Virus record (IMG/VR): IMGVR_UViG_3300045999_013278
Location: 1-64,000 of that record
Source: a virus
DNA length: 64,000 nt
Strand: one strand, 5' to 3'
Shown: positions 1 through 64,000 of the stretch, one piece after another
How positions within the stretch are numbered: position 1 is the stretch's first letter
Layout of the letters: each line of letters starts with the position of its first letter
The notes under the pieces: model-generated
What the model was told of the DNA's origin: nothing
Databases searched by the model: none
The model's input: only the letters and a program-made list of their open reading frames with translations
Position numbers and translations under genes: made by a program

Positions 1-540
1 ATGTTGGCGTTTTGGGACGGAAACAAAGAGGGCGGAACGGCAAATTGTATTGAGTATTGCAAGAAAAAAAATATCCCCTGGATTAATCTTTATCCCACTA
101 AAAAAATAATTAAGGAAGAGGAAGAAAAAATAATAATAGGTAATTTAAAAAACCTTTCCCCAAAGTTGGGGTATATGGATATAATTTGTGACAGGAGTAG
201 CGCATTAGGTAATCCCTACGTCCTAGAGAGGGAAGAAGATAGGGAATTATTGGTAAAGGCTTTTAGTTTGTGGCTAGACACTAATTTTCAAGTATACAAA
301 GAAGTCGGCGTAAGAAATGCAAGACTACTTCCGTCGCTGGTTAATCCTGGTTTAAAAATTGCCCCAACTTACAAGCATCCTACCGTAGATGAAATAGTCT
401 CAAGTTTTATCAACCTCTTAAGAATGGTAAATAACGGGCAAAAAATAAGGCTTTTGTGTCATTGTTCACCTAAGCTATGCCACACCTCTGTAATTAAAAA
501 TAAATTACTGGAAATAATAAACAGTTACCCCAAGAATTAA
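1..540 (+). CDS. 5'-truncated protein: YspA/SLOG-like C-terminal end fused to a DUF4326-like domain
   Basis: AFWDG..GGTANCIEY resembles the end of SLOG/YspA domains; DRSSALGNPY and LLCHCSPKLCH resemble DUF4326 motifs. Confidence 0.6.
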   Translation: MLAFWDGNKEGGTANCIEYCKKKNIPWINLYPTKKIIKEEEEKIIIGNLKNLSPKLGYMDIICDRSSALGNPYVLEREEDRELLVKAFSLWLDTNFQVYKEVGVRNARLLPSLVNPGLKIAPTYKHPTVDEIVSSFINLLRMVNNGQKIRLLCHCSPKLCHTSVIKNKLLEIINSYPKN

Positions 541-640
541 AATCAGACCTTAACTTATTTATTTTAAAGTTAAGTCCTGATTTTTTAAGGATAGATATCA
601 AAAAACCTTAATTAAATTAATAATTAAGGTTTTTTGATTT
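539..640. terminator. Two AT-rich inverted repeats between convergent genes
   Basis: aaaatcag..cttaactt/aagttaag..ctgatttt and atcaaaaaaccttaatt/aattaaggttttttgat. Confidence 0.55.
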
Positions 641-656
641 AAGGATTTTTAAAGTT

Positions 657-1715
657 TTACCAGTTTACCTTACCGCTGCCATTTTGTACGGGCGCAGGTG
701 GTGGGGTAGGTGCGACACTTCCCCATTGTGGAGGTTGTGCAATACTTTGTTGAGCCTGTTCTAAAGGAGTAGATTGGGGTAAGTTTTGGGCTTGCTGCTG
801 TTGGAATGCCAGGAATTGCGCCATCATTTCAGGACTTAAGCCACCAACTACGGGAGGGGTTTGTACTTGGGGCTGTTGAGATGGCTGGGGGGTAGTCTGA
901 GGTTGAGGTAAGTTTTGAGGCTGTTGATATTGTTGATAATTTTGGGGAATAGGTTGCTGGGGTTGAACTACAGGGGTTGGTTGTTGATATTGTTGGGGTA
1001 AAGATTGAAATTGTTGTCCCCACTGTTGTTGTACTGGAGGTTGGGGCTGGGGAGTGGGTGTAGTTTTTGGCTTAGGTTGTCTTGGTGTAAGTACAGCCTG
1101 TCCAGTTAGATGTTGATTAATTCTTACGATCACGCCAGCCGCAGCATTAGCATCCATGTGACCCTGTTCAGAAAAAACTCTCTCGCCGGAGTTTTTCCAA
1201 ACGTCAACTAGTAATACTTTTGTTGCGCCGATACTAGCCTTAGTAGGATCGTAAGAAGGCTTGTCAACTAATCGGGAAAGTGTGAAAGTGAATGGTTCTA
1301 ACAATTCATCTGGCGTTAATGAAGCCAGAGCCTTAAGGAATGACTCAGTAGCTTTATTTAACTTGCCGTTATCATCATCAGACCAACCCAGATAAATAAC
1401 GTAAGTTCTGTTGCCGCAGTCAATCCAAAATTCTAACTTCTGTTTGTCAACTCCACCTGTAGTAGTGTCAATTAAATTAAGAAACTTAAGCTTACATTTA
1501 ATCGCAGGTTGAGGAATAGGAACGCGGACGTTGTTATCTAAAGCAACTAAATAAGGCGGACGACCCGCGCTACATTCTTCGTAGCCAGGGAAAAGGTATT
1601 TTACGGCGTTTTGGTTTTCTGGGATTGGGCAAAAGCCCAATCCATTACTATTGCTGCCGCCACCTAAGACTTGGGTTAGTGCTTGGGCTAATTGTTGGAG
1701 TAGTTCGTTGGACAT
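657..1715 (-). CDS. Hypothetical protein with a globular N-terminal domain and long Gln/Pro-rich tail (start probably MSNELL)
   Basis: ORF track; the upstream ATG at 1751 overlaps the -10 box of the predicted promoter. Confidence 0.7.
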   Translation of the reverse strand: MSNELLQQLAQALTQVLGGGSNSNGLGFCPIPENQNAVKYLFPGYEECSAGRPPYLVALDNNVRVPIPQPAIKCKLKFLNLIDTTTGGVDKQKLEFWIDCGNRTYVIYLGWSDDDNGKLNKATESFLKALASLTPDELLEPFTFTLSRLVDKPSYDPTKASIGATKVLLVDVWKNSGERVFSEQGHMDANAAAGVIVRINQHLTGQAVLTPRQPKPKTTPTPQPQPPVQQQWGQQFQSLPQQYQQPTPVVQPQQPIPQNYQQYQQPQNLPQPQTTPQPSQQPQVQTPPVVGGLSPEMMAQFLAFQQQQAQNLPQSTPLEQAQQSIAQPPQWGSVAPTPPPAPVQNGSGKVNW

Positions 1716-1746
1716 AATCTTTAATTTTCTTGAGCTTATATAAAAT

Positions 1747-1775
1747 ATCATACTCTATCCCTATACCGTCGTCAA
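1747..1775 (-). promoter_or_regulatory. Sigma70-type promoter with phage motif TTGACGACGGTA
   Basis: TTGACG-17 nt-TATGAT on the minus strand. Confidence 0.8.
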
Positions 1776-1891
1776 GTAGTTTTAGTAAAATTATTTTAAA
1801 AGCATATACTTAATGTAATTGTAAAAAAAGAGGTATGGTAGTATGCAAGGACATTTTTTTAACCTTGTTAGGTGTCCTGGGCAAATAAACA

Positions 1892-1920
1892 ATAAAAAAC
1901 CCGCCATTTCTGACGGGTTG
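1892..1920 (-). terminator. Rho-independent terminator
   Basis: AACCCGTCA-GAAA-TGGCGGGTT followed by TTTTATT on the minus strand. Confidence 0.75.
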
Positions 1921-2041
1921 GGGTGATACTTTTTAAAATCCTTGTCATTCCAACTTCATAAGCTTCGCTAATTTCCGGTTTAATAGTTGAATATCAGTTT
2001 CATCCTTTAATCGGTAGATATCCTGATTCTGACAAAAATTT

Positions 2042-2229
2042 TCTCGCTATGCGAGAGGGATAAGACAAGAAAAGAGCAAAAGTGCATAGTGCTATTAAGT
2101 CCACGCCGCACCACTACATACAACCCGAAAACCGATATTGTAGCTGCCGTAGTCGAGATTGAAGTAGTCACGATAAGCAGAACGGCAATTTTCAGGATTG
2201 CTGCCCCACGAACCACCGCGCAGCAGCCT
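2042..2229 (-). other. Orphan DGR variable-region-like cassette (FGE/CLec C-terminus) with downstream hairpin
   Basis: Minus frame reads RLLRGGSWGSNPENCRSAYRDYFNLDYGSYNIGFRVVCSGAAWT* (stop 2095-2097); variable codons are NNC/NNT; hairpin TCTCGC-N3-GCGAGA at 2042-2056. Confidence 0.75.
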
Positions 2230-2243
2230 TCTGTGTAGACGCT

Positions 2244-2609
2244 TTATTCTATCCACTCTAAAAACTCTATTTTCATCTTTACAGATTGCTTGAACAGTCT
2301 GTAGTCAAACTTAGATGACAGCATCAGGTTCGATTCATAGGGCTTTATGCCTTTACACCAACTAACAGATATGTGAGGATATTTGTTAGCGCAGGGAATA
2401 TGATCAGGAAGTTTGACAGCTACAGCTTGTATTTTGCCGTTCCAAGCTTCATATAAAGTTGTGGCTTGGAACTCTAAACCCTCCCACTCTTTCCAGTCTT
2501 GGCGGCCAACCCCAAACTGGAGTGTTGTATGGTGGGGACTCCCCACGGGGTAGAGTGGGGAAATTATTAGGGGCGACTGGATAACACCCCACAGGATACC
2601 GTTAGTCAT
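2244..2609 (-). CDS. 2H phosphoesterase (cyclic phosphodiesterase-like)
   Basis: Two Hx(T/S) motifs, PHHTTL and PHISV, about 50 aa apart. Confidence 0.65.
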   Translation of the reverse strand: MTNGILWGVIQSPLIISPLYPVGSPHHTTLQFGVGRQDWKEWEGLEFQATTLYEAWNGKIQAVAVKLPDHIPCANKYPHISVSWCKGIKPYESNLMLSSKFDYRLFKQSVKMKIEFLEWIE

Positions 2610-2967
2610 CTAAAGACACTAACGAATATACAATCCTTGTTTTTATGTCGGTACTTTGTTCTGTTAGTGGTAAGTCCACTAACTCGGAATCAAACAAACT
2701 GACTTTGATTCCTAAGTTTGTTAACTTAATTAAAGTCAGTCCCGTGACTGAAGAGGTTATTATTTGATCGCCTATGTTTAAGGCGATTTTAATCGTGCGG
2801 ATTATATCTTTATCATCGTAACAATATTCTATCTCTTCGACAATTAAATAATTTCCTTCTTCCAAATAAAGGTCGAAAGTATTACCTTGACTTTCTCGCT
2901 CGTAGGAAAAGTCGGGATTAATCCCGAAAAGTTCGTTAAACTCTTGTGAAATAAAAGAATAAATCAT
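2602..2967 (-). CDS. Hypothetical protein (start MIYSF)
   Basis: AGGAG RBS at 2973-2977; the longer ORF start overlaps the ribozyme. Confidence 0.65.
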   Translation of the reverse strand: MIYSFISQEFNELFGINPDFSYERESQGNTFDLYLEEGNYLIVEEIEYCYDDKDIIRTIKIALNIGDQIITSSVTGLTLIKLTNLGIKVSLFDSELVDLPLTEQSTDIKTRIVYSLVSLDD

Positions 2968-2997
2968 TGTTACTCCTAAGTGGGTGTATGTAAAGTG

Positions 2998-3065
2998 ACT
3001 TCCCACGACTACCGGGGTGGTAGTTTCGGACGGTAGTCAGCCGTCCATCATCAGGTGGGTTGAAG
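2998..3065 (-). ncRNA. Type I hammerhead ribozyme
   Basis: CCCAC-CUGAUGA-U-GGACGG(cugacua)CCGUCC-GAA-ACUACC(acccc)GGUAGU-C-GUGGG; three stems pair; predicted cleavage after GUC between 3007 and 3006. Confidence 0.9.
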
Positions 3066-3386
3066 CTAAAAAGTAAAAGGTTGCCAGCCCGGCTTTATCC
3101 TACGCCTTTTGAGACTTTCTTCTTCTTCTTTTAATTGTTCCTCTAAGAAATGTCTGGAATAAGTATCCATCCCGTCTTCCATTACAAAGGTGTCGCCCAA
3201 GGGGGCGCGTTCTATTGGAGTCAGTGGTGTCAGCCACTCATGATCATGATCCACTTTTCTCAACTCCCCAGCAAATTTTAAGCTGGGTGACTTGTGCTGT
3301 CCTATGTAATCTTTATTACTTACTGTTACGTAAGCATACGAAATCAAATGATAAGTATATCCATCTACTACCAGTATTGTTTCCAT
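3066..3386 (-). CDS. Hypothetical protein
   Basis: 106-aa ORF in the minus-strand cluster. Confidence 0.65.
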   Translation of the reverse strand: METILVVDGYTYHLISYAYVTVSNKDYIGQHKSPSLKFAGELRKVDHDHEWLTPLTPIERAPLGDTFVMEDGMDTYSRHFLEEQLKEEEESLKRRRIKPGWQPFTF

Positions 3387-3407
3387 TTTATTTTGCTCTT
3401 TATTTAC

Positions 3408-3473
3408 AAAAGCAGTTTACCGACGTGCTTAGGTCGTTTGCAATCAGTTTGCGGATCTTTCATGATCCGCAAA
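3408..3473 (-). ncRNA. Predicted hairpin plus H-type pseudoknot in intergenic RNA
   Basis: UUUGCGGAUC/GAUCCGCAAA hairpin, then CGAC-cu-AAGCA-c-GUCG-guaaac-UGCUU. Confidence 0.5.
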
Positions 3474-3478
3474 TAACA

Positions 3479-3706
3479 CTAAAAGACATCTACAACAGGA
3501 CTGCTGTAGCCATAACGGGCTGACCAGCTTAAACCTGACCATGTAGTGACACGGGTGATTTTCCCGTTTTTCACTTCAAGTCTTGCTTGTTCTGTGGGAA
3601 CTTCACCAAAGTGAAACTCGTCATTTTTGGGAAAATCAGCACCCAGTAAAGTCTTGAGTGCTTCAGCACTTTTCCAATTAGCGATTATAAATTCTTTAAC
3701 GTCCAT
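3479..3706 (-). CDS. Hypothetical protein
   Basis: 75-aa ORF, CAGGA RBS, directly downstream of a promoter. Confidence 0.7.
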   Translation of the reverse strand: MDVKEFIIANWKSAEALKTLLGADFPKNDEFHFGEVPTEQARLEVKNGKITRVTTWSGLSWSARYGYSSPVVDVF

Positions 3707-3736
3707 GTCCTGTAATTTGTTTCACTCTATATTTAG

Positions 3737-3765
3737 AGTCTAGTAGACTTATTCCAATTTGTCAA
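3737..3765 (-). promoter_or_regulatory. Canonical sigma70-type promoter
   Basis: TTGACA-17 nt-TAGACT. Confidence 0.7.
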
Positions 3766-3974
3766 GTGGTTTTAGAAAATATTTTCAGGATAACCAATAA
3801 CGCCCTAGGATCACCATCTAGCAGTGCTTCTAGAAATTCCCCATACATAGGATAAATGTTTTCTTTTTGCCGAAAGAAAAAGCCGCCATTTATCAGCAAC
3901 TCGTCCCAGTGTGCTTTCTTGTCTCTGGGCAGACGACACTGGATCTTAACTCTATCTTCACTCGGTCGGGGCAT
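3762..3974 (-). CDS. Small putative ribbon-helix-helix DNA-binding protein
   Basis: N-terminal RVKIQCRLPRDKKAHWDEL strand-helix pattern; GGAG RBS. Confidence 0.45.
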   Translation of the reverse strand: MPRPSEDRVKIQCRLPRDKKAHWDELLINGGFFFRQKENIYPMYGEFLEALLDGDPRALLVILKIFSKTT

Positions 3975-4185
3975 TTGGGATTAACTCCACTAGATATATC
4001 TAAACTATAGACTATAGCAGAAAATCTGTAGATGATCCGACATTTGAATTGCGGCTTTAGTTTTGCTTAAATGCTATTCTCCATGTTGCGGATCAGCTTA
4101 CCAGATGGACAATCTCCATAATTATCTGTTTCAATGGGTAATGGGTATCGGCATTTTAGAGGCTTTTGCCCGTTTTTATATTTGA

Positions 4186-4362
4186 GCGCGATCGCAAAAT
4201 GGTAAAAATCTTAAAACGCAGAGCGTCATGCAATGGGGTCAGACAGTTTTCTTTACTATAAGGATTTTGACTGACGCTTCATATAACTTTACATATTTTA
4301 AAATCCTCCAAAACCTTACTGTATAAAGATTTGGAGGATTTAGTGTAATTTGCCTGACGCTT
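4186..4362. repeat. Dispersed repeat copy 1 (CGTCAGG-box family), just downstream of dnaE
   Basis: Homologous to 10755-10838, 28532-28603 and 57299-57460; contains AAATCCTCCAAA/TTTGGAGGATTT inverted repeat. Confidence 0.8.
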
Positions 4363-4367
4363 TTAGT

Positions 4368-7300
4368 TTACCAAAAACCTGCCGGCGCAGTTTGGGGATG
4401 TTCCCACATATTTACCTGACGTGGCGCGAACTCATATCCTAAAATTGTCATTTCTATGATTTTTGGCCTATCACCGTCACTTAAATTTACGGTTATTCCC
4501 GCCGTCAAACATGATGTTAAAAATTCTTTCCCCTGAGTGCCGTCACGCAAAAATACCTCCAAAACACACCCTGTTTTTTGCATAATTCTAAGGAAATGGT
4601 CAGTCCCTCCCGTCTGTTTGTTTGTGAGAACTTTATTTTGGATGATTTTGCCTGACGCTATGCGATCGCCATATTCCCCCTCAAAGGCTACTATTAAATT
4701 TAATTCATCTAAGCACTTTTTAACTTCATTTAAGCTTAGGACTGCTTTGCAAGTATTACTGACCTTACCGTTATATTCACCCTTAGTTACGTTAAAAGCT
4801 AAAGGTTTATATTCCAATACTGAAGTTTGGATTAGGGTATTAAACTTGGTTAATTCTTCGTTAAACACAGTAATGTCATGACTTTCCCCATTTTCATCAT
4901 TCACCATGAGAAATACCATTAAGTCGCCATTTCTTGTCGTAAAGGGCTTGTAATTCGTGACAATTCCCGTTACCCATTCACTTTGGGGTAAGTTTAAATT
5001 TAAGTTTTGGAACGGGTTGACGCTTACGACCGTCCCGATCAGATCCTTCTCCACTTCTACTATTTTTTCCGTAGTCCTTAAAGTAGGTTGGGGAAAATTA
5101 AAATCCTTACTCACAAGGTAAGTTTTAAATTCTTCTACGTTTAAAGTTACTTCCCCCTCTCCCCCGTTTTTTAATGCCCGACGTTTTAGTGTTCCCTTAA
5201 AATAACTTAAGGCTTTAAATAAAACCACTAAACTTTCTTCTGGAAAAATTTCATCCCCAAAAAACCCTAAATTATTTAAGCTAATTACTACACCTTTATC
5301 ACCACCACTTCTTAGGCAAAAATCCACAACGCCACTATAAGGGTAATTCTTAACTATTTCCTCCGCAACGCTTACGCCCAGTCCCTTAATATTAGCTAAA
5401 CCTAAATTAATTCCCTCTGGAGTTAGGAAACATTTAACCCTTAATTCTGCCCACATTTTAGGGAGGATTATATTAAAGTGGCGTTTTGTATTTTTAATCC
5501 ACTCTGCTGACTTCTCAAATGATTTTGAGGACACGGTAATTCCGGCTGCCCAAAATTCCCTCGGTGCATAAACCTTATAAAATGCACTAATTAAGGCTTG
5601 ATACCCATAAGCATAAGTGTGGGATTTATTAAAACTGTACTCAGCCGAAGCTTTAACTTCTGACCATAAAGCTAATGCTAATTCTTCACTTACCCCGCTA
5701 TGAGTAATTGCGCCCCCCACAAATTTTTCCTCTTGCGCGGGCATATCCTTAATTTTTTTCTTCCCAATTATTTTCCGTAAATCATCAGCTTCAGCTAAAG
5801 AATACCCTGAAAGTTTTTGAGCCATAAGCATAATTTCCTCTTGGTAAAGCATAATCCCAAAAGTATCTTTAAGCACTTCATCTACGATGGGGTGAACCTT
5901 TGGAGTACCCAAAACCCTGTTTCTGACATAAACCCTATCGCTGCCACTGTCTAAACATCCTGGACGATTTAGAGCGTTTACCGCCGATAAGTCTTCAAAG
6001 TTATTTGCCCCTATTTCTCGCAATAAATTTGAAGGAACTTTACCCTCCATCTGGAATACGCCAAAAGTATCCCCCTGTTTTAACATGGCGTAAACTTCGG
6101 GATAATTCCCTAACTCATTAATTACAGGAATTGTACAATTACTTTCTTTAAGTAATGCCTCTATTTCTAATTCTTGGGATAAACCTGTAAGTCCTAGAAC
6201 GTCAAATTTAATAACGCCCATTTCCTCAAGTTCGTCTTTATCGTAAACGGTGGTAATTTTTTCCTCGCCGCCGTCCCAGACTAGGGGAACGTAATCCTGT
6301 AATTCTTCCGAAATACAAATTCCGCCCGCATGAACTCCGCTTTGTCTTTCCCGTCCCTCTATAAATTGTGCTGCATGAGTTATGGCTATTCTTTCCTCTT
6401 CTGATAATTCATCGGAGTGGAAAAATTTATAAAATTCCCCACCCTCATCCACTAATAATTTACTAATTTTTGGAGGAACGCCCCTAATAGTTTTGAAATA
6501 CCTCTTGGATATTTCCGTAGCCTTACGCCAACTTAAGTTGTGTGTCCTGAAGGAATCTGCTAAGGCACTGCCAGCCGCACTTTTAGTGACTGTACCGACG
6601 GCTGCAACATTGTACCGACCCCATCTTTCCCTTAAATGTTCCACTACGGCATCCTTCCCTTCGCCGTTCATATCCGTGTCAATGTCGGGCATTGCTTTAC
6701 GCCCAGGATTGAGGAATCGCTCGAACATTAGCCCGTGTTTGATTGGGTCAATATCAGTAATTTTTAAACAGTAAGCCACAATTGACCCAGCCGCAGAACC
6801 CCGTCCTTTCCCAACTTTATGGCCAATTCCCCTCACAAAACTACAAAAATCTTCCACGATTAAAAAATAATCTGCGAAACCCATTTCTGAGATTACTCTC
6901 ATTTCATAGTCCAGTCGTTCCCATAACCCAGGACTTAAAGCTTCGGGAGGGTAACGGTTAAACATCCCGTCAGCGCACTTTTGCTTAAATATTGCCTCGG
7001 CATTGGGAGAAAATTTAATTGGCTTAACAACGTTAAATAAGCTGTAATCCTCAAACTTATCCGCGATTTTTAGGGTATTATCTAGGGCTACGTTAATCTC
7101 CTCTGACGATAACCCAGAATTGTCATAGAAGTGTTGGAAAATTTCTTCCCTCGTTTTTACATACTCCTCACCGGTGTACTCGAAGTTATTAAGCCTTTCC
7201 GATCCTAAAGTGGCATTACCCTTCATGCCTATACTTAACGCGAGTGTTTGACTAAACCAATCTTCCTTACCCAAGAAGTGAGCGTCGTTGGTAATTATTC

Positions 7301-7910
7301 TCGCAACATTTAATTTTTTACCTAACTCGACAATTTTTTGAGTATGACTTGGCCAACTTTTCCTTATGCCGTAGTGGCAGTGCAATTCTAGATAAAGCCT
7401 GTCCTTAAAGACGGCGCGGTATTTAATGATCCACTTCTTAGCCCTAAGCTCATCTCCCGCGCTAAGGCTTTGGTTTAGCTCGGAGCTAATGCAGCCACTT
7501 AAAATTATCAACCCAGCATTATGGGAGAAAATTTGAGCATTAGTAACACAAGGCTTTTTAGCCTTCCCGCGTACTTGCTCTAAACTGGCTATCGTGCTTA
7601 AACGGCATAAGTTTTTGTAACCCTCTAGGTTAATTGCAATAGCGGTTAAGTGGTAATAGTCTTTTCCGTTGGCGGTTTTTTCCCCACCCTCTTCCATTAC
7701 GTATAACTCGCAGCCTATCAGGTGCTTAATCCCCTCTTTTCGGCACTCCTTAAATAGCTCAAAAGCCGCAGACATACTCCCATGATCGGTAATGCAAGCT
7801 GCGGGTAAGCCCTGTACCTTACTAAACTCAACTAATCTCTTAACGTCTATGTCACCATCAAAGTTTGAGCCTCTGCGGGTGTGGTTATGAAGAGATATGT
7901 ACTGCTGCAT
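4368..7910 (-). CDS. dnaE: DNA polymerase III alpha subunit (family C)
   Basis: PHP motifs (HNHT, ITDHG, TNDAH), GRGSAAGS, FERFLNPGR, MPDIDTD, KFDVLGL, YSFNKSH, C-terminal OB fold. Confidence 0.97.
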   Translation of the reverse strand: MQQYISLHNHTRRGSNFDGDIDVKRLVEFSKVQGLPAACITDHGSMSAAFELFKECRKEGIKHLIGCELYVMEEGGEKTANGKDYYHLTAIAINLEGYKNLCRLSTIASLEQVRGKAKKPCVTNAQIFSHNAGLIILSGCISSELNQSLSAGDELRAKKWIIKYRAVFKDRLYLELHCHYGIRKSWPSHTQKIVELGKKLNVARIITNDAHFLGKEDWFSQTLALSIGMKGNATLGSERLNNFEYTGEEYVKTREEIFQHFYDNSGLSSEEINVALDNTLKIADKFEDYSLFNVVKPIKFSPNAEAIFKQKCADGMFNRYPPEALSPGLWERLDYEMRVISEMGFADYFLIVEDFCSFVRGIGHKVGKGRGSAAGSIVAYCLKITDIDPIKHGLMFERFLNPGRKAMPDIDTDMNGEGKDAVVEHLRERWGRYNVAAVGTVTKSAAGSALADSFRTHNLSWRKATEISKRYFKTIRGVPPKISKLLVDEGGEFYKFFHSDELSEEERIAITHAAQFIEGRERQSGVHAGGICISEELQDYVPLVWDGGEEKITTVYDKDELEEMGVIKFDVLGLTGLSQELEIEALLKESNCTIPVINELGNYPEVYAMLKQGDTFGVFQMEGKVPSNLLREIGANNFEDLSAVNALNRPGCLDSGSDRVYVRNRVLGTPKVHPIVDEVLKDTFGIMLYQEEIMLMAQKLSGYSLAEADDLRKIIGKKKIKDMPAQEEKFVGGAITHSGVSEELALALWSEVKASAEYSFNKSHTYAYGYQALISAFYKVYAPREFWAAGITVSSKSFEKSAEWIKNTKRHFNIILPKMWAELRVKCFLTPEGINLGLANIKGLGVSVAEEIVKNYPYSGVVDFCLRSGGDKGVVISLNNLGFFGDEIFPEESLVVLFKALSYFKGTLKRRALKNGGEGEVTLNVEEFKTYLVSKDFNFPQPTLRTTEKIVEVEKDLIGTVVSVNPFQNLNLNLPQSEWVTGIVTNYKPFTTRNGDLMVFLMVNDENGESHDITVFNEELTKFNTLIQTSVLEYKPLAFNVTKGEYNGKVSNTCKAVLSLNEVKKCLDELNLIVAFEGEYGDRIASGKIIQNKVLTNKQTGGTDHFLRIMQKTGCVLEVFLRDGTQGKEFLTSCLTAGITVNLSDGDRPKIIEMTILGYEFAPRQVNMWEHPQTAPAGFW

Positions 7911-7983
7911 ATTTTTAAAAATGTTTTGTGTAAATTTACCCTAGCACACTCTACCGTCGTTAGGCAACTATTTTTATTTACAA

Positions 7984-8019
7984 AAACTACTTGACATCCC
8001 TACCGTTGTCAAGTAGGAT
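7984..8019. promoter_or_regulatory. Overlapping opposite-strand promoters forming an inverted repeat
   Basis: Plus TTGACA-17-TAGGAT; minus TTGACA-17-TAGTTT; arms CTACTTGACA/TGTCAAGTAG; extra motif variant at 7952-7964. Confidence 0.7.
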
Positions 8020-8044
8020 GAGGAAAGAAATTAACTTAGCGATT

Positions 8045-8617
8045 ATGACCACAAAACCAATCAAGTCCAACGGGATCAACCTGTCGCGTCCAATAGTAAT
8101 GGCCGACGAATTGGGGCTAAACATTTCCCAAACTAACGAGAATGCTTTAAATACTTACGTATTTAAAACCTTTAAAAAGTGGGGATTTGTCCCACTTTCT
8201 AAAGGTTTATTTCCCATTCAAAAGGAAGATGCCAGATATCCATCTGAAGAAAAATTAACTCAATCCATAGTCCAGAGTTATTTCAACTTTACATTATTTA
8301 ATGGAACGTTTGGCAGACCTAGCAAAGAAAAATTAGACGCTTCTAGTTTAGCTATAAGTATGGGGTATCCAGGACAAATAAGCAGAAGTAGTTTAAATGC
8401 TTATGTAGTGGGGGAATTAAAAACACTGGGCTTATCTCCCAACCAAGGAAGGCTTGGCGCAATAGGCTTAGGATTAGGGTTAAACGCTTTTGATGGGGGA
8501 GTCTATCCCGTAAATAATCCCATCATAAAACGTATTATCCGCGAGTTTTTTGAAGATATCCAGGGACAAGGCTTCAACGATGAAGTTGAACGGTACGCCA
8601 TAAGAATTTCCGCATAA
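8045..8617 (+). CDS. Hypothetical protein with two internal repeats, possible DNA-binding regulator
   Basis: MADELGLNISQTNENALNTYV..KKWGFVP vs LAISMGYPGQISRSSLNAYV..KTLGLSP. Confidence 0.6.
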   Translation: MTTKPIKSNGINLSRPIVMADELGLNISQTNENALNTYVFKTFKKWGFVPLSKGLFPIQKEDARYPSEEKLTQSIVQSYFNFTLFNGTFGRPSKEKLDASSLAISMGYPGQISRSSLNAYVVGELKTLGLSPNQGRLGAIGLGLGLNAFDGGVYPVNNPIIKRIIREFFEDIQGQGFNDEVERYAIRISA

Positions 8618-8682
8618 TTCGCACCCTAACTTAAAAAATAAAATTAAGTTAGGGGGTTTCTTAAATAAGGATAGGGTAAAAA

Positions 8683-9018
8683 ATGACAGTGTTTTTAAAT
8701 CTTCCGTACAAATTAATAAGATTGGGAGAAAAGGATAGAGAAGTCTGCCAGATGGTAGCTTACACGCTGGAAGAATTGCATGATTTTGCAAAAAAACTAG
8801 GACTTAGCAAAAAGGATGACTTTGAAGATTGTGTCGTACCCCATTACTTAGTTCCTTTGGAATTAAGAGACAAGGCATTTAACTTGGGCGCACAATCTTC
8901 ACTAATACAAGACCTTAGCCAAATTACGACAATAAGAAAACGCCAAACGGTACAAAGCGCAATACAAAAAGAAGTAAGGAAACGCGGGAGAAAGAAAAAA
9001 TGTACAAGTATTTCCTAG
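8683..9018 (+). CDS. DUF4031-like protein
   Basis: CQMVAYTLEELHDFAKKLGL...PHY...LGA pattern. Confidence 0.65.
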   Translation: MTVFLNLPYKLIRLGEKDREVCQMVAYTLEELHDFAKKLGLSKKDDFEDCVVPHYLVPLELRDKAFNLGAQSSLIQDLSQITTIRKRQTVQSAIQKEVRKRGRKKKCTSIS

Positions 9019-9527
9019 GAATTGACCCAGGACAAAGCGGCGCAATTTCTATAATTAATTCCGAGGGAGTATTAATTAAGGTTATTTCTTTCAAGAATCA
9101 TATTAGGGTTTTGTGGGGATTTAAAATAATTAACGCTAGAACTATTGCTGAAGAACTTCGGGGATTAATTAAAGATTTCTCGGAAGTGACCGCCCTTATT
9201 GAGAGGGTTAACTCTTATAACCAGGGCAGAAATAGCGCATTTAACTTTGGCGCTAATGCCATAGGATTAGTCTTAATATTAGAAGTGTTGGGAGTTGGAG
9301 AAATTAACTCAACTCCGCCAACTGAGTGGAAAGATTTAATGGGCGTATCTGTAAAAAATTTAGGGACTTTTAACGGTAAGGATAAAGATAAGGCTCTTAA
9401 AAAGTTAAGTGAAGCGAGAGCTAATAAGCTTTTTCCTTACTTTAAATTTAATCCTTCTGCTACAGCAGATGAGGAAGAGTCGGCACTTTTGGCTTATTTA
9501 TGTTGGAATAGTAATAAAGGAAAATAA
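9000..9527 (+). CDS. RuvC-like Holliday junction resolvase
   Basis: LGIDPGQSGA, ALIERV, SAFNFG, PTEWK, DEEESALLA. Confidence 0.85.
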   Translation: MYKYFLGIDPGQSGAISIINSEGVLIKVISFKNHIRVLWGFKIINARTIAEELRGLIKDFSEVTALIERVNSYNQGRNSAFNFGANAIGLVLILEVLGVGEINSTPPTEWKDLMGVSVKNLGTFNGKDKDKALKKLSEARANKLFPYFKFNPSATADEEESALLAYLCWNSNKGK

Positions 9528-9531
9528 AAAA

Positions 9532-10017
9532 ATGCAACCATCTCAGTCGGAATTAGAGTTTTATCAAGATCGCTGTCCGGCGTTGATAGATAGCGGATGG
9601 GAGTGGAGTGATCACCAATCATTCCTTTCGTCAATGGCTATTCGCAAACTGGAAGATATTTCATACAGGGGAAAGCTCGTTTGCGTCAGCGTCCATTACC
9701 ACAATAACGGAACACAGTCTCGTTTTTGGGTACAAATTAGAAACATGGAGTACCCATCTTTTGTCTACAATGATTGGGTTAGTGTAGATGCCTACAAAGC
9801 CACAAGTCAAGAGTTGTTTGACGCAGCTACCAATGCCGCTTCTTCCTTATTAAAAAGTAAATTAGAAGAGATATTGGACGCGGAAAAAGAGATTGAGCAA
9901 ATAAAACTAGAACAAAGGAAAATAAAATGGAAATTAAAATTAAACCAAATGGCGAAAAAGTTTTTATTTTTAGCAAGGATCAGGACTGTGCTAAAAGAGT
10001 TTTTGAGAGTTCTTTAA
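9532..10017 (+). CDS. Hypothetical protein
   Basis: ORF; start moved to MQPSQ just after the resolvase stop. Confidence 0.55.
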   Translation: MQPSQSELEFYQDRCPALIDSGWEWSDHQSFLSSMAIRKLEDISYRGKLVCVSVHYHNNGTQSRFWVQIRNMEYPSFVYNDWVSVDAYKATSQELFDAATNAASSLLKSKLEEILDAEKEIEQIKLEQRKIKWKLKLNQMAKKFLFLARIRTVLKEFLRVL

Positions 10018-10211
10018 TGCTAGGCAATATAGGGTTAGAAGGTTTAATTAAAGCCGCAGTTTCCGCCCACGTTGAACTATTAAAAGAAAAAGATAAAGCT
10101 TGGGACACAATAACGGAATTAATTAAGGAAATACATCCGTTAGAAAACGATGAAGAACTTGAATACAATCACATCAGCGGCGAGTTTCGTGTAATTAAAA
10201 ACAAGGGATAG
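9927..10211 (+). CDS. Hypothetical protein
   Basis: ORF with AAGGA RBS. Confidence 0.6.
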   Translation: MEIKIKPNGEKVFIFSKDQDCAKRVFESSLMLGNIGLEGLIKAAVSAHVELLKEKDKAWDTITELIKEIHPLENDEELEYNHISGEFRVIKNKG

Positions 10212-10217
10212 TAAAAA

Positions 10218-10547
10218 ATGTTTGATTTTTCTGGGATAAAACCAAGTTACGATGTTTTAGTCTGGGCTTCAGAAGATACCAATATGTTTTGGATGGAGTT
10301 CTCTACTAGTGCAGAATTAAAAATATCTGTACAGAAAGATCTTAGAGAAAAAGCTTTCGGGGTGATCGGAATGCCCTGCGATGAGATTCTGTGGATACAG
10401 TCGCCTGTTGGGATGGACAGGCGACAAGTAATGGAAAGAATTTGCACGACTCTTGAATTAGAAGGTTTCAAGATCGAGCGGAAATTGATTCCAGAACACA
10501 AAACCTCTTCAGAGGTTGCGCCAATACAAAGTTTTATAATAGGGTAA
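10218..10547 (+). CDS. Hypothetical protein
   Basis: ORF in operon context. Confidence 0.6.
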   Translation: MFDFSGIKPSYDVLVWASEDTNMFWMEFSTSAELKISVQKDLREKAFGVIGMPCDEILWIQSPVGMDRRQVMERICTTLELEGFKIERKLIPEHKTSSEVAPIQSFIIG

Positions 10548-10754
10548 AATTACCGCTCCCATATTTTTTTAATTTATGGGAGTAAATTTATATTGTCCCA
10601 CAGATTTAAAATTTGATAATGGTGGCAGAAGTAGGATGAAGAGAAAAATAACTAAACCTAGACCCGCGCCAAAAAATATTATTATTCCAAATAAATTAAG
10701 GAAATATGCTATTAACTAAGACTTCTTCTCTGCGCCATCCCATCATAACAGATA

Positions 10755-10838
10755 CGCGATCGCAAAAAAATCTTAAAACGCAGAGTCAGGTGAATGGTGT
10801 CAAAGGATTTTTCTTTTAATAAGGATTTCTCTTGACGT
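10755..10838. repeat. Dispersed repeat copy 2
   Basis: cgcgatcgcaaaa..aaaaatcttaaaacgcagag..aatggtgtca..taaggattt..tgacg matches 4187-4276. Confidence 0.75.
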
Positions 10839-10937
10839 TTTTTAATCTACCATTGCGGCGCGCTGTATTACGTAAATTAAGTAAGTAAAAATACTTTGCT
10901 ATAATGTAAAGAATTATACTCATTTACATTTACTCTA

Positions 10938-11750
10938 ATGGATGACTTTAAGTTTTTGGAGATCATAGAATTGATGCCTGGATATGTCTCTGCAATAAGC
11001 TTGGATTTAAGATATATTGCCGTTAGCCCAGGATTAAAAAAATTTGCCTCGGAAAAAACTCTTAACGGACAATCAATTGATTGCGAAGTTGGATGCGAGG
11101 GTCTACCGCAAAGGATGAAGGTTTTGATTAACACACCCGTCGGAACTGAGGATAAATGGATTTATAGGCAAGAAAGGTATCCGAAAACCCAAGTTTTAAT
11201 GGTGGTAAGTAAAAAATTTGAGTGGGGAATCTTAAACGTAGCGACAGACATAACGGAAGTTATTGCTAACGAAGAAAGGCTTTTCAATATATTAAATTAC
11301 CTCCCTTCTGCATTAGCTTTAAGTAACGAGAGGAATGATCTTAAGGCTTTAATCCTCGCACTAAATCCTAGCGTAAGTGGGGAAAAACCCCAAAACACTA
11401 GCGTGGTAGAAGTAGAAATTTTATCAAAGCAAGCCTTGGCTAAATATTCCCAATTAGAAAGGGATATTTTTATAGACCAGGATAGCCTCATGGCTAGACT
11501 AAATAAATTAGAAGTGCGCCAAAGTAATGACGATGAGGAGTGGGAGAAATTCACAGAAAATAGAGACGAAATCCAAAAACTAGCATCATTAGCTCGGTTT
11601 TTTAACAACATCCCAGGAGGTAAAAAAACAATAATCATAATAATTATTATGATTAACATTACAGCTACTATAGTAGTAAATGCAGTTGTTAAATATTGGG
11701 GAATCTCACAATTTATTATTCCTAGTGAAATTAAGGAATTAATTAAGTAA
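10938..11750 (+). CDS. PAS-like domain protein with coiled coil and C-terminal transmembrane helix
   Basis: IIELMPGYVSAISLDLRYIAVS..G resembles a PAS N-terminus; ATDITE resembles a PAC end; hydrophobic IIIIIIMINITATIVV. Confidence 0.5.
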   Translation: MDDFKFLEIIELMPGYVSAISLDLRYIAVSPGLKKFASEKTLNGQSIDCEVGCEGLPQRMKVLINTPVGTEDKWIYRQERYPKTQVLMVVSKKFEWGILNVATDITEVIANEERLFNILNYLPSALALSNERNDLKALILALNPSVSGEKPQNTSVVEVEILSKQALAKYSQLERDIFIDQDSLMARLNKLEVRQSNDDEEWEKFTENRDEIQKLASLARFFNNIPGGKKTIIIIIIMINITATIVVNAVVKYWGISQFIIPSEIKELIK

Positions 11751-11756
11751 ATAAAT

Positions 11757-12395
11757 TTAATTATTCCTAAAAATACCTGGAAAACCACCATACCTTAATA
11801 AGTTTTGGTATCTTCCGCAACTATCTAAATCTTTACCGCAAACGCTATTAACTAAAGTTGTAGCATTGCCAAAGATATCAAAGTTTAGCGCAGTTGTGGC
11901 TGCACAGTTAGAGTCCCTAAACTCCCAGCCACAACGCCTTAAGTAAGTTCTTCCAGGAATTTTTCTTCTCTCTAGTGAAGCTAGTGGGATTAAATTAAAT
12001 TCAAACCCTATGCCATATTGCCCAGTCCAACTGTTTATTCTTAAGCTAAACTCTACAAACTGTGTAGGATCTTCTGAACTTTCCCCATCCAAAAACATTT
12101 TTAAAGTTCTTTTAACGTTAACGGATGCACCAATTACATCTTCTTCGTAATTGTCAATTAATATTCCAACTACTCCATCAATATCCGACACATTTAATTT
12201 ACTACTTAATTCTGTACCCTCTCCTGATTGCCCCAGCCAAGATATTTCGCAAGGTCTAGCTAAATAAGTCAAGCCTTGGAAGTTAACCGTAGATAAATTA
12301 CAAAATCTTAAAATCTGGGAGTTTGCTGTAACTGTAATTAAGTCTATAGGACTTTCTACATCCAAAGATTGTAATTCTTTTGCTAAATTAGTCAT
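11757..12395 (-). CDS. Minor tail protein L-like
   Basis: VKRTLKMFLD and C-terminal Cys cluster CGWEFRDSNC..CGKDLDSC..RYGGFPG. Confidence 0.85.
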   Translation of the reverse strand: MTNLAKELQSLDVESPIDLITVTANSQILRFCNLSTVNFQGLTYLARPCEISWLGQSGEGTELSSKLNVSDIDGVVGILIDNYEEDVIGASVNVKRTLKMFLDGESSEDPTQFVEFSLRINSWTGQYGIGFEFNLIPLASLERRKIPGRTYLRRCGWEFRDSNCAATTALNFDIFGNATTLVNSVCGKDLDSCGRYQNLLRYGGFPGIFRNN

Positions 12396-12409
12396 AAATT
12401 ATTTAAACC

Positions 12410-13180
12410 CTAAAATATTAATTTTTTTCTGAAATAAACGAGGTCGTCTGATTCACTTGAAGACCATATCCACTTAGCTGTTGTCCCATCCATGTTAGCT
12501 ATAGTAGGCCACCTTCCCCCTTGGTAATTCGATACTTCCGTGGCATTAGTCCACGAACTTTCATTAAAACCTAATTCTTTCCATCCAGTTTGCTCTGTAA
12601 GAGAATATTTCCAACTAGAGTCGGTATTAATTCTACTTCCGTTAACCGATATGTCGCCCAACAGTCCAGAAATAACCCCAAAATCACGGCAAGCAACAGC
12701 TATCTGATTCTCATACAAAAAATCCACAGAAAAAACATTGGCAACATACCAATTACTCCCACTTCCTACTTCCACACCATTTAGGAAAAGAGTGAATGCG
12801 TTATCGCAAGTCATACGAATAACTCCGATAAACTCCGACGGACTCGGACTCGTTTCCTTTAAAATTAGCCTTAATTCCCAACAATCCAAACCTTGAGGAA
12901 TAACTTGCGGCTCACCATCAAAAACATAAGTTTTGTAATCTTGCCAAGAAAATTCTCGCCATCCAAAGGTTTTGTAGCCCGCAAAATCCTTAATTATCGC
13001 CCAAATCTCATTAAATTTTACAGTGGTTAATCCCGGTATCGTAATGTTAAAAGTATCTCTGCCTGAGAAGGGGACACTTCCGGTTAAGGTATATCCATCA
13101 CCTAACCCGTCTCCGTTACTTTCTATTTTTTTAACCTTAGTTAACTCCCATTTAACGGGAGGTAATTCTAAAATTGCCAT
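12410..13180 (-). CDS. Minor tail protein M-like domain fused to a carbohydrate-binding/jelly-roll domain
   Basis: N-terminal LGDGY..F.W; C-terminal TCDNAFTLFLNG..TDSSWK..AKWIW..VYFRK. Confidence 0.6.
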   Translation of the reverse strand: MAILELPPVKWELTKVKKIESNGDGLGDGYTLTGSVPFSGRDTFNITIPGLTTVKFNEIWAIIKDFAGYKTFGWREFSWQDYKTYVFDGEPQVIPQGLDCWELRLILKETSPSPSEFIGVIRMTCDNAFTLFLNGVEVGSGSNWYVANVFSVDFLYENQIAVACRDFGVISGLLGDISVNGSRINTDSSWKYSLTEQTGWKELGFNESSWTNATEVSNYQGGRWPTIANMDGTTAKWIWSSSESDDLVYFRKKLIF

Positions 13181-13250
13181 ATTTGTATACCTGCGCGAAC
13201 CGAGCTATGGTTTTTTGAATAAATCAGATAGTAGTTGTTGAATTTCATAA

Positions 13251-13964
13251 CTAAACATTCAAGTAAGTGTCAGTTTCGGGGTTAAAATTACCTGTGTATC
13301 TGACCGCTTTTGTTAACCGCAGGTGAGATAAATAGAATTGAGCAAATGCTAAATAACCATTTACACCATTTGTACCTATCACAATTCTTTCACCTGTGAA
13401 GCTTTCAGTTGAGCTAAAACTGACGGTTAATGTACCGTTTAAAAACCATTTAAAGTTATTGCCACTTCTAACTAAGGCGTGATGTTGCCATGTATTAATA
13501 GTTAATTGCTGCAATTCTGCTACAGTTGCGTTTTGTCTCCAGAAAGAAAAAGTACCACCAAAGTTAGAATACACAGGATTAAGTGTTGCTAGGCTAGGCA
13601 TTGTCGCGTTGGCATTCCAAGCCATGATCCCGTTAGGGGAAGTGGAGTAAGGATACACCCACATCTCTAAAGTGAAATTATCTGACCCTAGAGTATAAAT
13701 GCTATCTACTGGTGTACCTATAAAACAATTGTTTGTGCCATCAAAATAAAGACTACTGCCACCATATTTACTTTGCGCTGTACTAATTTGAGCAGTGCCA
13801 AAAACAGAAATTGTTTTAGGAGTTGGTGAACTGTCAATAATACTTGATCCATTTCCTTTCAGGAACAGAACTACGTTTGCGGCAAAAGGATCTGCACCAC
13901 CGCCACCACCCCCGCCACCTAAGCTTTTACCCGACTGAATAATTCCATTATTACTTAATATCAT
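13251..13964 (-). CDS. LamG/concanavalin A-like tail fibre or receptor-binding protein
   Basis: STAQSKYGGSSLYFDG, FTLEMWVYP, WQHHALVRSG, LRLTKAVRY. Confidence 0.75.
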   Translation of the reverse strand: MILSNNGIIQSGKSLGGGGGGGGADPFAANVVLFLKGNGSSIIDSSPTPKTISVFGTAQISTAQSKYGGSSLYFDGTNNCFIGTPVDSIYTLGSDNFTLEMWVYPYSTSPNGIMAWNANATMPSLATLNPVYSNFGGTFSFWRQNATVAELQQLTINTWQHHALVRSGNNFKWFLNGTLTVSFSSTESFTGERIVIGTNGVNGYLAFAQFYLSHLRLTKAVRYTGNFNPETDTYLNV

Positions 13965-14593
13965 GCCGCCAAACTCCCGAACACATACCACTCATTAACA
14001 CCTCTTTTAACTAAAGTTACACCTGAGTATTGTGTGGAGATTTTCAACTTATTACCATCGCTTCTTAAATTCACGCCAACTCCTCCTACCAAAGTTGTTT
14101 GTCCCGATCCATATTGGGCAATTAAAATTTGTGTCCCAATAGGGAAAGCCGCATCTACATTGGGCGGAATTGTTAAGTTATTGCTTGCGGAGACATTCAT
14201 TTCTACTAACTTGTCTGCGTCACTTAAAACTAGGGTATAAGATGCGGTTTGGGAATTAATTACCAATAACTTATCCGTCTTAGAATTAAGCAAGGACTGG
14301 ATCTTTCCAAAGGCTTGCAAAATAGTGTCGGTTGCGGCTATTGCTATCGCGCTTCCTACAGAAAATCCCGTTAATAAAGTGGTTAAAACTCCTGTTGCGT
14401 TTTGATCAGGAAACCACCGCCCCGTACTGGGGTTGTCGTCAGGAGCGAATCCTCCAGTCGATGCTGAAGATTCAAACTGAAACCAACTCCTAAGACTTAG
14501 GACTTTTATATTTAATCCGTTTGCTCTTTTATCGGCGGGAATCGCTAATAAATCCGCTAAAGTATCCCTTTTATATCCCGTTAAAGTGGGCAT
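13961..14593 (-). CDS. Tail fibre-associated structural protein
   Basis: ATDTILQAFGKIQ and SYTLVLSD..FPIGTQI..W.VFGSL motifs; tail-tip context. Confidence 0.6.
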   Translation of the reverse strand: MPTLTGYKRDTLADLLAIPADKRANGLNIKVLSLRSWFQFESSASTGGFAPDDNPSTGRWFPDQNATGVLTTLLTGFSVGSAIAIAATDTILQAFGKIQSLLNSKTDKLLVINSQTASYTLVLSDADKLVEMNVSASNNLTIPPNVDAAFPIGTQILIAQYGSGQTTLVGGVGVNLRSDGNKLKISTQYSGVTLVKRGVNEWYVFGSLAA

Positions 14594-14628
14594 ATTTAAT
14601 TACCTCCTTAGTATTGTTTAGTATTGTA

Positions 14629-16863
14629 TTATACACCCATTCCGAACCATTCATCTTCTCCCACAGTAAGCCAGGAATCCTCACTTAATCCAGTCCAACT
14701 TATCTGTGCATAAGCTTTGGATTGTACGACCCATTGGGAAGTTTTACCTTCCGTTGAAATAGCAGCGACCCTAACGTAATAAGTGGTAGTTAAAATTGTG
14801 GGAAAATTCCAAGAAGCATATAAATTTACGGTACTAATTCTGTTTCCCCAACTTCCGTTTAGCCCAATCTTATATTCTGCAATATAAGATTTTGTATAAC
14901 TTTCTAACCCTCCGCCTATTCTTGTAGGTTGTTCCCAATAAGACTCTATCCCTACTTCATCACTTAAAATATTTACGACAAGGTTATTGGGAGGAGTCAT
15001 AACGGCAGGAGGTCTGTTAATGGCAGGCCATTCCGTAATACTTATTCCAGACTCTATTTTACTTTCTAAATCCGGATCATAAAGTTTAGCAGTAATGCTA
15101 AAAAATAATGGATTGTCGGATGGACTAATATCTAAAATTTGGTAACGATGCAAAGTTACCGATCCGTCTACTATTTGCCACGTTGAGTGTGGCAATGGCA
15201 ATACCGAAAGGGACTGCGAAACATTAATTATCGTATGCGTTCCTGCTGCATTTGAGATATCTCTTTCTAAGGTATAGATATTATTAGATTCGTCGGTTAA
15301 AGTTAAAACAATTACCGCATCACTTCCACTAACAGACGTTGGAGCATCTAAAGTAATAGCCGTAGAAGTGGCAGATGAAATAAGCCCAGCTTTTCTTTGC
15401 CTACCTCTAGCACTATCGGCGATTTGTACCACCTCTCCAGGTTTAAAAAATATTGCATGAGGTCTACACTCAAAAGTAATTTGCTTATTATATTTAGGTA
15501 GCGAATTGTAAATAATTCTGCGCCCCGCTCTAATAGCCGCGCCGCGAGTAATAACTCCTAAAGCTGTAAATTCTTCCTGATGATATCCATATTTAGTTAT
15601 TGCCTCAGCTACTTCCACTGGTTCAGGACTTTGTTCATAATCATTAGTTGGATCGGTGTACCAAACTTTGCAAGCTGTGGTTATCGCTTGGTACTCACCT
15701 TGTGATGGAGAAAATTTCCCGTCTCTTACGTCAGCGTTACACAAAATTCTTGGCAACACAGTCGTAGGTCGCTGTTGCCAAAAACGCCACTGAGTTCCGT
15801 CCCAATAAGGTTTTGTTGCAAAAGTCGCACAAATTCCCCTAATTGTTTCAATTGTTACTTGCTGCTGAGTTATTAAGCCGTTAAAACTGTAACGCCTTTC
15901 TGTACCACCAAAACCATTGCTTATTAATACATTATTATAAACGGAGCATTGGTATAAATCCCACTTATTAACTTGAGTAGTGGAATAACCTAAACCGCCG
16001 TCCTGCCTACTCCTAGTAAATAAAGCATAAACCGCCCAAGCTGGGTCAGTCGTCGCCAAAGTTGGAGTAAAAAAGTTTCCATCCCAACCACCGCTAAAAG
16101 TTAATCCTCTATCTGTCCTTAAAGTATTAATAGTGGAATTAGTGGGAATAGAAAAAATACTGCCAGCTAAAAATAACGAAACTTCTGGATCGGATGTGAA
16201 CAACTCACTATTAAAATTGTAGGCAATTAAGGCTGTGCCGATATAAGCAATTTGTTTCTGAACAACTTCAGTAAAAGTTAACCATTGTAAGGATCTTACT
16301 AAATCTGTTGTTACAGAATCATCAGAGATTTTTTCTACTCTTACGGAATACTCGTCTAAAGTTTCATCTACTTGGTAGAAGTATTGGAAAGTAGTAAATG
16401 TAGGAAATCTCCCACTAATAGTAGGGACGGCTTTCTCAATAAAAGAACCGCCGCTACCTTCCTTAACTAAAATCCTAAAAGTTATGCTATCTTCCTGCCC
16501 TTTATTATCTAATTGAATAGCCAGCCTAATCCTTAAAGCTGTAACATCTGCATTAAATACGGTGCGGGTTGCGCTTAAAGAATTGGTTACTTCAACATTT
16601 ATAGTGTTGTCTATTGAAGTTTCGTTTAAGCCATTCGGAAAAGCTGTTTGATCTTTAGTCCCAACTCTTAAATCCCAAGAAAAATTCAGGAAATTAAAGC
16701 TGTCGTCACTGTTTTGTAAGGGAGTCCCGTTTAGGGAAATATCCTTACTTCCATTGGGTAAACCCTCAATCACTCCCTCGCAAAGTCCGGCAATGCCTCT
16801 AATATAATCTTTAGTTGTGCCACTAACGGGCGCATTTTCCCTCTCTTTCCTACCAAATCCCAT
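14629..16863 (-). CDS. Tail tip / host-specificity protein J-like with FnIII domain
   Basis: LCEGVIEG, LNGTPLQN, TDPAW, PGEVVQIAD, YYVRVAA. Confidence 0.9.
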   Translation of the reverse strand: MGFGRKERENAPVSGTTKDYIRGIAGLCEGVIEGLPNGSKDISLNGTPLQNSDDSFNFLNFSWDLRVGTKDQTAFPNGLNETSIDNTINVEVTNSLSATRTVFNADVTALRIRLAIQLDNKGQEDSITFRILVKEGSGGSFIEKAVPTISGRFPTFTTFQYFYQVDETLDEYSVRVEKISDDSVTTDLVRSLQWLTFTEVVQKQIAYIGTALIAYNFNSELFTSDPEVSLFLAGSIFSIPTNSTINTLRTDRGLTFSGGWDGNFFTPTLATTDPAWAVYALFTRSRQDGGLGYSTTQVNKWDLYQCSVYNNVLISNGFGGTERRYSFNGLITQQQVTIETIRGICATFATKPYWDGTQWRFWQQRPTTVLPRILCNADVRDGKFSPSQGEYQAITTACKVWYTDPTNDYEQSPEPVEVAEAITKYGYHQEEFTALGVITRGAAIRAGRRIIYNSLPKYNKQITFECRPHAIFFKPGEVVQIADSARGRQRKAGLISSATSTAITLDAPTSVSGSDAVIVLTLTDESNNIYTLERDISNAAGTHTIINVSQSLSVLPLPHSTWQIVDGSVTLHRYQILDISPSDNPLFFSITAKLYDPDLESKIESGISITEWPAINRPPAVMTPPNNLVVNILSDEVGIESYWEQPTRIGGGLESYTKSYIAEYKIGLNGSWGNRISTVNLYASWNFPTILTTTYYVRVAAISTEGKTSQWVVQSKAYAQISWTGLSEDSWLTVGEDEWFGMGV

Positions 16864-16865
16864 AA

Positions 16866-17453
16866 TTATTTACCCTTTCCGCCACTACCGCCGCCACCGA
16901 CATTAGTATATTCCGACACTATATCGTAAGTCAATATCATCACATCCTTAATTTTTACCTGACTGCCAATAGCTATCGGGATAGGCGTTCCCTCTTGAGT
17001 TCTAGTGCTGCCTCCCTGGAAATTTACACTACGCTTGTCTTCCGTTGGTTTAGGTGGGTATCCAAATAAAATACTTTGGAGTCCTTGGACAATTCCGCCA
17101 ACAATTAGAGCCGTATTACTAGTTATAATCCCCACACTAATTAATAATATGGGTGAAAGAAATCGCATAAACCCATCCCCGCTACCCTCGAAAACCTCTT
17201 CTATGATTATTGTTTTGCCAGAAATAGGGAAGAGTTGGAGATTGGGGTCATGCGGCGTTAATTCTTTTTCCCAATTTTCGCCAACGCAAGTTATCTTATA
17301 TTGAGATTCCCTTTGGGAAAGTACAAAGTTTTTAAAGTCGGGGAATTGCGAGGATAAAAAATCAATTACCTCTTTAGGATTTTCTACGCTTGCATTAAAC
17401 TCTTCCCCAAACTTTTCCCCTAAATTTCCCTTAAGGATTATTTTAGTTAACAT
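16866..17453 (-). CDS. Tail assembly protein I-like
   Basis: IILKGNLGEKFG, EGSG, QEGTPIPIAIG. Confidence 0.85.
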   Translation of the reverse strand: MLTKIILKGNLGEKFGEEFNASVENPKEVIDFLSSQFPDFKNFVLSQRESQYKITCVGENWEKELTPHDPNLQLFPISGKTIIIEEVFEGSGDGFMRFLSPILLISVGIITSNTALIVGGIVQGLQSILFGYPPKPTEDKRSVNFQGGSTRTQEGTPIPIAIGSQVKIKDVMILTYDIVSEYTNVGGGGSGGKGK

Positions 17454-18271
17454 TATTTTAGCCTCCCGTGATTAACCACTAATTTTCGCCAATTATCGTC
17501 AAAAACATCCAACCTGCTTTTTTGGCGCACACCAGGACTGTGAAGGATTAAGTTTAATTCTGGGTTAATTAATACAGCTAAGTGATTAGCTTTTCCGCCA
17601 CCTCTTAAGGCAATGCCAAAAATATCATTTAGCTTAAATTGGGAAGAATGTAATGGTAATTTATTAAAACTTTGGGAGAAATCCCAATAATCCTCAAATG
17701 ACCAATTAAGATTACCGTTACTGGGCGGTTCTTCTGGGCGTTTCCATTCCCCAATTTCTATATTTAAAGCACCTAAGAAATATCTACGGACTAATGCAAA
17801 GCAATCTGTCCGCCCCCAATCAAAACGCCATCCTAAGTAAAATTCTATTTCATCGGGACTATAATTAATTTTATTTAATGGATAAGGATTGGGGTTTGAA
17901 GGTTCGTAATAATCCCAGTTATTAAAATCTTCATGGGCGTGGTAAAGCAAAGATGGTATGTTTAAATAATTAGCTAAGGCTAAATCTTGGGACGTAAAAC
18001 TTCCTTGATGAGAGTCCTTAAAGTGCGAGTGCCAAAATAATAAAATATCTTCTTTTTTAAAGTCAGTTAAGGTAATTCTAAAGCTATCCTCTGGGACAGG
18101 GTGAGCGTTCCTTAAATTTAAAACTTCCTTATTATTTTTAAGGATAATTCCACAAGCTTCTTCGTTATTTTCCCTACCTTCTAAGGCATAAGATTTTACC
18201 CTATTTAATTCCTCTATCCCAATATTAGGAACATTGGGGACGTAATTGGGATTTTGATTAATTAATGGCAT
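17453..18271 (-). CDS. Tail assembly protein K-like (JAB/MPN + NlpC/P60)
   Basis: EACG, WHSH..SQD, DCFALVRRY, NHLAV, LILH. Confidence 0.88.
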   Translation of the reverse strand: MPLINQNPNYVPNVPNIGIEELNRVKSYALEGRENNEEACGIILKNNKEVLNLRNAHPVPEDSFRITLTDFKKEDILLFWHSHFKDSHQGSFTSQDLALANYLNIPSLLYHAHEDFNNWDYYEPSNPNPYPLNKINYSPDEIEFYLGWRFDWGRTDCFALVRRYFLGALNIEIGEWKRPEEPPSNGNLNWSFEDYWDFSQSFNKLPLHSSQFKLNDIFGIALRGGGKANHLAVLINPELNLILHSPGVRQKSRLDVFDDNWRKLVVNHGRLK

Positions 18272-18346
18272 TTTAACTTTTTATTTGGGTATATCTATAG
18301 TATAGTATAATATAAAATATCCCACAAGTTAAAGAAGATTAGGAAA

Positions 18347-18514
18347 ATGCAAAACAAACTACAAATATTCACAATGACCGTCCCAAGGATAAGATCGCGC
18401 AAGGGCAAAAATAACCCATTAATATACCCATTAATATTAAGTAACGACAGGGAAGAAATTACAGAAAGGCGGTTGCCTGGAGACGACTTGTACCTTCCTC
18501 CTGAAGTTAATTAA
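18347..18514 (+). CDS. Small ORF (55 aa) upstream of the tRNA-like element
   Basis: AGGA RBS; MQNKLQIFTMTVPRIRSRKG...PPEVN*. Confidence 0.4.
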   Translation: MQNKLQIFTMTVPRIRSRKGKNNPLIYPLILSNDREEITERRLPGDDLYLPPEVN

Positions 18515-18530
18515 TGTAACAATATAAACC

Positions 18531-18611
18531 TGCGAGTTGGCGGAATGAAGATTTTCCGCACAGAGAGGATAACAAATGCGGTGCAAGCGGGTTCGACTCC
18601 CGTACTCGTAG
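18531..18611 (+). ncRNA. tRNA-like RNA / pseudo-tRNA with 16-nt anticodon-position loop
   Basis: Acceptor TGCGAGT/ACTCGTA; T arm GCGGG-TTCGACT-CCCGT; CCGCA/TGCGG stem. Confidence 0.65.
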
Positions 18612-18621
18612 GCAAAAACTT

Positions 18622-18662
18622 TAAAACCCCTTCTAAAAATAAAACTTTAGAAGGGGTTTTTA
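18622..18662. terminator. Bidirectional terminator-like hairpin
   Basis: AAAACCCCTTCTAAA/TTTAGAAGGGGTTTT. Confidence 0.65.
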
Positions 18663-18663
18663 A

Positions 18664-18960
18664 TTATTCCTCTACAGCTACTACGCTACTAATTTTTAAT
18701 CCGCCAAAGATAAACGATAACAAATCCTTATCATCACTAAATTCTATATCATCCAAATCACCGTCCCAATTCTGTACCCCTAATTTTCTTAGCTCAACAT
18801 TAGGGGTGCTAATGCTTAATTTCTTTTCTTTACTATACCAGCGCGACTGATAAAACCCGACTTTCTCATCATTAATATAAATTAATTTAGTCGGAATATC
18901 CTCTAAGGAGAAGGTGTTAATGACTTTTACGATATGTCCCTTAATTATGTATTTTGACAT
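18664..18960 (-). CDS. Hypothetical protein
   Basis: ORF in minus-strand operon. Confidence 0.6.
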   Translation of the reverse strand: MSKYIIKGHIVKVINTFSLEDIPTKLIYINDEKVGFYQSRWYSKEKKLSISTPNVELRKLGVQNWDGDLDDIEFSDDKDLLSFIFGGLKISSVVAVEE

Positions 18961-19235
18961 TTTTTTAACCTTGTATGTTTTTTTAAAAGTAAAGTCCCGA
19001 AATCACTACGCCAACCTAAGACATTCACTCTTTCTGTTAACTCATCCAACTTTAAGTGAAAGTTTTTTTTAGTAAACTTAGTGGTGACGACGTAAAATAA
19101 TCCATTCATGAATGTGCAATAAATAGGCAATTCACTACCGGAAGTCATTACTAAACACATTTCACCCTCTCTTGGCAATTCTTTTTTAGGGATTTTCCAA
19201 TCACTACTAACTTTAACTTTTTCTTGCACTTGCAT
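18945..19235 (-). CDS. Hypothetical protein
   Basis: ORF; WKIPKKELPREGEMCLV resembles DUF551-type N-termini. Confidence 0.55.
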   Translation of the reverse strand: MQVQEKVKVSSDWKIPKKELPREGEMCLVMTSGSELPIYCTFMNGLFYVVTTKFTKKNFHLKLDELTERVNVLGWRSDFGTLLLKKHTRLKKCQNT

Positions 19236-19242
19236 ATTTCCC

Positions 19243-20949
19243 TTACCCTGCTAAAACTACTTTCAGATTATTCGTGAGATGCGATCGCCAAATTGGAGTT
19301 AAAGCTTCTCCAAATTCCCCTTCCATTTTTTGCCAAACCCATTTCTCTGATTTATTAGAAAAGCTTTGGATTTTTCTTAAATATGCAAAATAGTGAGTAA
19401 CGTCATTAAAACTAGGATCTGTACCAAAAACAGCGTGAGTAACCCAACTAGGATGAGGGTCAAACTTTTTAACCGTGCGAAATTCGTAGTAACCTTTGTC
19501 TGGATTTTTGCTTGACGCATAAAGTCTTTTTAGAATTAATTGGTAAAATTCTTGCGGTGGCGCATTCCTGTCCAAGAAAGGAATCTCTTCCATCTCCCTA
19601 TCGTCTTCTTCTACATCATCTTCTAAGGTTAATCCCACTAATTCCAAACTATTTTCTTCTTTAGGTTTAGGTTTAGCTTTGGGAAATTCGTAGCCGCAGT
19701 CGGGGCATTTATGTTGGGACTTTCCGCAAATGTATGAACAAGTGGGACATTCTTTACCCTCATTTATTTTAACATCGTTCCAATCTTCAATTTCATCTGG
19801 CCTTCCTAAAAGAACCATAGAGCCAGTAAAATCCAGGATTAAAGAGGAAGTTTTGGGAGGTAAAAATTCATTACCCTTAAATAACCTCAAGACACGCCCA
19901 ACACATTGAGTTAGTTGCCCAGGTGATTTCGTAGCACTTAAAAAGAGCATTGCTTGAGCGCAAGGCTCGTCAAAACCAATCGTCAAAACCCTTACCGACC
20001 AAAGCATAATTCTACCTTGGCGGAACAAAGCGCAAGCCCCGCGCCGAGTTTTTGGTAAAGTTCCACTTAAATAAAATTCTTTAATTTCCTCCTCTTCTTT
20101 ACTAGCGTTACCCTCTGGTGTTTCATCAGCAACAACTATAGAAGGGACTCCTTGGGAAATAAAGTAATCGGAGTATTTTTTGCACTGCGCTTTTGATGGT
20201 GCAACTCCAATGGTGGGCATTTCCCTACAACCGTTCTTAAGCCACTCCTCATATACTTTTTCTGGACTACACTTCTCGAAAACTTGTTCAATTTCTGCTG
20301 TAGTGTAGTCGCTCCCATCGTTTTTATTTACCTTAGCGGAGACTTTAAAATCACCAATTCTTTTAGCTCGGAAGGGAACTAAATAGCTTTGCGAAATTAA
20401 TTCTCTTAACGAAATAACTTGGTTAATCTCTACATTTCTGCCAAACTCTTGACCGTCTAATCTATGGGGAGTGGCTGTTAAAAGTATGTGGTTGGCGTTT
20501 GGGGCTAAATTAAAAATTACCTCTTTACAGATTTGGCGAAACCAACTTAAATGAGCCTCATCCCAAATTACAACTGAAACATTAGAGGGTATCCATTTTC
20601 TTGACTCAATGGTTTGAGCCATCGCAATGATGATTTTTTTACTCTCTAAATAACTTTCTGACCTATTTTTCTTACCCCAAAGAAAATCAGTAAAGGCACT
20701 AGCTTCCGCACCTAAAAATCCATAAACTGATTCATCCCACTGTGACATTAACGGAGATAAATTTGAGATTATTAGGACTTTTGAGTTGGGATTAAATGTA
20801 ATTGCTTTTTCTGCAATATCAACCCCAACTAAAGTTTTACCTCCGCCAGTGGGGATAGTTAGGCAGGGAATTTTGCCTCTGTTTAAAATGTCCCTAGCTA
20901 CCTCCAGTGCTTTAATTTGATGTGGTCTTCTTTGGATGTGTGGGAGCAT
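19243..20949 (-). CDS. SF2 DEAH helicase with zinc ribbon
   Basis: PTGGGKT, WDEAH, LTATPHRLDG, QCVGRVLR, CPTC..CPDC. Confidence 0.92.
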   Translation of the reverse strand: MLPHIQRRPHQIKALEVARDILNRGKIPCLTIPTGGGKTLVGVDIAEKAITFNPNSKVLIISNLSPLMSQWDESVYGFLGAEASAFTDFLWGKKNRSESYLESKKIIIAMAQTIESRKWIPSNVSVVIWDEAHLSWFRQICKEVIFNLAPNANHILLTATPHRLDGQEFGRNVEINQVISLRELISQSYLVPFRAKRIGDFKVSAKVNKNDGSDYTTAEIEQVFEKCSPEKVYEEWLKNGCREMPTIGVAPSKAQCKKYSDYFISQGVPSIVVADETPEGNASKEEEEIKEFYLSGTLPKTRRGACALFRQGRIMLWSVRVLTIGFDEPCAQAMLFLSATKSPGQLTQCVGRVLRLFKGNEFLPPKTSSLILDFTGSMVLLGRPDEIEDWNDVKINEGKECPTCSYICGKSQHKCPDCGYEFPKAKPKPKEENSLELVGLTLEDDVEEDDREMEEIPFLDRNAPPQEFYQLILKRLYASSKNPDKGYYEFRTVKKFDPHPSWVTHAVFGTDPSFNDVTHYFAYLRKIQSFSNKSEKWVWQKMEGEFGEALTPIWRSHLTNNLKVVLAG

Positions 20950-20954
20950 ATTAC

Positions 20955-21206
20955 CTAATAAGTATCGTGTCCTAATGTTTTACCTTTCGGCTCAGGTCTG
21001 TTAACCCGCCATTTTTTAACATCTTGCGGGAGAAATTTTTTAGGAGCGTTTCCATTCCAAGAAGCCATCACATATCTTTCTTCTAGATTTACTCCCATTA
21101 TCGTTACCTCAAATAAAAAGTTTCTTTTAATGGTTGTCTTGCCCATTCTTTGACGCTCAATACTAAATACAATTTGCCCCGGTTTTAGTCTGTTTATGCT
21201 TGCCAT
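20955..21206 (-). CDS. Hypothetical protein
   Basis: ORF in operon. Confidence 0.6.
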   Translation of the reverse strand: MASINRLKPGQIVFSIERQRMGKTTIKRNFLFEVTIMGVNLEERYVMASWNGNAPKKFLPQDVKKWRVNRPEPKGKTLGHDTY

Positions 21207-21538
21207 AATCCTAAAATCTTACCTGCTTCTTTTAATTTCTCTAAAGGGATATCGTTAAAGTTTTTGTTTTTAACTTTCCAATTAAACTCGCGCCTAAAGT
21301 TTTTCTCCTGCCAATCTTCTTTAGTAAGAAAAATTGTTATGTAATAGCTAAGTCCGTAATGAGGGAAAGTTATGGTTAGGGGAAGCCGTTCTTCTCTACC
21401 CTCCACCATAATGTAAAAAAATTTAGTCCCCACTTTTATGATTGGGGTGTAATATTCTGCTTTTACTTTATCATTTCTGCCATCCTTTGTGACAATATAT
21501 AGCTTGTCACCAACTTTTAACTTTAACTTTTCTGCCAC
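21194..21538 (-). CDS. Hypothetical small beta-barrel-like protein (similar to 60071-60475)
   Basis: LKVGDKLY...KVGTKF. Confidence 0.6.
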   Translation of the reverse strand: MAEKLKLKVGDKLYIVTKDGRNDKVKAEYYTPIIKVGTKFFYIMVEGREERLPLTITFPHYGLSYYITIFLTKEDWQEKNFRREFNWKVKNKNFNDIPLEKLKEAGKILGLWQA

Positions 21539-21540
21539 TT

Positions 21541-22200
21541 TTATTTGTCTCCTAAACTAAAGTTATTTAATCCTTCTCCTTCCCCATCCTTAATAATTTC
21601 TAGGATTTTATTAAGCTTTTCTTGGGACAGATGTACTAATTCTTCACTAATCACAAATGCACGAATTTCATTAACGGCTTCAGTTTTTTCTTTTCCGTAT
21701 TCTTTAATCGTCCAATCGTCGTCTATCCCACCTGCGGGGTTATTTAAGTTGTTTATTAGCCAACTCTTGTTTTTCGGAGTAAGTCTGTCCGCGAAGTTTT
21801 TTAAGTTTGCATAAATTTCAGCTTTCAGTCCAGAACTATCTAAGATAAAAGATTTTTCATCCTCAGATAGATTACGGATACCACTTTCTTGACCGTCACC
21901 AAACAATGCCAAAATAATACCCAATCTTTTGTCATCTTTCGTTAGAGTCTCACTAGACTTGTTGTGATATTTCCAGTATTTAAACAAACTAAGAAAACTA
22001 ATCTCAAAATCCTCATCGGCTTCATGAGTAAAGTAGCCAAAACTCCTATCCCACAAGTCGTAAACGCCAACAAAAGTTAATTTCTCAAAAACTATTCTGT
22101 CTTCATCAGGAAAAAAGTGATGAGGATAACTTTTAACTAATTCCGAACGTAAGAACACTTTAATTTCTTGACCTAAGAAATGTCTTTCTGTTTTAGCCAT
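21541..22200 (-). CDS. Hypothetical protein; N-terminus paralogous to 22202-22531
   Basis: LGQEIKVFL..VYDLWD..FG..F..WK. Confidence 0.65.
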   Translation of the reverse strand: MAKTERHFLGQEIKVFLRSELVKSYPHHFFPDEDRIVFEKLTFVGVYDLWDRSFGYFTHEADEDFEISFLSLFKYWKYHNKSSETLTKDDKRLGIILALFGDGQESGIRNLSEDEKSFILDSSGLKAEIYANLKNFADRLTPKNKSWLINNLNNPAGGIDDDWTIKEYGKEKTEAVNEIRAFVISEELVHLSQEKLNKILEIIKDGEGEGLNNFSLGDK

Positions 22201-22201
22201 T

Positions 22202-22531
22202 TTACCCCTTAATCTTGTATCCTAATTCGATAATTTTCGTTTTCGCTTCATCTAGCTTATTTTTGGGAACTTCAACAAGCAAATAGCTTACAGCCGTTTT
22301 TCTTTTCCAAGCAGAAAAAGCTTGGGAAAAAGTTTTTTTAACCAAATCATCATCCTCCAAGACCAACCAGCCAAACATACTATCTGACAAATCGTAAACT
22401 TCCTCGTCTATTAAAACTTCCTCAAGTTCTAAGTCCGAGTCACCAGATTCATCAAAATCATGGATAAACCCTTCTGGGAATCCATCTTTCAAGAACTCTT
22501 TAATTTCAATTCCTAATGCTTTTTTAGCCAT
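22202..22531 (-). CDS. Hypothetical acidic protein, first gene after a motif promoter
   Basis: LGIEIKEFL..VYDLSD..FG..F..WK. Confidence 0.7.
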   Translation of the reverse strand: MAKKALGIEIKEFLKDGFPEGFIHDFDESGDSDLELEEVLIDEEVYDLSDSMFGWLVLEDDDLVKKTFSQAFSAWKRKTAVSYLLVEVPKNKLDEAKTKIIELGYKIKG

Positions 22532-22558
22532 TTTCTTATGTTTAACTTACTTTCTCTA

Positions 22559-22587
22559 ACTATACACAACTTCTATACCGTCGTCAA
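22559..22587 (-). promoter_or_regulatory. Motif promoter
   Basis: TTGACG(ACGGTATAG)-17-TATAGT. Confidence 0.8.
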
Positions 22588-22651
22588 GTACCTTATGGAA
22601 AATAATTTTGACACTCTCAGGGCTAAAGCCGCTGAGATTCTGCGGACAGAA

Positions 22652-23911
22652 TTAATTTAATTTAATTCTCGCTACGATTGCCAAAGATCGTCTACTGAGT
22701 TGATCAAGTGATAGACTCAACCTTCCCGATACTTTTCTTAAAATATTAGCTGCTCCGTTCAAATCTGCATTTACGAATGAACCATCGCCCGATTCATACA
22801 ATCCACGCTTAACACGCTTTCCTGATGCTTTCCACCCGTCTGGTTTTTGACCATAAACAGGTAGGGAGTCTCCATCGAGAAAACTAGCTTTTGATGTATA
22901 AGCCTCTTCGGTTTCTTGAAATCTAATACCGTGTAAATCGCATAGTTGCATCAGCCGGGTTTTGAGTTTACCTAACGGCATTTGGACAAACTTTTGATTA
23001 TTAATTCGCCCCATGTTAGCGTTAGATTTAAAACCCTCGTTCCAACCAATAACTAATGTACCAATGCCGTATTTTAAGCAATGATCAATAATTAATTTTG
23101 CAGCTTTATTAACACCATCCCGCATTTGATGGTTACGTTTACGGGTTACACAGTCTAACCAATTGTCCCAATAATCCCCCGGTTTCCCTTCTTTTCGTGT
23201 TGATACTTTTTTATTCCAAAGCTGGTTCATTGACTTCATCGAACGGGCATCAATCAAGAGGGAATTACCCAATGTATCAACACAAGCTGCTAAATTATCA
23301 GCCGTTCCCAAGTCAATAGATAGAGCTTGATTAATGTCTAAATCATGCTGTTGTTTCTCAACTTCGTAAGACATCTCTAGATAAAAAGCACCGTTTTTAG
23401 GTAGGATAGTAAACTCCTTAACATGAGCTATATCTAAATTTGACGGCATCGGTAGAAAAAATTCAGAAATTCCAAACCATCTTTTAACCGTTAGTCCCAA
23501 CGAAAATCTAAGTTGTCCATTAACTAGAGTTGGTTTCTGTCCTCCACTATGAGGATAAGCAACCTTGAAAAGTTTAGAACCTGTTAGATAGCCGGGTACT
23601 TTAGGCTTAAAGTGTAATTGTCCTTTGATAAACAAAGAACGTAATTCTTTAAAAGATTTGAAGGCTTCTGTTACAGATAATAAAGTTTGTTGTGCGGGGA
23701 TAGATGGCATCGATTGAGCAACCATAGTTTTAGACACTGAAGGCTCGTAAATCAAGTCGAACTTACCCGTTAACAACTTTCCAGTTTTTAAAAATGTTTG
23801 TCTAGCGAAATAAACACCACTGTTATACAGCTTCCCTGACTGCTGACAGAGATATTCTAATACTGCCTTTGTTTCATTATCGGGAGACAACAAAACCTGT
23901 TGTACTCCCAT
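22652..23911 (-). CDS. tnpB: TnpB RNA-guided endonuclease (no Zn-finger cysteines seen)
   Basis: LYNSGVY HTH, SIDLG, EEAYTSKAS, NADLNGAANI; start may extend to 23965. Confidence 0.92.
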   Translation of the reverse strand: MGVQQVLLSPDNETKAVLEYLCQQSGKLYNSGVYFARQTFLKTGKLLTGKFDLIYEPSVSKTMVAQSMPSIPAQQTLLSVTEAFKSFKELRSLFIKGQLHFKPKVPGYLTGSKLFKVAYPHSGGQKPTLVNGQLRFSLGLTVKRWFGISEFFLPMPSNLDIAHVKEFTILPKNGAFYLEMSYEVEKQQHDLDINQALSIDLGTADNLAACVDTLGNSLLIDARSMKSMNQLWNKKVSTRKEGKPGDYWDNWLDCVTRKRNHQMRDGVNKAAKLIIDHCLKYGIGTLVIGWNEGFKSNANMGRINNQKFVQMPLGKLKTRLMQLCDLHGIRFQETEEAYTSKASFLDGDSLPVYGQKPDGWKASGKRVKRGLYESGDGSFVNADLNGAANILRKVSGRLSLSLDQLSRRSLAIVARIKLN

Positions 23912-24020
23912 TGCTTTTTTATTTTTTGCCACCAAGTTACGATTTATGAGAAGTTGACTTCTCAAGAATAATTGATTAAGCTAGTATTGTCAATAGCTAT
24001 CAAGAAAACAACAAGAGAAT

Positions 24021-24422
24021 ATGTTAACGCAAGAAGACTATAAAACCCACAACCACGTTAAATTCCTGGTTAATTACCATTTTGTTTGGATACCTAAACG
24101 ACGGAAAAAAGTTTTAGTAGGAGAAATAGCAACAAGAGCGAGACAGATTTTTGCTGAACTGGCTATAGAAAAAGGTTGGGATATTTTAGCTTTAGAAGTA
24201 GCTCCAGACCATATCCACTTATTTATTAGCGTTAAGCCCACAGATACCCCACATTTAGTTATCAAGGCATTTAAAGGTCGTTCTAGCTTCTACTTGAGAA
24301 AAGAATTTCCCCAATTAAAAAAACTACCGTCTCTTTGGACAAGTAGTTATTTTATAAGCACCGCAGGGAATGTTAGTAGCGAATCCGTGAGGAGATATAT
24401 TGAAGACCCGCATCACGGTTAA
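24021..24422 (+). CDS. tnpA: IS200-type Y1 transposase
   Basis: YHFVWIPKRR, PDHIHLF (HUH), KGRSS, LWTSSYF, YIE. Confidence 0.95.
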   Translation: MLTQEDYKTHNHVKFLVNYHFVWIPKRRKKVLVGEIATRARQIFAELAIEKGWDILALEVAPDHIHLFISVKPTDTPHLVIKAFKGRSSFYLRKEFPQLKKLPSLWTSSYFISTAGNVSSESVRRYIEDPHHG

Positions 24423-24529
24423 TATAGAAAATACCAAAGCGGTTAAAACCGCTCGTGTCGCTTATATCTCAGGGCTAAAGCCGCTGAGTTTTACGCTTAC
24501 CGCGAGGTCTTATAAAATTACCACACCCC

Positions 24530-24558
24530 TTGACGACGGTACAGAGTGATGGTAATAT
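24530..24558 (+). promoter_or_regulatory. Motif promoter for rep
   Basis: TTGACG(ACGGTA)-17-TAATAT. Confidence 0.75.
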
Positions 24559-24626
24559 ATGTTATGTAAAGAAAGAATAATTTTTTTAAAACTATGGATA
24601 GAGCATCAGGTAGGTAAAACTGGACA

Positions 24627-24665
24627 CCAAAAAGCCCGCAGCGACTCAGGCGACGGGCTTTTTGG
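24627..24665. terminator. Bidirectional terminator hairpin in the rep leader
   Basis: CCAAAAAGCCCG-15 nt-CGGGCTTTTTGG. Confidence 0.75.
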
Positions 24666-24713
24666 CAGTTAAGTAAAAAGTAAAGTCCGATTAGGGAAAA
24701 TGCTTATTCTCAA

Positions 24714-24742
24714 ATCATAGCACAAAAAAATTTACAGCGCAA
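24714..24742 (-). promoter_or_regulatory. Antisense promoter in the rep leader
   Basis: TTGCGC-17-TATGAT with extended -10 TGn. Confidence 0.6.
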
Positions 24743-24833
24743 GTCTACCCTTTTATAAAAAAATGGAGTAGAATCAGCATAAGTCTAAACCGCTACTCGG
24801 TACACACACATCTAAAATCAGAGGACTGGAATC

Positions 24834-27800
24834 ATGAGAGGTAAATTTAGCAAAAAAAATTCTACCGCGCCAACGGTAGAATTTTCTAAAAATATTAATT
24901 GTTTAGATAACGACGCGGAATTAACAGCCGTTAAGGATAATGATAATACCTCTCTACCGTCGTTGTCAAGTGATTTTAATACTGAAATTACGGATAAAGT
25001 AATTAAATCGTTAAAAAAACTAGAATTACCGCACCTTAAGGAATTAGTGGAAGGATCAGGGATTCATCCAGAAGTCCTTAAAGCTAATAAAATTTTCTCC
25101 CTCGTAACTTTACCTGGTGAACTTAACGACGCTCACAGTTATTTAAACACTTACGGCGACGGCAACAAAAACGTTAACGCCAACGGAACTTTAAGGAAGA
25201 ACGTTGCCGATAAATATTGGAACTTAGACTTAGGCGGATGGTGGGTGAGCGGCGCAGAAGTTACTTTTAACGGTTCTACATTTAATTGTGCGGAAATTGA
25301 GTGGGGGCAATTTAAGCCAGATACTCCCAGACAATATACAGAAAAAGATAAAAAAGACCATGAGCATATCTGGTTTGATTTAGAACTGATCAATCCAAAA
25401 TTAGGCGAAGCCTTAAGCCCTAAGAAAAAAATAATTAAATATGAGTCCCCAATTGGTGAAGCAGCAAGGCTAATGCTCTTGTCACCATCAGAGCAGAGTT
25501 TTAGAGCTTACGTTAAAAAGTTCTCGGACAAAGACAAATTAAATATAGCTAAGAATTTAGATTATAAAGTGGTTAGAGAGTTCTGGAAATTTGTGGCCAA
25601 AACAAATATGCCAATAATTATTTGTGAGGGTGCAAAAAAAGCTCTTAAGCTCTTATCGCATGGTTATGCGGCCATTTCGGTAGCTGGGATTTACGGCGGA
25701 TACCGTAACCACGAAACTCGGATTTGGGAACTAAGAAAACTACATAAAGATTTTCACGCATTCATGGTCAACTACCGTGAATGGTACTTCTGTTTTGATG
25801 GGGAGTCTAAACCCCACGTTAAGCACAATATAGAAGTGGCCATTACCCGGACTGGCGATTTAATCAAAAAAGCCAACGGGAAAAATACCATCCGCGTAAT
25901 AGAATTACCTGCGCCTAAGCTGTGGGGTGAAAAAACTGGAGTAGATGACTTTATCATTAAAGAAGGGGTTGGGGAATTTGATAAGTTATTTTATAACGCC
26001 CCAACCTTAATGGAATGGAAGAGTATTAGTACAGAATTACTAACCAAATCCTTAGATCCAGAAAAATCCCTTCATTTAACAAAAGAAGATTTAACTTACT
26101 CAGAGTTAATGGGTAGACACTATTTACCTGAAGACTTATTTAGAAGAATCCCCAAGGATGAGCAGTTCATTGGGCTAAAAGCCCCAATGGGTTCAGGTAA
26201 AACACACTCCTTTAAAAATTTAGTTGGAGATACTCTAAAACTGGGCGGCGCACCACTGCTTATTACTCACCGCGTCCAGTTAGGTCAAGCCTTAGCTGAA
26301 AAATTAGGCGTGCATTACCTCTCTGAAATTAAGAACGAAGACGACCGCACCCAAGCCCTGAATGGTGGGTTAGGCTTGTGTATTGACTCTCTCCATGCCG
26401 CTTCTAAACTACGCTTCCATCCCTATGAGTGGCAACGTCCTTGCGTAATTATTGATGAAGTTGAGCAGGTCGTCCAACACTTAATATTTAGTAAAACTTC
26501 TGTTAAAAATAACCGCGACTTAGTCATAAGAAATTTAGGCGAGTTATTAAAAAATTGCCTTAACTCAGGGCAAAGAATAGTCGTTGCAGATGCTCACCTT
26601 ACAGATATCTCCCTAAGATTTTTACGTGGCATTATCCAAGAAGCCAGTGGTCAAGACATTGAACCATTCATTGTTACAGCGGATGAATTTTATCTCTTAG
26701 GCGACGGTGAAAGACTGTGCTACTACTATAAGCACACACAGCCCGTAGCTTGGTTTGAAAACTTACTTTTACACATTCAAAAAGAGGGTGGGGCGTATGT
26801 TTGTACTGATGGGCAAAACGTTTGCGCCACTTATGGAACACAAGCTTTAGGGAAAATTTTAAAAGGACGCTTCCCTCATTTAAGAGTTTTAGTAATTGAT
26901 AGTGATACATCTCAAGATCCTAACCACCCCGCTTTTGGGATTATGGATAGGCTAAATGAGGAAATAGTAAATTGGGACATTGTTATAACGTCACCTTCTG
27001 TTGGGACGGGAATCAGTATTGATGTTCGCGGACATTTTAAAGCCGTTTTTGGTCGGTTTTCGGGAATGATTACGCCAAAACAAGCTGTTCAGCAACTTGG
27101 AAGGGTCAGAGAAGATGTTCCACGCCACGTTTTTGCTGCAACTAGGGGATTGCAGGAAATTAGCGGCGGATCAACTTCCATAAAATTAATTAAGGCTCAT
27201 GAAGAGTTTAAGTATGGTGAAGTTATCCAGCAGTTAAAATCTTCTGGTAACTTTATCTATGATGAAGAGTCAGAAAAGCACATGGGTGGAAGTTGCACAG
27301 CCCTTGATACCTATTGTGAACTAGCATTAAGGAGTAATGCTGGTAACAAGGGATACAGGGATTTCGTTATGACTGCGCTAAAAAATGAAGGATATGAAAT
27401 AGTTGAGCCGGACGATTTAGACGGCGATCGCAAAAAAGAACTTAAGGATGAAGTTAAGCAAAATAAGGAAGAGCTTAATTCCCAAGACACGGGATTAAAA
27501 TTCAATGCGGACATTAGTGTTGCTGAAGATAAAATCGAAAAATTAAATTTTAATGGTGAAGAAATTGCAATAGTAAATCGGGAAGGGGTCAAGAAACTTA
27601 AGGATGAGCGGAAAATAGATAAATACCAAACTGAAAAATTAAACATTATTGCAAGGTACAATACTACGAGGTTAAGCGAAGAATTAATTCAATTAGATAA
27701 AGATGGGATGTATAACGATTTACGCTTACGCTATTGGTTTAACCAGGGTAATGAGTTTTTAGCGGATAGAGATTTTAGGGTTTTAGATAAAGCTTTAACC

Positions 27801-28343
27801 TTTGGGCGCAGCTTTAAGCCCGACTTAAACCACGACGTGATTAGTCCCAAGATTAAGAAATTAAAAAGCATGGGGATAGAGTTTTTGTTTGAGAAGAAAA
27901 TTATCCACAATAACGATGAAGGATTACGGGCATGGATTAGTGACTTAAAAGAGACTAACCTAGTTGAGTTAAAAGCCTTGACTGGGTTAAATATAGGAGC
28001 GATGGAAAGTCCTGTAGAGATAGTCAGGAAGATTTACAAGTTATTTGGCTACAAGCTAAATGCAGTAAAAAGAAGTGGTCGCAAGGATGCCTTTGGTAAA
28101 CGCCACATCTTCTATGAAATCCTGGATAAATACCAAAATTATGGTGGGGAAATTTTAAATAGATGGCTAACTTTGGATAAGAAAAATTCATTGGAAAAGA
28201 AAGTAACTAAGATTTGTCTGGAGAATGGTAAGAGAGTTGACCCACCCACAGATGAAGAATTAGCACTATTAAAATTGTCCACAGCATCAGAGGTGGCAGA
28301 TTACTTAGCTTGGTGCGAGAAGTACGAATACGACGCAGCTTAA
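24834..28343 (+). CDS. Cyanobacterial plasmid-type replication protein (DUF3854 primase-like + helicase-like)
   Basis: WGQFKPDTPR, KYESP, CEGAKKA, FCFD, GVDDFI; APMGSGKT, HRVQL, IIDEVEQ, SPSVGTGISID, QQLGRVR. Confidence 0.88.
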   Translation: MRGKFSKKNSTAPTVEFSKNINCLDNDAELTAVKDNDNTSLPSLSSDFNTEITDKVIKSLKKLELPHLKELVEGSGIHPEVLKANKIFSLVTLPGELNDAHSYLNTYGDGNKNVNANGTLRKNVADKYWNLDLGGWWVSGAEVTFNGSTFNCAEIEWGQFKPDTPRQYTEKDKKDHEHIWFDLELINPKLGEALSPKKKIIKYESPIGEAARLMLLSPSEQSFRAYVKKFSDKDKLNIAKNLDYKVVREFWKFVAKTNMPIIICEGAKKALKLLSHGYAAISVAGIYGGYRNHETRIWELRKLHKDFHAFMVNYREWYFCFDGESKPHVKHNIEVAITRTGDLIKKANGKNTIRVIELPAPKLWGEKTGVDDFIIKEGVGEFDKLFYNAPTLMEWKSISTELLTKSLDPEKSLHLTKEDLTYSELMGRHYLPEDLFRRIPKDEQFIGLKAPMGSGKTHSFKNLVGDTLKLGGAPLLITHRVQLGQALAEKLGVHYLSEIKNEDDRTQALNGGLGLCIDSLHAASKLRFHPYEWQRPCVIIDEVEQVVQHLIFSKTSVKNNRDLVIRNLGELLKNCLNSGQRIVVADAHLTDISLRFLRGIIQEASGQDIEPFIVTADEFYLLGDGERLCYYYKHTQPVAWFENLLLHIQKEGGAYVCTDGQNVCATYGTQALGKILKGRFPHLRVLVIDSDTSQDPNHPAFGIMDRLNEEIVNWDIVITSPSVGTGISIDVRGHFKAVFGRFSGMITPKQAVQQLGRVREDVPRHVFAATRGLQEISGGSTSIKLIKAHEEFKYGEVIQQLKSSGNFIYDEESEKHMGGSCTALDTYCELALRSNAGNKGYRDFVMTALKNEGYEIVEPDDLDGDRKKELKDEVKQNKEELNSQDTGLKFNADISVAEDKIEKLNFNGEEIAIVNREGVKKLKDERKIDKYQTEKLNIIARYNTTRLSEELIQLDKDGMYNDLRLRYWFNQGNEFLADRDFRVLDKALTFGRSFKPDLNHDVISPKIKKLKSMGIEFLFEKKIIHNNDEGLRAWISDLKETNLVELKALTGLNIGAMESPVEIVRKIYKLFGYKLNAVKRSGRKDAFGKRHIFYEILDKYQNYGGEILNRWLTLDKKNSLEKKVTKICLENGKRVDPPTDEELALLKLSTASEVADYLAWCEKYEYDAA

Positions 28344-28531
28344 TCCTCCTTAACTTAAAAATAAATATTATTTAAACTCAACTCCGGCTTAACTTTAATT
28401 CAGCCGGGGCAAAAGTCATGATTATATAAATTTAGGGAGAATAAGCCCAAACGCCCGCGCAATAAGGGTTTTGAGTTTTCCTGTTTTAAAAACGCCGGCG
28501 GGCAAATTGTCTTAGGAGTTAGGTTTTGGTT

Positions 28532-28603
28532 TGTAAAGTTTTATGAAGCGTCAGGCAAAATCCCTATTATAAGAAAAAAACCTTGACACCATTAATGACG
28601 CTC
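28532..28603. repeat. Dispersed repeat copy 3 (inverted relative to copy 1), downstream of rep
   Basis: tgtaaagttttatgaagcgtcaggcaaaatcc..tgacaccatt..atgacgctc is the reverse-complement homolog of ~4221-4293. Confidence 0.8.
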
Positions 28604-28630
28604 ACCCGACGGCGTAAAATTTTTAATTAC

Positions 28631-28659
28631 TTGACGACGGTAGATAACTAATGTATAAT
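28631..28659 (+). promoter_or_regulatory. Motif promoter upstream of the recJ operon
   Basis: TTGACG(ACGGTAG)-17-TATAAT. Confidence 0.85.
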
Positions 28660-28843
28660 AGTTAATAAATCCTACCCTATGATTTATGCTAATGCTAAAG
28701 ATTTTTTACTTTTGGCTTATTGCCATTACTTACGGCGTTTCCTATAAGGAAGCTCGGGAAGTGGTTTGGGAAGAATACTCGCGCCCCCAAAATAAAACCC
28801 CAATTTTAACTTTGTGCAAAAACTTACTTAAAAAATAAAATCC

Positions 28844-30565
28844 ATGCCCCAACCTAAACATAAGTGGTCAATTAAAAACACGCCACCCCGACCTAATACA
28901 CAATCTCGTTTTTACCATCCTTGCCTTGATGTTTTAGACCAATTAATCCAAAAGCGTAATTTAAGGGATGATTTTATAGATCCTGAGTTAATGCAACTCT
29001 GTGACCCTCAAGAAGTTTTTACGGACTTGGAAAAAGCGGCCACATTATGCCAATTTGGTATTATGTCCGGTTACAAAATTGGCATAAGCGGTGACTACGA
29101 CGTAGACGGCATGACCTCTACTGCCCTATTACTTAGGACTTTTAAGGAACTTAATGCCACCGCGACTTATGCTATCCCTTCCAGAACAGGCGAGGGTTAT
29201 GGATTAAATAACAGAATAGTCGAGGAATTTTATAATGAGGGCTATAAAATCCTTATTACGGTAGACAATGGTACAAGTGCAATAGAGCCTATTAAACGGG
29301 CTAAGGAATTAGGATTAATAGTAATCATTACCGACCACCACGAACCCAGTTTAACTGGCGAACTGCCTATAGCTGATGCCATCCTTAACCCTAAATTTGT
29401 GCCACAGGACAATGAGTGGTCGCAGGTTTCGGGAGTGGGGATGGCATTTATCCTGGCCATGTCTGTTTTGGAGAGGTTTAATCTTCATGAAAAGTTAATG
29501 GGAGAGTGCCTAGAGCTTTTAACGCTGGGAACGATCGCTGATATGGTTGCCTTAACTGGAGTAAACCGCCGATGGGTTAAGCGTGGGTTAAAACTTATCC
29601 CTAATTCCCAAAATTTAGGCATCCAAGCTTTGATGGCGGTCGCAGGGATGGAGTTGGGCGGTAAGGATGGACTAAAGCCAGATGATATAGGATTTAAATT
29701 AGCCCCAAGAATTAATAGCGTAGGTCGGATTGGCGAACCGCAACAAGTTATTAACCTTCTTTCCTCAACTAATGTTGTTGAGGCTATGGAATTAGCTCAC
29801 GAAATAGAAGCTTTAAATGAAGAAAGACAAGGATTGGTTAAAACTTGGGAGCAGATTGTTTTTGATCATATAAATTTACAGCTAGAAGCTGATCCGGAAA
29901 AGTTTGAAAGGGAAAAAGTTATTTACTACTTTGAAAAGGGAATCCATAAAGGGATCGTCGGATTGATTGCCAACAAAGTTGTAGAAAAATATGGTTATCC
30001 TGCTTTTGTCGGAAGCGTTTCTGAAGAATATAAAATCTCAGGATCGTGTAGAGGCGGAATGTTTTTTGATGTTTTCGCAGCATTAAATTATTGTTCTGAA
30101 TATTTAGCTACTTTTGGCGGTCACAAAGCTGCGGGTGGTTTTAGTCTTTGGTGGGATGTTAATAATAACTTCCATGAAAGATTAATTAAATACGCCAACT
30201 TAGTAAGTAAATCTGAAGAGTTAGGTACAAAATTAGTCTTCGTAGATCACCATTTAGACTTTACTCAAATTTCCCTAAGCACTTTCCAAGAAGTCCAAGT
30301 TTTGCAGCCGTTTGGGATGAAAAATCCTGAGCCAATTTTTTACACCACTAAGGTTAAAGTCTTAAAACAAGATAAGCTTAATTTTCCCGGTGCTGTAAAA
30401 TTTACTTTTGAACAGGCGGGGATTAGTGTTAAGGCTATTGGTTGGGATTTTCAGAAATATTTACCACTTCCTTCCGAGGTTGACATAGCCTATAAGTTGA
30501 AAGAAAATTTATGGAATGGTAAAATTACAATAGAATTAAATTTGGAGAGTTTTAAGTCATGTTAA
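28844..30565 (+). CDS. recJ: ssDNA exonuclease RecJ
   Basis: GDYDVDG, ITVDNG, TDHH, GTIADM, APRINSVGR, GGHKAAGG, PFGMKNPEP. Confidence 0.95.
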   Translation: MPQPKHKWSIKNTPPRPNTQSRFYHPCLDVLDQLIQKRNLRDDFIDPELMQLCDPQEVFTDLEKAATLCQFGIMSGYKIGISGDYDVDGMTSTALLLRTFKELNATATYAIPSRTGEGYGLNNRIVEEFYNEGYKILITVDNGTSAIEPIKRAKELGLIVIITDHHEPSLTGELPIADAILNPKFVPQDNEWSQVSGVGMAFILAMSVLERFNLHEKLMGECLELLTLGTIADMVALTGVNRRWVKRGLKLIPNSQNLGIQALMAVAGMELGGKDGLKPDDIGFKLAPRINSVGRIGEPQQVINLLSSTNVVEAMELAHEIEALNEERQGLVKTWEQIVFDHINLQLEADPEKFEREKVIYYFEKGIHKGIVGLIANKVVEKYGYPAFVGSVSEEYKISGSCRGGMFFDVFAALNYCSEYLATFGGHKAAGGFSLWWDVNNNFHERLIKYANLVSKSEELGTKLVFVDHHLDFTQISLSTFQEVQVLQPFGMKNPEPIFYTTKVKVLKQDKLNFPGAVKFTFEQAGISVKAIGWDFQKYLPLPSEVDIAYKLKENLWNGKITIELNLESFKSC

Positions 30566-30816
30566 ATCTAGATATTTGGGTTTTTAATAGAGCTAAACTA
30601 ACCAAGGAACACACAAGTTATTTAGTGGAACATTACAAAAATTTCGTTCCTGTTACTGCAAAACTTTATAACATGACAGAAGTTGAGTTTTTAGAAAAAG
30701 TAGAAGGTGGCGAGATTTATATTAGGGATGTTTTCTTTAAGCTTGCGGCAGATTTAGTGGTGGCTATATTTTTTAATGTTTTTGCTGCATTTTTTAAGGG
30801 AGTGGAAAATAAATAG
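30559..30816 (+). CDS. Hypothetical protein
   Basis: ORF overlapping the recJ stop. Confidence 0.55.
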   Translation: MLNLDIWVFNRAKLTKEHTSYLVEHYKNFVPVTAKLYNMTEVEFLEKVEGGEIYIRDVFFKLAADLVVAIFFNVFAAFFKGVENK

Positions 30817-30862
30817 CAAACTATGTCCACGAATTAGCTCAAGAAATAATTAGGTTAAATAA

Positions 30863-32335
30863 ATGCTAAAAACGTACACGGCACAGCACAAACCCAATCA
30901 GTTAATTTACGGAAGTGGACAAACTGCGGTAATTACGGGATGGGCAGTAAAAGAAACCCTACGCAAGCACTTAAAAGATAATGAATACGCTGTAATTGGA
31001 CAGCTATACTCACCTACTAGAGGTATCAACTTACTAATTCGTAATTTGTTACTAAATCCTCATGTGCGGTATTTAGTTATTCTCAACGCTACTAAAGAAG
31101 ATAAAAACGCGGGTGCTTGTCAATGTTTAGGTGATTTTTTCCGTTATGGTGTAGAAGCAAGTATTAGTGATACCGGGCGAAAATCTTGGGTAATTCGTTC
31201 TTTAATTCCGGGTTATATTGATATTGATATTGATATCAATGCTTTAGAAAAATTACGGCGTTCTGTAGAAATTCAAGACGCAATATCAATTTCTGATGCT
31301 GTTGAAAAAATCCAATATTATGGAAATAAAGAAATAGTTGCACCCTGGGGAACACCTGTAGAATTTCCCATGACGACAATTGAACCAACAGTTTTTCCAG
31401 GAACACGATATGGACATAGAATAGAAGGTAAAACCATTGCTGAAACCTGGGTAAAAATCATCCACAGAATTAAAACAACAGGGACAATTAGACCAACTGG
31501 TTATGATGGAAAATGGCAAGAATTGATAGATTTAATGGCAGTTGTCACCGACGAACCTGATGATTTTTATTTTCCCGAACCTAATTATTTACCAATAGAT
31601 AGGAGTTTTTTAGAAGAATATATTTCGCAAATATTAGATGATGCAATTAATCAAGAAGGGGTAAAATACACCTATGGACAAAGGTTGCGTTCTTGGTTTG
31701 GAAGAGATCAAATTGAACAGGTAATTGAAAAATTAATTGGAGAAATTGATGCTGCTAGTGCGGTCATGACTTTATGGGATGTTAAAGATCATGAAAAAGG
31801 TGGTAGTCCGTGTTTAAATCATATTTGGTTAAGAGTAGTTGATAATGAATTATCATTAACTGCTGTTTTGAGAAGTAACGATATGTTTGCAGCTTGGCCA
31901 GCTAATGCTATGGGATTGAGGGCTTTACAAAAACATATTAGAAATGAGATTTGTCAACGTTCTCAATATGATTTGAAACTTGCTCCCTTAATAACCTTGA
32001 GTCAGTCTGCTCATATTTATGATGATACTTGGAGTAATGCGGAACAGCTAATTAAAGAACAATATTCTGCAATTTGTAAAAAATTAGATTATTATGATCC
32101 TGCGGGTAATTTTTTAATAGAAATAGCAGATGATAAGATAGTTGTTACCCATACAACCCCTGGAAGTGGTGAAATTGTCGGTTGCTATTCTGGGAAAAAT
32201 CCTTTGAAAATGATTAAAGAAATTTGTGCTGCATCCCCTTCGGTGTGTCCAGATCATGCAGGATATTTAGGTATGGAATTACAAAAAGCCAGTGAGTGTT
32301 TAACAAACGGTATTGAATACATCCAGGATAGGTGA
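30863..32335 (+). CDS. thyA: Thymidylate synthase with extra N- and C-terminal domains
   Basis: YTYGQRLR, SPCLNHIW, RSNDMF..WPAN, SAHIY; C-terminal HAGYLGMELQKA (DUF4346-like). Confidence 0.85.
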   Translation: MLKTYTAQHKPNQLIYGSGQTAVITGWAVKETLRKHLKDNEYAVIGQLYSPTRGINLLIRNLLLNPHVRYLVILNATKEDKNAGACQCLGDFFRYGVEASISDTGRKSWVIRSLIPGYIDIDIDINALEKLRRSVEIQDAISISDAVEKIQYYGNKEIVAPWGTPVEFPMTTIEPTVFPGTRYGHRIEGKTIAETWVKIIHRIKTTGTIRPTGYDGKWQELIDLMAVVTDEPDDFYFPEPNYLPIDRSFLEEYISQILDDAINQEGVKYTYGQRLRSWFGRDQIEQVIEKLIGEIDAASAVMTLWDVKDHEKGGSPCLNHIWLRVVDNELSLTAVLRSNDMFAAWPANAMGLRALQKHIRNEICQRSQYDLKLAPLITLSQSAHIYDDTWSNAEQLIKEQYSAICKKLDYYDPAGNFLIEIADDKIVVTHTTPGSGEIVGCYSGKNPLKMIKEICAASPSVCPDHAGYLGMELQKASECLTNGIEYIQDR

Positions 32336-32338
32336 ATA

Positions 32339-32866
32339 ATGATTACTTACCAAAGACCAACATGGGATGAATATTTCCTCATGTTGGCTAAATTAGCCGC
32401 AACTCGCTCAACTTGTCTTGCTTTTCCAGTTGGTGCTGTAATTGTTAAAAATAAGCAAGTTGTAGCCACAGGTTATAATGGTTCACCGTCAGGCTCGGCT
32501 CATTGTATAACCCAAGGATACTGTTATCCAGGCTTAAATAGCTGTGATGCTAGTAAAATACTACCATCAAGGGCTGTACACGCAGAAGCAAATGCGATCG
32601 CTCAAGCCTCAAAGTATGGTATATCTACAGATGGATCAAGTATATACGTAACATTAGAACCCTGTTTATCTTGTTTGAAGTTAATTATCTCCGCTGGAAT
32701 TAAAGAAGTATTTTATGAAACTTCTTTTAATAGTGGAGAAAAAGCTTTAGTTAGAGATTCTTTTGTTAACGAAGGTTTAGTTACAATTAAGCAAGTTCAA
32801 CTTTCTGAAAATATAGCCAAAAAAGCTGCTTCTATCTTTATGGAAGGTGGGTTAAATTATGGCTAG
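32339..32866 (+). CDS. dCMP deaminase
   Basis: RPTWDEYF, RSTC, TGYNG, HAEANA, PCLSC. Confidence 0.93.
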   Translation: MITYQRPTWDEYFLMLAKLAATRSTCLAFPVGAVIVKNKQVVATGYNGSPSGSAHCITQGYCYPGLNSCDASKILPSRAVHAEANAIAQASKYGISTDGSSIYVTLEPCLSCLKLIISAGIKEVFYETSFNSGEKALVRDSFVNEGLVTIKQVQLSENIAKKAASIFMEGGLNYG

Positions 32867-33254
32867 TTGGGTGAGATGGAGTAAAAAGGAAGATGAAATA
32901 TTAGAGGAATATGTAGGATTCCACAGCCCTGAAGACATATCTCTAATATTAAAAAAACAGGGATTTAATAGAACTCCAGAAGCCGTTAGATCAAGGTTTA
33001 AGGTTTTAAAAATATCTTACGCAAGAGAGTTTGATGATCTATCTCTTTCCAGGATAGGAAAATTATTAGGAGTAAGCCGTAGCACAACATCTTCTTGGCA
33101 TAGGACAGGAAAAATAAAAGGTAAACCTTTAGGGAAGGGTAGGGAAATTGTTGTAAAATATGAAGAAGTGAGGAATTTTTTAAAGAAATATTCCCAGAAA
33201 CTTAAAACTGTTTTAGACAAAGACGGATTAAACTTTTTCTTAGGAGGAGAATAG
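32859..33254 (+). CDS. Myb-like plus HTH DNA-binding protein
   Basis: WSKKEDEIL..RTPEAVRSR; IGKLLGVSRSTTSSW. Confidence 0.65.
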   Translation: MASWVRWSKKEDEILEEYVGFHSPEDISLILKKQGFNRTPEAVRSRFKVLKISYAREFDDLSLSRIGKLLGVSRSTTSSWHRTGKIKGKPLGKGREIVVKYEEVRNFLKKYSQKLKTVLDKDGLNFFLGGE

Positions 33255-33260
33255 AACCTT

Positions 33261-33440
33261 ATGCTTTACTTTTACGCTTACCTTATTTTTGGATTAGGTT
33301 TTACTTTCCATGCAGCCTTGAATGATTTTTCTAATTTAATCTCAACCCCGATAAAATCATTCTTCTACCTACTTGCACTCATCGCCTTTTACCCAATCTT
33401 TGCTATTTACGGGATTTATCTCAGAGTATTCACGCCCTAA
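33261..33440 (+). CDS. Small two-TM membrane protein (59 aa)
   Basis: GGAG upstream; MLYFYAYLIFGLGFTF...FFYLLALIAFYPIFAIYGIYL. Confidence 0.45.
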   Translation: MLYFYAYLIFGLGFTFHAALNDFSNLISTPIKSFFYLLALIAFYPIFAIYGIYLRVFTP

Positions 33441-33469
33441 ACCCTTGTTTTTTAACTTTTAACTTACTA

Positions 33470-33520
33470 CTTGACGACGATATAGGAAGTGTGTAAAAAT
33501 TCTTTTATATCGTCGTCAAG
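33470..33520. promoter_or_regulatory. Inverted pair of motif variants
   Basis: CTTGACGACGATATA at 33470-33484 and TATATCGTCGTCAAG at 33506-33520; -10 weak (TAAAAA). Confidence 0.7.
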
Positions 33521-33531
33521 TTTTTTTTAAA

Positions 33532-33741
33532 ATGAAAGCCAAAAAAGAGCCTTGGATTATTGTCACAGAAAAGAACGGTAATGTTCATAGATTTAATTAT
33601 TACACCATTTGTAGTTTACACAACATAAAAGAGGATGTGGTTCTTACGCAAACTAATGGGAAGTCACATACATTCGTTGGCGATGCTGCTAAGAGTTGTT
33701 TAGAACAATGGGAAAGAATTGTAAATAAAGAGGAAAATTAA
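33532..33741 (+). CDS. Hypothetical protein
   Basis: 69-aa ORF after the motif pair. Confidence 0.55.
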   Translation: MKAKKEPWIIVTEKNGNVHRFNYYTICSLHNIKEDVVLTQTNGKSHTFVGDAAKSCLEQWERIVNKEEN

Positions 33742-34079
33742 GGACGAAACTCCTGTTTTAAGCTTAAATTAAGCTCAAAAACGTCATTACCCTTAAATAT
33801 CCAATTCCACTCTAAACAACTCCATAATTGGGAGTTAAAGTTAAATGGCGCACCATTTCTGGAAGTTAAAAACTCTTCAATTTCTTCATAATCATCCCTT
33901 GTTACTGCCATTACTTTAGCTTCTTGCATTTCCCTAACTAAGTTTAGTTGAAAATTAGTCCCCCTTAATTCAGTCCCGCCCTTACGCCTATCTGCGTTTG
34001 TGGCGGGACTTTGCTTTAGGGATAGGGGATTCTCCCAAGTTAAAACAAAACTTTGTGGTGCTGTGGGGTATACTGGCAT
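33738..34079 (-). CDS. Minor tail protein M-like (distal tail)
   Basis: Follows the tape measure; IEEFLTSRNGAPFNF..C.EW..LKQEF. Confidence 0.7.
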   Translation of the reverse strand: MPVYPTAPQSFVLTWENPLSLKQSPATNADRRKGGTELRGTNFQLNLVREMQEAKVMAVTRDDYEEIEEFLTSRNGAPFNFNSQLWSCLEWNWIFKGNDVFELNLSLKQEFRP

Positions 34080-34102
34080 AAAAGTTAAAATTTAATAAGG
34101 TT

Positions 34103-34255
34103 ATGGACATTAAGAAGAGGAATGAGGAAATTAAGGGGTGCGTAGGATTAATAATTCTAATGGGCTTGGTATTTTTCATTAAAGGTGTTGTAGATGGGGA
34201 TATTAACCTCAATCCTCCTACGAGAGTAATCAAGATTGAGGTTAATAAAAGATAA
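34103..34255 (+). CDS. Small single-TM ORF antisense to the tail operon
   Basis: TAAGGT RBS; MDIKKRNEEIKGCVGLIILMGLVFFIKGVV..NKR*. Confidence 0.45.
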   Translation: MDIKKRNEEIKGCVGLIILMGLVFFIKGVVDGDINLNPPTRVIKIEVNKR

Positions 34256-34256
34256 A

Positions 34257-37200
34257 TTACCTATCATATAAACCACCTCTATTTAAGCTACCTCCAGGAC
34301 GACGCTCTTGCTTGATTGTCTCCTGGATTTTTGCTTCTAAAGCTTTTTCAAACAAGGCTTTGTTAATGTTGCCGTTGCCACCCTCGCTATTATTAATGTT
34401 CACGTTAGGCGTAATGTTAATCGTATCTCCACTTCTTCCTACGTTATTAATATTCCCTAAACCTTCACCTATCATACCGCCGCTACTGAAACTCTCCAAT
34501 TTATTACTACTGTTTAGTTGATTCCATAACTTAGTTTCTTTTGGAGTTAAAACCCGTTCACCTTCGTTAGCGATAATTAAGCGTGGGTTAAACCCACTTA
34601 TCGCCCTTTCCTTGTTTAATAAATCCCCAACCATTCCGCCTTTAGCAAAACTAGGGAGCGTAGCTGAACCAAAGTCTAATCCGCCGTCTAAACCACCTAA
34701 GCTAAAACCATCGCTAAAGTCAAATGCTCCGCTAGAACTAAATGGGATTGCGCTACTGCCTTCGAGTATTCCAAAACTACTCTCTCCAAACGCTCCAAAA
34801 ATACTATCTAGCACTCCGCCATCTTTGCTACCTGCGCCCATAATATTTTGCAAGACTAAAGCCGCTTGTTGTAGCATTGTAGCGGACACACTTAGATTAG
34901 CTCCCGCGTTATTTAAAGCGATCGCGCCCACGTCTTTAGCTTTATTGCCAAAAATAATTTCAGTTAATTTACCAAATAGTTGGTTAGACAGTTCCTTACT
35001 TGCAACAGCAGCTAAATTGCTTAAAATACTTTTTGCAATCTCGCTAAAAGCATCGACTATACTTCTTTTACTCAACTCCGTCTTTTTCTTTTCTAAGTCT
35101 CTCTGCGCTCTATCTAATTCTTTTAGTTGTTTGTTATTGCCAGAATTTTGGTATGCGTTTCTTACTTCCTGAATATTACCGGACGTATTCATTATAATGT
35201 CGCGGCGTTTCTTAGCAATCTCATCTAGGGATTTATTAATATCCTGTAAATCGCCAGCGTTTTTATTAACAGAGTCGTTCATGAAAAATCCCTTTAGGAT
35301 ATTGTCAAAATCTCCTTTAATTCCGCTAATAGCCTCGGTGAACATATTAAATTCTTTCGCAACATTGTCTAGTTTTAACTCGTTTAGCTTAAGTAAATTT
35401 TCACTAAGTACAGATATTTCTTCTGCTGAATAATTACTTGATAATCCTAGTTTAGCTATTTCGTTTTTTTCCTTCTCAAAATCCATCTTAATTTGTGATA
35501 AAAGCTGTGCTTTTTGCAATTCCTTGTCTCTAACTCCGAACAAACCCCGACCTCTTATTATCTCGGAAGAAATTGCACTACCGGATGAATTTAATTTTTC
35601 CATCCTGCCGAGTTCAATGCCTCTATTTGTAATCGGCGCGAGCTTAGTTTGGTAAGAATTTTCTGCGTCAAGGTTAGATTTTTCTTTTCCGTAATTACGG
35701 AAAGCTTTTAGTCGTTCTATTAATTTTTCTTGTGGACTAAGTAAGGCGTTACCTTGAATTTCCAATAATTGTTTCTTGTAAGCATTAGTTAGCTCGTTAG
35801 TTTTTATTGTTAATTCATTGGTTAAGCTGACTAAACTAACCATCCCATCCTTATTGTCAATCGCAAACCGTTCATTGTCTAGTTGCAATGATTTCATTTG
35901 CGAGGCTTGGATAGTTTGCGATTTAGTTAATTCAATGCCTCTATTTGTAATCGGGGCGAGCTTAGTTTGGTAAGAATTTTCTGCGTCAAGGTTAGATTTT
36001 TCTTTTCCGTAATTACGGAAAGCTTTTTGTCGTTCTATTAATTTTTCTTGTGGACTAAGTAAGGCGTTACCTTGAATTTCCAATAATTGTTTCTTGTAAG
36101 CATTAGTTAGCTCGTTAGTTTTTATTGTTAATTCATTGGTTAAGCTGACTAAACTAACCATCCCATCCTTATTGTCAATCGCAAACCGTTCATTGTCTAG
36201 TTGCAATGATTTCATTTGCGAGGCTTGGATAGTTTGCGATTTAGTTAATTCGTCGTTAGCTTGCTTAATTCGCTTAACTGTATCGGCATAATTAAAGTTA
36301 AGATCAACGCCCTCTCTTTTAACAGAATTAACATTGAGAATGGCTTTAAATTCCTTCTGAAAAGCTGCTTCACTCATGTTACCGCCCTTACCTCCGCCAT
36401 CATAATAACGTCTTTGGAGGTCTAGTAATTGTTGGTATTGGTCACGGGTTAATTCTAGTAAGCTAATATTTCTTTGAAGTGATGGAATTTTTAAAACCAA
36501 CGGATTTAGCGGGTCAATTTCCTCAAGTTTTTGAACTAACTGTAACTGTTGTTGTAGTTGTTCAATAACTTTTGATTGTTGCGATATATCCTGCTCGCTT
36601 AATCTGAAAAACTCTTTTTTGTCAAAATCTTTCATTGACGCTTTGAGGATGCTATCAATATTGGATTTTAAAAATTTCAAGCTATTTTTAGCTTCTGCAT
36701 TTTTAAAAGCTGTAGCTTTAAAACTTAGATCGTTTGTCTGGATTGCGGCTGCGGCTAATCTCGGATCATTAGGAAATCTCTTCATTGCCAGATTAAATGC
36801 GGCTTGTAAGTCCGGTTTTTGCGCGATCGCTCCATCCGTTTCTCTAACAATTTGCTCTAACAACTCAACATCTTTCTCTAATTTGCGGCGTAATTCATTA
36901 AATTGGAGACTAAACATATCCGCATTACTCATGGTAGGAGATAAACCTTTTAACACCGTTATTCTAGTCCCTAGAGTAGAATCTTTCGTACTGCTGATGT
37001 CTCCTATCGCGGTTTTTTGAGAGGACATAATAAGCCTGTAAGCCTCTAGCCTTTGTTTTAGCTCATTTTCTCTGATTTGTTCAGGATTTAGGTTGCTGTT
37101 AGTTTGATTAGTTTGATATTGTTGGGCAGCGGTGTTTAATTTAAGTCTACTAGCTTGTGTTACCACTTCCTGCATTTGGTTGGGTTGAATACTTCCGCCT

Positions 37201-40200
37201 TGCATAACAATCTGCACCAATTGTCGCGCTGTATTGCCGTACCGATTTTCTGCTTTGGGGAGGTAATTACCTAGCGTAATATCACCATCCCCTACTCCTA
37301 ATGATGCGTTAGGATTCCCCGCAAAAACGGTAGATAAAACTTTTCGGAAGGAGTCTAGCTTTTGCCCTCTACTGTTCTGTTTTAAGTATTTCTGAACAAA
37401 GACTAATTGCTCTTGTGGACTCATTTGAGACAGAGCATCTATGTTTGTACCCAGTCCTCTAGCCGTAGCGGGCATGAACTGAATTAAACCTGTTGCGTTT
37501 GTGCGTTTGTTCCTAGCAGATGGCGAAAGTGTACCACCTGTTTCATACAGCATCGTTTTAAGTAGGTCTTCAGGGTTTGCTCCTACGCTTTGAGCTATTT
37601 TAGCCACGCTTTGCAGGAACTTGGTATCTATACGTGGATCTAGCCCTGGAACAAGCGGAACTGATTGGCGTTGTTTTGTTGGCCGTTGTTGAGGCATCGG
37701 CCAATCTGCTACCCTGTTCAGCCTCTTGTTGTCTTGTGTGGTATCAACAACCTTTTTGGTTGTATCCAATTTAATCCCAGGTACTTTAAAAGTTTTACCT
37801 AACTGGGTAGTTGGGTTTATCCTTTGACCGTTGATCGTTACCTCCCAATGTAAATGCGATCCTGTGCCACGCCCAGTGCTTCCAACTTTACCTATTACAT
37901 CACCTTGTTGTACAACGTCCCCAACCTTTTTAAGTAATTCAGATAAGTGAAAAAAGCGGTTTACAACTTTTTTACCTTCTGCGGTGATGGTTTCAACTTC
38001 GACCATATTGCCCGCACCACCATTCCAACCACCTTTAGATGTGATAACCGTGCCTGTCAGTGGTGCTTTAATTGGTGTTCCTGTAGCGTCTTCAAAATCA
38101 ACACCGTTGTGCATTTTTCTAGTGCCGTCCAATGGGTCTGTACGCATTCCGTACTTAGATGTTACGCGCCCCGGCGTAGGTCTAAGCAAAGTTTGATTAA
38201 CAGTCTGTAAATTATCCAATCCGTAGAACTTTTTGACAGCCCCTAACGGATTACTAACGAACTCTTTAGCACCCTGCTCTAACTGTTGCCCAGCTTTTTC
38301 CCCAAACACCGTGCTAACCGCCGATTGAACACCGCCCGCTAAATTTTGTAACAAGCCTTGTCCGGTAGCCAGGGAAGCTAACCAGTTGGAGGTTTTTATT
38401 CCCATATCAGCGATCGCAGTCCCCACGCGATCAAAGCCGTTCTCAAAAGACTTAACTAAATCTGCAAACTTAGTACCAAGACCTTCTATCCATGAGTTGC
38501 TAGTTTTACTTAAGTCTTTAATACTATCTTCAGCTTTTTTAGTTGCGTCTACAACACTGTTAGATAAGTTATTTATATTCTTATTAATTTCATCAACCGT
38601 CCTGTTTACGTTTTTAAGACTGAGATTAAAGTTATCGGCAATACTAGAATCTATCGGGATAATTTTTCCTGGTAAACTCCGTTGTAGTTCTATAGCTTGT
38701 AGCTGAATATCTTGGACGTTATTCTGGTAGTCAATCCTCTGTTTTCTTGCTTCTAGTTGTTGTTTCTCTATTTCGGTTGTTTGGGAAATTACATTAATAA
38801 TTCCCTCAATAAACTGAGTGTAGATATTGTCCCCAGCACCAATTAAAGCCTCTCTAAGTTTATTCTGTACTTTAGAGTTTTCAAAGGTCTTTTGTGCTTT
38901 CTCAAATTCAATACCCACAGCTTGAGATTCTCGAACGGCTGCGCGATAATAGTCGGTGACTTGCTTTGTTTGTTGGTAGAGGCTTTGGATTAAGTTATAT
39001 TTCTGCTCTGCAATTTGTTGTTGCATATCAACAGTTTGGATTTGCATTTCCTTAACTTTTATAAAGCCACTTAAAATCTCTTTTTCTTTACTTCCATCAA
39101 TACTTCTTTCTTGTGCAGCCTTTAAGGTGTCTATACCGCTTCTTTTATTTAAATTAAGTGTGCCTAAGACTCTATCTAAATCATTAACTTCCAATTGAGC
39201 GGACATCTCTTGGATTTGTTTTAAATTATCGGCAATTTTACCAGTCAGAGTGGCTTGAGTTTTTAAGTTGTTCGTATATTCCAGTTGCCCTGGTAAAACG
39301 TCCCCACTGCTGCCAAGGTTAAATAAATTAGTTTTCTCTAAACTTAATGCTGTATCTCTATATTGTCTTAGATCGTTAAACTTAGCTTCTAAGTTCCTTA
39401 TTTCAATTGCAAATTTTTGCATTTCTGTTAAGGAATTTTTAATAGCCTTAGTCATCTTGTCTTGTTCTTGAATAACTGTAGCTAAATCTTGTTCAGTTAC
39501 CTTAATTATTTTATTAATGTCGTCAATTTCACTTTGGTAAAGTTTGGGATTTTTCTTTAGTTCTTCCCAATACTCCAAATAAGTTTTTAAAGTTTCTACT
39601 TGTTTGTCTAAATTAGCTTTAGTTCCGCCAAACAATTCTAAGGGCTTTTCTCTCACCCCGCTTATTCTCTTTTCCCATTCTTGCAGAGATCTCAACGCTT
39701 CACTATTGCCGGGATCGTTGGCAATAATCGCCCGACGTTCCATTTTAATATTATCCAAAGATTTGTCTAGGAATTGAATGTCTTGGATAGCGTTTTTAAT
39801 AGCGGGAGAGTTACTATCTTTCAAAATATCGAAAGTGTTTTGTTGCCCAATAGTTGTTTGTTTGGCACTATCCTCCATTTGTTTTATTAGTTTTTTTGTA
39901 TCGTTATCAAATGGGTTAAGCGTAAATCCTTCTCTAAATGCTGAAAAGTTATCACGGCTAACTTTAGAGGATGGATTTAATAATTTTCTTTGTTCATTAA
40001 TAGACTGAGTAACGTTTCTAGTCTGTTCGCCAATTGCGCCGCTGCTATCCTTGAAATTCATCATTGTTTCATCAATAGCTTTCATCGCCATTGATAAAAC
40101 AAACATCTGAGCGGCTAAAGTTGCAATACTTTGACTCATTCCCAGCAATGCACCCTTAGCCCCTCCCGCAGAGAATAAAATTCCTTTTAAATACGTCGCA

Positions 40201-43200
40201 AACATTAACCAAACAGGACTTCCTAATTTAATTAAGGTAATCAGTAAGACACTTTTTAAGAGTTGGAGATTCTTAGTTACTAAATCTATACCAGACGCAA
40301 AAACACTTAAAGAAAAGTTTCTGAAAGGCAGTAAAGTTTTACCAATACTTTCCTGTAACTCAATTAAGGAATTATTGAATTTATTAGTTATCGCCACTGA
40401 AGAATTAACGGCATCTCCTACACCTGATGAAGTTTGCGCTTTTAATTGTTGAGCAAATTTTGGCAAAAAGTCCTCAGCTAAAACCCTGCCTGTACTTAAT
40501 AATTGGTTCATGGACTGGGTGGTTGTTCCGTAAGCATTTGCGGCGATTTGCGAAGCGTTGGGGATTGCTTCAGCGAGTTGTTGTCTTAATTCTTCTTGAG
40601 ATACAACCGTTTTTCCAGACATTTGCTCAAGCGCGGTAAAAGTCCTTTGCTGCTTGTCTAAATCTAAACCATAGACAGCCGAAGCTTGAGTGACTGCGCT
40701 AACGATCTGGCGAGATTGATAGCCTTCTATGGGAGTATCCTTAGTTGCCTGGAAGAATTTACTGCCACTTTCTAAAGTTTGGCTTAAGTCAACGTTGAGT
40801 CTTTTTGCTTCCGATCTTAAAAATGCAATATTTTTAGCACCCTCTGAAATGCTTCCAGAAGTGAACTTAATCCGTCTCTCTAAATTCTCAAAGTTAGCAG
40901 CGACTTCTATGCTTGCGGGAGCTAAATCTAAGATAATTTTCCCTACGGCCAACAAAGCTAGGACTTTAACAACATTACCTATAGAAGATTTAACAAAGTC
41001 CATCATCTCGCCAAATTTCTGGACTTTACTCATTCCCTCTACAAAACTATCAAAAGCCACCTTAGCCTGGATGAACCCTTCCTTAATTTTTTCTGGCATC
41101 TTAAGGAAATCTACAAATAATTCCTTAGCTGCAACAATACCGTTAGCTAACCCCTCGCCTAATGCTGCCGATACGTTAGGATTGGCGATTTCCTTAAGGA
41201 AATCTAAATAACCCTTAAATCTTTCCTTAGCTTCCTTAAATCCTGGGATACTTCCTAATCCTTTACTAAAGCCTCGGCTTAATCTTTCTTTATCTTTTTC
41301 TACGTCAGATGTAATTGTGCCATTTTCTACAGATTCTTTAATTCTGTTTATTTGTCTAATGAGCGATGGAATTATGCCATTGTTACCACCTTCTAAGAAT
41401 TGCAGACCCTTAGTGAAACCTTCACCTACGTATTTGCCCAACATTATGCCAAGTCTTACAAATGACTGGGAATTTTTCTTTACGCCATTTTCTATCGTAG
41501 ATTGTGGAACTTGGGGAATACCATTTGGTAGGAATGGGGGTAGTTGAGGGTTCACACCTCCGACGGTCGTGTTTGGAATCTTAAAAGATATAGAAGGTTG
41601 TGGAACTTGGGGAATTGGCGGTACGTAAGAATTTGGTAGGATTAGGTGACGTGAAGGATTTTGATTACTATTGGGAAGAATCAATGATTGATAAGAAGGC
41701 TGTGGAATATTTTTAGGAAGAATTGAATTGTATCCTCCTTGCGCCCATCCCATTCTGCCAGATGCAGCTAAAGTAGTTAGTGGGTTTGGCGAACTCCAGC
41801 CCCTTCCTCTTGGAAGAATTAGAGAAAAGTTAGTTACCGCATTTCCTGCACTTAAAAGCACATTTTTAAATGACTCTTGCGCTTCTGTTAACCGTACTAC
41901 ATGAGGCTGTTTTTCAGGAGGCAGTATTAGAGGCAGACCGCTTCCGGATCTTTGTCCTGGGAGTATTAAGTTATTGCCATTGTTAGAGTTGTTGTTATTA
42001 GGGAGAATTAATCCTTGGTAGGGTTTAAGAGGATTTGCCAACGGAATAGAACCGCTATATGGATTTAGCTGACTAGATGATGTAATTATTGGCGAAACGT
42101 TATTTTGTTTTTTATATTTAGCGTAGCTATCTGGAAGGATTACGGGAGACAGCCCCAAAGACCTATTTATCTCATCCGTAGAAACTACAGAAGATAAATT
42201 TTTAGAGATTTGTTTAGCAAAAGTTTTCCTTAACTCTTCTGTAGAAATGTTAGGGTTGTATAGTTTAGAGAACTCACCCGTTGGTGCTGAAAATACGCTA
42301 GTCGTTCGGGGAGAATTTAATCTTGTTGAGTCAACGCCAGAAGAAGGTTGGAGTAGTCCATTAATAGGAAGATTTGCTAAACTGCCTTTATTTATGTGCG
42401 GAAGTTTATTATATCCTGACGGTAAAACTAATCCGTTTTCTGCGCCTTTCCTTATCTCATCTACCCTTGAGGTAATTATTTTCTTAGCGTTATTTAAGGA
42501 TTCGTCCGCACCCACCCCCATAGCATTGCCTATATTTTGACCAGTTCTAATAGCCCATCTTGAGGGTGATTTAATTTCTAATTTTTCTTCTACTGTATCT
42601 ATTACTGTCTCTGCTAATTTTTCAGAAGATGTACGTAAATCACCTATGCTATTTTCTACACCTTTACTTACGCCCGCTCCTATATTTTCGCCAATTCTAA
42701 CTCCTCCATGCAACGCACTTATTCTCGCTGCTTTATTTTGAACAGAAGTTATTTGTGATAAAGAATTGCTTAGTTGTGAACTCTCTCTGCTTTTTGCAAA
42801 ATTAGGATCTATTCCTGCACTATTTCTTAATTTTGTTATATCAGCTTTGGCTTTATCTCCATACTGCTTAATCGCCGCAGATAACTCAATAACTGGAGCG
42901 AAGTTACCAGTTGTTTCTGCATCTTTTAACAGGGATCTTAGTTTAGCGAAATTAGCATTAAATTTAGCGGCTAATTCTTGCGCTGATTTTACCGCAAGCT
43001 TGGCTTTTTCTGACACCTCAATATCTTTACCGGATGTAGATTGAGTAACTGGGTTAACTCTAGTTACTTGATATCCGTTGGGGGTTGCGCTTACGGATGT
43101 AGATTGAGTAACTGGGTTAACTTTAATTACTTGATATCCCTTGGGGATTGTGCTTACTGGAGTTGGAGTATAAGATTTTTCAACAGTATAAGTTGGTAAA

Positions 43201-46200
43201 ATGGCCGTTGGTTTAAATTGTGGTAAATCCCCAACAGTTTCTTGCAGTAACGATTTGCCCGAATAACCTATCGGTATTTCTTTAGCAGGATTTAGCGGTA
43301 TAAGTAACGAAGGATCTATTTGCCTAGCTTCGGGTATGGGCAGGGCTTTTTTGTACCCTTTCTTTATACTGTTCCTTATTTTGTTAGCATCTAATATTCC
43401 CCACAATGAAATGTCTATTAAAGCTCTTTGAATAGTTGTCGCCTCATCCTCAGCTTTCTGCTTGGCAGAGGGCATAGTTGTGGACATACCTAAATCAATT
43501 GCTGATATTTTCCCAGGATCTACTTTGTTTGTTACTGGATCGATTTTATAGTCTTTAAAAAATACATTGGCGGAAGCTAGATCGTTATGAACAACACCCA
43601 TGTCTTGCATAGCCCTACCCAAACTTCCGACATAACGATAGAACTGTGAAAATATTTCATTAAATTGCTTTATATCCTTTCGGATTTGTCTGTCTAATAA
43701 TTTGTTGGCGTTTTCTAAATCCTCTATAGCTTTTTTTATTTCTTTCCTTCTCTCAGGGTTTTTTTCGTTTTCTAATTCATTTTCTAATTTCGCTATCCTT
43801 GGTTTTGTCTCTTTCTTTAACTTTGCTTGTTCTTCTTTCGAGGCTCTTATGGGTGCTGCATAGTCCTCCATAATTTTCTTCAAGTCCCTCCCTTCTATTT
43901 TTTCTACAATCATAGATTCTTTTTCGTTCGCCGCATAAAGTAACGGGGCGTATCTGCCCTGTAGTCTTTCATAAGCTTTAACTTCCTGTTTTGATGCTAT
44001 TTTTTTTGCACCTTCAGGATCTAAATCAGTTTTGTAAACCAATTTATCGGTTATCAAAGCCATAGCTCCAGACCATCCATGACCTACAGCTTTAATTTCT
44101 TTAGCGTCCGGCATCATCGGAGCTATAGTTTTAAGCATTTTATTAAACCCTAAAATTGACGCTGGGTGTTCTCTCATAGCATCCGAAATCGGTAGTTTTT
44201 TTAAGTTTAAATTTTCTTCAAAGTATTCCGATAAATTGCGAAACTCAGGACTTTGCTCAGAAGCATACTTTGGTATTTTTTCTGACCCTGGAATTGTCGG
44301 TAAATACTCAATTTTATCTAAAAAGTCAGGCGATATATTTCCTTTGGTTTTAATAAATTCTTCTTGTAACGACAGAATTACTTTAAATCCTTGAACGATT
44401 TTTTTTCCGTACTCTTCAAACTGTTTTTGTGATTCAAACCAAGGAATTGTTGCTATAGACAAATCTCGCTTGCGTTCCGCAACTTTGCCAACGTTCAGTC
44501 CGCCAGCCCACCAACCCTTATCAGGGATTGCTTTATTTTCTTTAAAAGTTTGAATAGACTCATTAATGCCACTAACTTCATCCACATACCTCATAAATCC
44601 GGGATCGGTAACATTATCCGGGAACTTAATCTTTTCCATAACGTCGGTTTTGAGATTTTCGGTAGGCAAATAATCAATCTTGTCTAAAAATTTTGGCGAT
44701 ATATTGCCGTGAGTTCTAACAAACTCTTCTTGCAGTTTTGCAACAATTTCAAGCCCTTTAATTATTTCTCTTCCGTATTCCTCGAACTGTTTTTGTGATT
44801 TAAACCAAGGGATAGTTTTTTGTGAAAGTTCTTGGTTTCTTGCAGCAACATCTTCTCTTTTCAAACCACCTGCGAAGTAAGCTCCTGGTACAACCGTTCT
44901 AGTTTTAAAAGATTCAATAGATTGATTGATAATCGATGCCTCTTGTTTATATCTTTGATATCCAGGATGAGATTCATCATTGGGCAAATCTTTCAATTGC
45001 CCTGTAGGACGTTCTGTTTTTTCTGCATTTGATAGCATTAATGTGCCAGCGTCCACAGCCTGACCTCGAAGTATGGTTGCCATTGATCTCACCTGTTCCG
45101 GCATCCGTTCGTTGGATAATTGTCCAAAAAGGTATTTAGAATCAAATAAGTTTTTTATTACACCTTGACTGTATTGCCCCTTAGAGGCTAAATCCTTAGC
45201 GTGCATCGTAGAAATGACTACTTGGTGAACCTGCAACATGAGTCTTTGCAAGTCAGACATAGTATCTCTTGATGTCTTGTCTGTAGGTAAACTACTACCT
45301 ACAGTGTCATTAAATTTTTCGACAAAACCAGGAGATCGAAATAAGTGATGTGTCGCATGAACGTTTGCCCCTGACGATCTTAGACCTGAATCATCAAGGA
45401 TGTTCATTGCACTGCTCGGATTATAAACACCTATTTTAAACGGGAAAGTTAAGGGATCTTTTTCTAAAATTGCAGATGCAAAACCTTTAGGTGTTGCATT
45501 TGATAAATTTGAAAAAGGATAAGCCATAGCTAGTGCTTTTGTCTTAGTCCCTTCATACTCCGCCGCTTTTGCATACCTGTAAGCACTTGCGCCACCAAGA
45601 GAGAAGCTGATAGCCGAAGCGTCGTTTCCTTGTTCTCTAGCCAGCCTTGTGTGAGCTAAAGCTTGAGCGGCGGCTACGTCCGATCCTAGAGGATTTAGCG
45701 AATAGGCGATCTGTCTTACCGCATTCTTTATAGTTGGAGATAACGATCCCATCCCAGGGAGAAGTTTTTTTATTAATACGTCATCAGTCCACTTATCTAT
45801 TTCAGCAGTCCTTTTGCTAACATCTGTGTCCAAATTTTCCACTGGTAACAATTTTATATTCTTCCCAACAATAGGTTCTAAGGAAGTAGCGAGTGCGCGG
45901 CCACCCTGTCCGAACTTATCCTCAGCACCCCCGATTACAGAAACCACCTTTTGTCCAGGCTCTAGTATAGGGAAGGTTGCTTTTCTTGCTTGGTAGTGAG
46001 ATTCGGACAGCTTGCTTGTATGATAGGACTGCATCCCCTGTATAAAATTAAGAATTGGTTGAACTTCTTTCATCAAAGGGAGAATAACTTTGTTCGACAA
46101 GTCAGTGGGTTGAGCTTCTTTTATGATTGTCGGAATAAATCTCCTCTTGTGTTCATCCAACGACAAGCTTGATTTTTTGGAAGAAATTGTTTCAAACTTT

Positions 46201-47024
46201 TTCTTTAATTCAGGCTCTTCGGACAAAATTCGGTCAACAGCTTCAATAGAGGATGGAGTGTTTTTATTAGATTTATACTCTTCCTCAAGATTTGCGATTA
46301 CTTGTAAATCTCCTAGCCTATTAAGCTGTTTTTGCATTTTAGTTCTTTTTCCGGCAGCAAATTTAGCTTTATCGAAACTACCGCTACTGATTAATTCTGC
46401 AAAAAAAGTTTCATAGACCTGGGACTTTCCTATAATTTCTTCATCAACTAGCCTAAATCCATCTTGAATTTTTTTAGCAAACTGTTTTGTACTTTTCCCT
46501 GTTAATTTAATAGACATCGATCTACCGATTTCTTCAGTAAATCCAACTGCAATATTATCAATACCTTTACCTATGGCATCAGCTACTTTTCCTACAGCCC
46601 TAAACGGCGACATGGCTATATTCGCAGCCATATTCACAGGTGACATAATTACACCCTTTACGACATCTCCTACAGTATTGTTTTTATTTCCACTGCCGTT
46701 ATTGTTAACGCTAACATTAGCTGTAACCTTTCTTTGCCCTAATTTATCTAATTCCTTATTTAAGTTAGTTAATTCCCCGTCATCAACAAAAACTTTTAAA
46801 GGATTGTTTTTAAAATAAGTTTGTGTTTGCTTAAAGTGAGTTACCTTTAAGTCAAAATGTTTATTAAGGTTTTTTAGCGAGTCATCATTAACGCCTATGG
46901 TTAAATTAAGATCTTTCTCTAGAAATTGAGCTTGTTTAATAGCCTCGACCCTAGCCTTTTTTATATCTTCCATTAGCTTGGAGTAATCACCAACTAACTC
47001 AACAACTAATTGTGGTAATTCCAT
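34257..47024 (-). CDS. Giant multidomain tape measure protein
   Basis: Downstream of tail chaperone; tape-measure motif VSQEELRQQLAEAIP; LEIKSPSR; C-terminal FAKGG..NEGERVL; embedded hydrolase, kinase, M23 and SLT motifs. Confidence 0.9.
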   Translation of the reverse strand: MELPQLVVELVGDYSKLMEDIKKARVEAIKQAQFLEKDLNLTIGVNDDSLKNLNKHFDLKVTHFKQTQTYFKNNPLKVFVDDGELTNLNKELDKLGQRKVTANVSVNNNGSGNKNNTVGDVVKGVIMSPVNMAANIAMSPFRAVGKVADAIGKGIDNIAVGFTEEIGRSMSIKLTGKSTKQFAKKIQDGFRLVDEEIIGKSQVYETFFAELISSGSFDKAKFAAGKRTKMQKQLNRLGDLQVIANLEEEYKSNKNTPSSIEAVDRILSEEPELKKKFETISSKKSSLSLDEHKRRFIPTIIKEAQPTDLSNKVILPLMKEVQPILNFIQGMQSYHTSKLSESHYQARKATFPILEPGQKVVSVIGGAEDKFGQGGRALATSLEPIVGKNIKLLPVENLDTDVSKRTAEIDKWTDDVLIKKLLPGMGSLSPTIKNAVRQIAYSLNPLGSDVAAAQALAHTRLAREQGNDASAISFSLGGASAYRYAKAAEYEGTKTKALAMAYPFSNLSNATPKGFASAILEKDPLTFPFKIGVYNPSSAMNILDDSGLRSSGANVHATHHLFRSPGFVEKFNDTVGSSLPTDKTSRDTMSDLQRLMLQVHQVVISTMHAKDLASKGQYSQGVIKNLFDSKYLFGQLSNERMPEQVRSMATILRGQAVDAGTLMLSNAEKTERPTGQLKDLPNDESHPGYQRYKQEASIINQSIESFKTRTVVPGAYFAGGLKREDVAARNQELSQKTIPWFKSQKQFEEYGREIIKGLEIVAKLQEEFVRTHGNISPKFLDKIDYLPTENLKTDVMEKIKFPDNVTDPGFMRYVDEVSGINESIQTFKENKAIPDKGWWAGGLNVGKVAERKRDLSIATIPWFESQKQFEEYGKKIVQGFKVILSLQEEFIKTKGNISPDFLDKIEYLPTIPGSEKIPKYASEQSPEFRNLSEYFEENLNLKKLPISDAMREHPASILGFNKMLKTIAPMMPDAKEIKAVGHGWSGAMALITDKLVYKTDLDPEGAKKIASKQEVKAYERLQGRYAPLLYAANEKESMIVEKIEGRDLKKIMEDYAAPIRASKEEQAKLKKETKPRIAKLENELENEKNPERRKEIKKAIEDLENANKLLDRQIRKDIKQFNEIFSQFYRYVGSLGRAMQDMGVVHNDLASANVFFKDYKIDPVTNKVDPGKISAIDLGMSTTMPSAKQKAEDEATTIQRALIDISLWGILDANKIRNSIKKGYKKALPIPEARQIDPSLLIPLNPAKEIPIGYSGKSLLQETVGDLPQFKPTAILPTYTVEKSYTPTPVSTIPKGYQVIKVNPVTQSTSVSATPNGYQVTRVNPVTQSTSGKDIEVSEKAKLAVKSAQELAAKFNANFAKLRSLLKDAETTGNFAPVIELSAAIKQYGDKAKADITKLRNSAGIDPNFAKSRESSQLSNSLSQITSVQNKAARISALHGGVRIGENIGAGVSKGVENSIGDLRTSSEKLAETVIDTVEEKLEIKSPSRWAIRTGQNIGNAMGVGADESLNNAKKIITSRVDEIRKGAENGLVLPSGYNKLPHINKGSLANLPINGLLQPSSGVDSTRLNSPRTTSVFSAPTGEFSKLYNPNISTEELRKTFAKQISKNLSSVVSTDEINRSLGLSPVILPDSYAKYKKQNNVSPIITSSSQLNPYSGSIPLANPLKPYQGLILPNNNNSNNGNNLILPGQRSGSGLPLILPPEKQPHVVRLTEAQESFKNVLLSAGNAVTNFSLILPRGRGWSSPNPLTTLAASGRMGWAQGGYNSILPKNIPQPSYQSLILPNSNQNPSRHLILPNSYVPPIPQVPQPSISFKIPNTTVGGVNPQLPPFLPNGIPQVPQSTIENGVKKNSQSFVRLGIMLGKYVGEGFTKGLQFLEGGNNGIIPSLIRQINRIKESVENGTITSDVEKDKERLSRGFSKGLGSIPGFKEAKERFKGYLDFLKEIANPNVSAALGEGLANGIVAAKELFVDFLKMPEKIKEGFIQAKVAFDSFVEGMSKVQKFGEMMDFVKSSIGNVVKVLALLAVGKIILDLAPASIEVAANFENLERRIKFTSGSISEGAKNIAFLRSEAKRLNVDLSQTLESGSKFFQATKDTPIEGYQSRQIVSAVTQASAVYGLDLDKQQRTFTALEQMSGKTVVSQEELRQQLAEAIPNASQIAANAYGTTTQSMNQLLSTGRVLAEDFLPKFAQQLKAQTSSGVGDAVNSSVAITNKFNNSLIELQESIGKTLLPFRNFSLSVFASGIDLVTKNLQLLKSVLLITLIKLGSPVWLMFATYLKGILFSAGGAKGALLGMSQSIATLAAQMFVLSMAMKAIDETMMNFKDSSGAIGEQTRNVTQSINEQRKLLNPSSKVSRDNFSAFREGFTLNPFDNDTKKLIKQMEDSAKQTTIGQQNTFDILKDSNSPAIKNAIQDIQFLDKSLDNIKMERRAIIANDPGNSEALRSLQEWEKRISGVREKPLELFGGTKANLDKQVETLKTYLEYWEELKKNPKLYQSEIDDINKIIKVTEQDLATVIQEQDKMTKAIKNSLTEMQKFAIEIRNLEAKFNDLRQYRDTALSLEKTNLFNLGSSGDVLPGQLEYTNNLKTQATLTGKIADNLKQIQEMSAQLEVNDLDRVLGTLNLNKRSGIDTLKAAQERSIDGSKEKEILSGFIKVKEMQIQTVDMQQQIAEQKYNLIQSLYQQTKQVTDYYRAAVRESQAVGIEFEKAQKTFENSKVQNKLREALIGAGDNIYTQFIEGIINVISQTTEIEKQQLEARKQRIDYQNNVQDIQLQAIELQRSLPGKIIPIDSSIADNFNLSLKNVNRTVDEINKNINNLSNSVVDATKKAEDSIKDLSKTSNSWIEGLGTKFADLVKSFENGFDRVGTAIADMGIKTSNWLASLATGQGLLQNLAGGVQSAVSTVFGEKAGQQLEQGAKEFVSNPLGAVKKFYGLDNLQTVNQTLLRPTPGRVTSKYGMRTDPLDGTRKMHNGVDFEDATGTPIKAPLTGTVITSKGGWNGGAGNMVEVETITAEGKKVVNRFFHLSELLKKVGDVVQQGDVIGKVGSTGRGTGSHLHWEVTINGQRINPTTQLGKTFKVPGIKLDTTKKVVDTTQDNKRLNRVADWPMPQQRPTKQRQSVPLVPGLDPRIDTKFLQSVAKIAQSVGANPEDLLKTMLYETGGTLSPSARNKRTNATGLIQFMPATARGLGTNIDALSQMSPQEQLVFVQKYLKQNSRGQKLDSFRKVLSTVFAGNPNASLGVGDGDITLGNYLPKAENRYGNTARQLVQIVMQGGSIQPNQMQEVVTQASRLKLNTAAQQYQTNQTNSNLNPEQIRENELKQRLEAYRLIMSSQKTAIGDISSTKDSTLGTRITVLKGLSPTMSNADMFSLQFNELRRKLEKDVELLEQIVRETDGAIAQKPDLQAAFNLAMKRFPNDPRLAAAAIQTNDLSFKATAFKNAEAKNSLKFLKSNIDSILKASMKDFDKKEFFRLSEQDISQQSKVIEQLQQQLQLVQKLEEIDPLNPLVLKIPSLQRNISLLELTRDQYQQLLDLQRRYYDGGGKGGNMSEAAFQKEFKAILNVNSVKREGVDLNFNYADTVKRIKQANDELTKSQTIQASQMKSLQLDNERFAIDNKDGMVSLVSLTNELTIKTNELTNAYKKQLLEIQGNALLSPQEKLIERQKAFRNYGKEKSNLDAENSYQTKLAPITNRGIELTKSQTIQASQMKSLQLDNERFAIDNKDGMVSLVSLTNELTIKTNELTNAYKKQLLEIQGNALLSPQEKLIERLKAFRNYGKEKSNLDAENSYQTKLAPITNRGIELGRMEKLNSSGSAISSEIIRGRGLFGVRDKELQKAQLLSQIKMDFEKEKNEIAKLGLSSNYSAEEISVLSENLLKLNELKLDNVAKEFNMFTEAISGIKGDFDNILKGFFMNDSVNKNAGDLQDINKSLDEIAKKRRDIIMNTSGNIQEVRNAYQNSGNNKQLKELDRAQRDLEKKKTELSKRSIVDAFSEIAKSILSNLAAVASKELSNQLFGKLTEIIFGNKAKDVGAIALNNAGANLSVSATMLQQAALVLQNIMGAGSKDGGVLDSIFGAFGESSFGILEGSSAIPFSSSGAFDFSDGFSLGGLDGGLDFGSATLPSFAKGGMVGDLLNKERAISGFNPRLIIANEGERVLTPKETKLWNQLNSSNKLESFSSGGMIGEGLGNINNVGRSGDTINITPNVNINNSEGGNGNINKALFEKALEAKIQETIKQERRPGGSLNRGGLYDR
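35613..36251. repeat. Near-perfect 318-bp in-frame tandem duplication
   Basis: ttcaatgcctctatttgtaatcgg starts at 35613 and 35931; about 2 mismatches seen. Confidence 0.92.
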
Positions 47025-47029
47025 ATAAT

Positions 47030-48252
47030 TTACTCTTCTAATAATAAACTGATTGAGGCTAGAACTTGAGGACTAACTAAACTATTCTCAAAGGCAAACT
47101 TAATACAAGATTTTGTTTCTTCACTAATGCCCGCCTTGTCGGTTTTAACTTCATTCTTGAACGGTAAAAAATCAGTCCACGAAATATTTTTACCGCCCAA
47201 GAACCCATAAACCACTTCCGCCAACCTTGCTGTTGCAAAGCTTTTTTCGTTAGACTTGACCCTATCAATTTTTTCCAGTCTTGATAGGGTGTCTAAAATT
47301 ACAAAAGGCGGAAGTTGGAGGAAATTTACCCAGCTACTAAATCTACTGTCTTGGATTCCGTGCTTTTGGATCTGGAGGTAGATGGTGTACCAGTCAATGT
47401 CTTGTCCGCTTCCACTTCCATATCCATCTTCTTCACTTCCTCCAGTGGAGTTAGTGCTTTTTTTTCACCTTCAGGATCTTCTATAATGTTGAGGCTTTCG
47501 GATTGGTAAAACTCAAAGACGGCTTGGATTAATTCTTGGGGAAGTCCTGCAATGTCAGCAAAGCTTAAATTCTCGCAACCTAGGACATACTGGCGGTCAA
47601 AATTATCGTACAAGAATCCAAGTTCTCCGTCTTTAATTTTTCCGGGAGATTTCTCAATCACTACGTCCTGGACTTCAGAATCGTGATTTCCTTTAACTAC
47701 CAGAATTACATCACCGAATTTAATATTTGTCCCATCAGGAAGAGGGTATCCTAACTCTTCGATCTTAATTTTTTCACTATTTATTAAGACACTTTCTAGT
47801 AGTTCTACATGATAAGCGAGTCGTCCCGGAACAAATACGGGTTCGGGATTACCTTCGACGTAAAAACCTCCCATGATGGTTTTGGCGACAAAATTCCAAA
47901 TTTCTAAAGTTGGAACTTCATTCTTGTTTAATTCGCTTAATTCTTCTTCGTACTCACTTAATACTGTATCTTGATCACTGGGAAAAACTCTAGTCCCGTC
48001 AACTTCCTTACCAAAAATGTATTCCGAAGCTTCTTCCCTGCTTATATCTTTATCCTTAGCAATACCTTTAATTACGGCATTAATTACGCCAGTAACTTGT
48101 TTTTTAGTAGCCGAATATTTTTTAACTTGTAACGACTCACCGGCTTTTACATAGCCCAATCTTTGCAAATACAAATAGCCGTGATTTTCTGTACCGACAG
48201 CGACGATTTCTGCCTTTTTTTTCTTGGAATTGGAAGGTTTTACTTTTAGCAC
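47030..48252 (-). CDS. Tail assembly chaperone (gpG-like, 47326-48252) with -1 frameshift extension to 47030 (gpGT-like)
   Basis: Slippery GAA AAA AAA G at 47457-47466; the -1 frame is open from there to the stop at 47030. Confidence 0.85.
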
Positions 48253-48476
48253 AATTCTATCTCCAGGTTTGTGTTAATTATGGTTGTGTTGTTGTCTTTA
48301 ACTTCTGGGGGAATTTTTATCTTAAATTCTTCCCCCGTTTCTGAGAATAATGAAAGTTCTCCAGATAATCCGCCCCTAAAAAACGCCGCGCCACATAAAA
48401 TTTTTGTCTCGCTAGAATTAAGTCGGCAGTTAAATAACGCAACAATGTTTTTAGATATATCTGCAAGGACTTTCAT
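48246..48476 (-). CDS. Hypothetical protein in tail operon
   Basis: ORF between tail tube and chaperone. Confidence 0.55.
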   Translation of the reverse strand: MKVLADISKNIVALFNCRLNSSETKILCGAAFFRGGLSGELSLFSETGEEFKIKIPPEVKDNNTTIINTNLEIELC

Positions 48477-48494
48477 TTAAAATTAGTATCCTGA

Positions 48495-49208
48495 TTATGA
48501 GTAAGGGTCGACCCAAGTAAAGGAAGTCCCTTGCAAGTGAGCGGTAAAGGAATACTTTTTAACTTCGTTGTAACTACCGGGCTGGCTGTAGTCCGTAATT
48601 AAAATAGCCGCTTCAATAATTTCGCCGTCTGGATAGACAGCGTAGAAATACAATTCGCGTCCAAAATAGCCGCCATCTCTTTGGGTTTGCTTAATAAGCT
48701 GTAGCGCAGGATCTCCGCCAACTGGGGAATCGTAATGGTTTTCTACGCCAGAGAATTGGATGGTTCTATCGCTACGGATGGCCTTTTTCTCAGTTCCAGT
48801 GCCACTTAAAGTATTGGTTGTGTCCACTGTGGTTGTTTGAGCGGCCAAGGGGAACTCTTGAATCCCGTACATGGGGAGCAAATCATCAACAATCCTTGCT
48901 GTACTTGCGGTAGCGATCGCGTATTTTGAACTAAAGATGGGAATGTTAGTCGCTGTAGTCGCTACGGTCACATCTTCCGAAATGAGGACATAAGTTCGCG
49001 CTTTATCCCCATCCTTGAAGAAGGATAGTGCCATACCTGCTTTTAAGTCTGTCGCTACAGAAGCAGTACAAGTAATTACGGTCGCGCCAACAGCGACGGC
49101 TACTGTAGACGTAAGAGTTCTTGCGACTACAGTTCTTGTGCCTTTGGGCAATAGTAAGATTCCTGCACTAAAACCCTCTAAAGATGTAGTGTTGTAAGCT
49201 AAAGGCAT
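48495..49208 (-). CDS. Major tail tube protein
   Basis: Position; Thr-rich; VDTTN..TEKK, KYSFTAHLQG. Confidence 0.7.
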   Translation of the reverse strand: MPLAYNTTSLEGFSAGILLLPKGTRTVVARTLTSTVAVAVGATVITCTASVATDLKAGMALSFFKDGDKARTYVLISEDVTVATTATNIPIFSSKYAIATASTARIVDDLLPMYGIQEFPLAAQTTTVDTTNTLSGTGTEKKAIRSDRTIQFSGVENHYDSPVGGDPALQLIKQTQRDGGYFGRELYFYAVYPDGEIIEAAILITDYSQPGSYNEVKKYSFTAHLQGTSFTWVDPYS

Positions 49209-49231
49209 AGTTATTTTTTCCTTTAAAAAAA

Positions 49232-49606
49232 TTAAATCATCACCCTGTCGGCAATATAAATTCTTGCCTGTTCAATCACCTTTTCATCTGCCGGGGTATT
49301 CGTAAATCTTGAAGTTACATAAGCCCTTCTAATCCTCTCTACCGCTAAACTTAAATTAGGCGTTGCTGCCCAATTTTTAAGGGTGATTTCCCAAAGTCTA
49401 GGGTGATATTTCATCCCAGCAGAAGATGAGCGAGGATCGCCAGATGGGATGTGGTTAATCAAAATCTCTAATCCGTTACTACTAGATGGCGGATTTACTC
49501 CGCTACCGGATACCCAAATACTAGGAATAGGAACTCCGCCTTTATATGTCCCCACAAGTCCTGTGAGCAAATTTAAAAGTTCCGTCCTTAGTTCTTTTGA
49601 GGTCAT
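49232..49606 (-). CDS. Putative tail terminator
   Basis: Size and position upstream of tail tube. Confidence 0.45.
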   Translation of the reverse strand: MTSKELRTELLNLLTGLVGTYKGGVPIPSIWVSGSGVNPPSSSNGLEILINHIPSGDPRSSSAGMKYHPRLWEITLKNWAATPNLSLAVERIRRAYVTSRFTNTPADEKVIEQARIYIADRVMI

Positions 49607-49608
49607 TT

Positions 49609-50025
49609 TTATCTAACGGTAAGGGAGTAAGAGTTAATTAAGCCGCCTAAATCTACGATATCTCGTGGACTTCCCACCAAGTCACCACTTTTACGAAGGG
49701 TGTATCGTGGCCAGTTCCAAATGGGACTTTTTATGGAATCTTGCATCTCGTTGCCGAAATTACTACTAAGTTCAAAAAAAGAGTTTTTAATCGCATCCCC
49801 TAATCTCTTACTTTTACTAGAGTTAAGAATTGTTCTTGAAAATTCTTCCTTAAAATTAAAGCTATCGGCAGTTACCCAAACCCAAGGCCTTGCTGGTGCG
49901 GATTCACCACTCTTAAGAGTCCATCCCTCATGCAGTTTAGCTGCATAATCAACGTCCCACTTAAAAGTCGCTACCTGAGATTTGGGTAAATTTACAAGTT
50001 TTTCCCAATCGTTTGTTTTTACCAT
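49609..50025 (-). CDS. Putative tail-completion/neck protein
   Basis: YAAKLHEG, PARPW, PRDIVDLGGL. Confidence 0.55.
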   Translation of the reverse strand: MVKTNDWEKLVNLPKSQVATFKWDVDYAAKLHEGWTLKSGESAPARPWVWVTADSFNFKEEFSRTILNSSKSKRLGDAIKNSFFELSSNFGNEMQDSIKSPIWNWPRYTLRKSGDLVGSPRDIVDLGGLINSYSLTVR

Positions 50026-50052
50026 TATATCACAAGGTATAAAAAATTACAT

Positions 50053-50457
50053 TTAATTTCTCAGGGAAAGGTTTAAATATCCAAAAATAACCTCTCCAAA
50101 CCTCATAGTTAAAGACGAAAAAATAGGCTGTACTATGGGTAAGAATTTAAACTTACCTACATATTCTCTATCGCCTAAATCCAAGACAGCGTTAGCCTCA
50201 ATCTCTAAGTCAAAAACTAGAGGAAGAGTTGAAGGCATCCAAATATTATTATTGTTTAAAGTTAAAATATTACCCTTAAGAAAAATATCAGTAATTTGGA
50301 TACCTGGCATTTGATAATGAATAGGGTTTTTGGATTGCGCCACCCTAGCAAAAACTTCTACATTAGTTTTCTCCTCAATGGGGTTGCCGTAATCATCTTC
50401 TGTAAAGCTCCCATTACCTGCGAGTAAGTTAATTTTTAAATTAGGGTTATTTAACAT
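50053..50457 (-). CDS. Putative head-closure protein
   Basis: EDDYGNPIE; position; start probably MLNNP. Confidence 0.45.
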   Translation of the reverse strand: MLNNPNLKINLLAGNGSFTEDDYGNPIEEKTNVEVFARVAQSKNPIHYQMPGIQITDIFLKGNILTLNNNNIWMPSTLPLVFDLEIEANAVLDLGDREYVGKFKFLPIVQPIFSSLTMRFGEVIFGYLNLSLRN

Positions 50458-50458
50458 C

Positions 50459-51121
50459 TTAAGTCCGAGGTCTATATTTATAAAATAACGGCAAAAGATT
50501 AGCAAATGGTTTTAAATCATTAAAATCTTGGTAGACTATTTTCGCTCCCTGCGAACTCTCTTCTTTAATTATCTTCTGCTCTCTATATAGAACTTCTGCG
50601 ATAGCTGCAATTACAGATTTAATTTTTAATATCTCTTGGGATTGGGAAGTTGCGGAAAAATTTAAACCTGCGCTGTAAGTAATTCTTATTTCTTGAGTTA
50701 CGTTATTGCTACGACTCCTTCGTATACCTCTAATAATATTGGCATTTATATAGTTAAAATTATTAAGTTCTAAACAATCTCCAATTAAAAAGTAATTTTC
50801 TGATGGTAAAACTTCCCAATTTTGGCTAACTGGGATATCACCAAAACTAACAAATAAATTATTATACCTAACTTCTACTAAATTAATTGCCGTTACGGGT
50901 GCATAAACTAAGGCTATTTTATTTAAACCTAAAACCCTTTCTAATACATAATCCTTAATTACCAATTCCCGATTTGCGCCCAAGGATGATTCGCACAGAG
51001 ATTGAGATCGCAAAATAAGTCCTTCTAATTCTAGATTACCAAGGACGGACAGCGATGGCGAAAAATTTCTCAATTCCTGTACGGTTAAAATCATCTTAAT
51101 TAATTTCCTAGCCTTGGGCAA
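50459..51121 (-). CDS. Putative head-tail adaptor
   Basis: LTVQELR.., RITYSAG; position after capsid. Confidence 0.55.
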   Translation of the reverse strand: MPKARKLIKMILTVQELRNFSPSLSVLGNLELEGLILRSQSLCESSLGANRELVIKDYVLERVLGLNKIALVYAPVTAINLVEVRYNNLFVSFGDIPVSQNWEVLPSENYFLIGDCLELNNFNYINANIIRGIRRSRSNNVTQEIRITYSAGLNFSATSQSQEILKIKSVIAAIAEVLYREQKIIKEESSQGAKIVYQDFNDLKPFANLLPLFYKYRPRT

Positions 51122-51345
51122 TTATCTTTGGAAAAATTTTCTGCACAAACAGGTTCGCCTGTCTGGTTAGTTTGGTATTGCGCCCCACAATTTTGGCAGT
51201 AGGGAATTTTGTTTCTTTTGAAGTATTCTGTAGAATAAACGCCCATTGCTTTTTTTATTACTTTTGCTTCTACCGCTGGCGTTTTAGTTTTGGTTGGAGG
51301 TTTTTTAGTTTCCTCAACCGGAATATTTTCGTTTTCTTCTGGCAC
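51100..51345 (-). CDS. Small Cys-containing protein
   Basis: CQNC..C..C. Confidence 0.5.
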   Translation of the reverse strand: MPEENENIPVEETKKPPTKTKTPAVEAKVIKKAMGVYSTEYFKRNKIPYCQNCGAQYQTNQTGEPVCAENFSKDNCPRLGN

Positions 51346-51374
51346 TTTCTTATCCTTAAATTTAATCTTAAAAG

Positions 51375-51400
51375 TTACCCTTAACTTAAGTTAAGGGTAA
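51375..51400. terminator. Perfect 26-bp palindrome just after the capsid gene
   Basis: TTACCCTTAACTTAAGTTAAGGGTAA. Confidence 0.6.
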
Positions 51401-51405
51401 AAAAC

Positions 51406-53817
51406 TTAAACAGCCCTACGCGCAACTCTTAATTTAGCGCAACGGGTTTGTTGTCCTGCTGGGGAAGCTAAAGCTGCATCCAAGTCAATAACGCCAGTTT
51501 GTTCACGGCTAATCCAGATAAAAGATTCTCCCATGTTAAATGGAGTTGTACCAGAAGCGCGAACTTCCATTGGTAATGCAATACCGCGACCGACCGCACC
51601 GTAGCTAAATACGAAACAGTCTTCAGTAACGGTTGCACCCGCGCCAAAAGTAGTTGTGTTTACGGTTGGATCAGATCCACCTGGCGCACCAACACCCCAT
51701 GTATTGCCTGAGAAAATTTCAAAGCCGCAATATTGACCGACGTAACCTGAGCTTTGTCCGATTTCAATTCCAGAAGCCGCACGGAGAACGTTAGAAATAT
51801 TCTGGCGTTGTTCTTCAGTTACAGGAGAGTAAAGCTTGCCTAAAGATTTCTTTAGATTGTCTAAGGATTTAGGGGGAACTGTCAAAATGTAACTGTTGTT
51901 AGGCAAAGTTGGCCATTGGTCGGCGTAAAGCTGGGAATAAACAGAAGACAGGAAGTCTTCAGTTAAAGTACCGTCATCTGTTGCGGCAACGTTAGCCGGA
52001 ACGGACGTTACTTCACCCTTATCGTTGTAATAAACTTTAGTTGTCTTAAAGTATTCCTTACGCACCATCAAATCTTCAAATTTGAAGTAGTGCTGCATTA
52101 ATACTTTATCCAGAACTGCCATTAAGTCAATTAATGACGTAGCTTCAGTAAATTCTGGAATAAATACAGGGCGGTTGCCTACTCCTGTGCTCAAACCTAG
52201 ACCCCATTGAGCAATAGTTAATGGGACTGTGGTAATTTCCAAGCCTTGAGAATCCGTAGAAGTACCACGAGAATAATTAATGCTGGTATAGGTGTCGGTT
52301 GTGCTGATCAGGAAGTCGTTAACATCTGTAGGATCGGCTAAATTATTAGCGCGAGGAATCAGGATGGATTTATTGGGCGCAGATGTTGAGTCATATATAG
52401 TGGAAGCAAACTGCCACCAAATATTATTGGAGTTGTGAGTTTCTCTCATTAAAGCTGAGAGAACATCCAAGAAAATTGCGCCAATGCTGCCGCTCGATCC
52501 GATAGTTGGCCCGGCCGCACGACCAGAAAGAAATCCGCCACCCTCAGAAGATTTAAAGTAATTTTCTAATTCTTTAACCAAAGGAGAGTGTTTCCAATTA
52601 CGCAAACCCTTAGTGGCTTGCTCTTCACGGAAGTGATCGTGCATGAATCTAGCTAAAACATTATGATTCCGTTGGACTGCAACCATTCCATCGTGGCGAA
52701 CTTCTGTAGGTTCGGCTTTGGAACTGTTAAATAAGTCAATAAATTCTTTAGCTAAACCTTGCATGGCAAACTTTGGGGTATTTTTAACGGCGGGGACGAC
52801 TTCAGATCCGGGGCGGCCAATTAACTGCGAAATATCTTTAAGGGTATCAGCTAATTGCTGGGCTTTTAATCTCTCGGCGCGTTCTTGGTCTAATTCTTGT
52901 TTTAAGCTTGAATTTTCTGCTAAGGCTTGAGATTTTTCTTGTTCTAGAACTAAATTCATTTCCCGAACTGGAGTTACTGTTTCAAGAATTAATTTTCTAA
53001 CGGCTTCTAAATCTAAGCCTTGAGGCTTCAACTCTGCTACGGCTACAATCTCCCTTTCCTCTAGCGCAGGAACGGGGTCGGGAGTTGAAGATTTAACTTC
53101 TTCTAAAGGTGTTAGTGGAGGCATATCTTTACCTTTAATTTGAATAATTTTAGGCTCATCTTTTCCATTGCGCTGTAGGCTTTTACCTACTCCTACCGTC
53201 GGGTCGGCGGGTACGCTTGCATGGGATATCTCAAATATTTCCCAATTTTTACTTATCCTGACTGGGTAATAACCCCTGTCTGCGAGTCCGTATTTTTCAA
53301 TAAGAGCGGCGGCTTCTTTCTTGGGAAGTTCGGTGTATTCATCCTGTACTTGGTACATGAACGAAACACCTTTACGAGTACCCTTTTGGACTAAGTTATA
53401 TAAGTCTCTACCCTCTGCGTTGTCGTCGTACTGGACATCGCAAATAGCCTTACCTTGGGAGAAATTTACCCCCATTACTAGGCCGCGTTGCAAATCCCAA
53501 TTATGATTCCAAAGAATTGGGCAGACACCTTCTGTAACCCTTTGAGTATTGCAACAGCCTGGCTCATGGGAAAGAACTTCGTAATATCTCTCATCTTCCC
53601 AGTAATCGTATCTAAGGATTGGATATTCGGAAGAAAAAACAAAACTTGCGGTTAAGTTTCCTACTACTTCTTCCCCACTCTCCTCTTCCTCCATATCCTT
53701 ATTTAAATTTAAAGATTTTGAGAAGTTGGGAAGAATTTCCAAATTAAAATATCGCGTAGCTTGACCTACGGCAATTTCACCATCCTTAAGTTCTAACCTT
53801 GCATTTTTCTCTGACAC
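51406..53817 (-). CDS. HK97-type prohead protease fused to scaffold and major capsid protein
   Basis: FSSEYP, LWNHN, VSFMY, EISHASVPADPTVGVG; coiled-coil linker; C-terminal region placed as capsid by size and context. Confidence 0.82.
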   Translation of the reverse strand: MSEKNARLELKDGEIAVGQATRYFNLEILPNFSKSLNLNKDMEEEESGEEVVGNLTASFVFSSEYPILRYDYWEDERYYEVLSHEPGCCNTQRVTEGVCPILWNHNWDLQRGLVMGVNFSQGKAICDVQYDDNAEGRDLYNLVQKGTRKGVSFMYQVQDEYTELPKKEAAALIEKYGLADRGYYPVRISKNWEIFEISHASVPADPTVGVGKSLQRNGKDEPKIIQIKGKDMPPLTPLEEVKSSTPDPVPALEEREIVAVAELKPQGLDLEAVRKLILETVTPVREMNLVLEQEKSQALAENSSLKQELDQERAERLKAQQLADTLKDISQLIGRPGSEVVPAVKNTPKFAMQGLAKEFIDLFNSSKAEPTEVRHDGMVAVQRNHNVLARFMHDHFREEQATKGLRNWKHSPLVKELENYFKSSEGGGFLSGRAAGPTIGSSGSIGAIFLDVLSALMRETHNSNNIWWQFASTIYDSTSAPNKSILIPRANNLADPTDVNDFLISTTDTYTSINYSRGTSTDSQGLEITTVPLTIAQWGLGLSTGVGNRPVFIPEFTEATSLIDLMAVLDKVLMQHYFKFEDLMVRKEYFKTTKVYYNDKGEVTSVPANVAATDDGTLTEDFLSSVYSQLYADQWPTLPNNSYILTVPPKSLDNLKKSLGKLYSPVTEEQRQNISNVLRAASGIEIGQSSGYVGQYCGFEIFSGNTWGVGAPGGSDPTVNTTTFGAGATVTEDCFVFSYGAVGRGIALPMEVRASGTTPFNMGESFIWISREQTGVIDLDAALASPAGQQTRCAKLRVARRAV

Positions 53818-53912
53818 TTTTTTTAAGGTTAAAAAAACTGATTAGTGCTTATTATAACATTCTTTATGGGAATGTGCTATAAACAAGTATAAATCTTTAC
53901 TCCTCTAAGAAA

Positions 53913-56900
53913 ATGTTTAACGAAGTTTATGCTCCGTCCGCAAAACCTGTGTTTTACCGCACTTATTCAAGAAGTAAAAAAGAGACATGGCAAGATGTTT
54001 GTGACCGGACAATTACGGCATTAATTTCTCTGGGAAAATTAACTAAGACTGAGGGTGACTTAATTAGGCGATCGCAGGAAGAATTTAAAGTATTAAGTAG
54101 TGGAAGATGGCTGTGGTGTGGTGGTACAGATTGGTTAAAAAAGCCAGAAAACGTTTACGGTGCTTATAATTGCTCATCCACAAACATTACAGACTGGGAA
54201 GCATTAAGCTTAATGATGAATTTGGCTATGCAGGGATGCGGGACTGGCGCAGTGTTGGAAGATAAATATATTAAAAATCTTCCTATTATAAGGAATAATT
54301 TAAGCGTAGAGATTGTTAATTTACCTGGCACTGTAAAAAAAGAAAACAGGCACGATGACACTATCGTTAGCGGCGCGCGCGGACAAGTTAACATTTTTGT
54401 TGGAGATAGCCGTAAGGGTTGGGTAGACTCTTACCTTACACTTCTAGAGTTGTCTTCAAGGGAAGATTTAGCGAAAAACGTTAAAGTTTTCGTTTGCTTA
54501 GGTGCGGTAAGAAGTAGTGGGGAAAAACTTAAAGGCTTTGGCGGAAAAGCTAATCCCATAGCTTTAGCTGGGATGTATGGAAAATTAGCTAAGATTTTAA
54601 ACGGGGCTATAGGTCGCCAACTTACCGCTTTAGAGTTATGCAAGTTAATTGATGAGGCTAGTGTTACAATTGTAGCCGGAAATATAAGAAGGTCGGCGGG
54701 CATGAGACAGGGTTCGCCAGAAGATATAGAGTTTGCGACCGCTAAAGATAACTTGTGGCAACAAGACAATGAGGGTAACTGGAAAATAGATCCTGACAAA
54801 GATTGCTTAAGAATGGCTAATCATACGTTAGTTTATCACCGTCGCCCAACTTTAGAAGAGGTCAAAAAAAGTGTGCAAAAACAATTCCACAGCGGTGAAG
54901 GTGCAATTCAATGGGCTGGCGAAGCGGTAGCTAGAGCTAACGTGGATTTACTCTCTAATAAGGATTTAAAAAATAAGTTTTTAGACTTATACAATAAGTC
55001 CTTAAATGAAGCATTAAATTTTTTAGCTAAGTTAGGGCTGTTGAGTATTGCTGAAGCGGAAGAAAGGATGTCTAGGTACGCTACCAACCCTTGTTTTCGT
55101 GGGGATATGAAAATATTAACTAAAGATGGTTACAGAGCATTCGAGTCGTTGGACGGTCAAGATGTAGAGATAATTAACGCAGAGGGCAATGTTTCTCTAT
55201 CTCATATATGGTGTTCAGGTGAAAAGGAAACCGTAAGGGTAGGAATGGGGGCTTATGGAAGTATTCACTGCACTCCAGATCACTCTTTTTTAAATATTGA
55301 TGGCAAAAGAGTTGACGCATCTGAATTAAGACCGGGTGACAGATTAATGCCATTCTTAAAAGTGCCAGAGCATAAGAATAAAATATTCGTTTGTTTAGGA
55401 TTTGTCCAAGGTGATGGTCAATTATCTGATTTATCTGATTTGAAAGGCGACAAAAAAGGGCAACTAGGTGTTGCTGTCAACATAGGTAAAAAGGATCAAG
55501 AAATCCTAGAATTTTTCCAAGAAACGGAAGGTTTGAAATGCAAGAAACATGGCGAAAGGCGTATTTATGTTAACGGACTGAATGAGTTAATTGACAAATA
55601 CGACTTTTCTCTTTACACCCTTCCATTTCGCGCACTCCCATCCACTTATAAAGGCTGGGACTTAGACATAAAAGCATCGTTCTTGTCTGGACTTTATTCA
55701 GCTAACGGCAGTGTTCTAAAAAACGGCAGAGTGACCTTAAAGACGACCTGTAGAGAAATGGGCGAACAGGTTGTTGATTCTTTAAAAGCAGACTTTGGCA
55801 TAGAAGCTTATATTACCATCAACCGACCGTCAACCGTATCGTTTCCTAACGGTATTTACCAATGTAGAGAAAGTTACGACGTAAATATTCAGCAATACAA
55901 AGGGAGACTTTCATTCTTCAACCAAATCAACTTTATTCATTCGTACAAGATTGATAAATTTGCCAAAACTCTCTTGGCAACCTCTCCCTCAATATCGGTA
56001 GTAGAAAAACAAGGGATTGTAAAAGTTTATGATTTTTCTGAACCAATAACGCACTGGGGTGTAGTAGAGGGCTTTGTCGCGCATAATTGCGGAGAAATTG
56101 TGGGTAACAATTTTTTCTGCGATCTCGCTGAAGTACACCTAAACACGCTAGATGGAAAAGACTTAAATAGTTTAAGAGACTCATTTAGGGCTGCGGGTTT
56201 AATTGCAGCCGTACTATTAAATGACAAATTCCCTGACGAGAGATATCAAAAATCTAGGGAGTTAGACCCTATTGTTGGCGTTAGCTTTACTGGCTTATTT
56301 GACTTTTTCGTTAATTTATTTGGGGAAAGTTGGTTGCGCTGGTGGGAAGGCGGCAGGGAGGAATACTCAGACAGAGACTTTATCACATCAAAGGATTTAG
56401 AAAATTGGATAGAAACATTCCCAGATGAGGTAGTTGAAATTATTAACGATTGGAATAAAAGCCAAGGGAAATTTGCTATAAAACACCCCGGCGTTTGCAA
56501 CGGACTACTTTTTAAAGCCTTGGAAGAATTTTACCTGACGCTTTTTAAAGATGAAGCCCATAAAGCAGTTTGGGAATACTGTCATGCACATTCGCTTAAA
56601 CGCCCCAATAGATGTACTACGGTGCAACCAAGCGGGACTAAGAGCCTCTTAACTGGCGCGTCTCCTGGCTGGCATCCTCCAAAAGCTGCTAGATTTATCC
56701 GTCGGATTACTTTTGGCAGAGACGACGCAGTAGCTTTAGCTTGTATGGACTATGGCTACGGTATTATTCCTTCCCAATCTTGTAAAGATGCTGAGGGTAA
56801 TTTATTAAACGATCCATTTGACCCAAGAGTTACGGAATGGTTGGTAGAAATTCCCACAAAAACTAGCTGGGCGGATAACATCGGGGAAGATGTAGATATA

Positions 56901-57296
56901 AGCAAATTTAGCGCAAAAGCCCAATTTGACTTTTACCTACAAGTACAAAATTACTACGCAACTCACAATACTTCAGCAACTTTGGAAATACGTCAAGAGG
57001 AAATTGGGGAATATGCACAACTCCTTTACCAGAACATCCAAAATTGTGGCGGATATAGTTCTGCGGCACTTTTGGCAAGATTTGACAGTGGCGAAACTTT
57101 CCCTCGTCTGCCATTTGAGCCAATTTCTAAGGAAAAATATGAAGATTTATGGGGAGAGGTTTTAGCTCGCCGTAAAAATAGTAGTTTTGATAAACTTTTG
57201 CAAATAAGGTTAAGCGCAGCGGAAGTGGAAGATTCTCAAGTTGGCCCGGCCGGATGCGACTCGGATAAGTGCTTATTTAAGGAAGTGGGCAAATAA
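53913..57296 (+). CDS. nrdJ: Class II (B12-dependent) ribonucleotide reductase with intein
   Basis: VFYRTYSR, SGRWLW, YNC, MQGCGTG, GNIRRSA, TNP[intein]CGEI, TVQPSGTKS, C-terminal GCDSDKC. Confidence 0.95.
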   Translation: MFNEVYAPSAKPVFYRTYSRSKKETWQDVCDRTITALISLGKLTKTEGDLIRRSQEEFKVLSSGRWLWCGGTDWLKKPENVYGAYNCSSTNITDWEALSLMMNLAMQGCGTGAVLEDKYIKNLPIIRNNLSVEIVNLPGTVKKENRHDDTIVSGARGQVNIFVGDSRKGWVDSYLTLLELSSREDLAKNVKVFVCLGAVRSSGEKLKGFGGKANPIALAGMYGKLAKILNGAIGRQLTALELCKLIDEASVTIVAGNIRRSAGMRQGSPEDIEFATAKDNLWQQDNEGNWKIDPDKDCLRMANHTLVYHRRPTLEEVKKSVQKQFHSGEGAIQWAGEAVARANVDLLSNKDLKNKFLDLYNKSLNEALNFLAKLGLLSIAEAEERMSRYATNPCFRGDMKILTKDGYRAFESLDGQDVEIINAEGNVSLSHIWCSGEKETVRVGMGAYGSIHCTPDHSFLNIDGKRVDASELRPGDRLMPFLKVPEHKNKIFVCLGFVQGDGQLSDLSDLKGDKKGQLGVAVNIGKKDQEILEFFQETEGLKCKKHGERRIYVNGLNELIDKYDFSLYTLPFRALPSTYKGWDLDIKASFLSGLYSANGSVLKNGRVTLKTTCREMGEQVVDSLKADFGIEAYITINRPSTVSFPNGIYQCRESYDVNIQQYKGRLSFFNQINFIHSYKIDKFAKTLLATSPSISVVEKQGIVKVYDFSEPITHWGVVEGFVAHNCGEIVGNNFFCDLAEVHLNTLDGKDLNSLRDSFRAAGLIAAVLLNDKFPDERYQKSRELDPIVGVSFTGLFDFFVNLFGESWLRWWEGGREEYSDRDFITSKDLENWIETFPDEVVEIINDWNKSQGKFAIKHPGVCNGLLFKALEEFYLTLFKDEAHKAVWEYCHAHSLKRPNRCTTVQPSGTKSLLTGASPGWHPPKAARFIRRITFGRDDAVALACMDYGYGIIPSQSCKDAEGNLLNDPFDPRVTEWLVEIPTKTSWADNIGEDVDISKFSAKAQFDFYLQVQNYYATHNTSATLEIRQEEIGEYAQLLYQNIQNCGGYSSAALLARFDSGETFPRLPFEPISKEKYEDLWGEVLARRKNSSFDKLLQIRLSAAEVEDSQVGPAGCDSDKCLFKEVGK
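55092..56087 (+). mobile_element. Intein (332 aa) with LAGLIDADG homing endonuclease
   Basis: Starts CFRGD, block B CTPDH, LGFVQGDG and FLSGLYSANG, ends VYDF..AHN followed by Cys. Confidence 0.93.
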
Positions 57297-57298
57297 AC

Positions 57299-57490
57299 CC
57301 GTCAGGTAAATTACAATAAATCCTCCAAAGGCTTATACAAAAGCACTTTGGAGGATTTTTAACTTTAAGCCCACGTCAGGTAAAAAGGGGTATTTTTGTA
57401 AAAGCGTCAGGTAAAATCCTTATTAGAGAAGAAAACGCTTGACGCGATTTGTGTGACGTTTCCCTAAAAACTCCATTTTTACTTGACGTT
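57299..57490. repeat. Dispersed repeat copy 4, immediately after nrdJ stop
   Basis: cgtcaggtaaattacaataaatcctccaaa..tttggaggattttt matches the reverse complement of 4299-4360; three CGTCAGGTAAA boxes. Confidence 0.85.
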
Positions 57491-57492
57491 TT

Positions 57493-58017
57493 TTAGACTA
57501 TTTCTACCCAACCCTCGCCGCCGTAAACAAAAAATTTAGTCAAGGTTGAGTTAAAATAAATCTGATATTGAGCCAAACTTGTAGTTGGCGCAGCACTTAA
57601 TACTCCTAAAAATCTATAAGTATGTTGGGCAACTGATGATGCGGTAATAACTTGAATTTTATCCGCCGGCGTAATATTGGCGGAAAAGTTAAATGAATCA
57701 ATTTGGCTCAATGGCGTAATAAGCTGAATCTCTCCCGAATAGGCAATTGGGATTTGTCCACTCATGGCTATAGTTTGCCCCGCGCTAATTACTAAATCTA
57801 ATTTGCTGCCAACCGCGGGGATTTTAAATAAGTAATAGCCACTGGGGAATAAACCCAGTCTTTGCTGTGTGTCGCCTATAAAAATAATTCCCAACGATCC
57901 GTAAAACTGTTGGATATTTTGGAGTGTGAATGTAAAAGTGTCACCGGGGCTTATGGTGAGGTTTATAAATTCCGCAGATTGGGAAGTTAAATCTATTTGT
58001 TTTTGACGCTTAGGCAT
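57493..58017 (-). CDS. Hypothetical, possibly virion protein
   Basis: ORF; C-terminal QIYFNST..F.VY..GW. Confidence 0.55.
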   Translation of the reverse strand: MPKRQKQIDLTSQSAEFINLTISPGDTFTFTLQNIQQFYGSLGIIFIGDTQQRLGLFPSGYYLFKIPAVGSKLDLVISAGQTIAMSGQIPIAYSGEIQLITPLSQIDSFNFSANITPADKIQVITASSVAQHTYRFLGVLSAAPTTSLAQYQIYFNSTLTKFFVYGGEGWVEIV

Positions 58018-58080
58018 ATCTATAAAGTAAGTAATTATTTATATCAGTATATCCTAAATTTATATTTTTTAATTTACCTA

Positions 58081-58110
58081 TTGACCGACGATAGAAAGGT
58101 GTGGTATAAC
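58081..58110 (+). promoter_or_regulatory. Degenerate motif promoter
   Basis: TTGACC(GACGATAG)-18-TATAAC with TGn. Confidence 0.5.
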
Positions 58111-58147
58111 CAGAATGAAGTTAAAGAGTAAGAGAGGAATATAAAGA

Positions 58148-58255
58148 TGACTAAAACAGAAGTAATTGAATTGATGAAGTCCGCGTCTAGCGAAGAAGAT
58201 TGGAATAACAAATGCGATCAAGTAAAATCTGCTTGCGGCGGATATCCCGATTAGG
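58148..58255 (+). CDS. Small ORF (35 aa), possibly truncated
   Basis: GAGG RBS; MTKTEVIELMKSASSEEDWNNKCDQVKSACGGYPD*. Confidence 0.4.
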
Positions 58256-58345
58256 GAATGTTCCGAACAAAGAATGTTGCAAACTTGGACAAGTAATAAA
58301 AATTGTCGCGGTAGAAATTTTAAAATAGTCAGGTAATTAAAAAGT

Positions 58346-58582
58346 ATGCCAGAAATAAAATACATAAAATGCCCTAGTTGCGGATGGGTTGGGGATTCCA
58401 ATCCTACGCCAGCAGAAATTTATGGAAGTTTAAAAACTGAAGTTCCGACAGTAATAAAAACTTTACAATTAAACAGATCTCTTGGCAATTACGGTTTTAG
58501 CGGGAGTTATGCTGAATGTCCAAATTGCGGAAAAGATTTATCGGACGGAAAATTTAACGTAAACCCCGATTATTTATGCTAA
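58346..58582 (+). CDS. Zinc-ribbon protein
   Basis: CPSC and CPNC. Confidence 0.6.
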   Translation: MPEIKYIKCPSCGWVGDSNPTPAEIYGSLKTEVPTVIKTLQLNRSLGNYGFSGSYAECPNCGKDLSDGKFNVNPDYLC

Positions 58583-58677
58583 AATATTATCGTGGTTCTT
58601 AGCTTGAGTCACTCCTCACTATTTACTATGGTAATCCCTTAACTCAGCACCAGAAGTTAAGGGATTTTTTTTATTAA

Positions 58678-59979
58678 TTATTCCTTCCCTGCGCCCGCAC
58701 TTAACTGTTGATTTTGGGTTGATTGGTTTTGAGCTTTCATTAAAAACTCTTGTCCGTTAACTGCCCAAATTCCCCAATCTAATTCAAAGCCACCCCTTTT
58801 AATGACATTTTCATAGTACGATTCATACCCGAATTTCATGCAATACTCTAGGCTAATGCACCACTTAACCTGAGTTCCGACCAACCCACGCAAAGCTTGG
58901 ATATTTCTTGAGTACATCAATGCGGGTTGGTTAGCTATATCCTTACCTGAGTTTGATTCCATTCCCAACCCTGGGAAAAACCATAGCGGTACGCCAGGCG
59001 GCACTAACTCTTCCCTAAGCTTCATCCAATAATCAAAAACGCCCTTAAGACTTTCATTACCATTACTATAAGCTTTTCTTACGTCAGCTTTATTTAACAA
59101 GTAAAGGTTGGAAATTAAGCCTTGTGCTAATTGCGATTTATGCTCAAGCATATAAGCTTCTTTGTATTCTTCATCCGCGCCTTCGGGCATGAGATGAAGC
59201 CAAGGAGAAATTGCGGCGGCTCGGACAGCTTGGGCGACATCTGGACGGTGTTCTTTTAAGTATTCGTAAGCTTCAACTGACTGTAAAAATAAGGGGTCGC
59301 CATACCTTCCTGAAGCTCCTAATTCTTCATATTTAAAATGCAATATTTTCCAATCAGGAAATACCCTATCGTCAGGGCTTTCGCTAATCATTTTCCTTTG
59401 TGAATAAGTTCCTTTTAGTTCCCCTTCACTATTTACATCCACAAACATAGAGAAAGTTGGGAGGTATTGGATTTTTTCTATAAAGTAATCTTTCTTATTT
59501 TTACTGTCGAAGTTTAATCCTAATTCTGCAAAACTATCGCCAGACCTCAGCATCCTCCTTACGCCTGGCTCTAAGGCATTACCTCCTAGAACTAAATCTT
59601 TTCCAAATTGCCTTGATGCCATTTCTTTACTAATCGCAATTAAATTTTTATCTACTTCTACGTCATCCATCTTAGAATTAACTTTCCAACTACGAACTTC
59701 GCCATTTTCTCTAATAAAAACATCCCTAGCTAAAATACTACTAGAGTGCCTTACTTCTTGATTCCAAATTGACATCTCGATCAATTGGTGAGTTAAATAG
59801 CCATCCCCCATAATTGTTCTAACGGGAATTTCCGGTAATCCTAAGCTTAAATTTCTCTTAGAAGCTAACCCCAAACGTAAAGACTCAGAAGATCCTGTAA
59901 ACCCTCGCGGTTTTCTTATCCTTGCAAGGATTTGCGTGAAAATGTTTTTTACTCTTTGGAAAAAATTAATACTAGGCAT
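58678..59979 (-). CDS. Probable portal protein
   Basis: ~430 aa; GDSFAEL, ILHFK, YGDPLF, GVP; start moved to MPSINF. Confidence 0.65.
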   Translation of the reverse strand: MPSINFFQRVKNIFTQILARIRKPRGFTGSSESLRLGLASKRNLSLGLPEIPVRTIMGDGYLTHQLIEMSIWNQEVRHSSSILARDVFIRENGEVRSWKVNSKMDDVEVDKNLIAISKEMASRQFGKDLVLGGNALEPGVRRMLRSGDSFAELGLNFDSKNKKDYFIEKIQYLPTFSMFVDVNSEGELKGTYSQRKMISESPDDRVFPDWKILHFKYEELGASGRYGDPLFLQSVEAYEYLKEHRPDVAQAVRAAAISPWLHLMPEGADEEYKEAYMLEHKSQLAQGLISNLYLLNKADVRKAYSNGNESLKGVFDYWMKLREELVPPGVPLWFFPGLGMESNSGKDIANQPALMYSRNIQALRGLVGTQVKWCISLEYCMKFGYESYYENVIKRGGFELDWGIWAVNGQEFLMKAQNQSTQNQQLSAGAGKE

Positions 59980-60005
59980 AATTTTTATTTTTTTACTTTT
60001 GGGAC

Positions 60006-60034
60006 TTGACGACGGTATATAAACCATGTATTAT
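60006..60034 (+). promoter_or_regulatory. Motif promoter for the methyltransferase operon
   Basis: TTGACG(ACGGTATA)-17-TATTAT. Confidence 0.8.
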
Positions 60035-60070
60035 ATAATTATACTTTTAAATGTATAAAGAGAGGTAACT

Positions 60071-60475
60071 ATGGAAGGATTAAAAAAAATAAACATTGGC
60101 GACATTTACTGGATGCCTGGCGACATTTACTGGATGCCTTCAAATAAACCTATTGATAAAAAATCAATAGATATTAAATTAATAGTTACTAAAGTAGGCA
60201 CTAAGTTTATCTATGCTAATAATGAAGATACAAATTGGGAGTATAAGTTTACTTTTAAATCTGATGGTGTACTGGATTTAGTAAATAATATGTGTTCCGG
60301 TAAAGCTTATTCTGAGGAGCAATGGGAGAAGCAAAAGCTAATTATCAAGTTGGATAAATTAACTCAAAAATTCAAACAAGAGTTTTCGCAAATTAATAAT
60401 TCTACAGACTTTAAAAAATATCAAGAGTTGGTTAGCGAAATGAATGAATTGTCTCAAAAGATTTTAAATCTATGA
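60071..60475 (+). CDS. Hypothetical protein with a 21-bp tandem duplication (GDIYWMP x2)
   Basis: tggcgacatttactggatgcc at 60097 and 60118; KVGTKF motif. Confidence 0.7.
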   Translation: MEGLKKINIGDIYWMPGDIYWMPSNKPIDKKSIDIKLIVTKVGTKFIYANNEDTNWEYKFTFKSDGVLDLVNNMCSGKAYSEEQWEKQKLIIKLDKLTQKFKQEFSQINNSTDFKKYQELVSEMNELSQKILNL

Positions 60476-61392
60476 AGATCGCATACAACAACCCTCAAGC
60501 TATAACCGTCCTTCCCAATAATGCAAAATTAAAATACGAACATGACTTTAATTGTTTAACAGAAATAGTTAAAGATAAAAATTTTAAACCATTCCTTAAG
60601 TGGGTAGGAGGCAAAACTAGATTAATTCCTCAATACGAAGAATTAGGATTAATCCCCGCCGAATTTAATACTTATTTTGAGCCATTTTTAGGTGGCGGCG
60701 CAATGTTTTTCCATTTACAAAATATAGGATTAATTAACCGCGCACTTTTAAGTGACTTAAATAAAGACTTAGTTAATACTTACAAAGAAGTTAAGGATAA
60801 TTTAAGTAAATTAAAACAAGTTCTTTTAAAGGATTTCGCAGAAGCTCACAATAAAGAGTTTTTTGAAGAAGTTAGAAATAAGCAATTTAAGAGTGATGTT
60901 TATAATGCTGCAAAATTTATCTACTTAAACAAAGCTTGTAGATCGGGAATGTACCGCGTTAATAAAAGCGGCAGTTTTAATGTTCCTTTCGGACTGCCGG
61001 GACAAACTATTTACCAACCTGAACTTTTAACTAACAGTAATTTAGCCTTAAATACTAATAATGTAGCGGTAGTTAATACATCTTTCTTTAATATTAGTCA
61101 TTTGCCTCAACCTGGCGATTTTGTATTTTTAGATCCGCCTTATCATGGGACTTTTAATGGTTATAACAAAAGCCCGTTTGGGGAAGATGAGCAAGTTAAA
61201 TTAAGAGACGTATGTAGGGAATACAGTGAAAATAAAATAAAGTTTTTACTTTGCAATTCTCACAATAGTTTTATTTTAGATTTATATGCAAGTAAGAAGT
61301 TTAAGATAAGTGAAGTTTGGAGAAATGGTACGATAAATAGCAACAGTAAAGAAAGAGAAAAAGTTAAGGAATTGGTAATATGCAATTTTTAA
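60472..61392 (+). CDS. dam: Dam-family N6-adenine DNA methyltransferase
   Basis: KWVGGK, EPFLGGG, YRVNKSGSFNVPFG, FLDPPY. Confidence 0.9.
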   Translation: MKIAYNNPQAITVLPNNAKLKYEHDFNCLTEIVKDKNFKPFLKWVGGKTRLIPQYEELGLIPAEFNTYFEPFLGGGAMFFHLQNIGLINRALLSDLNKDLVNTYKEVKDNLSKLKQVLLKDFAEAHNKEFFEEVRNKQFKSDVYNAAKFIYLNKACRSGMYRVNKSGSFNVPFGLPGQTIYQPELLTNSNLALNTNNVAVVNTSFFNISHLPQPGDFVFLDPPYHGTFNGYNKSPFGEDEQVKLRDVCREYSENKIKFLLCNSHNSFILDLYASKKFKISEVWRNGTINSNSKEREKVKELVICNF

Positions 61393-61598
61393 ACACAATA
61401 AAAATACTTCATATAGAGGTATTGTGGCAGATGCTTTATAACATAAAAGAAAGCGTAGAAATATTGGAAAAACAATCTGTGGCGCAGGAGAAAAGTAAGG
61501 ATTATAAAAATTATTATAAATCCTTTAAATACCTAAATCAGTGCCGCTGGAAAGTTTTGGAGATTAGCAAAGAAATAGAAAGTAGGGTTTTGAAATAA
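61380..61598 (+). CDS. Hypothetical protein
   Basis: ORF overlapping both neighbours. Confidence 0.55.
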   Translation: MQFLNTIKILHIEVLWQMLYNIKESVEILEKQSVAQEKSKDYKNYYKSFKYLNQCRWKVLEISKEIESRVLK

Positions 61599-62614
61599 TG
61601 AAAAAGTTTTTATGGTTTTCGCATTTTAGCGGCGGTGGCGGCTCAACTTTGGGAGCAATCCAAGCTGGGTTTATGCCTTTGCTGGGGATTGAGTGGGATA
61701 AGAAAGTGGCGGAATTATATGAGAAGAATTTAGGTAAAGTAATTTGCCAAGATATAGGAGAGGTAAGTATCCTAAGTGTTATAAAACATATTCCATTAAA
61801 AGAGGCAAGGGAAAAGAATAATGAGATTTTAGTAATCCAAACTTCGCCACCATGTCAGGAGTATTCCCAATTAAAACTAAATAAAAATCCTAATTCCGAA
61901 AGTGCAAAAGTCATTTGGAAGACAAGGAAGTTTTATGCTTTATTTAGACCTGAATATGTAATTTTAGAAAACGTTAGGGCTTATGCTAAAAGCGAGGTTT
62001 ATATTAAATTTAAAAATTACCTTAAGGAATTAGGCTATGAAATAAGTTTTGAGGAGATAGTTAACTGTGCTGACTATGGCGTGCCACAAACTCGCCAAAG
62101 ATTAATTACTATTTTTAACTATAGAAATTTCCCTGCCGTAAGGATTAGTTCTACGCATAGTAAAAATAATGGTGAATGGGTAGGATGGTACTCAGCAATT
62201 GAAGATTTAATCCCTAATTTAAAAGAAGTTAGTTTAACCAGAAAACAACTTAACTCTCTAAGTTTAAGGAATAAAGGCTTTAGTAATGCCAAGGTAGTCG
62301 TAGAAAGAGTTGGCGCAAGAAGTAAGGTGAATAAAATCCGTGAGGAAGATTCACCAATTTGGACAATAAAAGCATCTTTAGGAAGCGATGGAAAGGGTGC
62401 GAATAGGGAAAAGTTAATAGACGTAAGCATAAATGGCGTTGTAAAAACCTTAAACGTGGCGTGTTTGGCCAGATTGCAGACTTTTCCGCCAAGTTATGAA
62501 TTTTCTGGCAAAAACGCCTTGGATGTTCATGTAATTGGCAATTCTGTACCACCATTACTTATTAAAGTAATTTGCGAGGAGATAAAAAATACTTTTAATA
62601 CTTTTGGGGATTGA
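61598..62614 (+). CDS. C5-cytosine DNA methyltransferase
   Basis: FSGGGG, SPPCQ, ENV, PQTRQR, ARLQTFP, IGNSVPP. Confidence 0.92.
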   Translation: MKKFLWFSHFSGGGGSTLGAIQAGFMPLLGIEWDKKVAELYEKNLGKVICQDIGEVSILSVIKHIPLKEAREKNNEILVIQTSPPCQEYSQLKLNKNPNSESAKVIWKTRKFYALFRPEYVILENVRAYAKSEVYIKFKNYLKELGYEISFEEIVNCADYGVPQTRQRLITIFNYRNFPAVRISSTHSKNNGEWVGWYSAIEDLIPNLKEVSLTRKQLNSLSLRNKGFSNAKVVVERVGARSKVNKIREEDSPIWTIKASLGSDGKGANREKLIDVSINGVVKTLNVACLARLQTFPPSYEFSGKNALDVHVIGNSVPPLLIKVICEEIKNTFNTFGD

Positions 62615-62639
62615 CGGCGGTATATAAAAAGTATATAGT
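62611..62639 (+). promoter_or_regulatory. Motif promoter
   Basis: TTGACG(GCGGTATA)-17-TATAGT. Confidence 0.75.
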
Positions 62640-62663
62640 AGGATTAAGTTAAAGTTAAAAAAA

Positions 62664-62930
62664 ATGCAACTTAAAATCTTTGAGATAACTGGTGAGTATG
62701 CTATATGTCACGGCGACGGGCATATCCTTTATGATCACCCTGGGGAAATTGTAGAATTAAGTTTCGAGGGAGTTAGAGTTTTTCATTTTAGTTTCTTTAG
62801 GATATTTTTTAGCCAATTAATTAAGGAATTTTCTTTAGTTGATGTTAAAGATAAATTGGAGACTACTAATATAACGGGAGACGGTTGGGAAGTTTTACAA
62901 GGAGTTTTTAAAAGCTATGCTAATAACTAA
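62664..62930 (+). CDS. STAS-like (DUF4325-like) protein
   Basis: DGHILY..VELSFEGV...SFF..F.QL. Confidence 0.55.
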   Translation: MQLKIFEITGEYAICHGDGHILYDHPGEIVELSFEGVRVFHFSFFRIFFSQLIKEFSLVDVKDKLETTNITGDGWEVLQGVFKSYANN

Positions 62931-63042
62931 AAATACTAGGGAAAGATGAGGAAGATGAGAATTTAGTAATTAGCTTAGATGATAGGCTAGAAGTCGTAAG
63001 TCAATATCCTAATTTAAAAATAGTCGTAAGTGAGAAAGTAAA

Positions 63043-63465
63043 ATGCTAATACTAAAATTTGTGGGGAAAATAACTCCTGAAGTAAATCCTGGGATTTATA
63101 TAGAACATCGTTACGAAATAACTAAGGACAGCCCGCAAATATTTATTTTGCCAAAACCTTCAATATTTGATTCCGTTTGTGTAAGTGATGGCGTTAAATT
63201 TAAGCCACTGGCTATGGATTTTTCTTATTATCGTGTGCCGGGTTTTTGGAATGATGATTTGTACGTAAGGACAGATGTTTATCCATTACTTTGGTTATTT
63301 TACGCATTTATTGTTTTTTTAGATAGGTGTAACTTAAAGCTCAAAAAAGTAGTCTATAAATTTTTACTGTGGACAAAACAAGGTAAAGATTTTCTTCCCG
63401 TTGGCGAGAGAGTTAGTTCTTGGAGAGAGTTTTTTAAGTTTTATTTAATTAGTTTAGGAGGATAA
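63043..63465 (+). CDS. Hypothetical protein
   Basis: ORF track. Confidence 0.55.
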   Translation: MLILKFVGKITPEVNPGIYIEHRYEITKDSPQIFILPKPSIFDSVCVSDGVKFKPLAMDFSYYRVPGFWNDDLYVRTDVYPLLWLFYAFIVFLDRCNLKLKKVVYKFLLWTKQGKDFLPVGERVSSWREFFKFYLISLGG

Positions 63466-63468
63466 AAA

Positions 63469-63762
63469 ATGTTAATTAATTTACCGAAATGCAGAACCCA
63501 TATTAAGTTTGAGGAAATGTATGAGTATTTCTTTACAGAGGCTAACTTCCCAGAATTAGTGGAGCGAAACCTCAATTACGGATGGGAAGGTTTGAACACA
63601 TATAAGTTTATTAAATTCCTCCAAAATAACAAAATCCAGGGCGTGAATGCAGGGGTAGACAAGCTTTATAGCGTCGCACAGCTTGAAGAGTTGTATAAAC
63701 AAATTAAGTCTATCGATCCTGAAGACTGGAAGTCAGGCAATTTAAGTTTTCTAGAAAGTTAA
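63469..63762 (+). CDS. Hypothetical protein
   Basis: AGGAGG RBS. Confidence 0.6.
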   Translation: MLINLPKCRTHIKFEEMYEYFFTEANFPELVERNLNYGWEGLNTYKFIKFLQNNKIQGVNAGVDKLYSVAQLEELYKQIKSIDPEDWKSGNLSFLES

Positions 63763-63786
63763 AGGTTAAAGTAAAGGTAATTTAAA

Positions 63787-64000
63787 ATGTCTCATGAATT
63801 TAGACTCGCTTGCAAAACCTGTAATTTAGAAACAGAAGAAGTTAATCACGCTCAAGAAAGTATTAAAAATTTCTTGAGTAAGTGGGAGGAAAATAAAAAC
63901 GCCCTAACTAAAGTATTAGATTTAGGGTTGTTTGATATTGGTGATGTGCGCGAAAGTTTTAGGTCTAAATCACTTCCTGTAGATATTTATGAATTTATGC
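63787..64000 (+). CDS. Hypothetical protein, 3'-truncated by window
   Basis: AAGGT RBS; MSHEFRLACKTC.. open to the end of the window. Confidence 0.5.
   Translation, partial: MSHEFRLACKTCNLETEEVNHAQESIKNFLSKWEENKNALTKVLDLGLFDIGDVRESFRSKSLPVDIYEFM

Follow-up and report, generated by a model that had tools for sequence, protein, structure and literature searches.

The source virus is uncultured, related to Aphanizomenon phage CL131 and represented by a 72.7 kb record that is approximately 65 % complete; the window analysed herein comprises 64 kb of that record. The locus under study is most probably the tail end of a minus-strand accessory-gene operon in a CL131-like siphovirus of filamentous cyanobacteria. 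Its features, given in the order in which they would be transcribed, are:

3765-3737, minus strand: promoter-like site, TTGACA-17-TAGACT (consensus scan, 10 of 12 matches; putative function)
3737-3773, minus strand: the same promoter-like site including the phage-specific extended −35 motif AAAACCACTTGACA, with a 17 nt spacer and TAGACT
3479-3706, minus strand: ORF75, small protein (ORF list)
3394-3472, minus strand: structured spacer between ORF75 and ORF106, with one strong hairpin (3472-3449, 9 bp) and two weaker ones
3066-3386, minus strand: ORF106, small protein (ORF list)
2997-3062, minus strand: type I hammerhead ribozyme (sequence, descriptor, covariation and covariance model R1)
2968-3006, minus strand: 39-nt leader with which the predicted 3′ product of cleavage begins, followed by ATG
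2602-2967, minus strand: ORF121, the cassette ORF 3′ of the hammerhead, with a ribosome-binding site in front (ORF list)
2244-2609, minus strand: minimal 2H phosphoesterase of 121 aa, CNPase/tRNA-ligase-CPD-like (motifs, Pfam, model)
2112-2234, minus strand: 5′-truncated remnant of a DGR variable region (VR), comprising ~41 codons from the 3′ end of an FGE/C-type-lectin-fold target gene
1985-2111, minus strand: 3′ flank inherited with the DGR target gene, including a terminator-like hairpin and T-run at 2056-2042 (terminator scan)
1898-1919, minus strand: intrinsic terminator, a 9-bp stem followed by a T-run, which closes the unit

An earlier note on this DNA had placed a promoter at 3737-3765 and a terminator at 1892-1920, bracketing ORF75, ORF106, ORF121 and the 2H gene on the minus strand, and each of these elements is present. 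Promoter-like matches in the region as a whole are not above chance (13 against 18.2 expected). The extended motif AAAACYACTTGAC is above expectation, with three exact copies in the window (1771-1783 and 3761-3773 on the minus strand, 7983-7995 on the plus strand) against 0.3 expected, and none of 100 shuffled windows contains four or more matches to it. Transcription probably starts at this phage-specific promoter, near 3765. At the other end, the terminator at 1919-1898 is found with identical sequence at the same place in CL131, and the terminator-like hairpin at 2056-2042 falls inside the proposed single transcript, which may end at either of the two.

ORF75, ORF106 and ORF121 have no family match in Pfam or PHROGs, and the latter similarly returns nothing for ORF70 or the 2H protein. 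Homologues of the first two genes are found in related phages: one of ORF75 (72 % identity) is located between a hammerhead and the 2H gene in L007 and L022, and one of ORF106 (56 % identity) occupies the same position in L021. The spacer between them had been described as a hairpin/pseudoknot, of which the hairpin stands. The spacer RNA has an MFE of -28.2 kcal/mol (z -4.75), with 0 of 200 shuffles equally stable, and the part at 3439-3384 is 83 % conserved in L021; no T-run follows the strong hairpin at 3472-3449. Folding yields three hairpins, and the pseudoknot is rejected. The sole supported pseudoknot of the unit lies within the hammerhead.

Between ORF106 and ORF121, where the note had placed a hammerhead with a cleavage site at 3007/3006, is a genuine type I hammerhead ribozyme. 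It consists of:

3058-3054 with 3006-3002, minus strand: stem I, open-ended
3054-3048, minus strand: core CUGAUGA, with an extra U at 3047
3046-3041 with 3033-3028, minus strand: stem II, loop-closed
3027-3024, minus strand: GAAA
3024-3019 with 3013-3008, minus strand: stem III, loop-closed, with A3024-U3008 as the A15.1-U16.1 pair
3038-3035 (GACU) with 3000-2997 (AGUC), minus strand: pseudoknot of loop II with the tail

The core is complete (C3 U4 G5 A6 N7 G8 A9, G12 A13 A14, A15.1-U16.1 and C3007 as H17), and its nucleotides are invariant in all 24 relatives, save for the expected variation at N7 and H17. As C17 is position 3007, the cut is predicted between 3007 and 3006. A strict hammerhead descriptor finds this one match in 64 kb and none in 100 dinucleotide shuffles, covariance model R1 scores the window copy at 79.1 bits, and the MFE fold is a three-way junction. 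Amongst the 24 distinct relatives, 99.3 % of 408 cells are paired and 8 of the 17 pairs are compensatory, with a covariation score of 0.436 against 0.153 in shuffles, none of which (0 of 500) reaches the observed value; slid controls are 26-52 % paired and score no more than 0.131. All three helices covary, as does the pseudoknot, which is 93.8 % paired with compensatory changes in two of its four pairs (GC/AU exchanges). Another 41 distinct sequences, taken from other phages and in an alignment fitted to the model, are 97.4 % paired, with 11 of 17 pairs compensatory.

Rfam searches of the whole window at the gathering score, and of positions 1500-4300 at E-values up to 10, return no ribozyme and only chance-level matches, and four canonical hammerhead copies in L010 are likewise without a match. 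Where the RF00163 gathering score is 37, the type II relatives in L009 reach 36.7 and 31 bits, and the Rfam miss is read here as a limit of model coverage rather than a structural failure. A descriptor search of the window for type II hammerheads found none. An extra U after A9, immediately before stem II, occurs in 5 of the 24 aligned copies, that of the window among them, and could slow cleavage. Judged by its sequence, the transcript very probably processes itself at this site. Contigs from four metatranscriptome runs provide low-depth, partial cover of ORF106, ORF121, the 2H gene and the VR remnant, with DNA carry-over possible; one is a variant joining 2600 to 3041, and none interpretably spans or terminates at 3007/3006. 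As these libraries offer sparse contigs only, RNA ends cannot be shown from them.

Cleavage would leave a 3′ product whose leader carries, on the minus strand, GUGGG (3006-3002), CCCAC (2984-2980) and AGGAG (2977-2973), the first of which can pair with the second. We infer this pairing because CCCAC is unchanged in all 24 aligned relatives, with variation at the flanking positions. The resulting hairpin is the MFE structure of the leader, but a weak one (-6.1 kcal/mol, z 0.23); shuffles are equally stable, and a strong 5′ hairpin is therefore rejected.

The hammerhead is a member of a family of cassettes, each composed of ribozyme, leader and small ORF, that punctuate the operons of CL131-like phages. 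Up to four hammerheads occur in tandem, each ahead of a small ORF, several of these being paralogues of ORF121, copies of which lie 3′ of successive hammerheads in L010, L011, L012, L026 and L029. Type II hammerheads fill equivalent slots in CL131, L008, L009, L019 and L023, and exactly the hammerhead-ORF121 unit is missing from L019 and L020 (2H 98 % identical). The cassette is a mobile one, which across related phages has been copied, exchanged and lost. The word 'ribozyme' does not occur in the CL131 genome paper. What emerges is a well-supported hammerhead subfamily, unreported by Rfam, that punctuates accessory operons of cyanophages on bloom-forming Nostocales, and that is testable in the culturable phage CL131.

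The gene that follows, the start of which overlaps the ORF121 stop by 8 nt (ATGACTAA), had been assigned to the 2H enzymes, and the assignment is upheld by motifs, fold and family. Both catalytic motifs are present (HxT, H27 and T29; HxS, H79 and S81), with H26, H27, T29, H79, S81 and S83 invariant in 29 close homologues; in a wider sample of 55 diverse members, H79 never varies, and conservation of H27 and T29 is 90 % or more. Pfam tRNA_lig_CPD scores 32.1 bits against a cut-off of 23, covering only the second-motif quarter of the model, and matches 29 of 29 family members. The predicted structure (pLDDT 97.1, pTM 0.88) aligns 119 of its 121 residues to mouse CNPase (2xmi) with a Z of 12.2 and an rmsd of 2.3 Å. 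The other entries in the top 20 are mostly 2H enzymes, with four topoisomerase domains, and the top Foldseek matches listed are CNPase, RICH and Trl1 (6u05). PDB sequence searches with two 2H profiles give only sub-threshold Rnl and Trl1 matches (E 0.5-0.7). CNPase and the CPD domain of Trl1 are 2H phosphoesterases that turn 2′,3′-cyclic phosphate into 2′-phosphate. As a 2H of this branch would open such phosphates, the chemistry earlier proposed, in which the enzyme handles the ends made by the ribozyme, is possible. The most likely substrates of the protein during infection are cyclic-phosphate ends, whether of RNA or of nucleotides. The family to which the protein belongs is uncharacterised, minimal (~120 aa), CNPase-like and widespread in phages, and what this family acts upon could matter for conflicts over RNA ends or cyclic nucleotides.

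Downstream of the 2H gene, the sequence formerly described as a VR cassette is a true DGR variable region, although a 5′-truncated gene remnant rather than a cassette. Compared with the TR of a Dolichospermum locus (L073), it differs at 12 of 31 A positions as opposed to 4 of 79 non-A positions; L073 is a bona fide host DGR (Avd-RT-TR), in which the TR adjoins bAvd and RT, and belongs to the host genome, not to the phage. A mechanical 53-aa ORF (2256-2095) spans the remnant, and Pfam FGE-sulfatase matches its C-terminal end only, at 20.4 bits, which is under the 23.3 cut-off. Alignment with L021 reveals that the equivalent of L021:3377-4034 (~660 bp, the gene body) is deleted in the window, with a junction that has the look of a simple deletion at 3 nt of microhomology. 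The near-identical phage L019 retains the whole target gene with the same flanks, and whole genes are also present in L020, L004 and L021, the last with two in tandem. The remnant begins ~12 nt ahead of the TR-corresponding region and keeps the 3′ boundary sequence and downstream hairpin; this 3′ flank with its hairpin also lies behind target genes in two phages (L019, L049) and three Nostocales contigs (L096, L071, L073). The VR is what the ~660-bp deletion has left of a host-derived DGR target gene, namely its dead 3′ terminus.

No RVT_1 match indicative of an RT is found in the 72.7 kb record (~65 % complete), nor is an RT found in CL131 or in five other phage records with FGE genes, one of which is 92 % and another 100 % complete. 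Within the record there is no second copy of the VR stretch that could serve as TR, and no second FGE copy; the exact VR pattern has no match in IMG/VR, and no Avd match is returned by Pfam for window ORFs of at least 90 aa at E-values up to 1e-4.

As a separate observation, DGR target genes of host type, with an FGE/lectin fold, occur singly or in tandem in CL131-like cyanophages, with no accompanying RT found. Where phage loci are near-identical, the differences between them, and those from the Dolichospermum TR, fall almost exclusively at template adenines.

The central claim of the earlier note was that ribozyme, 2H enzyme and VR constitute one functional unit, to be tested by whether they occur independently in related genomes. 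They do. The hammerhead family is found in 34 other viral records, only one of which has a 2H match, and that a weak one (18 bits, with stops); amongst the six hammerhead-bearing records that are at least 90 % complete there is none. Complete relatives carry further hammerhead copies ~43 kb from the 2H gene, and distant 2H homologues (L017, L030, L031, L032, L034 and Synechococcus phage B23) have no hammerhead nearby, three of them with less than 600 nt of upstream DNA available; for B23 (2H 28 % identical), inspection by eye of 2.1 kb around the gene finds no hammerhead core. Similarly, a 2H gene lies within the available flanks of 1 of 12 phage FGE loci and is absent from those of the other 11, and 15 of 27 2H loci are followed by an unrelated gp124-like gene rather than FGE. 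As the 2H gene and the VR remnant travel independently of the hammerhead in relatives, the locus is a string of accessory modules, not one machine, and the alternative that the note itself had allowed for, an accumulation of unrelated accessory pieces, fits better. The outcome is a negative result of some consequence, in that an apparent 'machine' of ribozyme, end-enzyme and DGR dissolves into three independently mobile modules.

These distributions also bear on a narrower proposal, that hammerhead, ORF121 and 2H form one module in which the enzyme is a dedicated partner of the ribozyme, opening the 2′,3′-cyclic phosphate of the upstream fragment and thereby making cleavage irreversible or shielding the end from host RtcB or exonucleases. 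The resemblance of the 2H model to the CNPase/Trl1-CPD branch, which hydrolyses such phosphates, agrees with it, as does the presence of a same-strand upstream hammerhead in 20 of the 27 2H loci, where the 2H gene is typically the second cistron past the last ribozyme, an arrangement that persists despite differences in ribozyme type (I or II) and intervening ORF (CL131, L007, L009). However, the 27 loci are closely related, with 2H proteins 47-98 % identical; their shared synteny is therefore not independent evidence, and shared descent accounts equally well for the linkage. Given also the near absence of 2H from other hammerhead records, the copies distant from 2H in complete relatives, the 2H genes that stand without a hammerhead in the DNA examined, and a literature search in which titles and abstract openings describe no pairing of a hammerhead with a 2H phosphoesterase, we consider such a partnership improbable. 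Somewhat better placed, but still on the unlikely side, is a counter-defence role, in which the enzyme destroys cyclic (oligo)nucleotide alarms or heals the RNA termini that host HEPN or anticodon nucleases produce, its adjacency to the hammerhead being incidental. Acb1 is a phage 2H enzyme that destroys alarm signals of this kind, and is the second-ranked representative amongst structural matches to the model (7t27; Z 6.9, rmsd 3.8 Å, 12 % identity), with viral 2′,5′-oligoadenylate and cGAMP phosphodiesterases listed at Z 5.2-6.5. The 2H fold with both catalytic motifs, and a family that is widespread as stand-alone proteins of ~120-140 aa (329 representative clusters), with the nearest atlas clusters 63-100 % viral when counted over those few members that have a recorded taxon, are in keeping with this role, as is a polynucleotide kinase/phosphatase encoded ~1.7 kb away in CL131. 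Against it, the Z for CNPase is far above that for Acb1 and other 2H branches, and no Acb1-type match emerges from Pfam, PHROGs or PDB sequence searches. Moreover, there is no RNA ligase or PNK among the 46 window ORFs of at least 90 aa, no homologue of CL131 gp120 in the ~65 %-complete record, and no kinase or ligase fusion in the 13 longer family members scanned.

With regard to the VR, it had been suggested that the transcript releases an RNA carrying a DGR target sequence, and the remnant could on that basis be retained for a role at the RNA level, as a ribozyme-released decoy or acceptor for host DGR machinery. The start of the remnant just ahead of the TR-corresponding region, its host-shared 3′ boundary and hairpin, and the adenine-specific differences from the host TR would suit such a role. 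The hammerhead is, however, ~770 nt upstream with two intervening genes, so no discrete VR RNA would be released; the truncated form is limited to this one genome, its closest relatives (L019, L020, L004, L021) having whole genes; the junction resembles a simple deletion; and both RT and TR are absent from the record as searched. An RNA-level role is thus very improbable. A different possibility, which we entertain only tentatively, is that in the course of infection genes carried by the phage are diversified in trans by the host DGR, or that the phage turns this DGR to its own use, with the VR of the window a decayed member of such a set. Phage DGR targets that match host templates in the absence of a detected RT make this question of trans-diversification a testable one.

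Overall, the locus is best explained, with reasonable confidence, as an accessory operon that holds a genuine hammerhead, a passenger 2H gene and a dead VR remnant. In this arrangement the hammerhead within the ORF106-ORF121 spacer would fold co-transcriptionally, through its three helices and the loop II-tail pseudoknot, and cut after C3007. The upstream piece (ORF75-ORF106) would then end in the compact ribozyme with a 2′,3′-cyclic phosphate, and the downstream piece (ORF121-2H) would begin with a 5′-OH and the 39-nt leader, in which the freed GUGGG may pair with the conserved CCCAC just 5′ of the ribosome-binding site. Cleavage would in this way make the stability and translation of each half independent of the other, a role that has long been put forward for phage hammerheads that occur in clusters. 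The 2H protein would be a separate passenger, putatively a minimal CNPase/CPD-type 2′,3′-cyclic phosphodiesterase, translationally coupled to ORF121.

In comparison with known systems, the VR remnant resembles Nostocales DGRs with FGE/C-type-lectin-fold targets (Dolichospermum L071-L073) in its VR DNA scaffold, adenine-biased differences and shared 3′ flank and hairpin, and departs from that locus, which contains targets, bAvd, RT and TR, in that the phage record lacks RT and TR and the body of the target gene is deleted. The 2H protein shares two HxT/S motifs, the fold and an above-cut-off tRNA_lig_CPD match with the CNPase catalytic domain and the CPD of fungal and plant Trl1, but is smaller (121 aa versus ~210-250 aa) with 13-17 % sequence identity, and stands alone, neither a kinase or ligase domain nor such a neighbour having been found. 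Like Acb1, an anti-CBASS 2H nuclease of 140 aa, it is a small phage-encoded protein of 2H fold, although the structural match is much weaker than that to CNPase and has no counterpart at the sequence level. For the hammerhead, a cassette-type layout of clustered copies has been known since 2011, with a role proposed in cutting polycistronic RNA to gene-length pieces (Perreault et al. 2011, PMC3088659). The present copies resemble the clustered prophage and phage hammerheads of that account, which flank single genes, in having a canonical core, three helices and a loop-tail pseudoknot, and in their close spacing amid the small genes of a single transcription unit whose gene content varies. They differ from the clusters described there as a subfamily unreported by Rfam, found in CL131-like cyanophages, with an invariant stem I (CCCRC/GUGGG), an AAG tail, a conserved downstream CCCAC and, in 5 of 24 copies, the extra U. 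The HHphage ribozyme of haloviruses HF1 and HF2 is reported 13 nt ahead of a start codon (PMC3088659), and type I hammerheads in the 5′-UTRs of RNA mycoviruses are reported to enable translation (PMC13725137). In common with both, the ribozyme here lies directly 5′ of a coding region, such that cleavage makes the 5′ end of the translated RNA, whilst in contrast to these cases the predicted cut would expose a 39-nt leader with a Shine-Dalgarno site, in a DNA genome and a bacterial host.

The record to which the window belongs, a 72.7-kb IMG/VR virus record estimated to be ~65 % complete with the window as its first 64 kb, has Aphanizomenon phage vB_AphaS-CL131 (CL131) as its sole named relative in a search of the phage collection. 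A Pfam scan of 46 window ORFs returned a tailed-phage gene set that includes Pol III alpha, tail proteins, a prohead protease, RecJ, thymidylate synthase, dCMP deaminase and methylases. Elsewhere in the window, an IS200/IS605-type pair resides inside the phage genome at 22655–24419 (an OrfB/TnpB-like protein of 437 aa and a Y1 transposase of 133 aa), a 1127-aa ribonucleotide reductase-like ORF at 53913–57293 harbours intein-splicing and LAGLIDADG domains, and a single ORF of 4255 aa occupies 34257–47024(−). The unit under study comprises the following features:

3765–3737, minus strand: promoter-like site, by consensus match
Minus strand: ORF75, ORF106, ORF121 and a 121-aa ORF, the ATG of the last overlapping the ORF121 stop
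3062–2997, minus strand: spacer with a type I hammerhead, in the order stem I, CUGAUGA, stem II, GAAA, stem III, U, C17, stem I′
2056–2042, minus strand: second hairpin with a T-run, within the proposed unit
1919–1898, minus strand: terminator, with the same sequence in CL131

The four ORFs are arranged as the earlier note had described, and a promoter-like site and a terminator likewise lie where it had placed them; its picture of a single promoter and a single terminator bracketing the unit is, however, complicated by the second T-run hairpin lying inside. The −35 hexamer forms part of a 13-nt motif, AAAACYACTTGAC, with three exact copies in the window (1771–1783(−), 3761–3773(−) and 7983–7995(+)) against 0.3 expected, each preceding a transcription unit, and because of this recurrence the motif probably represents a phage-specific promoter element. 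Folding found none of the pseudoknot claimed between ORF75 and ORF106, the spacer RNA instead forming three hairpins (z −4.75). Scraps of the region are present as contigs in four metatranscriptome runs, although these are uninformative on RNA ends and possibly include DNA.

With regard to the hammerhead, the motif is complete and genuine, with cleavage predicted between 3007 and 3006. A strict descriptor hits the 64 kb just once, at this site, and 100 dinucleotide shuffles not at all; the same motif also occurs in intergenic spacers of related loci (collected via homologues of the 2H protein), with up to four copies in tandem. Across 24 distinct copies, 99.3 % of cells are paired and 8 of the 17 pairs display changes on both sides, giving a covariation score of 0.436 vs 0.153 in shuffles (0/500 reaching 0.436), with slid controls at or below 0.131. 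Loop II also forms a pseudoknot of four pairs with the tail that follows stem I, 93.8 % paired and with compensatory changes at two of the four; a loop–tail tertiary contact of this kind is described by Perreault et al. (PMC3088659). The window copy, with an additional U following A9 (a feature of 5 of the 24 copies), is the only match in the whole record to R1, a covariance model of this type I subfamily. In other phages, 41 additional distinct copies are 97.4 % paired, with 11 of 17 pairs compensatory, in an alignment that is itself fitted to R1. Rfam leaves the type I copies unreported and scores type II relatives at 36.7 and 31 bits, just below its threshold of 37.

Each copy precedes a small ORF, lying a few tens of bases 5′ of its ribosome-binding site and start codon, with an invariant GUGGGAAG after the cut site and an invariant CCCAC 12–17 nt further on; several of these small ORFs are paralogues of ORF121. 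In the phage loci L019 and L020, whose 2H proteins are 98 % identical to that of the window, exactly the hammerhead–ORF121 unit is missing. Comparison of L019:1280–1369 and L020:330–419 with window 3054–2602 places the cassette-less junction in the letters TGATGA, which the core of the ribozyme shares with the start of 2H; one RNA-library contig has a similar join, of 2600 to 3041. Type II hammerheads occupy equivalent slots in CL131, L008, L009, L019 and L023. CL131, a cultured phage, harbours unannotated hammerheads (L002:5694–5759 and 4669–4732; record positions 98381–98444 and 105173–105235), one being type II, just upstream of gp126–gp125 (2H), and two type I; the word ribozyme occurs 0 times in its genome paper. 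The subfamily, marked by a stem I GUGGG and an AAG tail, recurs in no fewer than 34 other viral records from IMG/VR (L110–L157), including complete genomes of 42–148 kb and three proviruses, often with two to three copies per locus. In a literature search on hammerhead ribozymes together with cyanophages, no paper, judged by title and abstract opening, deals with phage-encoded ribozymes. This ribozyme-using genome also encodes, at 21197–21538(−) and 60071–60472(+), a pair of small, possibly RNA-binding proteins whose domain resembles the C-terminal one of phage ProQ.

Both HxT/S motifs are conserved in homologues of the 121-aa 2H protein, and all 29 close homologues match Pfam tRNA_lig_CPD, 11 of them also matching HVSL/Usb1. 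Nearly all members of the family, which spans 329 representative clusters, are stand-alone proteins of 115–140 aa, and the longer ones scanned have no kinase or ligase fusion. The AlphaFold model, of high confidence at pLDDT 97.1, superimposes on the CNPase catalytic domain over 119/121 residues (Z 12.2, rmsd 2.3 Å), far above Acb1 (Z 6.9) and the remaining 2H branches; Foldseek agrees, with Trl1 among its matches. Motifs, domain matches and modelled fold together mark the protein as a minimal enzyme of predicted 2′,3′-cyclic phosphodiesterase type.

Downstream of 2H, a 53-aa ORF matches just the C-terminal end of FGE-sulfatase in Pfam, below cut-off. L004, L019, L020 and L021 have full-length FGE genes (targets of diversity-generating retroelements, DGRs) after 2H, one or two per locus. 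Alignment of the window with L021 runs to the end of 2H, skips the equivalent of L021:3377–4034 and resumes in the variable region (VR); L019 has the whole gene and the 3′ flank as in the window. The VR scaffold recurs in 59 stretches of Nostocales genomes, including template repeats (TRs) rich in AAC codons, and one Dolichospermum TR adjoins bAvd and a reverse transcriptase (RT). The remnant differs from this TR at 12/31 adenines and 4/79 other positions, and its phage relatives at 14–17/31 and 2–4/79, respectively. This record (~65 % complete) lacks an RT, as do CL131 and five other FGE-bearing phage records (two at least 92 % complete), and this record contains no TR copy. The stretch is thus a true DGR variable region that has been diversified, but in this phage it survives as a dead remnant.

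Intact host-type FGE-fold targets exist in phages at L019:1676–2455, L021:3380–5017 (two in tandem) and L039–L049, their VRs differing at template-adenine positions from the Dolichospermum TR beside bAvd and RT (L071–L073). An RT was looked for in five such records and not found. The pattern may stem from diversification in trans by the host DGR or from repeated recombination events with alleles of the host; among the matches listed, titles and abstract openings of literature on diversity-generating retroelements and cyanophages do not address RT-less phage targets.

The earlier note had united hammerhead, 2H and VR in one system. A hammerhead does lie upstream in 20 of the 27 loci holding a 2H family member, the 27 being close kin, and five of the seven without one have <600 nt upstream. 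Downstream of 2H, 15 of these loci have an unrelated gp124-like gene, 4 have FGE and 1 (the window) has the remnant, and complete relatives have extra hammerheads ~43 kb from 2H. An IMG/VR pattern scan returned 48 stretches, of which 11, in contigs already in the sets, were set aside; R1 confirmed hammerheads in the remaining 37 loci (46 matches). The 34 records behind these contain a 2H match in one case, weak and stop-interrupted, and in none of the six that are at least 90 % complete, whilst 2H occurs in the available flanks of 1/12 phage FGE loci. These elements thus turn up independently of one another, the very outcome that the note had set against its own proposal. In a literature search on hammerheads together with 2H phosphoesterases, no paper, judged by title and abstract opening, deals with a pairing of the two.

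Thus, whilst the observations largely stand, the integrating interpretation does not. The unit is an ordinary, if neat, case of hammerhead-punctuated phage accessory genes, with a 2H enzyme of minimal size and the decayed remains of a host-type DGR target as neighbours. Relatives of this subfamily may already be among the hammerhead alignments of PMC3088659, and the clustered hammerheads of that work share the same layout, known since 2011, and the same proposed role, the cutting of long phage transcripts.

Follow-up and report, generated by a model that had tools for sequence, protein, structure and literature searches.

The segment considered here lies in a 64,000-nt stretch of viral DNA, comprising bases 1-64000 of a linear virus record of 72,697 bp that is estimated to be 65% complete; this whole stretch is referred to below as the window. 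The PHROGs matches among the 56 window ORFs scanned (a set that leaves out one ORF of 4255 aa and the ORFs beyond 64000) include central-fibre-J-type tail proteins, a head-protease fusion, DNA polymerase III alpha, a helicase, ribonucleotide reductase, dCMP deaminase, methyltransferases and an IS200/IS605 TnpA/TnpB pair. As these 56 ORFs contain no integrase, but only the IS200/IS605 TnpA and TnpB, a reading of the segment as an attP or integration site was ruled out. The features of the locus, in the direction of the minus strand, are as follows:

2244..2609, minus strand: 2H phosphoesterase gene of 121 aa (Pfam tRNA_lig_CPD, 1.1e-7), with its stop codon TAA at 2246-2244.
2095..2256, minus strand: GTG-started ORF of 53 aa, judged to be a non-gene, the tail of a lost FGE frame.
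2227..2234, minus strand: deletion junction 2234/2233; 2234 is the last base common with the 2H-FGE spacer of sibling phages, and 2233-2227 read CAGAAGG.
2101..2226, minus strand: variable region (VR) of 126 nt, homologous to the host template repeat (TR) of the DGR locus L069 (7038-7163).
2057..2094, minus strand: pyrimidine-rich 3'UTR tract directly after the stop codon, common to host target 3'UTRs and to the sibling phage contig L077.
2032..2056, minus strand: hairpin TCTCGC-ATA-GCGAGA (2056-2042) with the tail AAATTTTTGT (2041-2032), terminator-like in a consensus scan.
1999..2033, minus strand: host-type dispersed repeat GTCAGAATCAGGATATC.ACCGATTAAAGGATGAA, present also after host target genes in the loci L041 and L058.
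1898..1919, minus strand: stronger terminator-like hairpin of 9 pairs with a T-run, in phage-specific sequence.

Sites within the VR are numbered as p = 2227 minus the window position. Homologues of the 2H protein occur at 86% identity in two sibling viral contigs, and gp125 of the Aphanizomenon phage vB_AphaS-CL131 is another homologue, which ends at the same ...EFLEWI(A) and stop; the locus ties the phage to Dolichospermum-type hosts. A near-identity search with window positions 1-8000 gave no match in a phage collection from which records very near to the window may have been excluded, and an exact search of viral contigs for the VR of the remnant returned 0 matches.

The minus-strand frame 2256..2095 is open for 53 codons and reads VDRIKRLHRRLLRGGSWGSNPENCRSAYRDYFNLDYGSYNIGFRVVCSGAAWT up to its stop. 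The Pfam FGE-sulfatase profile (PF03781) aligns with residues 8-46 at profile positions 213-254 of 255 (E=4.4e-4); its score of 20.4 bits, under the curated cut-off of 23.3 bits and hence below that of a full domain, is what would be expected of a piece of just 45 codons. A search of longer proteins with the remnant (490 matches at E<=0.001; 541 candidates) recovered FGE-domain proteins of Nostocales (Dolichospermum/Anabaena), in many cases as fusions with a kinase, caspase, TIR or HEAT domain. The pattern LRGGSW..P..CRSA.R recurs in 116 of the 120 matches listed, and the C-terminal end is GFRVVCSGAART in 111 of these 120. An initial, sequence-only reading of the DNA had recognized here a DGR-type VR of the FGE/C-type-lectin kind, and Pfam, the residue pattern and the TR footprint described below agree that this VR is real; the codons that it had singled out as variable (GGC AGC; GAC TAC TTC; TAC GGC AGC TAC) fall on AAC codons of the host TR. 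Thus, the comparisons support the identification of the remnant as a DGR-type VR, ultimately of host (Nostocales) origin. The VR of the remnant terminates no intact ligand-binding ORF of the CLec/FGE fold, there being 45-46 codons left; it does terminate such an ORF in the siblings L077 (260 aa) and L079 (542 aa).

Among the 20 congeneric genomes grouped around a Dolichospermum genome, 19 contain DNA matching the fragment, at up to 87% identity. One of these Dolichospermum-group genomes encodes, at locus L069, a complete DGR consisting of two FGE targets, namely a 973-aa protein (OAA-lectin + FGE) and a 274-aa stand-alone FGE protein, bAvd (4e-21), an RT (RVT_1, 4e-23) and a TR with many AAC codons, located immediately behind the RT. 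Aligned with this TR over 126 nt, the remnant has mismatches at 13 of 33 adenines and at 5 of the 93 other sites, the latter being p57, p69, p93, p108 and the boundary base p126. The comparison with the VR of the sibling L077 is sharper still: 20 of the 33 TR-adenine sites differ, as against 3 of the 93 others (Fisher p=8e-12), and the non-A divergence of 3.2% equals the background of 2.6% in the 2H flank. The remnant therefore carries the adenine-specific footprint of a host-type TR, with which it forms a VR/TR pair mismatched at TR adenines.

It had been proposed that a genuine target should lead to a TR from which it differs at adenines only. The adenine bias is indeed present, whereas every TR found has at least 4 non-A mismatches: none with zero such mismatches exists among the TRs of the 20 genus genomes and 201 family genomes, and the best shows 4 within the first 125 positions and a fifth at p126. 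Two of these differing sites are polymorphic among cellular copies: of the 24 host VRs of this type, 17 have A at p108 and 5 have T at p69. Two other species possess TR alleles that read GTG or GTA at p108. The changes at p57 (CGC>CGT; 0 of 24 host VRs) and p93 (ATT>ATC; 1 of 24) are both synonymous transitions, nearly private to the remnant, and fit drift after the last rewriting and not recent homing. The change of AART to AAWT is located on the last TR adenine, p124.

The absence of an RT or TR from the window, asserted from the letters alone, holds for the entire 72,697-bp record (65% complete): an RVT_1 profile had no match in it, and an adenine-tolerant slide gave, as the best non-self placement, at least 46 non-A mismatches over 162 nt. 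The record likewise contains no second FGE match, and a complete DGR cassette, with RT, Avd and TR on one replicon, was not encountered in this 65%-complete sequence. Neither an RT nor a TR was found in the sibling records G021 and G022; in IMG/VR, 0 contigs have the exact TR pattern, and there is no close RT, the best being 37-38% identical to the host DGR RT. At least 7 different VRs are carried by the phage-type genes and proteins (L077, L079, P0048, P0059, P0077, P0136 and this remnant). From the adenine footprint, in conjunction with the lack of an RT or TR in the 65%-complete record, we infer that the VR diversity of these phages was written by a cellular DGR. An origin of the fragment from TR cDNA was ruled out, since the homology to host loci goes beyond the TR part on both sides, upstream by at least 7 nt and downstream by about 100 nt; the DNA hence descends from a target-gene locus.

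The host character of the segment continues past the VR. The VR/TR homology ends at GGTGCGGCG(A/T)G, a GC-rich boundary, and the pyrimidine tract beyond it has an 8-nt indel relative to L077, with the host locus L042 showing the same shorter form. A CTCGC/GCGAG stem follows cassette-proximal host target genes, with the loop ATA in L069, L040 and L058 and GTA in L041, and is also found in the sibling L077; the 3'UTR of the 274-aa gene of L069 combines a CTCGC-ATA-GCGAG hairpin with a nearly identical pyrimidine tract. The host-derived DNA ends at about 1999, which is where the contigs of all four metagenome runs considered below leave the phage sequence. The tract and the hairpin with 6 bp and a 3-nt loop are thus as the sequence-only reading had described them; the hairpin looks like an intrinsic terminator and differs from those described for phage DGR targets. 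No Rfam family matched the host DGR locus L069 at the gathering score. Folding of the 126-nt 3' region gave a z-score of 0.64, which indicates no unusual overall structure, with only the small hairpin in the centroid, and the terminator scan reported 2 sites against a shuffle mean of 0.7. One might suppose that the 3'UTR was kept for its hairpin and T-run, as the terminator of the 2H transcript, with the VR as a mere passenger. The hairpin passes the terminator scan, and most of the host paralogue 3'UTRs shown have a differing inverted repeat and T-run at the same relative place, as would suit such a role. However, a stronger terminator stands 140 nt further on (1919-1898), and the sibling L075 and CL131 do without the whole segment, so that we consider this explanation unlikely.

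The history of the fragment is recorded in sibling phages, which were found via the 2H protein and then via a 32-nt stretch of the 2H end. Behind the 2H stop region ...GAATAAAGCGTCTACA, the contigs L074/L076, L077, L078 and L079 all continue with AGGAATAAAATACGC-ATG into an FGE gene, which starts at its own ATG, 15 nt past the 2H stop codon common to all. This gene is complete in L077, with 260 aa (FGE-sulfatase, 5.4e-59), and in L079, with 542 aa and a tandem FGE-FGE architecture, and the contigs of L074/L076 and L078 end within it. The 2H flank of the window is 97.4% identical to L077 and L079, with 12 mismatches in 464 positions against L079 (2.6%). From ...GTCTACA to the start of the VR (CTGCTG) the spacing is 666 nt in both L077 and L079 and 7 nt in this phage, and these remaining 7 nt, CAGAAGG, are the last 7 pre-VR nucleotides of L079. 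Past its VR, L077 matches the window again through the 3'UTR, the hairpin and the phage backbone (2094-1985), the differences 3' of the VR being the stop codon (TGA vs TAA) and the 8-nt indel. The disparity of 666 and 7 nt at the same 2H flank identifies the fragment as the leftover of a deletion that removed 659 nt of the FGE gene and spared 7 nt, the VR and the 3'UTR. The comparisons thereby show that a host-derived gene stood behind the 2H gene and that a 659-nt deletion then left the VR and 3'UTR. With high confidence, we regard the feature as the deletion remnant of a phage-borne, host-derived DGR target gene, that is, as a pseudogene.

These findings also bear on the earlier suggestion of captured host DNA, of which the host origin is upheld and direct capture is not, given the full-length gene at the same place in the siblings. 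That the 3' end of a host target was captured directly by illegitimate recombination would be compatible with the homology to DNA of host VR loci from about 2233 to about 1999, at up to 87% identity. Against it stand the four sibling contigs, in which the gene occupies an identical insertion point and shares its left junction (two complete, two running off the contig), the identical right flank in L077, and the presence of full-length and deleted forms together in the metagenome runs X3 and X5; direct capture is consequently very improbable. An FGE gene is missing at this position from the relative L075 and from CL131, which points to the locus behind the 2H gene as an accessory hot spot; even on a conservative view, it is a place where this phage group preferentially gains, fuses and loses genes. 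The start MKNIFVEDLGNG marks the phage-type proteins, being present in 0 of 25 distinct EDLGNG contexts from cellular loci, and further phage-type proteins with it include P0048, P0059, P0077, P0136 and others.

Two ways in which the remnant might be translated had been put forward, and neither is supported. One is a 53-aa peptide initiated at GTG 2256, the other a fusion of 2H with the VR, by slippage to -1 at G-TTT-TTA. In their favor, no stop codon interrupts the frame over its 53 codons, and the VR is indeed read in -1 relative to 2H. However, the frame has no ATG anywhere in its sequence and no Shine-Dalgarno-like motif before the GTG; it overlaps the 2H gene end, staying open by chance across the 2H stop codon, and is otherwise part of the 260-aa gene of the siblings. 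With a G ahead of TTTTTA, the heptamer does not conform to X-XXY-YYZ. The same EFLEW-coding sequence exists where an intact FGE gene follows, as well as in CL131, where 2H ends alike, and the siblings keep the same 2H stop with a separate FGE ATG. Furthermore, 45 codons are too few for the FGE/CLec fold of about 240 residues (Pfam positions 4-254 in the siblings). Translation in either form is accordingly the least credible of the alternatives, and can be set aside with near certainty.

A more substantial question is how the phage VRs came to differ. Nine proteins of one phage-type cluster have a single VR and differ elsewhere, which implies that rewriting in phage populations is at most occasional. 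The protein P0132 begins with host EAD1-FGE sequence that is identical to P0155 and switches, in a conserved stretch, to the phage-type scaffold of P0127; it carries exactly the VR peptide of this remnant, with R in place of W. P0059, P0066 and P0081 share one other VR across different architectures. Such shared VRs on differing fronts point to recombination or to assembly chimeras, either of which could move VRs without homing. It could hence be that the VR differences of the phages, that of the deletion allele included, arose by recombination or gene conversion with host targets or co-infecting phages, and that the DGR acts only on the host copies. Such exchange is suggested by the mosaicism of the phage FGE genes between siblings, by the switch from host to phage type in P0132 together with the VR of the remnant, by the identical VR peptides on phage-type and host-type proteins (P0059, P0066, P0081), and by the occurrence of the siblings' pre-VR sequence in host proteins among the matches to the remnant. 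Conversely, the homology available upstream of the VR in the deletion allele is short, 28 nt made up of CAGAAGG and a 21-nt invariant block, and the chimeric proteins may be artefacts of metagenome assembly, as the paralogues have long identical stretches. We regard recombination as a credible explanation that nevertheless falls appreciably short of being probable.

Metagenomes provide a view of the remnant in populations. Twenty lake-water runs, drawn from 18 studies, contain the stretch, 17 of them with half or more of its words, and four runs (X3, X5, X7 and X17) were compared as assembled contigs; host VR copies confound the depth over 2010-2264. Contigs break at 2234 in three of the four (X3, X5 and X17), and in X3 and X5 the loose end at 2234 reads into the intact gene start, which indicates that full-length and deleted forms co-occur in these two runs. 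X3 also has a contig identical to the window over 2050-2200, at a depth of 1143 compared with 1843 for the backbone. In X7, one contig (record 28; 530 nt) aligns without gaps to 2100-2629 at a depth of 11.1, that of the backbone being 11.1-11.9, and shows 22 differences: it has the same deletion junction with a different VR. It departs from the window at the TR-A sites p65, p74, p80, p83 and p124; p57 and p124 have a TR-like base in every X7 contig, and depth arithmetic assigns the TR base to p93 of record 28. Across the four runs, 19 of the 22 variable places within 2100-2226 are TR-A sites, with host VR copies mixed in. As the same junction is joined to another VR in X7, the observations fit an orphan VR that was replaced after the deletion, whether through homing of the host DGR in trans or through recombination.

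This brings up the possibility that the orphan VR is a still active remote target, into which cDNA of the host DGR homes on phage DNA during infection, an extension of the account given above. In addition to the junction with another VR in record 28, the TR bases of that contig at p57 and p93 are as fresh homing would give, the cis elements are retained in the remnant, and no viral contig in IMG/VR has the TR or a close RT. Moreover, in phage BPP-1, according to Guo et al. 2011 (PMC3240598), the sequence upstream of the VR is dispensable for homing, and the IMH with the hairpin suffices to retarget a heterologous gene, which makes a substrate devoid of the scaffold plausible. Set against this are the nature of the X7 evidence, a single contig from a k-mer assembly in which 7 of the 22 differences are placeable, the two private non-A changes in the window VR, which suggest drift, and the stability of one VR over nine phage-type proteins. 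Continued activity is in our estimate a candidate that stays somewhat short of an even chance. The notion of a remote target for a host DGR, advanced at the outset, accordingly remains a live reading, though the data do not separate homing from recombination; between rewriting on phage DNA by the host DGR and recombination, we judge the odds to be about even.

On the basis of these comparisons, the following history emerges. The ancestor of this siphovirus-like phage, whose hosts are cyanobacteria of the Dolichospermum/Aphanizomenon type, carried, right behind its 2H gene, a host-derived stand-alone FGE/C-type-lectin gene, a copy of the variable-protein gene that adjoins the host DGR cassette, together with its 3'UTR. 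The deletion of 659 nt, with a microhomology of at most 1-2 nt, took away the ribosome-binding site, the start codon and about 215 scaffold codons. What was left comprises 7 nt and the 126-nt VR, followed by the stop codon and the conserved 3'UTR, and then by the hairpin and T-run. The remnant yields no protein, and its hairpin and T-run may still help to terminate the 2H transcript. It keeps the 5' block that is invariant, the GC-rich boundary at the 3' end and the elements downstream, and this retention, along with the dispensability of upstream sequence in BPP-1, suggests that it is probably still a homing substrate, and probably a passive, selectively neutral one for host DGR cDNA. The deletion genome with the other VR in a second sample would fit this passive role, with recombination as the alternative.

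In its widest form, the proposal is that a host DGR homes across replicons into an infecting, apparently lytic phage, a family of Dolichospermum/Aphanizomenon phages having taken over the cassette-proximal variable gene of its host along with the homing signals. The virus would then draw diversity from the mutator of its host, possibly to produce an effector-less CLec decoy directed at the DGR-diversified host sensors that are linked to EAD1, caspase or kinase domains, and homing signals alone would suffice, with the remnant being rewritten after the loss of the gene. We offer this only tentatively, as an attractive possibility that we do not yet hold to be probable. Known DGR targets are situated on the replicon of the RT or remotely in the same cellular genome, and phage DGRs bring their own RT. 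Should the proposal be true, the cis requirements of homing could be read from a natural minimal substrate, in which the VR is flanked by 7 nt on one side and some 100 nt of 3'UTR on the other, and the suggestion that Nostocales DGR targets are antiviral sensors would gain a testable viral counter-move. The value of the remnant is as a pointer to a phage family with a target gene compatible with the host DGR.

The literature consulted offers several points of comparison. Full-text searches of articles brought up no described case of a target gene on a phage that is diversified by the DGR of its host, and the text of the CL131 paper has no mention of formylglycine, sulfatase, retroelement, DGR or reverse transcriptase. 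Microcystis phages Ma-LMM01 and MaMV-DC encode a full-length stand-alone FGE-sulfatase domain (gp062/ORF63L, termed 'kinase'; 6.9e-64); its C-terminal VR-like stretch is the most divergent between the isolates and is followed by an inverted repeat. It differs in belonging to another host genus and in its VR sequence. BPP-1, as described by Guo et al. 2011 (PMC3240598), likewise has a phage VR at a gene 3' end, a GC-rich 3' boundary and a downstream inverted repeat. However, it encodes avd, TR, brt and a tail-fibre target, whereas the present record has no RT or TR and the domain is of the cytoplasmic FGE type; and its hairpin has 7-10 bp with a GRNA loop at 4-34 bp from the VR, in contrast to the 6 bp, ATA loop, distance of about 44 nt and T-run found here.

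In Vallota-Eastman et al. 2020 (PMC7517822), a study that deals with 76 remote targets and in which no cyanobacterial DGR is definitively assigned to a prophage, the targets resemble the remnant in having an FGE-type CLec VR at the gene 3' end with cis elements behind it and the TR and RT elsewhere. The architectures of the host family also match, with fusions to kinase, caspase, EAD1 and other domains. Yet those targets lie in the cellular genome of the DGR itself, unlike the remnant, which is on a phage genome and lacks the scaffold. For Thiohalocapsa PB-PSB1, Dore et al. 2024 (PMC10907252) describe trans activity within one genome, with targets that have no local RT or TR and VRs that match a distant TR at non-adenine sites, as in the present case. 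One of these trans targets no longer varies, and the targets are proposed to be antigen sensors. The PB-PSB1 loci all reside on one bacterial chromosome, whereas here donor and target are on separate replicons, those of a host and its virus.

The phage DNA that carries the variable region (VR) remnant of a diversity-generating retroelement (DGR), downstream of the 2H phosphoesterase gene, includes sequence derived from the host, the far end of which is a repeat dispersed in Nostocales:

Window 1999-2033 and L069 (the Dolichospermum-group locus with a complete DGR) 5880-5930: Nostocales dispersed repeat, GTC.GAATCAGGAT.TC....GATTAAAGGATGAA

In the host DGR the same repeat occurs between avd and the RT gene, and it is also found behind several host target genes.

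What follows the 2H gene in a sibling phage contig, L079, is an intact gene encoding two FGE domains in tandem:

L079 (metagenome contig, 90.9 kb), locus coordinates 338-1966, (-) strand: FGE-FGE tandem fusion gene, 542 aa

In the first VR of this gene the GGTGCGGCG boundary is gone and a linker (SAMCSKWNRLSSEEQQKFMNLEEIKDLALE...) leads into the second FGE domain, which ends in ...GFRVVCSAMCSKLK. Stand-alone database proteins of the P0007 group (266 aa) have their first residues exactly at MNLEEIKDLALE, and the FGE-FGE arrangement therefore exists in both fused and split forms.

On the host side, conservation extends past the template repeat (TR) itself, with about 150 nt directly 3' of it being retained across L069 and a series of TR loci:

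L069 7164-7330 and TR loci L149-L167: conserved post-TR element, including ...CCAGAACTGGCGGGTGGGAATTCGTCGGGCG...

A 301-nt query comprising the TR and this tail had matches at E<=1e-50 in 42 of the 201 family genomes sampled, and an Rfam scan of L069 gave zero matches at the gathering score. The conserved tail probably represents the clade's DGR spacer RNA, lying outside any curated family. Within the genus, a strong match through the TR and the downstream element was seen in only 3 of 20 genomes (G001, G010 and G014), with weaker matches, at 70% identity, in G006 and G009; VR-like copies were present in 19 of the 20. Furthermore, the single-contig genome G006 has a 273-aa target with neither RT nor Avd inside the 12 kb examined. 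Given these distributions, orphan DGR targets may exist in many strains.

In the lake-water metagenome run X3, one contig (depth 588) joins window position 2475 to 2882, skipping 406 nt. It would represent a variant in which the 2H gene lacks its front part and the 134-aa ORF preceding that gene is mostly missing. In run X5 the sequence after 2475 differs. Two further features of the window are:

Window 22652-24422: IS200/IS605-type pair, TnpB-like (-), 437 aa, and TnpA (+), 133 aa, the latter matching phrog_2577 at 4e-44; surrounded by phage replication genes
Window 34257-47024, (-) strand: single open frame of ~4255 aa; the product is presumably a giant protein of structural or tape-measure-like type

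Some isolate phages of Microcystis carry an FGE gene under another name:

L109 (MaMV-DC) 2468-3268; also L147 (MaMV-CH01) and L148 (Ma-LMM01): FGE-sulfatase gene, annotated 'kinase' in Ma-LMM01 and MaMV-DC

In these two phages it encodes an FGE-sulfatase domain that is full-length and stands alone (6.9e-64), and the stop codon is followed by an inverted repeat, CCCCTCTAC...GTAGAGGGG. Between Ma-LMM01 and MaMV-DC the gene diverges most in its C-terminal VR-like stretch, where mismatch counts per 50 nt are 13 and 8, compared with 0-5 across most other parts.

Follow-up and report, generated by a model that had tools for sequence, protein, structure and literature searches.

Comparative sequence analysis supports the presence of an intergenic type I hammerhead, with an extra U between A9 and G10.1, in a 64,000-nt stretch of viral DNA (hereafter the window; positions 1 to 64,000 of IMG/VR record IMGVR_UViG_3300045999_013278). 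Cleavage is predicted some 40 nt ahead of the following start codon, and an over-long ORF call appears to mask the element. Within a large family of phage hammerheads it is unexceptional, and a chance origin is very unlikely. We consider it probable that the element is a working ribozyme in a polycistronic transcript of small accessory genes, made by the host polymerase from the minus strand of a CL131-like cyanophage.

The complete element spans positions 3067..2993 (75 nt as matched by our covariance model R1; the element and its flanking features are all on the minus strand). R1 scores it at 95.4 bits (E 1.3e-29), the next best site in the window reaches 10.4 bits, and the whole 72.7-kb record holds a single copy. 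The original prediction had named a complete core and paired stems II and III, and all of its letters were found. Stem I is formed by CCCAC (3059..3055) and GUGGG (3006..3002), the latter being the 5′ end of the predicted 3′ cleavage product. The core strand CUGAUGA (C3 to A9, 3054..3048) is followed by the extra U (3047), by stem-loop II (3046..3028; 6 bp, 3046..3041 with 3033..3028, and a 7-nt loop, 3040..3034) and by the second core strand GAAA (G12, A13, A14 and A15.1, 3027..3024), which shows no variation in any aligned sequence. Stem-loop III (3023..3009) has 5 bp (3023..3019 with 3013..3009) and a 5-nt loop, and is extended by the A15.1–U16.1 pair (A3024–U3008). U16.1 and C17 are positions 3008 and 3007, which places the predicted scissile bond at 3007/3006. 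Downstream of stem I, the 3′ tail AGUCA (3000..2996) can form a 5-bp pseudoknot with UGACU in loop II (3039..3035).

Three helices thus meet at one junction, with loops closing stems II and III and stem I open, which is the type I topology. The core agrees with the hammerhead consensus at C3 U4 G5 A6 N7 G8 A9, at G12 A13 A14, at A15.1–U16.1 and at H17, which is not G. It departs from the strict consensus, in which A9 leads directly to G10.1–C11.1, in that U3047 intervenes; the G10.1–C11.1 pair itself is present. The minimum free energy (MFE) fold of 86 nt is the expected three-way junction (−24.7 kcal/mol, z = −2.59, with 3 of 200 shuffles equally good), and the junction persists in the MFE and centroid folds of a 201-nt context. 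A generic type I descriptor (stems of at least 4 bp, 0–1 inserted base) finds exactly one site on both strands of the window and no match in 100 dinucleotide-preserving shuffles. Among contigs from 4 metatranscriptome runs (17 runs listed; depth 2–13), none spans positions 2864..3004; a 28-nt piece of a relative's hammerhead aligned at 3016..3043, with nothing more of the ribozyme.

The element is conserved in position and in structure. A hammerhead directly follows the stop codon of the homologue of the upstream 106-aa gene in all nine related loci, and a covariance-model search of five further whole records recovered hammerheads in every one; among these records is the cultured phage CL131, which has two copies. 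Variation in the core is confined to N7 (U in 58, C in 31) and H17 (C in 82, A in 7, never G), the positions left free by the hammerhead consensus. Based on an alignment of 14 sequences, 95.7% of the cells are paired, compared with 87.5% after shuffling, and 11 pairs are changed on both sides (3.9 when shuffled; none of 500 shuffles as high). Based on an alignment of 80 sequences fitted to the model, the figures are 99.1% and 74.0%, with both sides changed in 14 of 17 pairs. The catalytic bases are invariant across the 75 distinct rows of this 80-match alignment and the stems vary freely. Compensatory changes occur in all three stems. Stem I is paired in 100% of cells, with changes on both sides in two of five pairs in alignment A2 and in all five in the wide family; the corresponding counts are four of six for stem II (A2) and four of six for stem III (wide family). 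The third pair of stem II alone occurs as CG, AU, GC, GU and UA, with one unpaired case (L002, which has one mismatch). A scan of prokaryote genomes with the clade pattern gave no matches, and no prophage or host was found by pattern.

The tertiary contact differs from what was first proposed. Stem I had been thought to extend across a bulge through CUUC and GAAG and so to touch loop II. This complementarity is real in the window, but it is not conserved in relatives, where the extension pairs in 61.5% of cells, no better than in shuffled or slid controls. The tail bases instead build a covarying pseudoknot with loop II which, based on the sequence comparison, is the real contact. Its middle pair is A–U in the window, G–U in L010 and G–C in L003. 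Among 89 elements from the matches listed (the pattern required the extra U), the best helix that loop II can form with the tail of its own element averages 4.09 bp, compared with 3.50 ± 0.06 for permuted tails (none of 500 permutations as high). The pseudoknot is weakened to 3 bp in L007–L009. A base-paired contact of this kind has been described for phage hammerheads (PMC3088659, as far as that text was covered).

The U inserted after CUGAUGA is present as predicted, yet it is not a peculiarity of this element, since most members of a large phage subfamily carry it. It occurs in 8 of 10 clade copies (L003 and L005a are without it) and in 52 of the 82 complete type I elements among the matches listed of a phage sample that was blind to insertions. 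In all 57 cases with an inserted base among the listed matches of that sample, the base is U. According to the parts of PMC3705267 and PMC1636495 consulted, the CChMVd(+) hammerhead tolerates an extra base at the same place, and a U there raised trans-cleavage 3–4 fold.

A search with Rfam hammerhead models had been proposed as a check. The Rfam 15 models gave no match to the window at the gathering score and none at E up to 10 on 351 nt around the element, and RF00163 (Hammerhead_1) gave none at E up to 10 in the whole record. These models fail on natural relatives as well: neither U-less relative (L003, L005a) was matched, nor was any of 20 other loci with the extra U (16 type I and 4 type III). 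The negative therefore says little about the element. In total, Rfam 15 missed 29 of 29 family copies (the one in the window, nine in six clade loci, of which two are U-less, and 19 in the 20 control loci), and annotation therefore likely overlooks the extra-U subfamily.

Genes on the same strand flank the element, with a terminator-like site at 1919..1898 that rests on consensus matches. The upstream gene (3066..3386, 106 aa) ends in a UAG at 3068..3066, 6 nt before stem I, and its 78 homologues are all unnamed or labelled 'hypothetical'. The downstream gene (2602..2967, 121 aa) begins, judging from its sequence context, at ATG 2967 and not at GTG 3006. A Shine–Dalgarno sequence AGGAG (2977..2973) lies 6 nt before this ATG, and the homologous proteins in L010 and L005 begin at the corresponding ATG. 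The predicted cut between 3007 and 3006 would thus lie 39 nt before the start codon, in agreement with the estimate of about 40 nt. As had been noted, the mechanical ORF list begins the downstream frame at GTG 3006 and so masks the ribozyme; the frame from 3006 crosses the ribozyme, which elsewhere stands in front of unrelated genes. For the flanking proteins no Pfam or PHROG family was found, atlas leads reached at most 0.91, and their top matches had no common Pfam family.

Two further features of the neighbourhood were considered and rejected. A link between the cyclic-phosphate end and a 2H-phosphoesterase-like gene two genes downstream was dropped, the gene being near a hammerhead only in the window and in CL131 of 13 locus stretches; a PDB sequence search with the 2H-like protein had a best E of 0.32. 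A candidate promoter, TTTACA-17-AACAAT (2994..2966), has a −10 part that is not conserved in relatives.

The genes downstream of near-identical modules of about 110 bp include at least five unrelated ones, and those upstream at least four; records carry one or two hammerhead copies. Two copies in L005 bracket a two-gene cassette; in L136, which shares the flanks, there is a single copy and no cassette is present. The predicted cleavage sites in CL131 lie between gp142 and gp141 and after gp131. The upstream stop codon is 0–3 nt from stem I in CL131 and L005a, a frame begins at the core AUGAUGG in L004, and L005b and L136 have no start codon for more than 80 nt after the module.

The leader downstream of the predicted cut contains a second conserved feature. 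A box CCCAC (2984..2980), 2 nt before the Shine–Dalgarno sequence, is the exact complement of the 3′ strand of stem I; every copy of the clade keeps it, as does copy 1 of CL131. In the MFE structure of the predicted 3′ product, 3006..3002 pairs with 2984..2980 in a refolded hairpin with a 17-nt loop. The window's own product folds weakly (52 nt, −9.3 kcal/mol, z = −1.09; 40 nt, −6.1 kcal/mol). Among the matches listed, the first 4 nt of the product have their exact complement 3–43 nt downstream in 100 of 142 phage type I hammerheads. Four controls gave 9, 12, 24 and 29 for the same listed set, and permuted downstream regions gave 67.2 ± 4.0, with a maximum of 79 in 1000. The first 4 nt are paired in the MFE fold of 103 of these 142 listed elements, compared with 32.5 expected from shuffles. 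The 142 elements come from the listed matches of two pattern scans that fix parts of the sequence, and many of them are related. When the listed matches were clustered at 80% identity, 53 of 88 clusters had the box (controls 8 and 11); by single linkage at 70% identity the 142 listed elements fall into 11 groups, four of them with the box.

The box covaries with stem I. Among the matches listed, elements of the GCGG class have CCGC in 74 of 95 cases, and of the 22 elements in the GUGG class, 20 have CCAC and 3 have CCGC. Where stem I contains a wobble pair, the box matches the complement of the 3′ strand in 10 of 12 listed elements and a copy of the 5′ strand in none of the 12. This result also rules out a target-site duplication as the origin of the CCCAC...CCCAC repeats. 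A Shine–Dalgarno-like site and a start codon follow within 45 nt of the box in 65 of the 100 listed box elements, at a median of 9 nt. Exact 5-mers 11–61 nt downstream were not enriched in the extra-U set (13 of 89 compared with 12 of 89 among the matches listed). That test left out short loops and was superseded by the wider ones, with the weak long-range signal staying as a caveat: for 4-mers in the far window, the count among the 142 listed elements is 39, compared with 29.9 ± 3.2 and a maximum of 40. The 17-nt loop of the window falls in this weaker long-range class.

Covariation ties the downstream complement to stem I, and the mRNA left by the cut can therefore fold into a 5′-terminal hairpin next to the Shine–Dalgarno site. 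The placement of the new 5′ end in a hairpin upstream of the ribosome-binding site is predicted by folding; the complementarity and its covariation are family-wide. Such a predicted hairpin of the cut message just before the ribosome site, across the family, appears to have gone unremarked and is new here. It is quite possible, if somewhat short of probable, that the whole is a two-state leader module common to many phage type I hammerheads, which also marks the gain, loss and reordering of cassettes in CL131-like cyanophages. Before cleavage, the ribozyme would be held together by stem I, through its 3′ strand, and by the pseudoknot, through the tail; after cleavage, the 3′ strand would switch to its downstream complement, and the pseudoknot tail would become the hairpin loop.

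From the sequence and fold, from the conservation and covariation of the three stems, pseudoknot and box, and from the genomic placement, we infer self-cleavage, the fate of both ends and effects on stability or translation as follows. Stems II and III would form during transcription and stem I would close next. The tail AGUCA would pair with loop II, the pseudoknot locking stems I and II side by side, with the extra U after A9 bulged out. The RNA would then cut itself after C17, between 3007 and 3006. The upstream message, carrying the 106-aa gene, would have as its end the compact fold of stems II and III and a 2′,3′-cyclic phosphate, and the downstream message would begin with a 5′-hydroxyl and a 39-nt leader. 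The freed GUGGG would pair with CCCAC (2984..2980) to give a 5′-terminal hairpin two bases before the Shine–Dalgarno site. Formation of this hairpin should push the products apart and leave the cut irreversible, and it should give the next cistron a shielded and standard 5′ end.

Other roles for the element can be weighed against a working ribozyme. It could be a relic that no longer cuts, the extra U having slowed or killed it, and that is kept as a structure protecting the upstream 3′ end or blocking nucleases. The failure of every Rfam model to recognise it, the one inserted base that departs from the strict core consensus, and the suggestion that some phage hammerheads may not be functional (in the parts consulted of Perreault et al., PMC3088659) fit such a relic, as does the lack of RNA ends in the metatranscriptome contigs, which cannot display ends. 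Nevertheless, catalytic bases that stay invariant over 75 distinct rows while the stems change, and a pseudoknot positioning stems I and II that is maintained by covariation, argue against this; CUGAYGA, GAAA and a non-G at position 17 are more than a plain pair of hairpins requires. The majority form is moreover the one with the U, and of the variants in the CChMVd context the one with U was the most active (PMC3705267, as far as covered). We therefore regard a relic as quite unlikely. It is likewise unlikely, though not far-fetched, that the box is a regulator which competes with stem I before the cut and makes the element a conditional switch, with cleavage hinging on how fast the RNA is transcribed or on ribosomes that terminate 6 nt upstream. 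The box and the 5′ strand of stem I do compete for the same five bases, and regulated cleavage has been raised as a possibility (Perreault et al., PMC3088659, in the parts consulted). With the upstream stop codon 0–6 nt from stem I (6 nt in the window, 0–3 nt in CL131 and L005a), a terminating ribosome would therefore cover stem I. The hammerhead is, however, transcribed and able to fold before the box exists, the MFE and centroid folds in the 201-nt context keep it over the alternative hairpin, and in the common short-loop form the hairpin must break the pseudoknot too.

The genomic arrangement admits a role at the level of DNA, in which the ~110-bp module is a junction repeat for the exchange, gain or loss of cassettes by recombination and RNA cleavage is secondary. 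This is compatible with a working ribozyme. It would account for modules bordering many unrelated genes (at least five downstream, at least four upstream), for one or two copies per record and for the difference between L005 and L136, but a recombination repeat needs neither a catalytic core nor compensatory changes nor a covarying pseudoknot, and the reading of the flanking repeats as a target duplication fails the wobble test (10 compared with 0). We consider it highly unlikely as the main function. That the stretch instead codes for an N-terminal extension of the downstream protein, read from GTG 3006, is hardly credible. The frame from 3006 is open and the L004 frame begins at the core AUGAUGG, yet the UGA at 3039..3037 closes the frame upstream of 3006, ATG 2967 has a consensus AGGAG 6 nt upstream and is where the homologues start, and the substitutions are paired changes in RNA helices. 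The same nucleotides also precede unrelated genes, with no start for more than 80 nt in L005b and L136.

A working hammerhead followed by a hairpin has a synthetic parallel in RiboJ, an insulator in which the sTRSV hammerhead is followed by a hairpin before the ribosome site. On paper the likeness is close: in both, the ribozyme would remove the upstream RNA and the new 5′ end would bear a hairpin before the Shine–Dalgarno site. In RiboJ the hairpin is a separate, added stem-loop, whereas the phage hairpin is natural, is predicted only, and reuses the 3′ strand of stem I; in most members of the phage family the pseudoknot tail would also become the hairpin loop. The promoter-early stem-loop (PeSL) cassettes of T4-type phages offer another parallel, as short conserved regulatory modules that border differing accessory gene cassettes. 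PeSLs are promoter and stem-loop signals without catalysis, and here a role in recombination is merely hinted at by L005 and L136.

Among natural ribozymes, the closest are the type I hammerheads of phages and prophages that are stabilised by a pseudoknot (Perreault et al. 2011, PMC3088659). [quoted passage not shown] As far as covered, the main text lists core insertions A6a, U13a and 2a/2b, none of them at the step from A9 to G10.1, and says nothing of a downstream stretch complementary to the 3′ strand of stem I; the supplementary alignments may hold both the U-form and the box unremarked. In the literature covered, which for this paper was the main text, we found no account of a U between A9 and G10.1 in phage hammerheads, no description of the refolding hairpin and no cyanophage hammerhead. 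The CChMVd(+) hammerhead has an extra A10 at the same place in the core, between A9 and G10.1, and is active (De la Pena and Flores 2001, as cited in the parts of PMC3705267 and PMC1636495 consulted). It is, however, a viroid type III hammerhead whose natural base is A and whose extra base has a role in viroid folding (same sources), as opposed to the U of a phage subfamily majority in an mRNA context here. The PK (RAGATH-1 type) hammerhead shares the core and a pseudoknot as tertiary element, but there an additional stem-loop, helix IV, takes part in a pseudoknot that stands in place of helix II (Zhan et al. 2024, PMC11300833, in the parts consulted). The element in the window does not belong to this type: its helix II is normal, a 6-bp hairpin with a loop that base-pairs to the 3′ tail.

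These results bear on the role of bacterial and phage hammerheads, for which a 2019 review suggested the processing of polycistronic mRNAs as a function needing more work (PMC6765202, in the part consulted). The genome paper of vB_AphaS-CL131, whose host is Aphanizomenon flos-aquae, makes no mention of a ribozyme in its main text, and one CL131 hammerhead copy sits under a 75-nt 'hypothetical protein' call. Annotation that overlooks the ribozyme then stretches neighbouring ORFs through it, at 3006 here and in L004. The close copy in a cultured phage with a known host makes cleavage in vivo open to test by RNA-end sequencing, and the covarying 5′-terminal hairpin by the ribosome site provides a hypothesis, testable by mutation, on how cleavage benefits the downstream gene. 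If the two-state leader is real, the 5′-terminal hairpin would make cleavage irreversible and would protect and insulate the next cistron, a natural counterpart of RiboJ.

The element lies in an IMG/VR virus record of 72.7 kb, estimated to be 65% complete, and the window covers its first 64 kb. The window encodes tail proteins, a head protease, DNA polymerase III alpha, a helicase, RecJ, thymidylate synthase and ribonucleotide reductase, and one stretch of it shares 72.8% identity with the cultured Aphanizomenon phage vB_AphaS-CL131 (CL131). The genes surrounding the element are all on the minus strand. On this strand, the stop codon of a 106-aa gene (3068..3066) is followed, starting six bases past it, by the stem I 5' strand CCCAC (3059..3055), the core CUGAUGA (3054..3048), stem-loop II with 6 bp and a 7-nt loop (3046..3028), the core GAAA (3027..3024), stem III with 5 bp plus the A15.1-U16.1 pair (3024..3008), C17 (3007) and the stem I 3' strand GUGGG (3006..3002). 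Hammerhead anatomy predicts a cut between 3007 and 3006. All of the core letters and paired stems named by the original prediction are found here, folding as a three-way junction, and the single U that it placed after CUGAUGA is present at 3047. It had also proposed that the ORF track hides the element, and this is borne out: the next gene begins at ATG 2967, preceded by AGGAG (2977..2973, minus strand), whereas the mechanical start is GTG 3006, which therefore conceals the hammerhead. At another viral locus (L004, 1830-2141), a called ORF begins at the core AUGAUGG and traverses the hammerhead, fusing to the following gene.

At lowest energy, 86 nt fold into the three-way junction (-24.7 kcal/mol, z -2.59), which a 201-nt context preserves in its centroid as well as in its minimum-free-energy fold. 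A generic type I descriptor found one site on the two strands of the window and none in 100 dinucleotide shuffles. Relatives of the 106-aa protein occur at nine viral loci on nine contigs, and in all nine a hammerhead directly follows the stop codon. The relatives differ as hammerheads would be expected to: position N7 holds U or C, H17 holds C or A, and the third pair of stem II is A-U, G-U, G-C or C-G, with a mismatch in L002 alone. The extra U is absent from L003 and from the second L005 copy, both of which carry two compensatory pair changes. In a 14-sequence alignment scored over the three stems and the pseudoknot described below, 95.7% of cells are paired (87.5% when shuffled; 20-55% with slid partners) and 11 pairs are altered on both sides, compared with 3.9 in shuffles, none of 500 being as high. 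A covariance model built from this alignment scored the window element at 95.4 bits and detected no second copy in the window (filters off) or the whole record. The window element is a genuine-looking, ordinary hammerhead of a known kind.

The original prediction had looked to the Rfam hammerhead models for confirmation, and these failed as a classifier. Rfam gave nothing at gathering score in the window and nothing at E up to 10 in 351 nt around the element, nor did RF00163 at E up to 10 across the whole record. The natural U-less relatives L003 and L005a were likewise unmatched, and none of 20 other loci with the U was recognised; the negative therefore reflects the models rather than the window element.

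A viral pattern requiring the U (CUGAYGA, U, a GG...CC stem II and GAAAC) matched at least 122 loci; the 126 matches listed comprise 90 complete type I elements, 16 of type III and 20 of neither. An insertion-blind pattern, in which only the CCGC stem I strand and the core were fixed, gave at least 137 matches. Among the 114 distinct cores in the matches listed, 52 are complete type I elements with one inserted base and 30 are complete without it, 25 have no clear stem II and 7 are incomplete; the U-form is thus the commoner natural state in that sample. The inserted base is U in 57 of 57 cases among the matches listed. In the CChMVd(+) hammerhead, an extra A occupies the same core place, and its change to U is reported to raise trans-cleavage 3-4 fold (PMC3705267, PMC1636495). 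Among the core insertions given by Perreault et al. 2011 (PMC3088659, sections 6-8), the A9/G10.1 insertion does not occur.

The stem I extension CUUC/GAAG originally proposed did not hold up, as 61.5% of its cells are paired, which does not exceed the level in shuffles (63.9%) or with slid partners. The tail AGUCA (3000..2996) is complementary to loop II UGACU (3039..3035), and the middle pair of this pseudoknot changes from A-U in the window to G-U in L010 and G-C in L003. Across 89 distinct elements among the matches listed, the mean best loop-tail helix is 4.09 bp with the element's own tail, falling to 3.50 +/- 0.06 when tails are permuted (500 permutations, maximum 3.67), and helices of at least 4 bp occur in 65 of the 89 compared with 41.9 when permuted (maximum 51). 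Contacts of this type were reported by Perreault et al. (PMC3088659) in hammerheads of all three topologies. The PK hammerhead of Zhan et al. 2024 (PMC11300833) was considered and set aside: the pseudoknot there replaces helix II, unlike in the window element.

Searching with the covariance model, we recovered two copies from CL131, and each of four related viral records yielded one or two. The first CL131 copy, between gp142 and gp141, shares both the U and the stem II of the window element; the second, immediately after gp131, is without the U, has a C.A mismatch in stem I and overlaps gp130, an annotated 75-nt 'hypothetical protein' (L270/L269, MG209611.1 98349-98423). In its main text, the CL131 genome paper (PMC6293099) uses neither 'hammerhead' nor 'ribozyme'.

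Downstream of the predicted cut, GUGGG (3006..3002) is exactly complemented by a box, CCCAC (2984..2980), two bases ahead of the Shine-Dalgarno site, and the resulting hairpin is the minimum-free-energy fold of the window 3' product. The box is present in all clade copies and in the first CL131 copy, despite differing following genes. We assembled 142 distinct type I elements from both pattern scans (matches listed), the clade, CL131 and the window, leaving out those with <50 nt of downstream or <55 nt of upstream sequence and the duplicates L001, L008, L009, L011 and L134-L145; both patterns fix parts of the sequence and many elements are kin. In this set, matches listed included, 100 of 142 elements have, 3-43 nt downstream, an exact reverse complement of the first 4 nt of the product (9, 12, 24 and 29 in four controls; permuted downstream regions: 67.2 +/- 4.0, maximum 79 of 1000). 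The sequence of the box follows stem I: CCGC is found in 74/95 of the GCGG class, and the GUGG class has CCAC in 20/22 and CCGC in 3/22. The first four bases are paired in minimum-free-energy folds of the product's first 40 nt in 103/142, compared with 32.5 from shuffles. At 80% identity the box is present in 53/88 clusters (controls 8 and 11), and single linkage at 70% identity yields 11 groups, with the box in 4. The long-loop class, which includes the window, is only weakly enriched (39 compared with 29.9 +/- 3.2; among the U-containing matches listed, 13/89 compared with 12/89 for exact 5-mers 11-61 nt downstream).

Repeated stem I sequence could also arise as a DNA direct repeat, in which case the box would copy the 5' strand. 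Among elements with a wobble in stem I, matches listed included, the box complements the 3' strand in 10/12 and copies the 5' strand in 0/12, which favours RNA pairing over a direct repeat. Usually the 3' strand of stem I comes first, followed by a 4-8 nt loop formed by the pseudoknot tail, and then by the box, an A-rich spacer and the Shine-Dalgarno site; 65 of the 100 box elements (matches listed included) have an SD-like site and a start codon within 45 nt, at a median of 9 nt. We found no description of a refolding hairpin of phage hammerheads in the literature searched.

The module comes after the 106-aa gene in the window and the nine loci and after other genes in L005a, L136 and CL131, and it precedes at least five unrelated genes. 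In L005, two copies bracket a two-gene cassette of homologues of the 121-aa gene following the window element and the 106-aa gene, in reversed order. In L136, whose outer flanks match those of L005, a single copy occurs without the cassette, and another lies one gene beyond it. These arrangements hint at cassette exchange at the modules and fit the report of Perreault et al. (PMC3088659) that hammerhead copies flank single genes of varying identity. An L136 hammerhead (minus strand, ~2490-2560) has a stem II in which two G.A/A.G mismatches lie side by side; it is similar to L005a in its left flank and to L005b in its right, which would be expected of a recombinant of two copies.

A further 121-aa protein (window 2244-2609, minus strand) looks like a small 2H phosphoesterase, with the motifs HTTL and HISV (two H-x-T/S-x), a match to PF08302, the cyclic phosphodiesterase domain of tRNA ligase (E 1.1e-7), and 66% identity to CL131 gp125. 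Its targets could be 2',3'-cyclic phosphate ends or cyclic nucleotide signals, and its linkage to the ribozyme is weak. A metatranscriptome contig of run X4 (window 2300-2512, 3016-3043) joins a relative's 2H-like homologue directly to a different hammerhead, so that in this relative a ribozyme is immediately upstream of the 2H-like gene; a loose end of the contig holds a hammerhead core without the extra U. The contigs from the RNA libraries are all of low depth, and none spans the predicted cut site of the window element.

Elsewhere in the window, an IS200/IS605-type element (22652-24422) consists of a TnpB-like gene (22652..23965, minus strand; OrfB_IS605 and a Cas12f-like TNB domain) and a divergent Y1 transposase (24021..24422, plus strand). 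An intein with a LAGLIDADG endonuclease domain splits the ribonucleotide reductase gene (53913-57296, plus strand), a single open frame of 4255 aa spans 34257-47024 (minus strand), and a 490-aa protein (30863-32335, plus strand) joins a thymidylate synthase domain to a C-terminal pterin-binding DUF4346. Two proteins (21194-21538, minus strand; 60071-60475, plus strand) each have a match to PF24203, the phage ProQ C-terminal-like domain (E 4.6e-11 and 2.4e-5), and are therefore possible RNA-binding proteins.

Promoter-like sites lie upstream of the small-gene block, which also has a terminator-like site (1919..1898), all of them only consensus matches. CL131 is without an RNA polymerase according to its genome paper (PMC6293099). 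In the most likely working, the host polymerase would transcribe the block and the transcript would be cut after C17. The upstream message would end in a cyclic phosphate and keep the fold of stems II and III, and the downstream message would start with a 5'-hydroxyl and then refold into a terminal hairpin beside the ribosome site. The value added here is that a hammerhead copy is available in a cultured phage-host pair, that a blind spot of Rfam is documented and that a predicted family-wide refolding hairpin makes the purpose of cleavage testable.
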